A stretch of DNA of 64,000 nucleotides, taken from NCBI GenBank assembly GCA_040954595.2, contig CM082583.2:10429656-10493655 (forward strand). Direction: 5' to 3'. Of this stretch, positions 1-64,000 are shown in pieces; the stretch's first letter is position 1, and each line of letters opens with the position of its first letter. The stretch comes from Balanoglossus misakiensis (taxonomy: Eukaryota; Animalia; Hemichordata). A program made the translations under genes and the position numbers. The notes under the pieces are model-generated. The model did no database searches, was not told where the DNA came from, and was given only the letters and a program-made list of their open reading frames with translations.

Positions 1-840
1 TCAGTTTGACTTGAAACAGAGGGAAGTCAAGGCTGACCTTTGACCTACAGTGTTATTCCCAACATCAATTTACTCACATTCTTAGAATATTTTAACTGCT
101 TAAAAAGAAAGATCTTCTTTGCCCTATCCTAGATGGACTTGAGAGACTGCTACATATGTTCATCATGTGAGAGGAATGGTTATGTGTAAATAAACTTTAT
201 TTTGCAAGTATCAGTCACAAAATACCCTGGACTGAATTATATCACACAGCACTTCATGAATTCCAACAGAGATTAAACACCCACATAGTATTTGACATCC
301 AAACAAAAACTACCAACATTCCATCTCAGTCATCTTAGAATAAATCTCACCAAACATTCAACATTTTCTTCGTGGTACTCCGTCCCACAAATCTATTGAG
401 AAGTAGTCTCCATGGCAACAGCATTCTGCAACCCTTGATTTTGCAGTCTAGAATTGATTCTGCAGTCTGGAGTTAATGTCAAGAGTTCTTGTAGAGTTCT
501 CATTATGTAATTCAGACACTATTGATCTCACTGTCTCCCCACTGCTGAACTGATTATAAAAGCAGAAGTGACACACCCTACAAATCACAGAAACTAACCT
601 TAGTTTTCAGTTAGTTTTATATGGGTATAGTTCCTCATTGAAAGTTCACACAAATGTCAACAGAGTAGTACTCTTTTCCATGGTTCCTGTCTGTGATTTC
701 AGTGAAAAATTCTGCTGTTTGTCCATTTTTGGGTGACGTTTTGATCATCAATTAATAGATGAGAATAGCCTCCCATATAAATGCAGGGTCTTGCGGAATT
801 CAGAAAATGGTCTACTGCATCCATCTATATTGTATCTTAC

Positions 841-2809
841 CTGCCCTGCTGTGTCGAGGATATCTAACAAGCCGGTTTCTCCATCAATTCGAACCTGCTG
901 TTGATAAGCATCCTCTGTGAAGGAAATGGGATTTTTTACCAAAGGCAAGGGAAAATATAATTTGCAGCATTCTTTTTATGTTTTTTTTTCACTTTGAAAA
1001 AGAAAGTCATAAAATTCATCCCAAATGATAATTCATCACATGCACATATACAATTCTTTCAATAGTAACACACAGAGATATTTCACTACCTTGATCAAGC
1101 AATGACTATGTACAAAACTATGCAGACATGTTAGGAACGATAAACACCTGGGCATTATTATGCTGAAAAGAGCATGCTTGAATAGAGCATGGGAAGTTAA
1201 TAAGGACCCTGGATTTCTGTTAAAGCACTGGCAAGGATTTTCATTGCAGAATACAATAATATTATAATCCATAAATGTTGATCGGTCTTGAACGTTGACC
1301 TGTCTTGATAATTAACCCATGCATATGTGTACACCCATAGATAAGCCAAGGAGACAAGTTAAAGGTATGTCAAACTCACCTATTGTCGGGTCATGGTAAT
1401 CTATGAAACTGTGTGTTACAAACTGCATGGTCAAGGCTGCAGAAAGAGAGAAAGAAAGAGGGGAAAAATGAAATATTTGTTTATGGGTAGAGATTGAATT
1501 AGCTTGATTACTATTTACTTTGGGTGGGGTTTAGTTGTTGGGTGGGACCCAATGAAGTCTGTTTCTCAATTTGCTCAGCCAAATAAATAAAGAATTTTTG
1601 GCAACGCCTGTGAGTAAACTGCAGGAAAATTTACATGTCAAAGAAAGTCATTAATAGGATTGTTGACGTTTTAAAATGTTTTGATTAAATCCTCGAAAAA
1701 AAAATCACAACATTATTCTGACAATTGTGAAATAATTTTAATGTTGATGCAAACAGACAGTCGATTGTGCAACGACACAGACTTCAATTTTCCAACCCTG
1801 GTCAACACATATTGGCAGACGGCCAAAATGCAGTTGTATGGCTGCGTGTGCATTAAATTGATAAAGCTGTGATTTGTATATCCTACAATTCACTCTGTGC
1901 CAGAACTGTATTATGCTTATGAAAAGAAACGGTAACAATCATTATCATATGTAAACATGCCGCAATTCTTAATGAAATTATGTTTCAGAGAATTCTAAAG
2001 ACGACAGTACAGTCGTCACCAGGCCAAGTCCTTGGCTCTGACTATAACAATGGAAGTACAGGGCTGAATGCATGTGACAGGCAATTACTAATAGATATAG
2101 TATGTTGTTTACTAGCCACGGGTAAGGGAAGTTGTGGGAAGCAATGGCTGTAATGCAATCAAGTTCAGACTGCTGCATATCCGTATGAGGGACAGTGGGC
2201 CATTTACTTCCTAGTTGTGCCTACATGTATCTTTCATTACAGAGTCACCAAAAGAACAATAAATTCTTGAAAGAAACAACGGGCGTTGGCATGATATTGC
2301 ACACAAACCCGGAGATGCGACGCTTGGGTTCAACTTTGGTCTCTCTGCAAACCCTACATTAACTTTTCTCCATAGTACTTTAGGAATGGAAAATTTGGAA
2401 CTTATACTGCCTATATATATCCCGAACTATCAAGTACATGTATATACATCAACTTGATTGACAAGCAATGAAACCGAAAGGATTCGCCATCACCCCTCCC
2501 CCCCCCCCGAATTCTTCATCTCAAACGATATTCCTGAGTACGTCCAGCTTTTCAAATCATTCAACATACCCGAGACACGTCGACAGAGGCAGCTGCAAAG
2601 ATTTAGACAAAGGCATACGACAGCAGCATTTGCAAAAATAACATGTTCGATTCAGATGCCAGCACACTCCTGATCCAGCTGCATTGTACATTTCAAATTG
2701 CAGGAGTTCTAGTTGTTGTGTACTTACCGCTTTTTCCAACACCTCCTTGGCCGAGCAAAACGATCTTATATACTCTCATACCTCCCCTGATGGTCGGGCG
2801 GTTCTCCAT
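841..2809 (-). CDS. RIT1: RIT/Ric-family Ras-like small GTPase, 5' part (exons 2809-2728, 1436-1380, 914-841; gene continues beyond the left edge)
   Basis: Spliced translation [71 protein letters not shown]. It has the G1 P-loop, the RIT/Ric-type effector loop YHDPTIEDAY and G3 DTAGQ. All junctions are GT-AG and in frame. RIT1 versus RIT2 cannot be resolved; probably a pro-orthologue of both. Confidence 0.88.
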
Positions 2810-2985
2810 GAATCGGTGCACAGCGATGTTTACCTGAGATAAAGCTTTAAGGGCGTAGTTTTATAAAATTTTAGCGTTGTCGCTATTTTTGCCGCATTGT
2901 ATTACTAAGAGCCTTTGTGTAGTCAATTATTATCTCCGCCCATTCGGTAAAGGTCGCCTTTAGAGGGCGCATGTGGAGCCTATTT

Positions 2986-3240
2986 TTGACGTATGACGTA
3001 GGAAATAAATACAGTCGTGGCGTCATTGTGACGTCAATCGATACACTGAACACGTCAGAGGTCTGGAAACAGCTCGATAAGTCTTCATATTAAATGAACA
3101 GGGGAATAAATAACAACATAGACAGAGCTTAAATATATGTCACTGTTCGTATAAGTATTTTATAAACGACGGCGTGAACCTACGCGAGTACTTTACCGTC
3201 ATTTATACATCAACTGACGAAGAAACTAAGACGTCACGTG
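2986..3240. promoter_or_regulatory. CRE/ATF site cluster in the RIT promoter region
   Basis: Full palindromic TGACGTCA at 3029-3036, several TGACG half sites (around 2987-3000 and 3020-3025) and GACGTCACGTG near 3230, all within ~430 bp upstream of the RIT ATG. Motif match only. Confidence 0.4.
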
Positions 3241-4260
3241 TAAGATCGTCATGTCAGCACATGAACCCACAGTCGACTGTGCATGAACCTTGATTGTTCT
3301 GAATGATATATAAGGTTGGAAATGGGGGGGGGGGGGACTGTAACTCTACTCGAATTAATAGATACCGATAATTTATTTTGTGTTGTTTTGGGGATGTCAG
3401 AAAATATTATTATTGGAATATTGCTATCAGCTATCATAACCAACACCACCATGCTGTTGGTGTAAAAAGTAAAAGGAAAAAAAAATACTTAATAAAAAGA
3501 GACACAAGTTACAATCTAAACTGCGAGATCTGATAATGGAAATACTGTAAACAGTTAAAAGTCAGGTACAAAAGTAAAAATCTCCGCAGAAATACAGAAT
3601 CTCAATGGATAGCAAATTAAATTGCACACATTTGAGAACGTCGCAACACACGTACTTGCACTATTGCATACATGGCGCTGTGCTGTAGCAGAAGTACGCC
3701 TCGTGCGTTGAAGTTGTTCATGTTCTGTTTTGGTTTCGAGTAACGAGTTCTGATTTGCGTGTACTTCGAATTCAGAAGTAAATTGTTTACTTAAGAGTCT
3801 GAACCATAAATATAAATAAAAGTAATCATTTTGCATTAAGAGACATGAGCTGCTCAGTTGGGCAACTAACCTGGTTGACCATAATAATTTTCTCCTGATA
3901 AAGTTGTTGATGATTAAACATTTTACGTAATTTCAAGGCGTGAACTGATGATAATAAAAGACATAACCTCATCAGATTTCTTAAGTTTTGGTAATGACAG
4001 TGAATGTGTGCGTTTCATGAATTATTTAAAGTATAAATTTAAACTTGAATTTGCACGAACACTGCATATAATCTCTCAAAGATTACTGTTACATAGTATA
4101 TGTTAGATGTGTAAACTGGGTACCAACTGTCATCAGTTGGTGTCAACTAAAGAATGATGTGTGATAACAAACATCTGTGGAGGAGATAAACTTTCTTTGC
4201 GATAAATGCTGTTGTAACACTTCAATATTGTCATTATGCTAGATTTTGCAACCTAGCAAT

Positions 4261-6797
4261 ATGGAACACAGAAGGCAGACATGTTTGCTGGTAGTTTTTA
4301 CTTTGGCTCTTGCACAAGGTGTGAATTGTTTGTCACCAATACACCCAGCAAGACATGTTGAGAAAATTCCAAACAGCTACATAGTCGTATTGAAGGTAAT
4401 GTCTTGCTCCAATCCTGCTACAATTTAGAAACATGAACATGGGTTGTGGTAATTCTTGGTTTGGTGAATGATTTAACTATTGTGGCTAAATTCGAGCAGT
4501 GACATTTTTTTCCAGGATGCTTACAATGAAGTTGACCTTGATGACATCATCAGGCAAGTTGAAACACACAGCAAGTTGTTCAAACTTGACATCAAAATAG
4601 TTGCCAAGTACACGAATGTGTTCCGTGGATTTTCATTGGAGGCAACTGACCAATCAGTCTTGATGGTAAGAAATCCAAGAACACACTCCAGTGATTTAAA
4701 TTTTAAGTTAGTTTATTGCTATCCAAGGACATATACATGTATATCTCAGGATAAATGCTCATTGATGAAATTTTCAAAGATAAATGGTCGAAGCACTGCC
4801 ACGCCACTGACAACTGCAGTCTAAACTACCCTGGTGGCCATCATTTTCCTTTATTAAAAGTCTCAAAATATCTGGATCTTACAAACTTTACAAATTCATG
4901 TTTTTTCTCTCCGTCCAAGATGCGTTCTTTGGAAGAGGTTGCCTACATACAAGAAGACAGTATAGTTACAGCTCAACAAACCAGCACTCCATGGAATCTT
5001 GACAGAATTGATCAACGAGATTTGCCTCTTGATGACGTTTATAATCCAGCTGGTAAAAAAACTTATGTCTCTTGTTTCCTTTCATATTTTGATTAGTGAA
5101 CAGCCAGTTTCATGACCCAACCTTGGCCCAGTGTTTTCATTGAAATGAATTAAAACCAAGGCCTTCCGTAATTGTACTTGAATTAACATAAACGTAGTAT
5201 GACGACTGTGTGCATCTTTCGCATTACAGGTGATGGTTCAGGTGTGAATGCATACATAGTTGATACTGGTATCCGGTACTCGCATATGGAGTTTACTGGA
5301 CGAGCCTCACCTTTTTACGACTATGAATCCGGTGGTGACGTGAGATTTCAAAATGCACATCTTTCTGCATTGAGAATGTTTATTCTTTGAATGGTGAAGA
5401 GGTGATGGGATATTGCAATTCAACGAATATCTGTTGTGTTTTGTTTAGTTGTACATTGTTAACTTCAACCAGAAGATGCTGGTTTCGTTTTTATAGGGTT
5501 CTGATTGCCATGGCCATGGTACCCATGGTGCTGGTGTGGTCGGTGGTGTACAATATGGTGTTGCTCAGAATGTACAGTTGTCCAGTGTTCGTGTTCTCAG
5601 CTGTGTTGGCAGTGGTTCAACATCCATGATAGTTGGAGGTTAGTTGATATTTAAACCACAGATCCCCTATACTGACATGGTAATTAAAAAAACACTGACA
5701 TGTACATAATTTTCAATGTGTTTTCTTCAATATAAGGTCTTGATTACATCGCTGCCAATGGTATCAAACCAGGTGTTGCATCACTGGCCATCGGTGGTGG
5801 GCCAAGCACTGCACTGGACGATGCCACTCGGGGAGTTATTGCAGCCGGTTTCCAGACAAGCATCTCAGCTGGGGGATCAGCTGCTGATGCTTGTAATTCC
5901 TCACCTGCACGGATCGAAGAGGTCAGTATTAACACAATGGCAGTTATAGAAGTCTATGAAACCAACCCCCTCTGACGATGGGAAAATGTACCTGAAACCT
6001 TTTCTGATGCTCTTTCTCTCTGCCAGTGTCAGCACTGGAGAAAATAGACCTTCAACATCATAATGAAGAATTATGATTTATACATCTGACACTGCAAACG
6101 ACAGAAATCAGCGTGTACTTAAAGCATTCATTGACATTTTGAGTGCCTTAGTGATAACGTGTCTGAAATTCTATGCCATTTTTTTCTCATATAATTGATT
6201 GGAAACAGGGAATAACCGTTGGTGGGACAACCTCACAAGACAGCATTGTTCCGTCATCGAACACTGGTCCGTGTGTTGCCGTTTTTGCTCCAGGTTCTGA
6301 CATCACAAGTGCATGGCACACAGGAGATTCAGATTATCGTACTTTATCTGGAACATCATCATCAGCTGCTCATTCAGCAGGTAGAGTTAAAGCTTTTCCC
6401 ACTACGTATTTCTCTGGCAAATTTATTCATGAAAAAAAATCGTTTCACAGATTTTGAAGTAAATAAACTTAAGCACAATGTATCAGATACTGCCATCTCA
6501 TTGGTTACGTACGTCATTCATATGCCTGGTGTGCACCTGTCAACAGAATGCTTACATGAAGAAACTGACCAATCAGAGTGCTGCTTCTAGTCAGTTGCAG
6601 ATGAAAACTTGAGTGACAGCCCAATTGAAACTTTGACACTAATCCTTTGTTTCTTCACAGGGGTGTGTGCCATCATACTGCAGGTCAATCCGAACTTGTC
6701 ATCCCAACAGGTGAAAGACCAACTCCTGGCTGATGCAACCGCTGGACGACTCAGCAACGTTCCACCAGATACTGCAAATTTGCTGATTTATACCTAG
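4261..6797 (+). CDS. Secreted subtilisin-like S8 serine protease, proteinase K/aqualysin/PCSK9-related, with I9 propeptide (exons 4261-4395, 4516-4665, 4920-5052, 5230-5339, 5497-5638, 5737-5921, 6209-6380, 6661-6797)
   Basis: Signal peptide, I9 prodomain ([10 protein letters not shown]...VAYIQED), mature start [11 protein letters not shown]. Catalytic Asp (IVDTG), His (HGHGTH) and Ser (LSGTS) are present, plus FAPG and the C-terminal NLLIY. All introns are GT-AG with consistent phase. Confidence 0.92.
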
Positions 6798-7038
6798 ATT
6801 GTGCCGTGGTGTACAGAAAGGACAATTGGAATGATGACACAGACAATTGCAGCTGAGGACAATGTATATTTAATTAACTAATTAGTTACTGCATTCCTCC
6901 TAATGATAAAAAACATCAAATAAAGATAACTTCTGCAATGTCAAGTATTTCAAATCAGAGTGCAATATTGATGAATGCCTGTGTCTGGCTGGATGTCACT
7001 TACTCCTAAATGATGAATTTCTGATATTCTGGAAGGAC

Positions 7039-8730
7039 TTATCTACTACATATTTTAACAGTAACACAGCCATGTCTATACACAGCAACTGGCATATAAC
7101 CTACAGGAGACCACATGTCCTCAGTGGGGTTGTATAACTCTATAGTTTCCACGACTCCGTGGCTCTCCCTGTATCCTCCAAAAACATAAATCATTCCGTT
7201 GCAAACTGTCACACCCGGATCGGTCCGGCCAATAGTCAAGGAAGCTTTTGATTGCCAGGTGTCTGTCATTGGATCATAGCAGAACATGCTACCACTGCCA
7301 TCACAGATGACATAGATGAACCCCCTCAGAGTCACGGCACAGCATGCAGGCTGTCTGGCTGGCAGGGGACAGGGTGACAGAATGTTCCATTCGTCTTGCA
7401 GGGGATTATAGCATTGGGTGGGTGGTGGCTCTATCTCGGAGTAACCACCAATGACGTAAATTTTACCCAGGCAGGCTGTGGCGGCTGGATTTCTCACTGC
7501 ATATCGCATTGGAGTCACCTCCTTCCAAACGCAGGTGGTAGAGCGAGGGTCGTACCGCTCCACGCTGTTGATTGTGCTCCAATCGACATCCTTCCCTCCA
7601 AGAACGTAAACATACCCATCCAGTGCTACAGATCGGTGTGACCATCTCTCTTTCAGCAGAGGCGTGGCTAAACGATGCCATTTGCTTTCAGATGTCTCGT
7701 ACAGTAACGCACAACCTTTCCTAGAGGACACAAAAATGTCATTGCCCACGCCAACAGCGGTGGCCACTCTATCCCTGGAGATGGGGATGTCTTCCAGATC
7801 CTTCCATTTCTTGCTGCTTGGATTGTAACACTGCACCTGGGTTTCCTGCCCCATGCCAGCATCACCGCCCAAAATAACAATCACCTCCGAGTACACACGT
7901 GACTGGTACACTGGTGATGTCAAAGCCCTCCTTTCTGTAATGTCCATTGCTTTGTAAGCATGTGCTTCTTGCAGACACTGGCTGACAGTTTCAGAACCAA
8001 GAACAAATTCTTCCTCATCCACATGTTGTTTGAGGTATTCATCCCCTATAAATGCAAATCTGATGTGTTGGAGTAACTCTGGAAGAAACTGACTCCGTGA
8101 TGCAGTGTCTTGTTTCGTCCATGCAATGCACAACTCAAAGATATCTTCTTCCCTTTGTACCTGAACTTTAGGGGATGAAACAAAATATAACAGCTGGTCT
8201 TTAGAGAGGGATAATACTTCCTCTTCTTTGCTGACCTCTGAAAAATGCTCAAAAGCAAAACTTTCAGCTTTTCTGCTCAGAGACAAGCAGTTGTGGAGAT
8301 CAGCAAATTGTTGTATACCTAGACAGTTTGATGAATCAATTTGCCTCTCCATGTATTCTGCACAGGCCTTTTTAACCGGGAGTATCTGCAGCAGGTTTGC
8401 AGTCTCAAGTAAAGCCTGCACATTGGTGTCTGTGATGGGGATCTTGGCTGTGTAAATGAAGTTAATTATCTGCTCCAGGATGTCAGCATCAACGTGGCTC
8501 ATACACACTGTTGGTTTCGTTCTCTCCTGCAGGTCATGATAAAACATTGCCTTGAAGTAACTGCTGCATGATGCTAGCACAACTCGATGGCAGGCAAATT
8601 CCTTGCCATTGACACAGATTGTAACATCTGATAACTGTTTCTCGGACTTCAAGCTGTCCAAACCCTGTAGCAGTGTTTCAGGATGAGAACTTGCATGGAA
8701 GCTATACCCTCCATGTGTAGATGATGCCAT
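7039..8730 (-). CDS. BTB-BACK-Kelch (KLHL24-like) protein, single coding exon
   Basis: Uninterrupted ORF (open from 8772) with BTB (HRVVLASCSSYF), BACK and Kelch repeats (YVLGG..VERYDP..W). The likely start is the ATG at 8730, after a candidate 66-nt 5'UTR intron at 8742-8807. Confidence 0.92.
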   Translation of the reverse strand: MASSTHGGYSFHASSHPETLLQGLDSLKSEKQLSDVTICVNGKEFACHRVVLASCSSYFKAMFYHDLQERTKPTVCMSHVDADILEQIINFIYTAKIPITDTNVQALLETANLLQILPVKKACAEYMERQIDSSNCLGIQQFADLHNCLSLSRKAESFAFEHFSEVSKEEEVLSLSKDQLLYFVSSPKVQVQREEDIFELCIAWTKQDTASRSQFLPELLQHIRFAFIGDEYLKQHVDEEEFVLGSETVSQCLQEAHAYKAMDITERRALTSPVYQSRVYSEVIVILGGDAGMGQETQVQCYNPSSKKWKDLEDIPISRDRVATAVGVGNDIFVSSRKGCALLYETSESKWHRLATPLLKERWSHRSVALDGYVYVLGGKDVDWSTINSVERYDPRSTTCVWKEVTPMRYAVRNPAATACLGKIYVIGGYSEIEPPPTQCYNPLQDEWNILSPCPLPARQPACCAVTLRGFIYVICDGSGSMFCYDPMTDTWQSKASLTIGRTDPGVTVCNGMIYVFGGYRESHGVVETIELYNPTEDMWSPVGYMPVAVYRHGCVTVKICSR

Positions 8731-8877
8731 ATTTGATGACCCTATATTGAACATGTATGTAAAGTTATACATCAGCTGGGGCTAACTCAGCTTGACGGTG
8801 ACCTTACGGTGACCCTGCCTGCTGCCCTCCACGGCGATTAAATATATCGCAGTGCATGTTGGGATTGACCCCGTTAC

Positions 8878-8889
8878 GCCGCCATCTTG
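8878..8889. promoter_or_regulatory. YY1-type motif in the KLHL/COX5A bidirectional promoter
   Basis: GCCGCCATCTTG (reverse complement CAAGATGGCGGC) lies between two divergent start codons ~205 bp apart. Confidence 0.5.
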
Positions 8890-8934
8890 GTTCGTGTGAT
8901 TCGTCGGCACGTATACAACTTTAGACATTTCAAA

Positions 8935-10156
8935 ATGTTTAGAATCGCGCTTAGACGTTTAAATTCATCAGTTAGGCCGGTAACTACTCAAATAGCTTAC
9001 AGGCAATCACTTGGTATGTATTTTTACGGTTGAATAATGTTGTTTCTTACGTTAATTCTTTGAACAGTCTTTGCCGGTTGCAGTTGCCGGGTACATGTAC
9101 TGGTTGGGGGCGCAGCCGTGTGCTGCACATGCTCCTTCTACTGTTTTAGTTTCACATACATAGTCGGCTGTACCATGTATTAATACAAATATAAGAGGGA
9201 GAGCATCATCTATCAGTGAAGAAGTTAAAGCATAGACGTTCGAATCAAATGCCCTTTTTATAGGTTATCTTTGTTTGAAAAATGGCAACGCCAGTACTTT
9301 ACTCGTTTGCACCCCCTCGGGTATGTCCTCAAGTCAAGGTCAACTCTCATTTTCTTGCATGTACATGTAGTACCATGGCCACGCCATGGCTAGTCCCATA
9401 GAGGTACCGCTATGCTAGTCCGAACATTGAATTACATTATTGAAATTGACTTGAGCGTTATCTGTGTGGATTGCATACGAAATGAACAATGTGTAAGAAC
9501 TGCACAAAAAGGCACATGAACAAATCCAGTTTATCCTTACCATTGTCTTATCTCCTTAGCTGTGTCAAGTGTACGTCAGTATTCTGCCAAAGTTGAAGAA
9601 ACTGATGAACAGTTTGATGCCAGATGGGAGGCGTACTTTAACAAACCAGACATTGATGACTGGGAACTCCGCAGAGGCCTCAATGAACTTCACGGTCATG
9701 ATCTTGTCCCAGAACCTAAAATCCTTGCAGCAGCTTTGAAAGCCTGTCGACGTCTCAATGATAGTGCCATGGCAATACGTGTACTTGAAGCTGTAAAGGT
9801 AAGAAAGATAGGAGGGGGTCTAAGGGCTCGACATGCTAACTGATTCTATTTCAAACAGTTTGCAAGGACAATGTACTATGATGTACATGTCAATTTGTGT
9901 CATAGGCCAATATGGCCACCTGTTTTTGGTTTCTGTTCGGTAATGTTCAGAATTTTTTCAACTGTTTCATCTGGTTTCATTCAAACCCAGAAATGGGTCA
10001 AGAAATTAAACGTTTTTAATTTTCTTTTGACAGTTCAAGGCAGGTAGTAACAAGAACGCAATATATCCGTATGTTGTGCAAGAGATCAAACCGATACTGG
10101 AGGAACTGGGAATAAGCACGCCAGAAGATTTAGGCCTTGACAAGCCAGCCCAATAA
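8935..10156 (+). CDS. COX5A: Cytochrome c oxidase subunit 5A (exons 8935-9013, 9560-9798, 10034-10156)
   Basis: Arg-rich mitochondrial presequence [12 protein letters not shown]..., then [48 protein letters not shown], and C-terminal [28 protein letters not shown]. Confidence 0.96.
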
Positions 10157-11079
10157 CAAATAACTGTAAGTGTTGTGGTCATCTTCAATTCAAATGTTAT
10201 TCATGGCTTTGATAAATGTATGCATTGTGCCTTATGGAACACTCACAATTTGAAGGCCACTGGAGTTTATTACTTTTATAAGAGTAAGGATATCTGCACC
10301 ACTGCATAGCCATCGATGAGTGCATTTAATGAGTAGTCATTTGACATCACTAACATCCAACTTGTTCTGACTTTTCAGGCATACAGAGCTTCATAAATGA
10401 TGTAGCTGATGAAGATGATGGTGATACCTTTGTGTGAATTCAGGAAACCACCGACACAGAAACAGCTGCATTCTATCCAGTGTTCTATTTGAATTTCGTA
10501 TGTTTTCTTGTGTGCCGACTATCACATGATTCATAGTGTTAGTGTGCAATTTCATTTTGGAAAATGGGTGCTGTAGCCCCAACCTAACCAGAGCGCATAC
10601 TACATCTAAGTTATAATCTCTTGTGATGTTTTTACTTAGCGTGTGTAGCATCTCTATACTTTTGTTTGTGATGATCTGTTGAAAACAATGTACATTGAGG
10701 AAAAAAATAAAAATTTGTGAAAAATATTTAATACCATAATTCTCTTTGTGGTATACTTTATTGTACGAGTAAGATGGAATACAAGGTTACCCCAAGTTCA
10801 TTCATTTCATTCAAAATAATCCACCCTCTAAAGCTACTCCTAATATATATACCTCATTTGGTTAAATATGAGAGTTGGTATAACAATCCTTCAATCAAAC
10901 CTTGACTCACAGCATTTGCTTTATTGCACATTACAGTTACAATTGACACAAAATACAAATTTGTGATAGAAAATCGAAAGCACAGATTATTTACAAGTGT
11001 GGAGTTAGTTGATTCATTCCAATTTGCTTCACATGGCAAATGTCTAAGAATTCCTTGTAGTCCACTATGCCAACTGTCT

Positions 11080-12562
11080 TTAATAGTCTTCTTCAATCAG
11101 ACAACGTTCTACAAGATCACGCAAACTGGGATTTTCCATGGCAGCTGCAATTCTCTCCTTGTCGTTGATCTGTTTATTAACTGTCAAGAAGAAATGTATG
11201 ATTAAGGCTCTAAATGTGTTCAGTATCTGTCTTTACAATACATTTGTATGTGTAAAATAGAATGTTTCCATCAATAACAAAGGTTTGACTGCAATAGTGG
11301 ATACCTACTCTCACTTTCAGTATCATGACCCCCTTTCTTGATGAATATGTCCAGCTGAAATCGAAATATAATGCATCACAGTTAGCATGTATCTTCAGTG
11401 GCGTCGGCAATACCATTCTAGTGCACTTCTTCATGCTTTGAAACTGCTATGTTGTTTGGTGAATTTTACAGTGAAACTCATGAGACTACTTTGAAATGTA
11501 CTCAGATTGTACCTTGAATTTCTGGGGTAATGTCCTTTCTAACTTCACTCTCAAACACAAGCCTGTAAAAGAGTAAAAACTAAACCATGACACAAAACAA
11601 TGAAAATGATCAAAACAATATCATTGTTTCAAGATGCAATTTTTTATCACTGCCGGACTTCTTGTTTCCATGGCATGTTGCTAAAGTTACTGTGTCTACC
11701 ATCTCTACGTGTGGAGAACATATAATAATAAGCAAGGTCGTTGGGAGGTCACATACCTATTAGCGTCGCCAATGAGCAGTGCGGTACTGTCGGCATAAAT
11801 TCTATCCTGATTAAATATTCGCCATTTCCTCCGTGGTACACTGAAACACCATCTTCGTAGACGACGTCTAGTTCTTCCAAGCTCTGCGGTTTTTCTGGGT
11901 CCCTGATAGATCGAATTATATCTGCAAAGTAAAGAACATTCTCTTTTCTCAGTCGAGACAACCAAGGCGACGATAATGGCAGCTCAACAACAGAGGGTAA
12001 GCTTATCAATGATTACGCCATCGTTATCTTTGTTCCTCTTTATTTTCATTACAGTGTTATCAAATCATATTTATTAAAAATCTCTAAGAAGTTCCATGGC
12101 TTTTGTCGATGCATCCTAATAATCGACGGGGTTGAAAGAATGTGCAAAAGAATGGAGTTCTGTATAGTGATCTTGTCAGACATACTGACAGACCAAGACG
12201 TCACGTAATCACTCTCGTATGTTGAATACTGCATTCAAGGCTGCAGTTTTATCTCACGCCTGTGTTAAATGTTTTTCGAGGCTAAATACAGTTATATGCA
12301 AATTGATCCGATTAGACGTGGCGTGAGAAACATTTGATACAAAATGAGCAGTTCAAACCCCGCTTTCTTTAAGCCAATGCTCAGATTGTACAATGTAATG
12401 TCGGTGCATGGTCTCGAGACGTTTAGAAACAGTGAAAGTCGACCTCTGATTGACCGGCGTTGATCATGCATGATTTCAGTACGTACCGTAGATTTCCCCC
12501 GCTAATTCTGTCGCCTGATCGTCAGTTGCAGGATTTATTGTCGTTATACCATCTTCTGTCAT
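11080..12562 (-). CDS. CIAO2A: Cytosolic iron-sulfur assembly component 2A (FAM96A/MIP18 family) (exons 12562-12487, 11921-11757, 11562-11513, 11354-11309, 11180-11080)
   Basis: Spliced: MTEDG...[22 protein letters not shown]...[79 protein letters not shown] and HCSLATLIG are the 2A-type (not 2B-type) signatures. Confidence 0.93.
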
Positions 12563-13055
12563 TTTACCACTCCCTTTAAAATAATGCGAAACAGAAGACA
12601 AGACAGAAAACATTACTCGATTAATAGATGGTGTTGTTTGATTTCATAGTTCTGCGCTGCAGCTGAGACGCTCGACGGCCATTATGCTCACTTGATTAGC
12701 ATGTATATTTCATCCACAAGGTTAAAGGTCAATCTGATTGAAAGATGATGATACAATATTCAACGTTTTCATAAAGAAAGCTTAGTTGAACTCATTGCCC
12801 TATATATGTATACTGTTGCACAGTACCCTGACGAAATCCCTGAAAAATACTCAAAGTGGTAATATATTACCAATTCCAATGAAATTATATAGATTATGGT
12901 AATTTTGGGGGTGTGTCTGATCACGTGAATGCCACATCCACACGTAAGCCAATGATGTGTCTTTCATTGAGTACTCCAAGTGTGCACGTAGGCGATTCTA
13001 CTCGTCAGAGTTTCCTCGTTTTTCTTCTTCTGAGACCGCTTTCTTCAAAATCAAA

Positions 13056-15579
13056 ATGTCGCAGGTAGACACAGATACGATGACACTCACTCGGTTTGTG
13101 CTGACGGAACAGAAGAAAGTTCCCCAGGCCACGGGAGAACTGACGCAACTTCTGAATGCGATGTTGACGGCCATCAAAGCTGTGTCGACAGCAGTGAGAA
13201 AGGCAGGAATAGTCAAACTGTGAGTACCACGTATATGTCAGGCAGTGAGTATACTGTCGTAAGCTGTTTCCTGTATGAATAACCAAGTGGCAACGGATCC
13301 GATTGATTTAATTTCCAATATCACAAAGTCAGGCATGATTTTTGCAGTGGATGGGTTGATGGATTGGGCATTGTCGTTTGACCTCAACAGAGCCCTAAAA
13401 TGTCACCCCAGACTGATTACAAGTTCCAAGGTCCATTATTTCCCCGAATAAACAAACTATAATCCATTTCACAATAGACGGTAGAAAGCCAGCTTCATCG
13501 GTAAATACAAACTGTACAGTTAATTTCGACCAAATGAAAATTATTCATCCAATGTGTACATGTTGATGTTGTACACAGAAAAAAATTAAGGTAGCAATAT
13601 TGACATGATCATGGGATCAGAGTGACCTCGGTGTAATCTGGTTGTATTATAAATATTGATTTTCAAGTGATTCACCTGGAATATTTCAGGTTGCACGACA
13701 TACAACTTTCACTTATCAATGAATCCAGTGCCTGTGGCACTGTAGTGTATTTAGGTTCAAGGTCAAAAAAGGAGGTAATTAGGTCAATAGATTCCTATTG
13801 CTATAGGATTGATGATTTTTCTAGATACAGCTCCTACATCATTTGTATGCCATTTTAGAAGCAAAACAGGCAAATTGGTTATTTTTTAAATGTACTTAAT
13901 AAATCTGGGCATATTTTATTCGCATAGGCATGGCATGGCTGGTACCGGCGCCAATGTCCAAGGTGAAGATCAACACAAAATTGATGTCATCGCCAACAAG
14001 CTCTTCATCAACATGTTGAAGTCATCCTTCACAACATGCGTGTTGGTCTCAGAAGAAGACGAGAACATCATTGAGGTTGAGACTGACAGACAAGGCAAAT
14101 ATGTGGTCAGCTTTGATCCTCTTGATGGCTCTTCCAACATCGATTGTCTGGTGTCCATCGGTTCAATTTTTTCAATCATCAAAAGGGTGGGTATATTAGC
14201 AATTGGTTTCCATTATCTTGCAAGTGCCATGTTCAACACATACAAAATTACCATACAAAGGTTCACTGAGACAGCCACCGTTTTGTTTATGTAAAAATCA
14301 TTTTTGCAGACATCAGAAGGCACACCAGGACTGGCAGACGCATTGCAGCCTGGGAATCGGATTGTAGCAGCTGGTTATGCCTTATATGGCAGTGCTACCA
14401 TGGTGATGCTGTCAATAGGACAAGGTGTCAATGGATTCATGTTGGATCCTGTAAGTAATTAAGCTAGATTTTCATACACTTCCATGCCAATGTATCAGAA
14501 TATAAAGGAACCCAAACAACAGCAATTTCCTGTGCAAACAAAAAGCATAATTTCTGTAAAGTACTTGTTGATTTGTTGGCTTCCGTGAAAAGTTATCAAC
14601 AAAGGTGTATTCATATGCAAAGCCAGGAACATAATAGTAAAGTGGGGCATTGAGCGTATGTTATGTTTTATGGCAATGACACTCTTGATTATTTCCAGTC
14701 CATTGGGGAATTTTTGTTGACGGAGAGAAATGTTAAAATCAAGCCACGAGGCAAGTACTACAGCATCAACGAGGGTTATTCACAGTTCTGGGATGAAGCT
14801 ACCAAAGAATATGTCCATAATAAGAAATTTCCAAAGGTAAGGTGTGAATCGGTTGCTCATCAACATGGTATTTGGCCATTTTTTACCAGAAAATACGTTT
14901 TGTAGAGGTGTGTGTGATTAGCTTATAATTCATAAGTGAGAGCAGTGTGTCTTGGGAGGGGGGGGGGGGGGCATGAAGAGAGATCGTAGCCTTCTGAAAT
15001 TCTTGATTGCTTGGAGACATTTTGCAAGAGTTCTTGACTTTCACATTACAGGAAGGCAATCCCTACAATGCCCGTTACATTGGTTCAATGGTAGCTGACG
15101 TCCACAGAACCATTATGTATGGTGGCATCTTTGTCTATCCAGCACACAAGAAAGCTCCAAAGGGCAAGGTATGTTGTGGCTATTTGAAATTGTTAAAAGA
15201 AAAACACATTAAGGCAAGGCTCAGATATTGGCTGTCCAGGAATTGCAACTCTGTCCAAGAAAATATAATGGCTAAGCCACCCTCTTTTGTAGAATTAAAA
15301 CGTTTTCATCTAATTTTTCTTGACATGCATAGTGTGGCAAAGAGAAGTTAGCTGTTGTTGTTTACTTCTGTTCTTTTTTTTTTTTTTCAGCTGCGCTTGC
15401 TCTACGAGTGTAACCCCATGGCCTACTTAATAGAACAGGCCGGAGGTATTGCATCCACAGGAACGCAGCGCATATTGGATATTGTTCCTGAAAACATCCA
15501 CCAGCGTGTTCCCATCGTACTTGGATCCCCCGATGACGTCAACGAATACCTTGCTTGTGTTCAAAAACACCAAAGCTAG
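13056..15579 (+). CDS. FBP1: Fructose-1,6-bisphosphatase class 1 (exons 13056-13219, 13928-14186, 14310-14450, 14699-14836, 15052-15168, 15391-15579)
   Basis: Motifs [50 protein letters not shown] and [13 protein letters not shown]. All junctions are GT-AG. Confidence 0.96.
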
Positions 15580-16845
15580 GCTGACATCGAATGTGGAAGT
15601 CTGTAATGGCGTCATAGAAGTGGGTTATGCAACTCGTATCAAATCATTTTAGTATCTCACATTTAGGAAAACATGAGGTGTAAAGAGTCAAAAGGGGTTT
15701 GGGTTTGTGGGTGACATTTTATTTTGAATTTCACTGCTGAATCTGACCTTGTACTTGACCTGAGTCCACTCAACCAGTCAAAAGGATCAAACAAAAGAAT
15801 CCAGCTGTAGATTTTACAAGAATCTCAGAAATGACCAAAATTTTGTTTTATGTTCATGATATTCTGTTTTCACTCAACGCCATCCATTAATTTTGTGTTA
15901 ATCGTACTTTGTGTCGCTCAAGGCTGATTGATTGTGTTTGTTGAAGAAAAACGACTTTGTGATCATCAAAGACTGCAGATGTAAGACGTGTACAACACTT
16001 GGCATCTGCAGTAATGGTATCATCTTGATGACAATCAAATTGTCCGAATCTTTTATTTGTTTGTTTATTGCATGTTTTGATTGAATTTTGTTTTAGTCTG
16101 CCAATTATGAATATGCATGTTAGTCGAAGAACAATCATAAAACTTAGAGTGGTACTGACATATATATGCCTTATTGAAATGTATGTGTTTTTATGTAACA
16201 CAGTACTTGTTGATTTTGCTCATGTCACCAAGTTCTTCAGGGAAAGATCTTGACAATAATATCAAACAGTCAATCACACAATATGTCATGTACATTAATT
16301 TTTTTCTATGTATTACTTTACAACAAATACATAACATGTAAATAGCAGTGGGATTCTGTTTAAACTGAACGTTGTGCATACCTATGTTGTCTGGAATACT
16401 TTCTTCCCTATAGAGGGCGCTGTTGTATGCATCAATCCATTATATCGTACCACTCTGTTTTTGACAATGGACATGAATGTTTTTAAAGCAAATAAAAAAT
16501 AAGTACTGCAAGTTAAGAATTAGTCTTTGCCTTTTTGTGGTTCTTGTGGAGGTATTGTTCAGTTTTGTCACGCCACTTTCAAACCTATGTTTACCATTGA
16601 GGCATATTGACAACGTGGTCAAGACCATTATTCCATTGAGCCCTATTAAAATTATTCCTGTGTGAACGGATAAAATTGTTTGAAATATCTTGCTAAAACA
16701 AGTATTGTAGATTTTGGAACTGAACAATTTTCATCTAAAATCTGGAAAAGGTGCATAGAATCATCTTCACCCTCCAAGGTCGGAGAGGCTGTGGTCGACT
16801 CAATGACCCGTGTGAGCGGACGATGGCATAGAATCGACTACTGAA

Positions 16846-18848
16846 CTACTGCTCCAGTACCTCTGGACATTTTTCCATCACATTGGTCAGGAGATTATTA
16901 ATGTATCTCCGCATGTTTTTGTTTTCTTCTGTGAGATCTGCAATTTATCAGGAAACATGAAAAAGAAGAAAGGGTAAATGGGATATCTTGATATTTCTTG
17001 TTACTGCAGTCAGAATCTTAGTGACAAATGACCCAGAGACATTCTTAATCGCTCACCTTGGACACGTCTTCGAAGTCGCTTTATTTCCTCCTGAAGATCG
17101 TCCACATTGTCATCCACTGGCACAGAAATAAAAGAAGCTTATAGTCAAGATAATTGGAGTAGATCTCTTGATATACGACCAGACCGACCAAAAACTTTCG
17201 GTAACAGTGCAAACATTATTACGAGTATAAAGGTTGGCAGCCATTATTGCTGATCTGTTGGAAAATCATCTCTGTTTGAAAGTATCAACAAGTAATAAGC
17301 GATGACTTTTACATCTTATTAATATTTTTTATGTTTCGCTTTATTAATATTTCTGCTATGTTCATAAATGATCTGACTAAGATGCTTACATTGTTCGCTT
17401 TTGGTGTCATCACTTTCCTTCTTATCACGGAAGAAAAAGCTGAAGATGCCTCGATTTCCATCTTCCTCTTCAGTTTCCTCTTCGGGAGAGGTCTTTCTAC
17501 TCAGTCTGTTTCCGTCGACGAATTCAAACTTTACGAGGGATATGCCCAGCCCTCCTGACCGGGTTTCGACGAGGACGGGCCCAGAGCAAACTTTCCACTC
17601 TTTCGTAGTGCAGCGAATTTTACCGGGAGAATCGTGTTCCAGGCTTGGCAAACAGTCAGATCCACATATCGTTAATTTAACAACGTCGTCTTTGCAGTCG
17701 CCCAAATTCCTTCCACGTATGGTAATCTTTGTTCCGCCTTCTACAGGCCCTTCTCTCGGCGATAAACCAGATATTTCGGGCCTGGTGTCGACGCTCTCAT
17801 CACTACCTGGTTCACTGATAGTACGTGGTCTGATGTCCTGGTGGCTCGACGTTTTCATCAACAATGATGGGTTCATATCGTCGGCGAATAACTTCGCTAT
17901 GTCAGAAACGGACCGCGAACCGCGACGGCTGAAGTTGGAGACAGGCACTTTTTTGGAAGGGAGAGGAGAACCCAGTAAGGTACCTCTCACCCACGTCAAC
18001 GTTCCTGACCAACTGCCTTTCAAAGCAGTCCGCTCACTTGTACCCGCGCTCTCCTCCTCCTGGCTTGCCTGGGTCGCCTTCCTTGATTTGGTCACCCAAC
18101 AGTCGAATACCAACTGCCCTGACGGATTAGGGCATTTCTTGCTCGACTGGAGATCCTCGACCCGTCGTTTTCCGAGGCATCTGTGCGGTATGGTTTCTAT
18201 TGGCAACGTTACTTCACCGAGAATGTCTTGTTTGTCTCGCACTGTGAATACCAGAGCACTGTCACTGCCTTTTATCGCACTAAATTGGAGAAAATATGCG
18301 AGGGTGATAGAGTGAGAACGTGAATGTACCAAAAGATTGGTAATCCATGGTGCTAGCGTACATTTTCTCAAAATTTTTCATCCATGCATTTTCCAGTTTC
18401 CGACATTTGGGTCTGAGCGCTTTCCACAACAATCGATCACTCAATCAAGCTTCTTTTAGTCGAGGTGGCATGTATTAATCCTACTTACAAAACCGATTCT
18501 TCGTTCCAGTCCGGGTTCGAGCTGTTAACCACAGTTGTTCGACATTTGTCATCTCCAATGCCAAATATGACCGATGCTTTACACCGATCTGTGACGAAAT
18601 GGAGTAAAAAAAATCCAGCAAGAGGTCAGAAACGCTAAATATTGAAAGTGGCATTACATAGACTAGTCAACCAGTTATTTGGTTATAAAGATTTTTAACT
18701 GTTAAGTCACAAGTTCCCGAAACCATTTGCTTTGCTGTACACCGAAACATGCATGTTTACATTGTACATGAAAGTGTTTAAAAATCGAATTAAAAAAGAC
18801 GAAAAAACCTACCCGTCTTTTTTCCTTGTAAATTTCTGGCCCCATAGA
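16846..18848 (-). CDS. Rab11-FIP class I-like protein: C2 domain + internal IPT/TIG domain + coiled coil + FIP Rab-binding domain (exons 18848-18813, 18588-18489, 18279-17390, 17116-17057, 16937-16846; first coding exon unresolved upstream)
   Basis: C2: YGARNLQGKK/DRCKASVIFGIGDDKCRTTVV..NPDWNEESVF/..LVFTVRD..ILGEVTLP. IPT at 17517-17783. C-terminus DLQEEIKRLRRRVQDLTEENKNMRRYINNLLTNVMEKCPEVLEQ* matches the FIP-RBD pattern YIDxLLxxVMExxPxIL. Intron phases are consistent throughout. Confidence 0.8.
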
Positions 18849-21160
18849 CTAGTAGTGGAAGTAATAAAATAAATATATAATAAATAGCCTGCCCTATGGC
18901 AATATAATAGGTTTGACATGAAATGGGAACTTAATTCATAAAACATGACTATGCATGGACAAAATTCTGACCATGGCCATTCGTTCCTAAGTGTACTTTG
19001 CGCCATCGTCAACTGTATGGGAAGAGCATCCTTATTCGCTTGCGTATTATACGGAGTTCATTTGTACTGAACTATTTTACGATAGAACTCCGCAGTCCAC
19101 TGCAGTTAGTTCATGTATTAATATAACAAACCTATTACTTTGACTTCTGTTGGTTCCATGTCACAAGTTCATTATGTTACCCAGTGTCTTGTTCAAGTAC
19201 CAGACAGCTAGCTACCAATTTGTTCGACCCTAGTTTGTCACATCAAGGTTTCTATGGCAATAAAAGAACAAGACGAGACGGTGAAATTCTTACCACCAAC
19301 CCGATCAAACTTATAAGCTATATGTCTTGCAACATATCTGACGTGGCTGGGTTTGGCTGAGTATCGTATCACCAGTGGCCTCAATGGAGATTTCTTTTTT
19401 TAATAGTTCTGGGTTTGAGTGAAAAGGGGGATTATGCATTATGTATGCGCCTCACAGAGTACGCACCCACTGGCAATTGCTAATGCATGGTATCACCTAC
19501 AGTCTCTCCACGCACTGTGTATCATCTTACATTAAATTGTGATATAGTATAATCATGTCACAGTAAAATGACGCAGACAACACAATGTTAGACAGTGCTT
19601 GAATGCATAAAAAATAATTTTTAACAATACAACCTCTTTTAGGCCTCACGGAAACACCATTCTATCGACATATCTGTATGGACACGACACTGTTAGAGTC
19701 GAACCAAATACGACATATTTTCATGGCACGTACTTCTTAAAACCCTATTCAGGTTGTGTCGCCATAGTAACGCACATGTGGTGATGGTCTACACCTGCTA
19801 TGTGCACAGATGTCCAACGACGTCGACGCATCCTTCGACATATACTTTAATAATCGCAGTATTTACCACTGGGTGGCGCACTTTATAAAAAAATGGAATT
19901 CATGCCGATCAGATCTGGGTTTCAACATTTCGTAAATTGAAGCGCGGTACTGATTAATATTTCGCGTAATTTGACCTGCCTAAGAGTTTTTCCCATGCCT
20001 TGTCAACAGCGCGTTCGTCGATGAAAAACCCGGCGAGATTTTTAATAGATTTCTTCTCCAGCTGTATTCCTTTCTTTATGTTTGGCATCACACAACCGAT
20101 GGGCCTAGGGCCTATTTCAATGCTTCTTTATCATGAAAACTTACCTGCACTGGCCAGCTTGTATAAGTGAATGGTTTGTAAAAGGTTTTAAATTGAAAAA
20201 ATCTAGAAATTTCGTATGTCTGGCTTCAGGAGTTTGCTGTCCTTCACTTCAGTATTCTATGAACATTGTGGACGCTCCACTGTCTCCAGGCAAAGTTCCA
20301 CGCGCTACGCGTAACTATAGAAACGCTTGCTCGAGGTCAGATTGGACCATTATTACCACGTGCGTGTGGGAATACATACATGAAAGTAATCAACCTTGTA
20401 TGAATATCCCTTTCAACTTTCTTCTCGTCTCAGTGTAAAACACCTTATGTTTTAACGATGAAATTGCACCTAGTCGCTATTTACTATACATGTAATCAAC
20501 AGGGCTTGCGATGATGATGTGATGTGACGCGACAGATTTGACGGTTTGCTCTGTTTATCACTCGTGGACAACAACATCCACGTGAACACTGATTGATTGT
20601 GTACACGTGCCAATGCAGAGGAACCGGTCTGTTGAGGGCGCCTGTGTTGCATGCAACTTTTAGACCAATCAGAAATGACTTAACAAGGCTCAGGACACGA
20701 AGGGTCATTTCAGGTCGAAGAAACAAAATTATAACTGCCAGTTACCATAGGAAAAAAAGCGGTGAGTTTTATCAGTAGGTTGCATCTCTCATAATAATAA
20801 TAAGGTCGCATTGAAGCAGCCAGAAAGCCAAGCTTTCATTTGCATATCTACAATGATTTTTATATAATATAAGAGTAAGGATACGCAATGAAACGCTGAA
20901 CGCCTTTGCGTACAGTAAACATCACAGGTGGTAAAAATGAGTGAAAATGGCCATTATAAATGCCACCGACATCGAGACTACCTGTGACCATAGCTGCAGT
21001 GCCGTAGCTCGAGGTTTTGTCTAGTATTTGATGTCGGTTTTGCCCTAAACCTGGCAAAACTGAGCTACGAAGGCAGCTACTGACTCGACTGTGTCCTTGA
21101 AGCAAGTGAGAGTCCGTTGACCTTTATTGTTTTAATCAGATTGTACTCGTTTCGGGGACA

Positions 21161-22635
21161 TGTTTTCAGAAGAACTATATAGTCCTCCAAACCTTTCAAT
21201 TCTTTGCTATATTAAAGTTTTTGAGGAGTATTTTTTAAAACAAGAAAACATGGTTCATTATTTGTATCCTATCAACCAAGGTTTCTTGTTCATTTCCCTG
21301 AGACAGGGTGAAATGTGTACTGCCAATCTTCTCAGAATTGCCCATGGATGTGTGCATTAAAGAAAAGAAAATAAGCAAAAAGTGGCCCTGCTGCTGTGGT
21401 TGGAAGAAGTAAAGCACTACAGGTACTGTAAAATGATTCTAATAATTGAAGCTGCATGCTTCTTCACCGAAATTCATTTTTTCAAACCAATTGATGTTTT
21501 ATTTATTCAGCTAGTAATTTGCACTCTATTTAACAGTCCTCCAGCCCACTCTATATAATGGGAAACTCCCGCATTGACGTCAGCAATGCAAAAACCGAGA
21601 CTGTAGATTGAATGGGTTGAACTGTTCTATTTTTGTGATCATATCTCAATCATTTTCCAGCTGTTGTTGGGAAGTTTTGCTAAACATATAGATTCCAATC
21701 TTATCTGTGATAGCCAAAGCCCGGTCAGTTTAGGCATTCATATTGTCCCAGCATTTTTCACAGTGTCTACGGTAGATGTAGTAAATTTTTAAGATGCTTT
21801 TTTGGAAGTAAAATGTTGCAGGAAATCTAGGAAACTTTCACAGCCATATGGAATTTCTTGCAAATTGCTGGGAATAACCCAAATTACACACACATTTTCA
21901 CATCACACACATTAGTGGACCAAGTCAGAAATAGGTGCTCAGATAAACCAGATAGGACCAGAATGCTCTGTTTTACCTTGAGAAAACTAGGTCAGACGAG
22001 AGCTGACCTGGTTCATTACTGTCATTCTTAATCATTGTCAATATTGACCAAACCCTTAACAGTTGAAGCATATGTTTCACCTGAATACTTCCCAAAAGAA
22101 CAGTGATAAAGTGCCCTTATTTGCTCATCTGCCTTGCTTGTTTTAAGACATGTAGTCATGATGTACAGTCACATAAAAGTGAGTATTTTTGAAGACTGGC
22201 ACCAGTGTCCACCAGATGTTATTGAAGCTGTAAAATGAAAACTATGTCAGAGTATAGGCAGTATTAAGGAGGTATATACGCACCTATTAAGGGGCAGATT
22301 TTTCAGAAAATTGATAGTCTTCCAAAGATTCCTTTTGTCAGCCAGATGTTATTGAAGCTATATAATTTGAAAACTTGTACGCATCTTAGGGGCAGATTTT
22401 CAGAAAAATGATAGTCCTAACCTTTCAATTCTTGATATTAAAGTGTGTTCAAGGAGTCTTTTTGAAAACGAAGGAGAAACATGGTGTTTACCATCTTGTT
22501 TTCAGAAAAAATCACTACTTTAATTTTTCTCATTCACGCCTGTAGAGTTCAAACAAGGGTCTTATTGATTCTGCAGAAACAGGTCAAGCGAAAGATACTT
22601 CCAGTCTTATCAATGTCTAGAAATTGCTCATTGAT
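21161..22635. repeat. Degenerate dispersed/duplicated repeat (probable transposon relic)
   Basis: 21161-21345 resembles 22396-22635 (ttttcagaa..tagtcct..aacctttcaattctt..tattaaagt..ggagt..aaacatggt). 22212-22322 resembles 22342-22420 (ccagatgttattgaagct..ggggcagatttt). Confidence 0.55.
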
Positions 22636-23350
22636 AGGTTATGGCGATGATTAACTGTCCTTGCCTCATCAGTAAGCAAACATGTCTATCAAGACTTTGA
22701 TAAGTGATACACGTAGACGCATTTAGGGCTCACTTAGCTCTAATTCGAGGGTCTTTGCTGTGTGTTTTTTATGTTTGAAATTACCATTTCACCACAGTTT
22801 GCCAGATCATTATATGGCACTCATTTTGATACAGACTGATATGCACCATAAAAGCTTTTAAAGCTTTAAGTTTAGGCGTAATAGCCTTTTGTAAGTTTGT
22901 GTTTCATTCTCACATATGTCAATTCTGCAATAGTGTTCTCCTGGTGTCTTAATTATAATTATGGAAAAAGAGCAGTGAGAGAGAGAGACTTTGTCCCTTT
23001 AATTGTTGTGAACTTTGATAGTTGTGATAGATAAGGCCACCTGTACTTGACTAAGTTTTCACTGTGATCACCCTGTGTATTTATTTACTATAGGCATACG
23101 TGGTACATGACTGGATGACAAGGTGGACAACCAAATAAGGCACATAAAATAAAGGTAAATTTAACATGACAATTTATTTGAAAGTAGACGAGATAAATAC
23201 GAGGTCGAGGTACTGATTCAACGAGTTATAGAAATAGTGTTTACAGTATATGGTCATATCATTCCACTTCAAACCAAAATAAAAACTTCTTTGCATTTCT
23301 CGTCTTGTCTCGGTGATTAAACCAACATACGGTAGATGGGTAGGGACGGG

Positions 23351-26300
23351 CTAAGTAATGACATTACCTGAAATGAAGAAAAGAAAATGTTAAATATATC
23401 TGAGAACTCGATAACTATACTATTCACATTTACTTTTACAAGTGAGAATCAAGAAGCTACAACAGAATTCAATAAATACTGTTATATGTTCTGGATGATT
23501 AGTGTTTTGAAATGTTATGGAATCATTAGTCAGGAACTCGACGTGTCATATTCACTTTTGTGGTATTAGTATCAAAATGTATACATTACCAAGTGTTCTG
23601 GTGTGATTTCCCCTTATCCCTTTCTTAAGGTGGTGAACCTAAGGAGAGGCAATGATATACATGAAACAGCCACAGTCATATTATCAGTATCATCTTAATT
23701 ACTGTAAGTATACACATGCAATTGTAGCTGATAAAATTTGTGGACATTTATGATTGTAGAACTTTCGTTTTCAACCTCAAGAAAGCTGTTTTCTCTCCAT
23801 CACCAAAGGTAGTGATATGTTCACCTGCAAAACATGCAGTCTTTTGTCACATTTTTCTGTCTGACTCTGGAGGCACTGTGCATGATCCCTGTTTCTAAAC
23901 GCCACGAACTTGTCACTTTCGCATGCAGAAATGTATACCTTTGGATTAAGTGCCCCGAGTGCAAAATGGTTTGTCACTTTGAGAGTGGCGATTAGTGAAA
24001 AATTACTGACCTGTATCAGTGACAGTGGCACGGAATCCTCGGGCGGTTAAGGTTGCATCCGAGGAAAGGGTTAACCAGACCGAGGGACCTGTTGAAGTGA
24101 AATCTTGGGGTAGAAGGACACCGTTGTGTTCCCATATCACGCTTGTTGCTTGACTTGGATCCTGCCCATTACCCGCCGAAAAGTAATCGCAGCAGTCCTG
24201 CAGAACGAAATCTTGAAACTCCACAAGCAGAGTGTTGCCACTTTGACTATCTATTGTCCACCAACATGCAAGATCATTGGGGTAGTCTTCGGGATACCTT
24301 GGTGAAGTGACTGTAATCTTCCCGCCAGTTGGCACAGTAAGGAACTGGGAACATGCTAGGAGTGAAAGATAATTATTTACGTGTCATTAGTAAGCAATGT
24401 CATTGGGATTAGTCTGTGAACAAAATTGGGGTGTGAAAAACAGTTTTTCATTTGTCATATTTTTAGGTGCAATTATCCAGCTATTGCCAACAATAAACCA
24501 GGTGGACCAGGAAAATTCGCCCTCAGGCCAACATAAAAAAGAATGCGTTTCCCGTAACATGCTCTTCGGAAAAAAGGTAAGGCAGGAATTCTTTATTTTG
24601 GATTAAAAAAGCAATACATTTTCCTAATTCTGCATAGTTGAGGTGAGCAAGTAAAATGATGAGGGATTTCTCCATTGTTAATCAACGACCGGCAAATCGT
24701 GCAATATCTTATGACAGAGTATGGATCAACAGCAGAATGAAGCTGACGAAATAGCAAGAGTAAAGTTGCATATAAAAATTAAAAGAAAACTTACAAAATT
24801 CAGAAACGGTTAGAGAAAAACCTCGGCGGGTAACCAAACTGTTGTCAGTGCTGAATGATATCCAGGCAGCACTTCCAGTTGTAACGTAATCGTCTGGTGT
24901 AGTCGTACCAGAATGCCTCCATACAAGACTAGACGTCTCGCTAGGAGTCTCTCCTTCTCCCATAGAGTAATCTGATCCACTACCCGTATTGAAATCATTG
25001 TAGGTGAGAGACAGTAATGTGTTGTTCAGGTTACGCACAGTCCATCGACAGGCTTGGTTTGGTGGGTACGGGTTTGGATAGTTTGTGGATTCTATGAGAA
25101 CGCTTTCACCGATGCTTACAGTCAGGTCGTAAACACAGTCAGCTGTGAAAAAAGTGCAACGCTCACATGAATAATCTGTCGAATATCACTGATAAAGCAA
25201 GCTGGAGTTATTGTACTGATTAATTTTCCTACATTGGAAGTTGTCATTTTCGTTGAGACGTATTACCATTTTCAAATTGTTAAAAGTAAGAATAGTAATA
25301 ATTGTCATCATATGGAAGATGTTAGGGCAGGAAGCTCATGAGTTGTACACCTACCTGCACATGCACTGACATAATCTTCACAACACTCATTCAAATAGAA
25401 GCAATCAGTATAACAGCTACACTGGAAATCATTGTTGTAGGAATTGCATTCTTCGCGACAAGTGGAACCTGTAATGAGAATGTACCATCAGACAATATTT
25501 GAACGGATGAGAATGTTATCAAAATGTGACGATTTGAAGTGGGCAGTTCTGGGTCAGTTGTGGGCATATATCTTGCTATGTCATCAAAGTTTCCATTGAA
25601 AGCAACGTGGTGCACAGTGTTTGATAAAGTCGAGGCTTGTAATTGTTAATACTCGCCCAAGTTTTCCACAACTGCATGAAATCCCTTGTCTGTGTTGCTG
25701 GAGTCACTTGAGAACCTCATCCACACAGACGTTTCATCAGACAAATAGCTTGGTGGCAGTGTTGCTCCCGAGTGGGCCCAGATTTCCACGCTACTGTTAA
25801 CGCTAGGTTGGTCGCCGTGTCCGGCAAAGTAATTATCGTAGTTCAGCTCCGTTGCAAAATCCCTGTAATCAACGAACAGCTTTCCTGTCCCGTTCTGACG
25901 GATTATGTATTCGCATCTGGCATCATTCGGATAATTGGAGGGATAATTTGGTGACATCACATCAACTGATGCTGATGTAGCAACATAGATAGTTTCGGTG
26001 CAGTTACCTATACAAGAAGATGCAGTATGTGTCATTTTTGTAGCTTAATTAACCTTTATATAAGCATTTCTATATCAACAAGAAAAACATTTCAGCAGAT
26101 GTTCTGAGAAAGCCTGGATGTAAATAAATGTCTCACATTTGTCCACACACTGTAATAATAAAACCTTTCTGTGATTCTTTATTTTCTGAACATGCTAAAA
26201 ATAAGAACTGATACAAATTGTCAATACCACCATATCATGATTGTGTGTTCTTACCTCCACAATGTTCAAAGTAGTCATAGCAGCAGTTGTTGTCATAGAT

Positions 26301-29012
26301 ACAATTAGGGAAACAGCTACACATGTGCACGGAGTCATAAGTATCACACAGGTTTGCGCAAGTACCCTTACCTATAAAAGAGAAACACAGCAATAAAGAT
26401 GCGTTAAAGTTACATGTGGTTAGCTGTGTGAGGGCTGTATTGTTACCCCAAATGTGGTGGAAGAAAAGTTACTGTTTGTCACAGATGTTAAAATACAAAG
26501 CACAGAATGGAAATGAAAATTTTAAAAATCTTACGATACATGTCTTCTACTTCAATGTGGAAACCCTTTTCTGTCACTGAGCTATCGGAGACAAATCGCA
26601 TCCACACAGTAGAGTCTGTTGAGGTGAAATCTTCCGGAGCAGTCAAGCCTGAATATTGCCAGATGACACTTGTAGCCTGCGATGGCTGGTCTCCATTGCC
26701 GGCGAAGTAAAAATCTTTACCAAGCTGGGTGTAGAATTCCGTGAATCTGACTTGCATGATGGATTTCCTCTCTGTTGTGATTATCCACTCACACTGCGCA
26801 TCATCAGGATAGTTCGAGGGGTAATTTGGCGAGGTGATGGTCACTTGACCAGACTCTGGTATTGTTATTGTCTCATAGCAACCTCCTATAGATGGACAAG
26901 AAATAGATATTGGAAGGACATCATTGCTGTTGGATTCAACCCTGTGTTTTCTCCTCTTTAAGGTTACCTGGCTTTTCCTGACACAATAAATCAAGTTATA
27001 TGTTCTGATGACCTTTAATTTTTCAGTTTTGTGTGTCACTTTACCAAAAACAGGAATACCCAAATGAATTTAACATCTTAGGTATAGGATTGTATTATTT
27101 AACAACAAATGAACCTTGTTTTTGTCATTGCACATAAATATTTTACCTTACAAGAAATCTGCATTAGTGATTCATGTTAAGCCTAAATAATTAAACATAC
27201 CAGTGTGTAATATAAAATTAAAAATTCAATTATAGTGTGCAACTTTCAACTGCTTTTAAAAAAGTCTTAAACAGAAACATAGGTCATGGCTTCATTTTCC
27301 CGGCTTACAGGTTTTGACAGCATATTTCCAAGAATGTGAGATATCAAAACAAAATTCGCCATGGCCATGTTTTCGTCGAATAGGCAAGCGATGACATTTG
27401 AATCAATTCACGACCAAATAGCAGGCTGGGAAAGAAGGTAGCCTTGAAATGAAATTTTGCGTCACTGATGTAGCTGTTCCAACTTCCTGCTTTACGGATA
27501 ACTTCAGGCCGTACTTTGATGACATTGAAATATTCAGTTATTTTCAGATGACTGAATTTGTGCAAGAGTGTTTGACCAAGAACATAAATATTTTAGGTTA
27601 CAAAAAATCTCCTTTCGCGATTCCTGTTGCGTCTAAATTGTCTAAATTATTAAATGAAGAGACATGAATTGAATGTTTACCTGCACAATTTTCGAAGTAG
27701 TCTGAACAGCAGTTGTCGTTTAATACACACGATTGGTCACAACTGCAATTCTGTTCTGGGTTATCAAAACCGCACAGTCCAGCACAAGTTGTTATTCCTG
27801 AAATATCAAATACACATTTACAGTGAAAGAAATTTGGTGTGTCCGTCTTTCACTATGGTTATAATATTTGGGCCCATCATTAATTTTCAATAAGAACAGA
27901 TATTAATGACAATTTGCTAAAGATTGAATGTCAGCTTTACCTACCAGTATCATATAGCCTGTTGCGGAAACCAAGGTCAGCGATAATGCTATCAGATGTG
28001 AAGGTAATCCAGACAGACTGGCTTGAAGATGTGAAGTCTGGCGGAAGTGAAGGGCCAGAATGTTGCCAAATAACACTGGAATTCTGGCTGGGGTCTTTAC
28101 CATTACCAGCTGAGTAGAAATCGTAGCCAGTTTCTGTAGCGAACTCCCAATGTTCCACTAAGATCTTTGTGTTTCTGTCTGTGGAAATGGTCCACTCACA
28201 GTTGGCATCCATCGGGTAGTTTGCGGGGTAGTTAGGCGACATGACATCAACGTAACCACCGGCCGGTATGTTTAATATTTCGCCGCATGGAGCTGCAAGA
28301 GAACGCCAGTGTGAAAAGTCTGATCGCTGAACATCAACAATAAAATCTATTGCTTTATTATGAAGGTTGTTAACACATCAAGATATGAGTCTGTATGTTG
28401 CAGAAACCTCTGATGGTCACCTTGTTTTGTATATCTGACAAATCTGACCTAACTACTATGATAGAATGCACCTCATGTGGACCACTGATTAACCCAACAT
28501 GAATGGTTATAATAATCTACCAATGAATATTTCTTACCTACTGTTGTTTGACCTGCAAAATATGAAAAATGATTTGTCAGTATCTGCATTTAATTAAACA
28601 CTTTTTAAAATGGTAAATGGCCTAAAAACCTGATGTGGCCATGTTCAAAGTTATAATTGCTATCACAACACATATGAAACAAAGACATATTGGGCATGTT
28701 CAGTTCATGAATCAAGGTTGGAGAGAGAGAGAGAACAAGAGAGAGGGGAGGAGAGACAGACGGAGAGGCAGATAGAGAGAGAGAGAGAGGCAGAGATCAA
28801 GAGACGGAGAGAATGAGATAGAGAGATGGAGGGGAAGGGTATAGACAGATAGAGGTAGAGGAGACAGAGATAGAGAAGAGAGACAGACAGAATTAATGAG
28901 AGAGAGGGAAGGGACACACACACACACAGATTAATTTTGGGCGCAACTCACCAAACACCTGAAGAATGCACGAAGATTGAACAAAAAAGAAAAGGGCGAA
29001 GAGAGACTTCAT
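23351..29012 (-). CDS. Secreted CUB/somatomedin-B repeat protein, paralogue B: SP-(CUB-SMB)x3-CUB-CUB
   Basis: Signal exon 29012-28952 (MKSLFALFFFVQSSCILQVF), microexon 28552-28538, CUB 28292-27945, SMB 27797-27681, CUB 26885-26535, SMB 26371-26255, CUB 26007-25657, SMB 25468-25355, CUB 25142-24795, CUB 24355-24011, candidate terminal exon 23367-23351 (GNVIT*), AATAAA near 23175. CUB motifs SPNYP..YP..CxW and SMB 8-Cys pattern CxxxC..CSC..C....CCxDY...C. Confidence 0.85.
28719..28929. repeat. Imperfect (GA)n polypurine microsatellite followed by (CA)n
   Basis: Directly visible GA/AG-rich tract in intron 1 of paralogue B. Confidence 0.9.
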
Positions 29013-30701
29013 CTTGCAGACTGTTATTCGCCAATGCAAGCTGGAATGATTGGCCTCGGGATTCACACGAGTTTTATACCACGAGCACTGATAGTATTTG
29101 CACCTAAATACGTATCATTTTTTCAAAATCTCGCCAGATGGGAGCTTTGTGTAAAGTTCCCAAAGATAACCTAGCTACCGTATATATGCAGGCATGAGTT
29201 TTATCATATTTGATACACGAAAGATTGGTCTTCCATTATGACGTTCCAGTATCATCAGAGTCACATTTCGTTAACGTGATGACTTGTATACACGAATAAA
29301 TTCAGCTGGCAACAATTTGGGGTTGTATTCAATTTGGGGACAGATGGCAATGCAATGATCATGCTTCAAGCTTGAGCCTAACGGAAATGATGACATACTA
29401 TAAATCTTTGATGGGCCGTGACGATCATATTCGCAGAGATACCCCATCTTGGCGCCAAACATCAAGCATTAGCTTTTTCTATGGAACCCATCATCGTACC
29501 CATGGAATTCCACACTCCTATCTATTGTAGCGCATTTCTTTAAAGAACCACAAACCAAGGATTTAGTTTTTGTGTGAGATGCAGGGAAATACGAGAACGC
29601 GAAAATTAATGGTCACGTAACAGTTGCCTCTTTTGATATCATGAAAATAACCTGTCGCGAAAATTTCCTGTTTTACAGTAAGTAATTCTATGAGCGACGA
29701 AAGCCACCAATGACAGGAAATTACTACTTATTGAAAAATTCTGAAATTGGAACCCATGTTTACCAGTGCTACATTGATCCACAGGCTTCCGATTTGAAAG
29801 CGAACTGCTATTTAATGCTAAATGGGCTTGATTTACCGGTACAAGGTTTTAAGACATGGCGCCAGTTTAGTGCGTCCTTGCTGCAGGTAACACTCTTTGG
29901 TCGACTGCTTAGGGTACTTATAATCAGGTTGGATCAGCCGATCTCTAATACCATGTTTTATGGCGATATAGTCGTCATTCCCTGTGCATGTTCCACAGTT
30001 GTGGTACAGGCTTGCCAACCTACACTCCAATGTGCTGATGGTTTTGATGTTTTTAAATCTCCTTTAAAAAAAACCATGGTCTGGTGTGTGTAAAAAAATC
30101 ACAAAAACAAATAATGGAATGACAATTCTGGAGAATGTGACCATATGTTAGGAAGAAGTTTGTGTCATTACTTGTTCATTGCTACAGATAAGACATGACA
30201 CCCTTATTATTCATTTTTAGTTGCTTTTATTCAATATAGGCAATGGTAACATTCAGTATATGCCTGTACGTGGCATAACTTCAATCTGTTGAATTATAAA
30301 CCAAGTCTTCAATGCTGTGAAGTTTCAGGTTACCACAGATGTTTATACTGAAATTCATCCTGAAAGAGATCAATGCATCATGGGATATTAAAGGATTCAG
30401 TCAAGTGAAGTGCAAACGCGAGTTTGTGCAGATAACGAACCCAATGCATCTCTCAGAAAAAATGATCACTGACAGCATTGATAACATTTGGCTTCAGATA
30501 GCAACTCCATCGTATTTTGACTCTCAGTCAGTAATTGATATGCAATCAGAGCCATGATTTTCCTAGAAGGAGATACAACATTAAACATTCCAAGGTGTTT
30601 AACAATATACACTCTCGTTGATAATCACAAACACAACACTTCAGTTAATAATAATCAATACCTGTACCTGCATTGATCGAGACTCCCATTTCTTCAAAGA
30701 T

Positions 30702-33700
30702 TTACGGTTTGCCTATGAGAAACAAACACAAGCATAAGTCACTAACCTTTTACATTATTTTGGTTATCTTTTCTCTTCATAGACTATTTAATGTAGTTCT
30801 ACTCACTGTACGGCATATTCTTTTACACTTTTTTCAGGCAAAGAAAAGCAGAATTCCTGAAAGAATATATATATATCTACGGTACTGACCACTATCTGTT
30901 AGAATAACACGGAAACCTCGGTCGGTATTCACAGAATTTGATGTCATGTTCATCCAGATAGATGCGCCGGTTGACGTGAAGTCTGATGGCAGAATAGTGC
31001 CGCTGTGCTGCCATATGACACTACTTCCTTGGCTGGGCACACCTCCATCTCCCGCTGAATAAAAATCACAGCATTCTTCAGTGTTGAAATCTTGGTACTG
31101 AGCAAGAATGGTGTTGCCACTTTCGCTGTTGACATACCACGCACAATCCATGTCATTGGGATAGTTCTCCGGGTAATTTGGCGAGCTGACCGTCACCTTC
31201 CCTCCAGTGGGTACAGTGATTGTCTTCTCACATGCTGCAAAGAGGAAGAGTCATAGTCGTCAGTGATGATAATCATGGAAGAAACGGTCAGAATCATCCA
31301 GTTCTCACATGTATGTACCGGTAAGTAGTGTTACATATATTTTAATGATGTATCAGTTATACATATTTTGTGTAAACTCAAATGCATTCGAAATACACCA
31401 AAACCATTAGATGGGTTTTGGTCAGTTGAATATGTTTTATAATGCTTTGTTTTTTAAATTGCCATGGAAATGCTAAACTAGAAAACATACATGTACCATC
31501 TAATTTGTTGTTTAACCCATTCACCCCCAGTTCCTTCTTTAGAAGTCCAACCTTACCATAGAAAACAATGGGTTTGAACTGAACCATGGTGGTGAAAAGG
31601 GTAAGTCTATTATATTTATTGGGCTTCCATATCTTGAAGGTAGAGTACAACGTCTTATGCATACTCTCTTTCTACGGGTACCGGTTTAGAGTCCCTATAG
31701 AGTGTTGCATTCTGCGCTCTACTCTATCTTCACGGTAATTTGTGTGATAACTAGGATTTTCTTGTAAATAGAAAACAATGGGTTTGAACTGAACCATGGT
31801 GGTGAAAAGGGTAAGTCTATGATATTTATTGGGCTTCCATATCTTGAAGGTGGAGTACAACGTCTTATGCTACTCTCATTCTCAGCGGACCGGTTTAGAG
31901 TCCCTATACATGTAGAGTCCGGCATTCTGCGCTCTACTCTATCTTCACGGTAATTTGTGTGATAACTAGGATTTTCTTGTAAATTTATTTGTTAACGGTA
32001 ATATGATTGCAATAACAACAACAGTAGCAGCAATTAGAGCAACAACAACAATTACCCCTTCTATAATATTACCTTAGTAACAACATAAATAAGAACAAAA
32101 GTACTTTACTTAGTTCCCCGTGGAAAGTTCTTTGAATGTGATGGTGATTTGAGTTTTTAATTAATTAAACCTTGCCAACCCGGGACGCGAAGTGGGAAGA
32201 GCTATAAAACTTTTCAATTTAAAACAATATACCTATAAGGGAATTTATGACTTAAATGCTTTTAGCGAGAAGAAATTGAAAGTTTGGCTACAGAAGCCTT
32301 GAAATGTATTTACTGTGTCAGCTTTGTAATCTTACCAAAATCAGTAACAGTCAGACTGAAACCAGGCCTCACAACGCTGCTGTCTGAAGTAAACGTGACC
32401 CACACTGTCTGGCCGTCTGAAAGGAAATCGTCTGGCGCTACACTTCCGTATTGTTGCCAGACAACGCTGGTGCTTTGGCTTGGCTCTGCACCATTGCCTG
32501 CAGAGAAGTAGTCGCAGCAGGGCTCCAATTCAAAAGCCTGGAATGTGACAGATAGCAAGGTGCCATTCGGAGTGTTCACGGTCCACCTGCAGGCTGCCTC
32601 ATTAGGATACGGACTTGGATAGTTGGGCGATGTGATAACAACGCTGCCACCACTACCAACAGTGAGATCCTCCACGCATCCTGCGGCTGGGATAATGAGG
32701 ACAAACGAAAACGATGAGAACCTGTTGAAGATGTTCGTACCGATACATGCATGTACTTGTATGTATGTACCGTATATGTGTGTATACATACCGTATGTAT
32801 TATACATGTACCGGTATGTAATATGTACCGGTATATTCATGTGTACAAATACAGTACATACTCGGATGAACGTGTTCATGGTAAAGGTACGATAAACGTG
32901 GAGCAAGAATACAGACAATTCCATTGGAATATACTGAATGACAACTTACTTCCACAAACTTCCGCATAGTCAGGACAGCAGTTGCCCATATAACCACAGT
33001 CGTTGTAACAGCTACAGAAGTATGCACTATTGAAGTTGTTACACATACCAATGCAAGATGCACCTAAAAACAACGAAAACATTTGTAAATTAAGGTGCAT
33101 TTTATTGCTAGCACCAAATGACAGCTTCTGAGCTCTAAAGTTACACGTTCGTTAGACTGGAACCTCAACGTATTTATTTACTGTGCGAATAGCAAAACAA
33201 GTCACAAGCTTACCTAGACCTGACACAGATGATTGGAAACCACGATCTGTCGTAGAGCTATCTGTCGTAAACCTCATCCAGACAGCGCTGGAGCTAGTAG
33301 CAAAGGTTGTTGGTAAAGAGGTTCCTGAATGAGCCCAGATTTCTGTCGTCGAGTTAACATTCGGCTGGTCTCCATGACCAGCAAAGAAGAAATCGTAGTT
33401 CAGTTCAGTCGCAAAATCTGTGAAGTCAACACTCATCTGGGTATCTGTTCCGTTGTTCCTAATTATATACTCACAGCGGGCATCGTTAGGATAGTTGGAA
33501 GGGTAATTTGGTGACGTCACCACGACACTACCACTGGTATCGACATAAAGAGTTTCGGTACAGTTACCTGAAATCAAGTTTGAAATGGTTTACAATTATA
33601 GAAAATTATAACACATTATTAACTGCTCAAATAAAAAAAATGATACACAAATAAATCTTGTACATGAGTAAACAATATTGCAAACATATTGGAGCTGAGC

Positions 33701-36700
33701 CATAGTCTCTATTGCTGATATCAGTCTTGTAAAACAGATTGTGTTCTAAACCCAACCTCCAGAAAGGAATTCTTCTATCGATAAATTCCTACCTCCACAA
33801 ATTTCAAAATAGTCTGGACAACAGTTGGAGTCAAAAACACAATCCCGTTGACAGCTGCATTGATGCAGGTTATCGTATGTATCACAGATATCAACACATG
33901 AACCTTTACCTGCAAAACAATAAGAGGAACATTTAACACATTCAATTGGCAAAGATGTGTATCTGCCAAATAAGCAATTGTTTGAGAAATTTGAGCTGGA
34001 CATTTACATGTAGGGCTGATAGCAGACATGGTTGACTTATTCAGGGTTTACTTAACGGAAAAACTTCTGATGTTGAGATTCAGTGTGAATTAAATGTTTT
34101 CGTAGGATACAGGGATGTATTGGGAAATTTATATTGTTATTTAACTTGTTTTAAATTATTGGATTTGAGACAAAGGACATCAGCTTACCAAACATGTCCT
34201 CCACGTCGACACTGAAACCCTTCTCCGTAGCTGCACCATCAGAAACAAATCGCATCCACACGGTGGAATCGCTCGACATAAAATCTGCTGGAGCGGTTAA
34301 GCCTGAATATTGCCAGATGACACTTGTTTCCTCGGATGGTTGGTCTCCATTTCCGGCAAAGTAGAAGTCCTTCCCAAACTGTGTGTAGAAATCTGTAAAG
34401 CGAACATGCATTGCAGACAGTCTCTCTGTGGAGATCATCCACTGACACTGAGCGTTGTCGGGGTAGTTAGAGGGGTAATTGGGTGATGTGATGGTCACTG
34501 TACCACCTTCAGGAATTGTGACGACTTCATTGCAATCACCTGGCAAGGAAAAGAAAAGAACACTGTTGGCAAGTGAGCACTTTGAAGGTAGAACAGAAGT
34601 AGATTTCTGTTGTTAACATTGCCCGATTTTGTGAATAAGTGGTGGACGATGTCTGTTCAGTAAATTGGTTGTGCGCCCTCATGGTCATTTTTAATCCATG
34701 TTACGTCATTGTCTGTGACAATAATGTCGTCAACAGTTGAAGTTTCGAATATCCTGTCGAATATGAATTTAATGAACATAATGATCTTGAGAAGTTAACA
34801 CTCAAATCTTATTACCTGCGCACATTTCGAAGTAATCACTGCAGCAGTTATTGTTTATGACGCAGTCCTGATTACAGCTGCATGCTTGAGCTGGATTATC
34901 AAAACCGCATAAATTGTCACAGCTGCTCAAACCTGTAAATGACAGATAGTGGGAAGTAAAAAACCAATTTATTTTGGTCGGTAGGTTCAGGGAAGGTGTC
35001 TTATTTCTGTGGACAGGCAGATGAAACTTCAGAATATTTCTGTTTTGAAAATCTATTAAAGCATTCATGCGCCAGGCCATGTTAATTGTACTCACCGGTG
35101 TCATGGATTCTGGTTGAAAATCCTCTGTAGCTGATGATATGGTCAGATGTGAAAGTAATCCAGACAGTCACACCAAATGACATAAAATCTGGGGGTAGAT
35201 TGGGACCAGAGTGTCGCCAGATCACACTGGAGTTTTGATCTGGAGTCTTCCCATTGCCGGCAGAGTAGAAATCATAGTCTGTTTCTGTGATGAAATCGAA
35301 GTGTTCCAGGTGGAGAATGGTGTTGTTTTCCGTTGAGATGATCCACTCACAGTCAGAATTCATTGGATATTCATTTGGGTAGTTTGGTGAGGTAACATCG
35401 ATGTATCCGCCCTTTGGTATCACCAGAGTTTCAGTACAATTAACAGCTGTTGAAAGATCAGACAGTCTTGAGTGAACGGTCGATCAAGTACTATGATTTT
35501 CTTGCTAGAAAACAGCAGCAGTGTGTTAATGCATCCAAGAACGCAATCAGTATCCACCCATGTAGTCAGTTGAAAATTCATCCGGTCACTGACCCATACC
35601 CTTACTCACTTATCCATCTTCTGACCTAATCCAACACACTGATCCATCAATCCATCTATCCACCCACCCATCCATCCATCAATCCATCTAATGACACGAC
35701 CACAATATGTCAAGTGGAGCTCTTAAAACCGCATGCAGTTATTAGTAACAGGAAAAGCATCATAAGCTCTGAGTAACAAATATGATTTTGGGAAGAAGAT
35801 CTTCCATTCCTCTTGTAAATTAGACAGTCTTACGTGGAGCACTAGTTGTCGCAGGTGCTGAAAGAGAGGAAAATACTACCTTTAGGCCTAATTGCTGACA
35901 ATTTTTCTGACAAAGACTGAAAAAATGTGAAAATATGTAGCCGAGGTAGACTATTGGCAATATCTATATTATTTTCTTATAAGTTTGCAGGTACCGGTAC
36001 ATAATCCATGCCATTTGAGGTCAAATGCAACATATGATTTTCCACCCATTGCGAGATCTCGCGAGACTTGGATATCACCATAGCAACGGGTTGCTAGCCA
36101 AGTACATGTAATACAGTCCAGACATGTCTGACTGCAACTCTTTCATGACTGATCACTTGTCTGAGAAGTGATATGGACAAGATGATTGGAAGGCACTAAA
36201 AATTCTACTCATAATTAACGCGCGATAAAACTGTCATCGAAGTCCGCAAACCAATATCTTGTTTCCTCAGGATCCACTAAATGGATGATAAGGACGCAAT
36301 TGAGACAGGAACCTACCACCTGTTTGTCCTGCAATAAAGGAAATTTGAAACAATTTAATGTCTTTGCCATGTGCAAAATAAAATGCTCAGGCTAGATTCA
36401 TTTGGTATGTTTGCTTTTTTTCTATTGAAACATTCAGAAACCATTAGTGATCCAGTCGGTCAGTACAAATGTTAGCATTTATAGTTGTTTTTGCCATCTG
36501 ACAATAATTGAAACCTCCACAATACAGTAACTTTGATAAATATAAATATTACTTATTAGTAACTGTTTATTAACGTTTGATCAGATTAATGCTGCCAGCT
36601 GGTACGATAAGTGTCAGTGGAGGGGAACTCCCAGACGGAGTTCAATCCCTTGGACTGCTATGACTCCTATGTTTCTAGTGAATAAAACATTCATGATTTA

Positions 36701-37146
36701 AATCGGCCAGTAAACCAAATATGTAATTTTAGGTATAGTCGAACAGGTGCCATTACTCTTGATTCCATTTTCAGCAATTGGAACCTTCGATCACTACACT
36801 GACTACAAATACTGATGGGGCGCTGGAGCATGATGATACACGTGCATATTTGACATTTTAATTTCCATAGATATTGATTGAGCTATATGTTAGCTGCACC
36901 ATATTTCTCATCAAAAATCAATACACCATGCATATTTGGAAAGCTAAGGATCTGAACTTTGATACCCGAGAACAGAATGCTGGTCAGTCACACTGTGTAA
37001 TTTTAGTAACAGTAATCCACTATTTGAAATTTTGACATTAAATAAATGATAACTGAATTAATGTATAGCAATGTGCTGTACTCACCGTAGATTGGACTTG
37101 TGCATATTGTAACCAAGACAGCGACTACAGCAAGAGACGGCACCAT
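30702..37146 (-). CDS. Secreted CUB/somatomedin-B repeat protein, paralogue A: SP-(CUB-SMB)x3-CUB-CUB
   Basis: Signal exon 37146-37086 (MVPSLAVVAVLVTICTSPIY), microexons 36328-36317 and 35857-35834, CUB 35446-35096, SMB 34932-34816, CUB 34539-34189, SMB 33909-33793, CUB 33567-33214, SMB 33063-32950, CUB 32686-32336, CUB 31234-30890, candidate terminal exon 30712-30702 (GKP*). All introns are phase 1. Confidence 0.85.
31559..31983. repeat. Two-copy tandem duplication of a ~210 bp unit in an intron
   Basis: 31559-31768 and 31769-31983 are near-identical (tagaaaacaatgggtttgaactg...ggattttcttgtaaa), with a few substitutions and small indels. Confidence 0.92.
35610..35690. repeat. Imperfect (ATCC/CCAT)n microsatellite
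   Basis: Run of atcc/ccat/ccac units in an intron of paralogue A. Confidence 0.7.
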
Positions 37147-40100
37147 TTTGAAGTGTCTGCTTTTTTCAGACAACATCAACTATAAGCATATCAATGTAGG
37201 CCAACTGTTTATATATGGGTACATTTGATACCATCAGAAACAAACGAACTATTTATTTAAAAAAACTATTTGTATGGGTTATCTAAAAATTCGATGTCCA
37301 CACATGCTACCATCCCCCTGGTTCCCAGTCAAAATTTCCAATCAGCAAAGTACCAGTTCTGTTTGAAGTGTGAATTCACAATTCCTCTTTTGACCCAATT
37401 TCAACATTCTAATGCTCAGTGGATCAGCTAATTAAATTAATTGAAACTCCTACGGGCGCGGTGTTATATGTGGAAAGCTCTATAGGCTGCTCATCCTTTA
37501 TATGCCAAGGCTCAGAGCTGTGATAAATTATAGGGTCAGGTTATTCGTTAACGAAAAGGGATTGAGAAATTTGAACATCAGTTCGACGAAAGCTTGTTGC
37601 AACTCAGTTAGGCATCGGATATTGAGCAAACCCAAGCTAGTGTATGAAATTGTCTCAGGTTGCTTTTGATTAGCCAATTCCATTCTCAAGTCTACTTGCC
37701 TTTTTCTAAAATAATGGAAGCAAAACACTATTGCCATAATGCTTTGAACATTCGGATATTGTTTTACAGCTGTTTACTGGTTCCGACTTCAATGCAATTT
37801 GTCTAAAATTCAACAGTCTAATCTTCACACATCACACTCAAAATATTGATGTAAAGAGAACGCCCTCTATTAATAGTCAATGTACAGTGTACGTGAACAT
37901 CTTGGTGATTAACATTTGACCTACACATACATAAACTTTGATTTCTACAACACCCCCCCCCCCCAAGCCAGAAACTTGCTACTTTAAAAAAGGCCAATGA
38001 AAACCTCTCTTTACCATTCAGCATACAAAACTATTAAGAAAGATTTGTGGAGATTTTTATCTATGCCAAGTGAACGATTAGTCATTTTGTTCGTGAGGTG
38101 ATGCTCACTTCATAGTATTATGTGACATTTGCCGGAAACATGATCGTCGACTGTGATCACCAGTCGACCTCTACACATGGGGAAGTGTCGACATTTACGT
38201 GTCAGCTAGCGCATTGCTGAAGGATATACCGGTATAATGACAACTACAATTCTCACCGAGCTTCCTCACTGTCATTTAATATTTACACCTGAAAGCTACA
38301 TCTTTTAATTCAATCACTGCTGTCTCACGAAATTTCATAGGCTGTACACGTGCATTGTACCATATCTTATTAACACGCTAACACTTTTGCGTGTACGTTA
38401 CCATGCCTAATTTAATTAACCATGTGATACTACTCCCCAAAAATACGAACATCTCGATATGAAACCACATTAAAATTCGACCTGCTTTTAAACATCTTCT
38501 TTTTCACCTGCACACCAAAACCAACAGACTGTTAAAGCAAAATGACTTCTTGAAATAATAATCTTTAATGCAGTATTTACATTTGCATCAAGTCAGTTTA
38601 TCATATTTTGTACTAATTTCATTGAGCAATGACGTTTTCCACTAAGTGGTACATTATTTCTACACTGACATGTACTCACACATTGCGTCTAAGTGTAAGT
38701 ACAAATAGATACACATCTCTCTGTGAATTCAAAACTGAAGCCGTTGACAATGTAAAAAAGACGTAGCCACTGAGACTTAAAGAGGATTGCAGTGGTCTAA
38801 CGACCGATGAATATTTCAACAAGCATGTTAACATGATGGAGTTCGTTTGCAGCATAGTAATCAAAATATCAAAAGGTAACCATAGTAGCCAACGCGTACC
38901 AATATGGTACTTTATTATCGTGTATTAATGAAAAAATTGTAAAATCAAATTCCAACCCCTGGCAATATCTGAAATACAAAGAAACGGGCAATTACGAAAC
39001 ACATACCGTATGATCACCCCATGGATTTATGACGTCATCGTTGATTTTACAGTCATGATCACGATCAGGAGTCATGACCACTCGTCCTATATCTGAGAGG
39101 TATTTGCAACTTGATGAGGCATTATCGTTATGAACTACTTACAATGGGAGCAGAGTTCTTCTGAATTAACACAAGTGAAGGCCCTCCTGCAATTATACAC
39201 AGGTCCACTCAATGTGAGAGTTGCATCCAAGCAACGGGTTGTTATACACTCAACACGTCGTTACTGTGATTCTCTGTAGGAAGCCTCTGCTATACACATG
39301 ATACGAGTAAGCTTATTCTCCCATGTACCTTGTTACACACAACATCAGAGAAAGGAGTATCGCACTGGTTTTGAATGAAAATAAAAAAACTCCCATAAAT
39401 TATTGTAACTTACTGATTCATTTGAAAAGGAAACATTTTACTTGATTTACAGTTTAACTTTCAGAGGAGACAGACTTGCAAAACCAGTTCAGTCCAGGTC
39501 AAAACATCTGTTGACCCTTAGTAGCGCTTCACCGTTAAATCGACAATCTTTATTTTCTGTATTTGAGTAAACTGTACATGGCGCCGTTGCATGAATTCTG
39601 GGAGAAACATTCGATAAGCAGCCCCCATCAAAATTCTACCCGTGTCTTCCCGAATGATGTGATTGAACACTATTACTAATGGGTACCATACTCCTGCGAT
39701 AAGCCGAGCTAAAACACAACGTTTCTTCTATTTGTTCTGTAGTAGGTAGGCTATGTGATTTACACATACAGAATGTGGCATCAGTGACACCATTTGGGCA
39801 GACTGTTCGTCTCAATTCCATGCTGGAACTCGACACACGCTGACAAAACACTATGTCGGCTCATTTGCTAAAAGCTGGTGTTATATGACCAGAAGGTTGT
39901 ACGGCTTCGTAATATGGGTATAATCTTGTAGGAAAAGTTGTCAGAAGACTTACTGATAATGAGAACGGGAGATATTAAGCTGTTGAGAGTGTTTAGTCAT
40001 TTTTCTCACCGCTGACGTGAAACTCACAATTACATCAAGGTCGTAGGTTGCACATGCTATATCTACTAGAACAGTAACGTATGCTTAGCATTTGATTCCA

Positions 40101-43100
40101 CTGGCAATAGAAATATTTAGACTTTAGAAGTTACGTGCAGATGTCCGTCCATACATTACATGCTGAGTTTGACTTGCTGTATAGAATATATGTCAAAGTT
40201 TAAAAGTGAAACAGAAGTTGTTGTACCGGTACAAGGCAGTTTCAACACTCTGATCAGGAAAGAGATTATATTACCAAAATTGGACCAAATTTTCATCACA
40301 AGTAGCCTAATGCCAAGCATCCAATCTCCTGAAATTGTACTGAAGTAGTAAGAAGAAAACAGTGACAGCTGTAGGGCAGAAAATCCTCAAATGAATGTGA
40401 ATTCATCATAATATCAGACCTGAATATTTTAGTATTGAAAAGTGCCCTGTGCTTTTGGAAGGCAATGCAACAGAAGTAAACTGATCTGTCTGTGTCGTAT
40501 GCACTTCAAGGAATCAACCAGCCTTGCCCAAAACCCAAATATAGGAAATTAAGGAAGCAGACATATTCCCTTGGAGGAAATTGGGATAATCCGGAGAAAT
40601 CTCGTTGTAGGCGAGAAGAACTTTACAAGTACCATGTGAACTTTCCAAGAGTTCATTTTCCTATAACATGTGTACTATTATATAATGTTACAGTCTATAA
40701 TGCATGTCTGTCGTCAACGCTTAGTTCAAAAGAAAATAAAGTTGGATTTTCTGCCGGCTTTGTTATTTCTGTCTAGCTGTGTGGTCATTTTAATTTTGTT
40801 TGGAAAAGTCCATGAGGGGGAAACCGTTTACAAGATTGGCAACGAATATGAAATGAATGATGTTTCCTTTTGCTTCTGATATTGTTTTGCTTTTGCTGCT
40901 AGCAAAATAGACATGTCTATACTTTCTCAGAAGGAAGGTGCATTAGCACAATTGGATGAGTATTGAGAAGATTTAGTAAGGGGTAAGTTGGGGGGGGGGG
41001 GGGGCTGATCGGTATGGCTGCAGGCTATAACAATCCCATGAACGATTTTATAATATTCAGGTTGTAAAGGTTCACGTCAAAGCTTCTGTTTAGATTATGA
41101 TAAATCAGTGATTAATTCCGTATGAAATTAGCGCTAGAAGTTTCTTGGAAACATTTGAAGGTACTTAGGTGTTGTATTAGGCATTATTATTATTTATATG
41201 TATCTACACATTAAAAGGACAAGAATTGATTATTGCCAGTTTGGGTAGCTTTCCCATCACAATGCAGTTCACAGTAGCATCGTGCTAATTACAGAAGTGA
41301 CTGACAGTGTATTAAAAGAGTACAAAGAAATAGGCATGCAGTCATTATTTCTCCCAATCTTTTCTAATGTGATCAACGCCTACATCCCTGCATGCCCGCT
41401 TGCACATAAGAGAAAGACGTGGACTTTCAAAAGATTCATCACCCAGAAGAATACTTGAACACAACACGGAAGACAGAAAGTGAAAATGCAATTACCAGTC
41501 ACTTGAAAGAGCTGCGTGTCGATCAGTCTTAAGTACAGCAACTCATTTATTTTCGGGATCTGTAACGTTATAACAGCAGTGACGTGTATGCTGAGCATGG
41601 TACTAGTTGTTATCACGTAATCAGGAAAGTTCCAATTGGTGACGTCATTGCATGGTTGGAATCAGTATTTGCTTTCAGTGAGGATTCCGATGCAATCTTC
41701 CTTCAAAAAAGACACATTTCAGTCACTAAAAATATGTAAACCGAGCATACGTGTTTCCGTGTTTGGATAACATTATAAACTCTATACTTCCACTCAAACA
41801 GATCTCGAGACAGATGCATATCCGGTACTAGTAGGCGACTTGTTAAATCTCTGTTGTCTGCAATTGAAACTTAATTAAGTAGCATTTTATTAGCCATTGA
41901 AACTTTCCTCATTGCAATAGTTCCGTGCCAGTTCACGATTAGAAGCTGCTTTTATTAAATCTAGAAGTTTAAAAAATATTTGGTTATAAGCGGGTCAAGA
42001 TCGTGTACTACGAGCATAGTCTGAATGTGTCAGTAATTTGTGAGAAGTCGTGACAAACAGAGAGAGTGATGGCCGATTAATACATTTGTCTGTCTTTAGG
42101 GCCAGCTTATCGATTTGAAGGTTGAAATGAATTCAGTCCATGTATAGACTGTGAGATGAACAGCTTTAAACATCTGAATGAACAGCATAGATTGTCTTTC
42201 ATTAGGAATACGCAATGTCCAGGAAAATGAGCTATGCCCTAAAAAAGCAAGGCTGATACAGATTAAGAGATTTCATAGACCCCTTATTGAAAATGTTAGG
42301 AAACAAGGTAATTGGGTCAACGTCTTGTCTCCACCCACAAATCTCAAGGTACTTTCATTTCTGTTAACAAGTTAAACACAAACTGCAATCAGAATTTCGA
42401 CCTTTTCTTATTAATCTATAATGCCTTGTATGAAGTAGAGCATGGAACAATATCTCAACAGGCTACGGCTGCTGCAGTCTTCAAAGTACCACAAACTGAT
42501 AAACATTGGAAATTGAGAAAAACATCAAAGGTAAAGACCTTCACAGCAGGAATAATAAAAGCAATTTGTCATATGTTCCTGATACATATGAACAGCATTA
42601 GCGTTCGCCGTCACCGCAGATACAAATGAAAATGTAATGCAGCCATATAAAGTAATTTTCTCATGACAGCTACATCCACAATAATTAGTTGTAGTAATAA
42701 ACCACGGTATTTCCTGCAGAATATTTGGGGCGTCGATGAACGCAATAAAAATCGTCAGCATGTCAAACATATTGCCAAGAAGTATTTACCATGGGGGGTA
42801 CAGCTTCAACAAAATATTCCGAAGACATTTCTCCTGTAAATTGTATTGAGTTGCTATACAAAGCATGTTTCAGTCCAACGACAAGTGTTACTCCTGAGAG
42901 ACAAATGACTTTGATTTTGTGAAAGTAGTTTCCCGCTGGGTGCATAAGTGAATTTCCATTCAGTTCATGATCACATTATTGAAAAGACGCATGTAATTTC
43001 ACAACCCATTTCTTATAATAATAAGAGAGAGTATTAGTAAAAGTCAAATATTATATGAATTTCTCTGGAGGTCTGTTTAACATTGTATATTCATTATGAA

Positions 43101-46100
43101 TTACCAAGGCCTTGATTGTCGCCCTTAATACAGAGAGGAGTTCGGGTATTACACAGAATAAAATGTCTTAATGCCAACAAACTCTGAATTCTAATACGAT
43201 TTTAGTGAGGATATATTGTCTTCTGAGGAACCCTTCACTTATTTTCTTGTTACTGAATAGACTGTGGCAATAATATGAAAACCTAGCACTGACCTGAGAG
43301 TGATTGGTTGTATTGCTTGAGAGTAATCTGAATTTCAAGCAGGGTTTTTTGTGTATTGAACACAGCTTTCCATATATAATACTTAATTTCTTAACTCGTC
43401 CTACTGATAGGATTTGGTGAATTCACTGCATGACCATGAATACAGTGGTGCTCATTACAGCCGATGATGTGTCAAGTATTACAGTTATATGCACCTGCAG
43501 ACTTTATTTGATTGCTTGTCTTATCAGCGTCTGTGCTCTTCTGTTAAAAAGTGAAATCCTACACTAGACAATTCTTCTCACGTTTCGCGCATCAATTTTT
43601 GTCAACTTTTAGTGTCCTTGCCCTCCTATGAACTCAGGATAGATGTTTTCCAGAGTCGCAGAAACTAAAGTTGTTTCACCAGAAGGAATCATCAATATTG
43701 AAGAAGTGCCTTAGATACATTCTAGAGAATAGATTGTTCACAAATTTCATGGGGGTATGAGACAGTGTGGAGCTCTGTCCAACTCCGAGGCCATTAACAA
43801 AGAATAGCAAGCAATTCTATGAGGGTCTGTCATGCTGCCTTTATACCCGGTAGATCTCTGAGGAGAGCTACTGAACCGTCAGCATTACGGTTATTATGAG
43901 CAGAAGTATGACTGGGACTCTAATTGGCAGCGTTGTTTACCATTTCAAAAAGTGGGATGAAGACAGGGGAGTGATTAAGACTGAGAATTCCTGTAAGTTG
44001 AAGAATGAAATGCCAGATGAGGTCATCCGCAGATTTCTTGCTATCAGAAGAAAACAATACATAATGCTGGAATGGTAGTGACCAGATGGTACAGAAGGTG
44101 ATGGAGGGCCGAAGGTCATGACTGCATGTGAGGATGGAGATTGCAATAAGTAGAGAGAGGGACACATGAACACAACAGCATCAATGCGATCATCTCCAGA
44201 GCTGCAGTGTACAGACGACGGTCACCATTCACCATGGCTGAGAGCATTAGATGGATTACCAATCTTACCGAACTCTCATAGTAAAAAAATCCAAGAATCA
44301 TACATAATGGTTTAGCTTATTAAAATTAGCAGTTAATACCTGGGGCCCAAGACCACTTAGAGCCCCATGAGCTGCCACGTTTTGCATTATTTATTACTTT
44401 TATTACGCAAACCTTCTGAAAGGATTTTTTATGATACTGCAGCACTGAAAATGGGTCTTTGGTAATATTCTGTCAAAACGTAGTATCAACTGAATTCATG
44501 TTTGGTAATTATAACAATCTGTCTATCTCAAAGACATACCTGTACTGTTACCTTGTACATCTCTGCCATTTATAATTATATAGGGGATACATGATTGGAT
44601 TTGACAGTCACGGCGTCTTAGATTATAACATTTGAGTACAAATCCCTTCCCATCTTTCATCATTCTGCAGTACAACTCAATCCAGTTTAAGTAACTTGCA
44701 GTCATTTTTTTGCCATATTGTTTGATAAATTTTCTTGCATATTCCACTTGCACAGCAAGAGTGATATCAGTACTTCACCTTCAGGAAATTAATGTGGAGA
44801 TAAGACATTGCTCATTTCTTGCTTATTAAACTTTCAATCTCCTAAAAAACAGCAGGTGTTTGGTGCCACCAACTGGTGGCATTTTGTACAGTTTCCTTGG
44901 CAACATGGAAAGTTTACTCGGGTTTCCAGGGGGTTTCCAAGGCTTCTTGGCATCAATGCAATCAGTGGGAATGCCTCTCTCGATTAATGGAGAGAACACA
45001 GGTGGCTTCGTGACGTCTATTCATTTGCTTCAAGGCAATATACCTTGCCATAACCTTCCTTGACATCAATGAATTACAGCATACCTTTCAACGGCTTTTG
45101 TATCACCTATGTTGCAGCATACGGCTCAAAACTTGTACTTCAAGCCGTCAGTGTAAATTGTGATTGACATTTAAGACCATACATTTGATCATGGTATAGC
45201 GTTGATTTACAACTAACTGGTCGTGCAATACAGCACTTGGACATTATAATTTAACAACAGTTTATATACCACTTGTCGCCTTGTCGCCATTAATCAAACC
45301 TTGCCTCTTTTTTACCCATAACTGATCGTCTCGTCATGACCACATGACGTTCTTTTGTTTCATTCTTTCTGCTGGCCTCAGAGTTTTACAACAAACGGTA
45401 TCTAATTCCGTAAACCTCCTATATAGTGCTGGTCCATTTACTCTTAGTAATGTGGAGTTTCATTTTGAATTTGAGCTATTTGCCGCAAAAGCTAAAAAGT
45501 CTCATTCTATGATATTGTTGTTTCATTAGTTATATAATCTTCTTTTCGTCATTATGCTTATTAGGTTGTGAAAATCGCTGCCTAGCCGCACAATAAATTT
45601 AGGTATTAGGTGCAGATTAATATAGTTATTAAACCAGGAAGTAATATATCAATGGATTTATATGTTAAAAGGGTCAAAGCAGGTTATAACATTTGACAAT
45701 ACATCATGATATATATAACTTGTGTGAGGAGTCGTATGTATTATCCGTGAGAATGCAAATGGTTGATTGACCGATTTTCCGAGTACCGTTACACAACACG
45801 TGTTCCAGATATTCGAATTTCCAGCGTGCGTCAGTATATTGAACAGCGTAGCAATTCTGTGAACATTGAGTCATTATCTGGGACACCTAGTTGTGCACGT
45901 ATGATGTGCCCTAGGGGGCCCTACTGCTATTGGTTTACAAGAATCAAACTTTTTCAGTAGAATGGTTCATATATTTTCACAATGTAGGCATTAAATTAGA
46001 GGCAGGTAAAAACCTCACCGTACGGATGCATTGCTGCAGCAGCAATTCTGCATTACCTCACAGTATTTTCTGGATTAGAAAGAAACCGTATACTGACATG

Positions 46101-48863
46101 AGTTTCAAGACATTTTGAAGTTTAACAGGTCACTCGATAAAACATGATTGTATATGTATAAAAACTGTCACCCCCAAATAAAACATGTTTCAAGCCACGT
46201 CAAAATCATTCACCAACGCCGACACACTCCACTGCTATGCGCAACAGGAGCTCATAAGACGCCGCAGCTGGTCTGCTGATCCTGTTGATGAGTGGGAGCA
46301 ATTCCTCAGGGGTACAAAACCTTCTAAACCTTGTCATCTTGGACTGTAGCCGAAGGGAGGGCGGGGCAGGGAAAGTGCAGCTGGCCTCCTGCATGAGGGG
46401 TTGCCACTCGAGGAGAAACCTATCCAGGATCAAGGGACCAAAGTTGGGAAATCAGGGTGGGGCACGTCTGATGACAGGAAAGTGATTCACACTGACATAC
46501 TCAACAGTTTTATCAGCGCTTGAATGAAAATAGGTGAACCTGCAAATGTGTTTTCTCACCTAATAAATGATTTAAAACCGCAAAGTTAATACCAGCAAAG
46601 AACGTCGCTGAACAATGGATGTTAATTAATGGCAAAATTATCAACACTTTTGTTTTTTTTCCAACTGCAGAGCTTGTAATGCTCGGTCATGTGTCACGGG
46701 AAAGAAAGGTATATTCACTGAATTTATTCTGAATAAATTACAACGTCAAGTGGACTTCGATAAGGCATTATGCTTACCTAGACTCCAGTAATGCGTAAGA
46801 AGTGACAGACTTCATTAAAGTTGTTCGGCATTAATCCATGCCTGTGCAAACACCATCTGGAATCCCATTTCTAACAAGCATTAGATGGGATTGAGTTCAC
46901 ACATTTTTCATGTTGTCGTCGAAACTTTTTGAACATTACAATTCAAGTGACGACTCAAGGCTTTTGTCAGAGACGACAGAGAGAGAGACGTTTCAAAATG
47001 ATTAAAAGCAAAGTGAGTCAAAGTCAATTGGGATTCATTCCTGCATATGTTTCGAAGGCCAAATGCTATCATAGCAATAAGGGAGGTAGATAACGCCCAT
47101 TTCAGTCATTAAGCATTTTCATAACATTATTTTTGCGACAAAATCTGATATGTTGTTTCAACCTTAGCCATTTCGACTCACTTCCGAAACCTGACGAAGC
47201 AACTGTACAGACGTAGCAGGCACATCCGTTATTTGTGCTGTCTTGAGTGTGAGGTCTTGTCCCTCAAGGCTGAGAAAAGAATAAGCTGGAAATTAAATCC
47301 TGTGGAAATTTGCAGCGAGTGTTGCGTTTTGGTCATATCAGAAAAACAGTAATCTGCGGCAAATGTAATTTTGCGAAGAAAAACATTTAATGTGAATACT
47401 GGATCTTGCGAAAATACATACATATCCAATTATCCCTATTATCCTGTTACAAATTGATTCGTTGCCTTGTGAGTGCTCTGTTAATGTGCCTTATGTAGTA
47501 TGGATTACAACGTTGACAATTAGTGACAAACGGTACATCCGACAAAGTTTACATAAAATGAGTCAGTGTAATGGAGCTCAGAATGGATTTCCCGTGCGAT
47601 CCACCATTGGCTCAGATTTCTCGTTGCGAGATGACCTATAGGTTTACTTCTAATCAGTGCCAGCACTTGGGGGTTGCCCCATTCTAGTTTTTGTGTTTCC
47701 TGAAGACTGTCTGTGCCTGAGGTTGCAACAAATACAGCTTGGAAAGGAAATAAAAAAACACTCAGCGACTTGCATACTGGGCTATTCTGCTGCTGATCAT
47801 GATTAAGAAGCGCTTGATTTTTTCTCTCTGTTGATGTTACATGTAGTTGATTGTACCACCGAATTTTATCCATACAATACTGCTAAAAGAACGTTCTTAC
47901 AAATGCAGTGCGTCTTGTGTTAAATTCCATTCAAAAGTACAATCTTCATGTTAATTTCAAAGTATGGAGGGGAAATTTTGCCTCAGATTTGTATGTACAT
48001 GTACTGTATACGGTATTACATCACAACTACACAATATTAGACAACACAATTGAGAAACATGAATATATTTATTTTCCATTAAATGTTAAATATAGTTCAT
48101 AAAGACAAATGATGTTTTAGCCGCGTTGAGTCTGTGTCTTAATGTAAAGAAATTTAAGATTAATGGCAAAGGTCGGTCTGAAAAGTGGTTGATATCTATA
48201 CTGTTTAGCCGACAGGAGTGTCCCTTAGAGCAAGATATGGCTAATATATTCCTAGATCCTTTGCTTGTGTCACTCAACTGGTGTCTTCCAACAGAGATCT
48301 TACGTATTCTCGCACAGCTTCTGGTCGTTTCTTATCTATAGCCCTTGCAGGAGGGAGGTTAAATTTATTCAATTGCTTTTACTGTTCCGCATGTTGAAAC
48401 GTCTTTTAGTCAGGTATTCAACTCAACCTGCGTGTTAGCACGACGGAGAGAACCAAACTTTTTCAGTGGCAAATGTCAGGGTTCCAGGTTTCTGATTAGA
48501 TGGGGCGCCAGCTGGTACACCCATTTACAGTTGTTGTTCACTTGCATGAGTGTTGTGGAAGGAGAATTCCCTTGTTATTACAGCTTTTGATCAGTCAATC
48601 ATGTCTTTTGAGATAATGCCACTGAAATCCGTGTTTTATTTCTTATCATACCGTTATGAACAAAGCTTTCATCTTGAAACAAACAAAAAATACGAAGGGC
48701 TCACATTACGTTGAAAATATTGCTTACGATCCACTTACATTGCGTTTCAATAGATAATGCTATAAGAAACCGATGTACCGGTAGTTGATACATGGAACAT
48801 ATATAAAATACCAAATAAAAGAGATTCATTATTAATCATATTCAACCATTGATTGAATGTCAG

Positions 48864-49955
48864 TCATATTATATTGGTGGTTGTGTTTTTTTCACTGTAA
48901 ATGTTGATGCTGGATATATAAGTGCTGTTATTGTTTGTATTTCTTCTGCTTTTACCGACAAACGAATAGTTCTGTTTTCGTTTCCTTGAGCTCCGTAGGG
49001 TTTTCCTAAAGTTGCTTCCCATAAACGAATAGATTATAGGATTGAGACAGCTGTTGATATAGATCAAGCATATGGCCGCGAATCGCGTCATCTTGAAGCA
49101 ATGGTTGGATGACAGATGAGGGGTCGTCATGGAAATGAAATTCAAAATGTAGAACGGAAACCAGCAGATGGTGAAAGCAAGAACGACCACCACCACCAGC
49201 GTCGCAATACGCCTGGTGTGTCCTTGCAGTTTGGTGTTGTCCGGTCGAATTTTCCTTCGGGCGATGATAAACGTGAAGATGTTGGCATAGCAGACCAAGA
49301 TACAGCAAAGAGGGAGAGCAAATCCCCCGACAAAAGCAAAGATGAAAAATGCCACGGGACCAGCGTTGGAAATGCCATCTGGCCAGTCAGTGATGCAAAC
49401 TGCTGACACCTCACTGTAAGGGTAGACAGAGGCATAGATCCAGAGCGGCAGTGAAAACAGCAGAGACAACATCCAGATGACAATAGTCAAAATACGTGCC
49501 TTGCGAACTGTTCGGTATGAGATACATCTGATCGGACGTACGATGGCTAAATAGCGATCAACGCTCATGGCAGTCAACAGGAAGATGCCGGTGAATTGGT
49601 TCATTCCGTCAAATCCAACAAAAAACTTGCACACAATTGTTCCGAACGCCCATTCTTTCCTTGAGTACTGATATGCGGAGAAAGGCAAGGTGATAACATA
49701 GAGGAAGTCTGCAATCGCTAGGTTTAGAATGAAGACACTGGGAATAGAAGGAGTTTTGCGAGAATCCCGAAACAAGACAAAAATAACGATACAGTTTCCA
49801 ACAGCACCGACAAAGCAAATTATGGCAAACGTTATCGGTATTACCTTTCCCCGAAACCAAGCGTCACTGATTGCAGTGTCAGATACATTAAAACTCTCAA
49901 CATCGAGGCGAGAATAATTGTAAGCAGTTTCAGATGCATGTCTTATCTCTGTCAT
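48864..49955 (-). CDS. Intronless rhodopsin-class peptide GPCR, somatostatin/allatostatin-C receptor-like
   Basis: Seven TM segments: GN (TM1), FILNLAIAD (TM2), WAFG..CK..FDGMNQFTGIFLLTAMSVDRYLAIVRP (TM3, SSTR-like), CWFPF (TM6), NSCLNPIIY (TM7), and N-terminal sequons NYS and NVS. The first in-frame ATG is at 49955; the ORF is open from 50039. Confidence 0.88.
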   Translation of the reverse strand: MTEIRHASETAYNYSRLDVESFNVSDTAISDAWFRGKVIPITFAIICFVGAVGNCIVIFVLFRDSRKTPSIPSVFILNLAIADFLYVITLPFSAYQYSRKEWAFGTIVCKFFVGFDGMNQFTGIFLLTAMSVDRYLAIVRPIRCISYRTVRKARILTIVIWMLSLLFSLPLWIYASVYPYSEVSAVCITDWPDGISNAGPVAFFIFAFVGGFALPLCCILVCYANIFTFIIARRKIRPDNTKLQGHTRRIATLVVVVVLAFTICWFPFYILNFISMTTPHLSSNHCFKMTRFAAICLIYINSCLNPIIYSFMGSNFRKTLRSSRKRKQNYSFVGKSRRNTNNNSTYISSINIYSEKNTTTNII

Positions 49956-52900
49956 GGTCACACGATGTTTCCTTGGTCGATGGGCCCTACAGTGTAGATT
50001 CTCCAACGATGAAACTGTCACTGTTTGTGAGCTTACCACGTAGACGCTAGACTTTGCAGGAATGCTTCTCCTTTGTTGTCAATCAATGGTGACTGCGAAC
50101 GTCTTGCATATCCGTCTGGTGCCACAAAACAAAATATTCTTCAGGGAATAATATTAACTGCAACAACAAGGATATTCCAGTTACACTGGCTTGGTAAACC
50201 TCTCGAACAGTCTTTCAGCTCAACTTCAACTCATGCTGGGTGCCCACGTGATGTGTAACTCAGTTTATAAGTGCTGTCGTCATTTTAAATGCTAATTTTA
50301 TATTGGATAGATTTGTATCCTTAATGCGATAGCCGTGTTCTATTGAACGGTTGTGGAACAAAATTAATGTGGTGGCTGAATGCCAAAAAGCTTCACCAAT
50401 ATTTCCATTAAACTGAGAGATTTCCGTGAACAATCCTTGAGTAAATAAAGGCAATTTGCATGATTGGGTGTATCCATCATAGGCTTTTGATCACTCATTG
50501 TTAAGGTCATATATGGTCTTTAATTGACCATCAGGTGAAGAAAATAAGAATAAACATATTAAGCATATATATCTCGATACAGAATTTTAATTGCAAAAGT
50601 CTTATAAGTCTAATAAGTTGTCCTTGACCACCCTCACAACGACCATGCACGTACGGCATCTGATGTGTCAAGGTTAATTGCGAGCTTCCTTGTCAACGTG
50701 TTCACCTGACTATCACTTAACGCTTAACATATGCGCAAATAAGCAGTAACGTTGCTATAGACAATGAACATCAAAGAACAGTATGATTTTGGAAGCAATA
50801 AAATCCTTGCAGTTTAATCTTCCCTCTGTGTCTGAAATAAAATTGTAGACAAATGATAAAGCTTGTCGACTCACCGTGTGGGCGTTGCAAGACTGTGTGG
50901 TATATCTTAGTGCAAAGATTACTGGGAACATTGGGGCTTACAAGAATAGTTACAGCAGATATGAAATGAAAGGTGCTCTCGTGTATTGAAAGAGTACCGG
51001 TTATATTGAAAAACGTGGAATGTATGTAAGAAGTTTTCAACAAAAATGGCTGTTTAGTTTATGTATTACCACCCTTACGTTGTAAATTGTGTAGTAATGT
51101 TCCAGAAATTTATCATTGGGTCTACTCAAATTTTAAAATATTCTAGGTTTTGTCAGATTTATGCAGTAATACATTGTATGTGCCGATATTGTCATACTGT
51201 CTCTACAGAGCCCTTAAAAAGGGAATTTGAACATTGCAAGGCTGTGCGTATGCATTGTACTTCAAACAATGACCCAGTAATAGAATCTGCAGCATTTGGT
51301 TTTCTCATTAAGGCATATATGCGGTATACTGCTGCATTTAAAAACAATTAGCAAATGTCAAATTGCTGTCTAATTTTTCTATGCCTAAAAAGCAGAATCT
51401 TTATTAAGTGTAATGAATCTCTTGAAATGAAAATTGATGGCATCAGAGACAGTTGTCTATAGAGGATGGTTGCTTCCTATTGTACTCATTGATATTCCGG
51501 GATTGATACACCTGTATATCAACCATACCCGGTACCTGACGTTCATGTATCTTTCCTTCAAGGACTGTTAGTTGTCCACCGGCCATGCTCCGTGCCGAAT
51601 TGTTTTGTCTTTGTCTTTGGAAGCCCTGTTGCCATGTGAATGTAATATTTGACTTATGATTCTTGGAATATGGAAGTCGAGTTTGCATGGTTGGTTAAAA
51701 TGCGATAGGAGCTTGTGTAATATTTTGGTTTGTTAAGTATGGAACTTTTCCCCTGACAACTTTGTTTAATTAAATACAAGAAACAACTGATTATCATACT
51801 TGCCTGTCACAATGCCTATAAGTACTCACAGTAAAGGAAGCTGTTCCATACAGTTAGCCCATTGAACTTCAAAATCAACATGTTATTCGTGTATAAAGTT
51901 AGACACATGATTGCCCTTTGTGGATTTGGAACTGAAGGACGCATGTGGGCGGAAGTTTCTTCAGAAGCAAAACAACAAAAACAGTTCCATTATTGTCACT
52001 GTGCCGTGGAGACCAGGCATCTAAGCTCGGACAAATTGCTGGATTTATTTTAAAGCGCCAAATAAAAAGCCATCCATAGCCACTGCTGTCAACTCTGCAA
52101 TTCATGTTCTTTCTGGTATGGTCACATCTTGTTAGGAAATGCCATGTTACATGTACATGTACAGTAGCTGTGTCAGGATACTGGATACGCTTGCCTGTAC
52201 CATACTGTATATGCCTAAGATTTCATCAGCTTGAAGTAGACATATGGCTTCTCAAAGCATAAGAAATATTAATTCCACATGGATATTAAAAGACGTTTAA
52301 TTACCAATAATATCAATCAAATGATATTTATAGTACTATTCATCCATTTTGTAATACTAATTTTGAGAATTTTATGACTTCGAATCCTAAATAGTGGCAA
52401 TACTACCGGTATATAGATTGAAAGTTAATCTCTACTGAGGTCAGTTTTCTAAAACGGGCGATAATGATGTTCAATCAAAAGAATATGTTTTGATGCAACT
52501 CTTTTCTATAAGTAGGTCCATGTCTTACCACAAAAGGGCATTTACTTTGCAGAGACCTTTTGGATAAAGTTGTGAATCCCTTACATGTGATGATGCTTTG
52601 GTAGTTTTGGTAGCCACTGACCTGTTTACTGTAAGACAGACTTGGCAATGAACGTACTTTGCATGATTGGGGGTTCATTTATATGCGTCGACTTAAAGTT
52701 GTAAGATGACCGACGCCTTATGGTATTAACCCGTCAATTATTCATCAAAGTAATGGGTCTAATCAGACATGTATTTGATTAACAAAACACTCAAACCATT
52801 GCAATCACACACTTTGCACGTGTCATTCGCGACAGTTTCGAGGAAGTTGCCCCTTAATGCTCACTGCAACTACTCGTTCCCCTTCGTTATGCGTAACTGA

Positions 52901-55900
52901 AGGAGTTACTTGAATTGAGCTATGTTCTCATGAAAGAGACGTAATCATTAAGGGATAAACGGAACACAAGTCATTCTTCGTGGCATTGTGAAGAGCACGT
53001 TTGCAGTGGGCGTTTTCTTCGTCTTATCCGATGGCAATTTCCTCTTGTCTGTGCGGCGCTCTTGAAAAGCAATGTAAATAGACCGTCCTTCCCAACCTGC
53101 AATTTAAAGAAAAATGAATAAGACAGCTGTCTCCCATTCATCCTGTACAGTGAAGCGATAATTTTGGAGCAGAAAATATTGGATTCTTAAAGTAGTCTAT
53201 TAAGTGGTGCTTCATTTCCTATCCTGCCAATGAAATTTCAGCACAGTGATATTTCCACAGTTTGTCTTCGTGACTGTTTGGTGGAGGATGAACCAGAAGG
53301 CATTGGCCTAATGGGGAAGGGGGGGGAGGGAATCACTGCTCTGCAAATTTCTTCCGGAAGCATGTAGGGTACATGTACCTTATACAAGAAGCCACTCAAT
53401 CTGCAAAATGAAAAGCATCTAGCTAAATGTCAGATTTTGCATACATGAAAGAATAACAGGAAGAACTGGCTCGAATTCCCCCCTGCAGTTACATTTATTG
53501 TCTACAAATACTTAAAGAGCCTTTATGATATCAGCATGCTGATTGTGCATGAAACTTTGTTCATGTGACCTCATTGACTGAGATGGGAATAAATAACCCT
53601 AAACTGCTATATTCGTGATATACCATAGTTGAAACGCATTCAAGTGACCCCACATGTGAATTCGTGTTATGCATTGATCACTATAATGGGACGAAAATCA
53701 TATGCTGCTTCAGCTTAATTTTAGGGGAGCTCAAGCTTAGAGATTGCAAAAGATATAACATGACAGAAACTTAAAGTAAATAGAGTTCTATCCAAAGTAA
53801 CAGGTATGAATTCAAGTGAAAACACAACGTCTATGGTAGAATCAACAAATTGACACATCAATTTACTTTTTGCCACATTTGTCGTGTACGGTCAAGTTCT
53901 GCTGTATTCCAGTATTTCAGTAACTGTGATAAATTGTTAACATACAATTTGTTTCAAAGCTATATTGGATCCCATAATCAAAATAGAAGTAATTCGCTAT
54001 AAACATGTCTTTTCTTTTATGAAAATATTATGGAAACATTTTAGTGTTCGTTCATATATCTTTCAGCTCAGAACTTATTAATAACTGTCCTTTGTCATGT
54101 AAAGGAATGGAGCGCCCACTAGAGTATGGGTATACAATATGGCTCCTTTGTTTATACTCTAGACTGATGAGAATACTTCACTAGCGCCCTCTACACAATG
54201 GGGTCTACAATAATGCTAAATTTAAAGCTGTGTTTAGCAATTTTTTGAGAATGAATTAGTATGGTTCATAGACCATTTTTCATTTGCATAAGAATTGCCA
54301 TGTTGCACTGATTGAGAGGAATTGGCCAGTTGCACTCATAAATGCAAACCATGAACTGTATTTCAGAGTAGCCCCGGGCTGGTTGCATCTTCAGCGACAT
54401 ATTCATGTGTAGCCATGAAATAAATGTTGGGAGTCAATTAACCGCACGTACACTGTAGGTATGGTAGAGGCCGTTTCCTGTTACATTGATGGTGATATGG
54501 TAGATCTAGTGATGATTGGGTGGAATTGCAGAATTGTATCATCAAGTAAATTCAAAAAAAGCTTTAATTCATAAAATGATCGGGTTATATTCCCTCATCC
54601 CTGCTGGTCCCTTGCTTGAATTTGACCAGAAAGTGACTTGAACACTGACACATTTTTCACTAAGCAATTACGTGTGTCCAACAATATTACATGATCCCCT
54701 GTGTCAAGAACATTTGGCTGATTTTTCAAAATTATGTCAACTTCCCCTTATTTATACTTGACCTTCTGCAGTCAGCGAAGTGGAACAGCTAGGTATTAGT
54801 TGAAATCTGGATTAGAGAGCAGTTTGAACTTTTGCACAAAAGGGTCATTCCTTTTAGAATTTTTTAAAGTGGATGTAATCTACTCTTTATAATTCCCTTC
54901 AGATTTTCCATCCCCAACAATCGAAGATACGTTGATAAAGTTATCTCTGAACACCTTCTCTGGGCCTATGTGTAATACATTTTGGATAACATAATAGTAA
55001 GCAATACTCTCAGCTTTCCAAATGAATGCAGATTTTAGCGATTGCCTTCTAAGTTGACTTAGAGAATACATTAGAAAGGAGCAGTGTCATGTCAATTGGC
55101 ATGTTCTCCTTGGTAAAAGATACTTGAAAATTTCATGACAAAATGGAAAACTAATGGTTGAAGTAAATCGGATGAAGCCTCATGTCTGGGAAGGTCCAAG
55201 TTTCATCATGAGAAAACACCTTCGACAAGGAATTGAGGTTATGCTCAAGTACCGGTATATGAAATATATAACAGATGGTGCCAGCAGGAATATCACGACC
55301 TACAACACCTAGTCACCGAGAAAATGAAACGTCGCAGAAAATCACTTCACTAGATCAGAGCCCTATCAAAGAAGTCATCTAACGGCTTCATTTAATCGTA
55401 CCCAATGAAAATTGGCATGCGTATATTCATCTCCAGGCTGTTATTGTATTGCAATCGAATGAATGTGTGGATGTACTGGTAGTTGATACACTTTCCACGT
55501 ACCACATTTGAAAGCAGATGGCCTGGCTTAGTAGTAGATCCAAACATGAAAATAGCGGCCATGTTGAATTACATCGCTGTACAGTGTTTTAGGGTTTTCT
55601 CATTTTCTGCATTCTGACAAATGATAAATTGGTTGCTATGCTGAAATGTGTGGGTCTTTTAGAAATATCGAGGCAAAATGTGTCTCATAATGTCAAATAA
55701 AAGAACTACATGAAAATCACTTAAAAGCAATTTTCGTATACAGGCGAGTCATTTAAAGTGCCAGTTCACCCCGAAAGAATGTCATGTAAAACTAATTTCA
55801 AAGGTAGGAAGTTAATACTCAAAATGAAAAGAACACCGCAATCTTGCGTTTATTCTCATGCAAGCCTTCCATGTGGACAAATTTTGTTACCACGGCGATG

Positions 55901-58900
55901 CCAAAAACCATTGATCGTAAAAAGTGCACAAAATATCACCAGGAAATCAAAGCATTGATGTAGTATTCCACATGAATTGTTAACACGATCAGGAAATCCA
56001 TCAGGTGATTAGGTAGATAGTAATAAGGCTTCACATATACGCACTACGGTCGAGGTGTTTTTTGTCAGTACGATATATTCAAGATGCAATGTAGTTCTAA
56101 CAGATTTGGCGTCCATTCAGAAAGTTAATTGTAAAATGCCCAGAAAACAGAATGGTGTGTGGGAACGCCACTGATTTTATCTGGTCAAATCGACAAACAG
56201 AAATATCAGAATGAAAAGTACATGTAGCAATCTCAAAATCCACCTATTAGCTAATTAGAACACTCAAGGCCATTTAACAATGACAGAGCGAACTGACGTG
56301 GATGAGGACACTCACAAACCTGTTAAAAATAAGCACAGTCCCTCTATCACATGGTCTGGAAACATGGCCAGATTCTCTTGGACAGATTGTGATATGACCG
56401 AATAAACTTGTGTTTTGTCAGTTTGTAGGCAAAAAATGACTGTATAAATTCTGAGAAGAGGTTTATTGATTGTGCTCCATTTATTCCTGCCTGCGTGCAA
56501 GCGACCATCCTTAGACATTCAAATATGTATGAATCAATTTCATTCAAACTTCGCACAAATACAATGCAATATAACATTCATACGTATCTCAATTTGCATC
56601 GAAATTCCACCTGGCATCTAGTTGGTTTCATGTCCAACGGAAGTGCTTAAATATGCCAGAACAGATTAAATTCAACTTAAAACGATGTATACTGACTTAC
56701 ACATCCACGTCAATTTTTTTTTGTATATGTCGTCCAGTCTGCCAATCATTCAGCTGCTCTGTGATGAATGTTTTCAAATGCGGAACCATTACCTTGATAG
56801 GCCTGACCCAATTTCATTCACAGTATATACTAAGACATACACAGATAGACTGTGCTCATGTAACCACCAAATGGGCTTTTTACGGCAGGGATTTTAAGTT
56901 CATTGCCATTACTCAGACATGCCACGGCCAATTATGTTCACACTTGACACAAAGTCAACACAAAATGACATACCCATGGGCGCTTTTTGATAAATGGACC
57001 GAATATGGCTGTCTCAGACTGGTGGTCACTTGTCAAAACTTTTTTTGTTTCCAGAGCAGATATTTTAAGAATACAAAAAATTCTTGTACAGTTAAAAACA
57101 CAGTTGGATAATCCGGTAAACTAAATCTGTGAATGCTACTTAAGAGAGTCCACTTCTAATGTAAGCTGATATACTGACATGTGGTGCCGTGCATGGAAAT
57201 AAATGCACCAAACGCATGGTCTACTTTCATCTACTCTTTTCAAATTCTGTTTTGAATGCAACTGTTTTCAGGTAATAAACATCTCCAGCTTTAATCCTCA
57301 CTGCAATATGCCTGCTGAATGTCACACTTTATGTCGTGAGACTATACAGCTAGCATAATAGTTTGCCGACAACATCTGTCTGTTGTAATCTCATAACACA
57401 TATAGCTGACGTATTATTATTTGGGTACAGCCTGGAAATAGAACGTAATGCAATTTTCATCTGTTGCCTTGGAGATTAAAATTAGTGACGTTATCAATTG
57501 TGTACGAAATAGATATGTCGTGGTTATAGAATTAATTCCACACACATTAGGGTTGGGAAAGCTCTGTGTCCAATTGGAAACTTTCAAAATTGCTGGTTTG
57601 GGTTATATAGATCCGTGATAAAAGAAATTAAGCCATGTTTTCAGAAACCTGGAATGTGAGTACCCATTAAGCCGGACAACGTTCAATTTTCTTTTCGGGT
57701 GAGTCTTTTTTATCACAGACCCTCTACTATATCCACGCAGTCTAGTGTATATTGTTATCTTTTTTCGCCAAGAAATGGTTTACATCAATTTATTCGCAAC
57801 TCTTCAATTTGCTTGAGTTTTAAAGTTTTTCACAGAGAGCATCTCGGTGAAATCTTGGTGTGTCCTTTCGAATTCACTGTTGCAGATGCAGTGGAATAAT
57901 CATCACCTAAAATTTCCATGGTGAATGTTAAAAATGAATCAACTTTTTGATATTGTTAATATCTGATACGTGTATGTCATAGTTTTAAAAGATGTCTGTT
58001 ATTTATTTATTTTATTTCACCATCAGTGCATCGTATTCATTTAAAGCGTTTCTGATGTACAATCTACAGTCGCCTTTGATTTGCAAAGTAAAGATAATTT
58101 ATCAAAGTGCTGTCTGTATCAATCTTGTGCCAACTAAATGACTCTTTAATACAGCGAAGCAATTACAGCACAGTCGAATTAGGCCATGAAATGGTTTCGA
58201 TCGGTGTCAATTTTCACTTAACCTCCCATTCTATGCCGGTCAATATCTTGTGCATGATAAGGTTTTCTGGAAAGACATTTACTGATAAATCAGAAGGTGA
58301 ACACTAGGGTTCACTTATATATTGGCTGTGAACACTACTTCTAGTAGTCCCAAAAGTGTCAATCCCGACGGTCGATGGTGATGTGCAATCTAAGCATGAT
58401 ATCGAAGGAAACAACATGCCATCAATCTCTCGCTTTTAATTAGTTTACAAGTTGAGGGTTTTCTTTCACCTCTTTGCTGTTTTGTGAAAGTATTAAAGTT
58501 CATCTTGTTAAAAGATACAGGTATCCTTCTCCTGCTCATGTAAAAACAGTTCACAGAAGACAAGTGTTTCCCTTGTGGTAAGATATGACATACATGCACC
58601 GATGTTAGAAACATTCATGTGAGCTAACACATGATACAGACTCGGTGCATAATTTATCATCTAGGGGCAGATCGAGTCGTCAAACAGCGTTTTTTGCAAG
58701 GATTACTGAAACAAGAGACACAGTCACGTAATAATGATACAAGTCATATCAATATTGTAGCGCGGATAGAAAAGAAACCTGTTATCGACAAGCCGTACCA
58801 AACAGACCGAAAATTTACATGCAATTTGAAATAAAATCCTTACAAAGATACATCCGTTAAGTGCAAAAATTCCATCAAGCAGACAGTGTAGTGACTTCTC

Positions 58901-61900
58901 TCTTCTTAAAATGTTTCTTGTAATTTTCTCAATTTGCTTTATATTTGCTACATTTTCCCTTTTTTGTTTCAACCTTTCTTCATTAAACAGCAATAAATAT
59001 ATATGTACTTACAGTATATGTACTTATATACTTACGTCATATTTTCAGAATGTAACGCATAACATATCAAAGCAGCATTTTTTTCAGGGAATATAGTGTG
59101 AGCTTTTTCTAGGAACTACTCTTTACTATTGTAATTTCCCTGAGGCTCAGTCAAGTATTCTCAAATAAATTCCCAGCTGATCTGGCAGAATGTCAGATCA
59201 TGAGTCGGTTGAAACATATTACACGGGTAGGGCTTCTGAGCAGAATAGATTACTAATAAGACGATCGAAGTGCAATTTCTTATAACGTCAGGTTTGATGG
59301 TATCACATTACCCCGACATTAATTTTGTTCCGATGCCGATATCCATGACAGATAAAAGAAACAACACTTGCACCATAACAGATCCACTTGCACTGTCACC
59401 TTGATGTTCGTTTGGTTACTCGAGATGCCCTCATTCTAATCCATGACTGTGCACAATTCTGTTTGAATTTTGCAGGACATCACTGCAGTCACGATTATCT
59501 CCGCTATGACGTTGTGTCTGCTTGCTTTTAGAAGGGGAGGCTGCGGGCATGTATTTGCTAAACATATGGCTATGTTATGCCGTAAAATTACCGTCGATAA
59601 CACTGTGTACTATTGTAATAAAACTTTAGTGCGCATGTGCCTAATATTGCATCAAACAGATGGTTTCATACTTATCAATTACCAAAGTAAACCGCTCCTG
59701 GTGGACAGTACCTTAATTCACTGATGGGTGTATTGGTAGAAGTGTTAAATGACGATTCTGTTTGAATATGTTAACTATACATCCAGTTGTTTAAATTTTC
59801 AATAAAGTGGAATTTTTAAAGTCAACATTAATATGCACTGTGTGATTCACACAACAGAATGTAATATGTTTCTTTCTTGCTTGCTCACTTGCTTGACAAA
59901 AGCTCAATTTTATGGCGAGTGTGGCAATATGTGATTTTTTTTTTCCACTCGAGAACTGAGCCATGAGTGAAGTCAAGAAAGTAGTTGAATATCAGATGGG
60001 TAGATGGCGGGTATTTATAAGAAAGATATCCAGTTTAAAGAATAAAGTTTTGCTCATTTTACATTTTCATCATCTGTGCAGTAATGGTACTAACAAGAAT
60101 AAACAAATACTTTGAGTGCCTTTTACAGGTTAATATTTGAGCTTCAGTCTAAACCGAGCTACTGCGTTAAATTGTACAAAGAACTTCAACCGGCAGGAAA
60201 TTTCACGGCAAAGTAACTTCCTTCTTCCAGAAATAAAATGGGGATGTTGCTTATGTAGATTTAACTTTTTAAGTGGGTGCATTTCCCAGGCGTGATAGAA
60301 ATTAGGACACTTTCACTAGATCTTGTTAAAAAGTGGAGCGAGATGCACAGTGAGGAAATTTACGACTCAATGCGCTGTGATTAGCAACTTGCAAGATCTG
60401 TATGTACACAGTTCCCTTTTGCATGGCCAGTTTCGAAATTATTTACATTCACAAGGCTCTGTATGACGTTTACATGAGCGTCAAAGATTAAATTAGCTAC
60501 CTGTATTTTGATGCCCGCGTGACCTTATAAACCTTCATGGATCAGTAATCACAATGGCTCCCGAGGCTTGACGTAGATCATTTCAAGGACTTTTGCTGGT
60601 ACGTTCATATCATGTCAGTGAATGCATCGCGAGACATATGTGTAATCATGTCAAGTTAAACTCTGTAACCGTCCCAAAGCGGTCTCTCTTCTATGCAAGT
60701 CTAGCTGCAAAAGTCATTTGTTAAGTATTAAAACCACATTTACTGTCTGCCACTCAAATTTTGTAGTCTTATAATAAGAGTAAAGCAAGGTCACTGCGGT
60801 AAGTTACTCTTCACTTGTGTTAGTCTAAACTTCGTTTCTGTAACATATCAGATCCTTAATAGGTTTGCAAACATGGACATGTCTAAAACCCCACTGCAAA
60901 TAATTAGTTTCAAGCTAATTTGACATGCAGACCGCGGGCAGCCAGAACAGGTAATGCAATGTGTGCACCGCAAATCTCAAACCACCTCGGGGAAACAATA
61001 CAGACGTAATCAGATCTCGCGAAGTCATTATATTGTGTTCAGTTGCTTGTGTGCGTGAATAACACAAACAAGAAAATTAAGACCATGCAAGCTCCTTCAA
61101 TTTTTTTTATCTGGGGATGGAGTAAACATGATAATTGCCTTTGTTTATACTTCCATAAATGCAGTTGCTATCTATGATATATAATTTGCCTTATTGTGAT
61201 TCTGTTCATATTATGCCCATTTAGGGTTGCTTTCTTCTTTGATGTTGTTATCTTCAGAAACCCTTCCTTATATTCTCAATGATTCCTTTCTTTTACATAT
61301 CCATTCCATATTATATTTTTCTGAATCTGTTGTCTAAAATGGTTGAATTATTGTATAATTATGTGGCATTAATTTAATATACTGTGCCTGCAGTGACTTC
61401 AAACTTCCATCCCGGTTAGTCAAACATCCAAATGGAACTTGAAGATGAGATCAAAATGCACTGACGACGACAGGCGAGAGAGCAGTTATATCCTACACTG
61501 CCTGACTTATAAATGACTTCAACCGTACCTCAACTAATGCATGGCATTACCTGTAGAGTAACTGATAACATGGGATACTTACATCACCAGTTGTCACTCA
61601 ATTCCGAATTCAGTATCTCAGTGGGTAACTGTAATGTCTGGGATAGGTCATCCTGAATAAAACCTGATGACGCAGAGTGCAGACATTAATGTGCCATGGC
61701 TTGCACAATTTATCGCTCATCGCGTTGGAAAGGATCTCGCACGTAACACTTGCATTTGCCCTCCAGTACATGAACCCACCATTTTCGAGTTGTGACACTC
61801 CTGTTTAAGTAATAATTCTCAAATAATTTTGAGATATAAACAGAGCAGAGACAGCTAGTAAGCCGAGAAGTGTTTCCAAGGAGACTCTCCGATTTGACGT

Positions 61901-64000
61901 GTAGGAAAATCATTTGAACAATCAGTGTGCATCCCCAGGGCGAATAAACAACCAAGAGTTCATTAGACTTCATCCTCGGGGCATCATTTCCTTGATGGCA
62001 TCGTTAAATTAACCAATATCATTTGATCTATCTGTCAACCACATTTGAAGTTTCCTGTTCAATTCTCTGCTGTTCTTACTTTTGTAATATAATATTAATC
62101 TCGGCTACGGAGAAGAGCAAGGATCAACCAGTTTCAATTACAGCAACTTTCGAAGGTCGTGACATGTTTTCTTATACTGTACTCCGAAGTTCTCAGAGTA
62201 ATCGGCGGTATAAAATCGAATGTCATTCCGATTAACGAGGAACAAATTTACACCAGCTTTATTTGCCACTCTATGTACGTAAAAGAGATGTAGGTACGTG
62301 TGTAGTTATTTCCAGTTGTTTAAAGATGTCAACAGCATGGAAATGTGAGTAACACCCACGTGTAGGTCCTACTAAGCAATGTTATAATGTTGTGTTACCT
62401 GAATAGTAAAGTCCCAGACTATATAAGTCCCGATCATTCCAGATGAGTGATTTGATGAATGTCAAGTACATGTCCATAATTAGTCCCCGTGGATGTAGTT
62501 GGGGAGAATTAACAGCTGGGCTCTGTCCACCCACATGTCAGAACCAATTGGATACCTGAACCATAGTTCATCCAAACTCTGTACAAGGACAATGTAATAT
62601 AAAATATATATGCATATACTGTTAGTGTTAAGGTAGCAATCGGGCTACTCAATATAGTTAGGACAGACGTAAATCAGGAATATTTAAAATAAACCAATAA
62701 AGTTATGAGTTGCAAGACGCGACATAATAAACTTACGCAACTTAATATTGTTAACCGACTCATTAATAAAATATCACAACATTTACAATGCCCATAATGT
62801 TAGACAGTACGACTTAAGACATTTTTTTCTGATCTTACCTGATTGTGTTTTCGCGATGAAAAGTTCACTTTTGTGTAGACTTTATCACCTCTAAAAGGAA
62901 ATTGCGATTTGTTCCGTCTGCTTGGATGCGCAGTAAAATTGTCTGAGCAATAACATATATGACAAGTCACGACCGCGAGCTTTTGATGAACACGAATATG
63001 GAAATGATTAGCAATATCGTGTGAAACTGATCGGCCTGCATGCTGATTCTTGCTTACGGGATTTGACTGTAATTCGCTACATGTAATTGTGAAAGGAATT
63101 TTACTCTCTTTACGGAACTTGCAAATGTTGTGAATAATTCGTGTCAAGATTACAGATGGAACAGTGGACAAACCTTGCTTCATTATGTCTTTATGCTGAA
63201 TTTTAAAATTTGAAGGGATCTCAATGAAATTTTAGACTAACAAACAATTGTATTTCTAAAGATGAAACGATCAGGTGGTCCAGCCCATATGGTTAAGACT
63301 TTATGTTTGTTAACAATGATGACTTGGAACCACAGGCTAATGGCTGGTTGTAGTTTTTGTGTACATTGAGTCAACCCAGAAGACTGACTGATCGAGACAA
63401 AATGGAAAACTGGCAAAATGTAACAAAACACTAGTTTGGATAAGGGTAACAAAAACCTAGAAAACGTGTACAATGCTGACTTATTTGCCAGACTGGCCGG
63501 CGTCTGTTGGCAAAGGTTGCCCTTATGGATAAAAACAGGGTTGTGAGATTGTATGCAATGATTGCCAGAGATTTTGTTCTGAAGCATGCGCGCTGGACGA
63601 GATGTTAGTCTAATTAAAATCAACATCAAACAATTGGGTGAAATGCCACATCTATGAGAGTGGCGACCAGATGTCGGCGTACTGCTGATTCCAGTTTGTA
63701 ATTTTAATTAGGGGTAACCCATTTAATATTGAGGAGAGGCTGGAGGAAAATAGATACGGAAGCAAAGTTTGCAAATGTCACAACCAATTTGGCCAAAAAA
63801 CATATGGTACCTTCTTTAACTAAAAATAGGTGTTCAAAATGAATTTCGCATAGAAGAAAATACAGTATGGGACAAGCTTTCAAAGCATTTAGCTGTAATT
63901 TATACATGATATATCTACTAGCTGTAAATGCCTTACCTGGAGATTTATTGTATTACTCATATAATCCTTGTAGGCCATAATAGAATACCCTTAATTCATA

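Follow-up and report, generated by a model that had tools for sequence, protein, structure and literature searches.

The putative adaptor gene and its neighbours

The window, by which we mean the whole 64,000-nucleotide stretch of Balanoglossus misakiensis DNA analysed here (contig CM082583.2, positions 10,429,656 to 10,493,655), carries on its minus strand a gene of six coding exons (19159-16846) that encodes a 401-aa protein with a C2 domain, an IPT domain and a C-terminal FIP-type RBD, and in which the sole stop codon is the terminal one. Its five introns are short (119-283 nt), and all are GT-AG and phase-consistent. The parts of this gene, referred to below as the adaptor gene, are as follows (window coordinates).

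19132..19159, minus strand: coding exon 1, with the ATG and the first C2 strand; 9/9 residues equal the N-terminus of the Ptychodera homologue; phase-1 GT donor
18813..18848, minus strand: coding exon 2, 36 nt long, covering strand 1 and the basic loop 1 of the C2; AG/GT ends, phase 1-1; tblastn 80% to P0001
18489..18588, minus strand: coding exon 3, C2; Pfam C2 E = 0.0019 on the fragment; 85% to P0001
17390..18279, minus strand: coding exon 4, remaining C2, linker, IPT and acidic linker; 68% to P0001 across 98% of the exon; AG/GT ends
17898..17927, minus strand: candidate phosphosite, a conserved basic/Ser motif at aa 173-182 of the C2-IPT linker, which is predicted to be disordered; pattern in 20/38 members
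17514..17783, minus strand: Sec5/EXOC2-type IPT domain (aa 221-310), with Ser225 at the position of Sec5 Thr11 and Arg243 at that of Sec5 Arg27; Pfam TIG E = 1e-12; best PDB match Sec5
17057..17116, minus strand: coding exon 5, coiled coil; AG/GT ends, phase 1-1; helix in the homologue model
16846..16937, minus strand: coding exon 6, FIP-type RBD and stop, with Tyr383, Ile384 and Asn385; Pfam RBD-FIP E = 6.2e-08

A preliminary description of this locus had proposed one spliced reading frame in a range beginning at 18848; the predicted splicing is supported (in-phase GT-AG introns, homologues), and the start has moved, exon 1 at 19159 having been missed. The ATG exon at 19159 scores 44, against 20 for the runner-up, and matches the first nine residues of the Ptychodera protein. 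An alternative first exon near 19357, C2-strand-like, was discarded, since the one at 19159 matches the Ptychodera start exactly. The joined 401-aa model is 70% identical (280/400) to XP_070542885 of Ptychodera flava and 59% identical (231/393) to XP_077989319 of Glandiceps talaboti, both of them RefSeq entries that have no protein name and contain C2 and TIG domains; RBD-FIP lies above the Pfam cut-off in the former and is weak in the latter (E = 0.0032). Because these hemichordate homologues align across the joined model, the predicted six-exon splice chain is supported by homology. Fusion of two adjacent genes by the gene model is very improbable, given that the five short GT-AG introns are all in phase and that the same architecture is predicted within one protein in each of 18 named species, including EukProt entries and ORFs on contigs of 1.5-3.2 kb. 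The co-occurrence of C2, IPT and terminal FIP-RBD in one protein, proposed in the preliminary description, is borne out by Pfam, which finds all three on the exons or on the homologue.

Several other genes lie in the window. A fructose-1,6-bisphosphatase gene (13890-15579, plus strand; Pfam FBPase and FBPase_C) is convergent with the adaptor gene and ends about 1.3 kb from its stop, and a BTB-BACK-Kelch gene (7039-8781, minus strand) consists of a single ORF of about 560 aa. From about 24000 to 35500 (minus strand) runs a long exon array, apparently tandemly duplicated, that codes for CUB domains with somatomedin B domains in between, and at 48864-50078 (minus strand) a single ORF encodes a rhodopsin-family GPCR (7tm_1, E = 7.5e-65). 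Two ORF fragments at 4477-5096 (plus strand), for which no Pfam match was found on the fragments, resemble what we take to be the beginning of a subtilase of the proteinase K type.

A family with a constant domain order

The IPT domain had at first been read as an insertion into a single FIP-like protein. This reading has to be given up: the architecture belongs to a widespread family, and 31 of the best 150 profile matches have all three domains by family profiles (which were built from 24 members, so that the count is partly circular). A further 37 of the same 150 have C2 and IPT without the RBD and are mostly partial gene calls. The profile search against 1.84 billion representative sequences returned 70 matches at E <1e-30. 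With Pfam alone (E up to 0.01), all three domains were found in 13 of the 60 proteins scanned, the scan set being 60 of 104 further matches of up to 1000 aa. The order C2, one to three IPT domains, terminal RBD is the same in all 35 family proteins checked. An ESM Atlas cluster named 'hypothetical protein' has a similar content (53 members; C2 in 100%, TIG in 98%, RBD-FIP in 13%).

The search across metazoa that had been proposed thus yielded the architecture, in constant order, in animals and also in unicellular opisthokonts. Named members come from 18 species: two hemichordates, a crinoid, two molluscs, an annelid, a nemertean, a nematomorph, four cnidarians, three sponges and the three unicellular organisms Pigoraptor (a filasterean), Amoebidium (an ichthyosporean) and Lithocolla (a nucleariid), whose RBD scores 25 bits on the family profile without a Pfam match. 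No vertebrate, insect or nematode protein is among the named members, a list that does not in itself establish loss; the vertebrate matches of the IPT profile are EXOC2 or fragments. A search with a 21-sequence IPT profile gave 989 matches, and a word search with a single IPT for longer proteins gave nothing among 30 candidates.

In a tree of the C2 and RBD segments the hemichordates, the cnidarians and the molluscs each group, the unicellular members fall outside and the sponges scatter; the tree roughly tracks species groups, which fits vertical descent. On these sequences, C2-IPT-RBD is an old opisthokont family.

Two members, P0024 (Owenia) and P0181 (Paramuricea), bear the UniRef name 'Exocyst complex component 2' and yet are without the Sec5 domain, and automatic misannotation as EXOC2 may hide the family; other members are labelled 'uncharacterized' in databases. 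One 266-aa member, P0048, close to P0022, has C2 and RBD without an IPT domain and may be an IPT-skipping isoform.

The C2 domain, the linkers and the FIP-type tail

On single window exons, Pfam recovers a C2 fragment of 32 aa that lies below the cut-off; in the Ptychodera homologue the C2 domain has a Pfam E-value of 9e-12 and is modelled as eight-stranded with pLDDT >90. The homologue's model as a whole consists of three confident modules between low-confidence linkers, with pLDDT <50 in the C2-IPT linker and one helix of 43 residues (355-397). In the adaptor C2, loop 1 is basic and loop 3 is short, features that in C2 domains go with calcium-independent lipid binding, and by analogy this domain probably binds lipids without calcium. 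For comparison, the C2 domains of class I FIPs are described as binding PIP3 and phosphatidic acid (PMC9282008, excerpt). In the Atlas, Munc13 and intersectin C2 clusters rank first by features for the adaptor C2; FIP5 ranks second by structure and lies outside the top feature clusters.

The basic/Ser motif of the C2-IPT linker recurs in 20 of the 38 full-architecture proteins, against 0.39 expected from shuffles, for a pattern that was drawn from the window copy. To judge by this conservation it is likely a phosphosite, and it presumably resembles one in FIP2.

The RBD of the window copy scores 32.8 bits on Pfam RBD-FIP (PF09457; cut-off 23.3), and its PDB matches, each weak alone (E 0.15-0.23), are all four to FIP1 or FIP2. 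Across the family the Tyr is conserved in 37/38 members, the position of the Ile is hydrophobic, likewise in 37/38, and Pro and Leu are kept in 38/38; the domain ends in a Cys-Pro-x-x-Leu variant (Cys in 27/38). The window copy keeps the Tyr and Ile of the Tyr-Ile-Asp core, and Ile384 lies at the position of an isoleucine that FIP2 is described as needing in order to bind Rab11 (10.1101/2021.01.25.428185, in part). The Asp is replaced by Asn385, as it is in Ptychodera, at a position that is acidic (Asp/Glu) in 35/38 members. This substitution, together with the use of FIP4 mutants spanning the Tyr-Met-Asp triplet as Rab11-binding mutants (PMC9282008, excerpt) and the binding of FIP tails also to Rab14, Rab25 or Rab42 (10.1101/2021.01.25.428185, in part), would fit a tail that in this lineage only dimerises or binds another Rab, such as Rab14, leaving a dimeric Ral effector with no link to Rab11. 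We regard that as distinctly unlikely, the hydrophobic core of the RBD being intact and its score above the Pfam cut-off.

Kinship of the IPT domain

The IPT domain of the window scores above the Pfam TIG cut-off, and its best PDB match is Sec5 (61 bits, against 28 bits for a plexin A4 domain). The family IPT profile matches Sec5 over its whole length with 97 bits, and the best plexin A1 domain with 36 bits; plexin and MET matches are weaker and do not reach into the last third of the domain. The predicted fold superimposes on 1UAD_C (Sec5) with Z 17.1 and rmsd 1.5 over 90 aligned residues, compared with Z 13.6 for plexin A1, 13.4 for an NMR entry of Sec5 and 13.0 for MET. Identity to 12 EXOC2 IPTs is 39-51%, and 13 of 13 EXOC2 IPTs score highest on the family profile. 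Family IPTs score nearly the same on an EXOC2 profile (83.3) and on a profile of protist multi-IPT repeats (81.6), which had been chosen as matches of the family profile, with 16/34 best on EXOC2. The adaptor IPT is kin to the EXOC2 IPT, nearer to it than to those of plexin and MET, as had been supposed. Plexin and MET IPTs have the same fold (Z 13.0-13.6) and similar first two strands, in an extracellular receptor context.

The protein as a whole is another matter. The IPT of EXOC2 is N-terminal, whereas that of the adaptor is internal, and PF15469, the Sec5 helical domain, has no match in the window exons or the homologues; on its domain content the adaptor is not EXOC2. A two-residue insertion before strand 2, found in adaptor and plexin IPTs, is absent in 12/12 EXOC2.

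Several proteins, P0126 (Fabomonas), P0063 (Amoeboaphelidium), P0029, P0035, P0053, P0098, P0131 and P0137, have several IPT repeats and a Sec5-like C-terminal hairpin motif, without the Ral-type signature described below. Such multi-IPT repeat proteins are a possible reservoir of the domain's origin.

A Ral-type signature and a modelled complex with Ral

Arg27 of Sec5 is, we assume, a Ral contact residue. Thr11 of Sec5 contacts RalA Tyr36, and the mutation T11A weakens binding (PMC12407918, excerpt). Aligned with 1UAD chain C, the window IPT has Ser225 at Thr11 and Arg243 at Arg27, so that both residues are as the preliminary description gave them. The pair alone is not diagnostic, since plexin A4 has equivalents of both. 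Adding Gly12, which the plexin A4 and A1 domains that match best do not have, separates the Sec5 type from plexins. The resulting signature (Thr/Ser11-Gly12-x-Ser14-Pro15 with Arg27) is present in 19/38 family proteins, among them the window copy and every member from unicellular organisms (three) and from sponges (three); Thr/Ser11, Gly12 and Arg27 occur together in 0/29 other eukaryotic IPT repeats. The full signature is missing in the other 19/38, to which Nematostella, the crinoid and the two named molluscs belong; among single IPT copies in the family, 28/47 have Arg27. The mollusc clade (P0007, P0019 and the related P0013-P0017, P0022 and P0038) keeps C2, IPT and RBD with Arg27 and Gly12 replaced, and constitutes a natural loss-of-signature control.

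We modelled the window IPT with a Ral G-domain, GTP and Mg in three runs and with three controls, using as the Ral partner a stand-in from an animal-like metagenome contig (L019). The complex folded with a score of 0.88, against 0.00 for the best of the three controls; at least 97% of contacts were common to the runs, and the partner's pLDDT was 94. In the model, IPT strand 1 pairs with Ral switch I, Ser225 and Arg243 are in the interface, and the Ral surface is that used by Sec5. The complex-score mark is reached by 51/78 solved versus 2/108 mismatched pairs (39/65 versus 2/126 for eukaryotes), and close cousins of true partners reach it 10 of 12 times. Since a similar complex, Sec5-RalA, has already been solved, the score shows likeness rather than binding and may echo a memory of the solved structure. 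The folding experiment that had been suggested thus came out on the expected surface, with the qualification that it may reproduce 1UAD. The predicted interface positions are scarcely nearer to the EXOC2 consensus (0.48) than the remaining positions (0.43).

The half of the family that is without the signature and yet keeps the IPT fold suggests another possibility, namely a Rab11 effector with an IPT that has a partner different from Ral (some other Ras-family GTPase, a cargo or a coat) or is only a spacer, the likeness of this IPT to Sec5 reflecting shared ancestry. The variation in IPT copy number (1-3) and the occurrence of related repeats alongside EGF, fibronectin or PARP domains in large proteins of protists point the same way. 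We consider this somewhat unlikely, since the signature is kept in every unicellular and sponge member while absent from other IPT repeats, and since the Ral complex model passed its controls.

Trees of the IPT domain and the direction of transfer

In an IPT tree of 60 rows (from 78, after removal of 12 long branches and 6 second copies or near-duplicates), EXOC2 IPTs form a clade of their own (100/97), sister to the IPT of the Pigoraptor family member (98/86), and the window IPT groups with its hemichordate relatives. In a quick tree of all 78 rows EXOC2 is nested in the family at another place, and a long Gordionus branch is drawn into EXOC2. Recent capture of the IPT from a deuterostome EXOC2 was rejected (AU p = 0.00075). 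Not rejected were a sister relation of hemichordate IPTs to EXOC2 as a whole (p = 0.27), monophyly of the family alone (p = 0.199) and monophyly of the family with EXOC2 (p = 0.493). The trees comprise 92 columns, with animal EXOC2 rows only and no plexin or MET rows, and on this basis EXOC2 may have taken its IPT from the family. Of the phylogeny that had been proposed, the comparison with EXOC2 was made by trees, with recent capture from deuterostome EXOC2 rejected and EXOC2 nested in the family, and that with plexin and MET by sequence and fold. Yeast Sec5 matches echinoderm EXOC2 in the helical part only.

The ancestor of Holomycota had Ral (PMC13393502, in part), so that the range of the partner agrees with that of the family. 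A possible, though doubtful, history is that C2-IPT-RBD is a third class of Rab11-FIP and the original opisthokont Ral effector: it would have linked Rab11 vesicles with Ral before the origin of animals, given its IPT to Sec5/EXOC2 and so placed the exocyst under Ral control, and later been lost in vertebrates, flies and worms, which would be why it went unseen.

Proposed mechanism and relation to known adaptors

Class I Rab11-FIPs (FIP1/RCP, FIP2 and FIP5/Rip11) are defined as a class in PMC9282008. The adaptor resembles them in its N-terminal C2 domain, low-complexity middle and terminal coiled coil with FIP-RBD, and they form the second Atlas cluster for the whole adaptor (score 0.75, a lead only). 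It differs in being shorter, in the one to three folded IPT domains between C2 and RBD across its family, in the Cys-Pro-x-x-Leu end of the RBD and, for the window copy, in the Asn in place of the RBD Asp. By analogy, the adaptor would work in the manner of a class I Rab11-FIP to which an exocyst-type module has been added, this module sharing with the Sec5/EXOC2 IPT (PDB 1UAD, 1HK6) the best fold match, the strand-1 and Arg27 positions and the modelled Ral surface. A precedent for two GTPases exists in the class II Rab11-FIPs (FIP3/FIP4, arfophilins), which bind Rab11 and Arf6 (PMC9282008, excerpt); they differ in having EF-hands and no C2, and in that their second GTPase is Arf6 rather than Ral. 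We found no description of the C2-IPT-RBD architecture in the main texts of the open-licence literature, though comparative-genomics supplements may list it; the preliminary description, too, was aware of none. C2-IPT-RBD is an uncharacterised ancient family.

We propose that the protein is a dimeric adaptor of the Rab11-FIP type, predicted to hold Rab11-GTP through its tail, Ral-GTP through its IPT and anionic membrane through its C2, a reading on which we are evenly divided. As in class I FIPs, the C-terminal helix would dimerise, so that the two RBDs could take two Rab11 molecules on recycling vesicles; the first IPT strand is predicted to pair with Ral switch I, on the surface that Sec5 uses; and the C2 domain, with its basic loop 1 and short loop 3, would bind lipids, probably calcium-free. 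Given flexible linkers of about 100 and about 45 residues, the dimer could act as a coincidence detector or as a short tether between Rab11 vesicles and membranes with active Ral, and it would compete with the exocyst (Sec5) for each Ral molecule.

That competition is also the core of a different proposal, in which the protein is mainly a Ral buffer or decoy that sits on Rab11 endosomes and keeps Ral-GTP from Sec5/Exo84, without membrane tethering. The modelled contact would fall on Ral switch I, where Sec5 Thr11 meets RalA Tyr36 (PMC12407918, excerpt), and members with two or three IPTs would bind several Ral molecules; such a role fails to explain why C2 and RBD have stayed joined to the IPT across opisthokonts, and we think it quite unlikely as the main function. 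The preliminary description had posed bridge and decoy as alternatives, and the two are not exclusive.

In directing recycling and secretory vesicles, Rab11 and Ral both act through the exocyst, each on different subunits of it (PMC3877765, in part). If a single protein does read both, as the bridging adaptor that we propose would, it would represent a new type of Ral effector and connect Rab11 with Ral directly. According to a 2025 preprint (PMC12407918, excerpt), the coupling of Ral to the exocyst is a metazoan innovation; the Sec5-type IPT that a FIP of unicellular opisthokonts carries would offer a concrete source for the Ral-exocyst module and make its origin testable.
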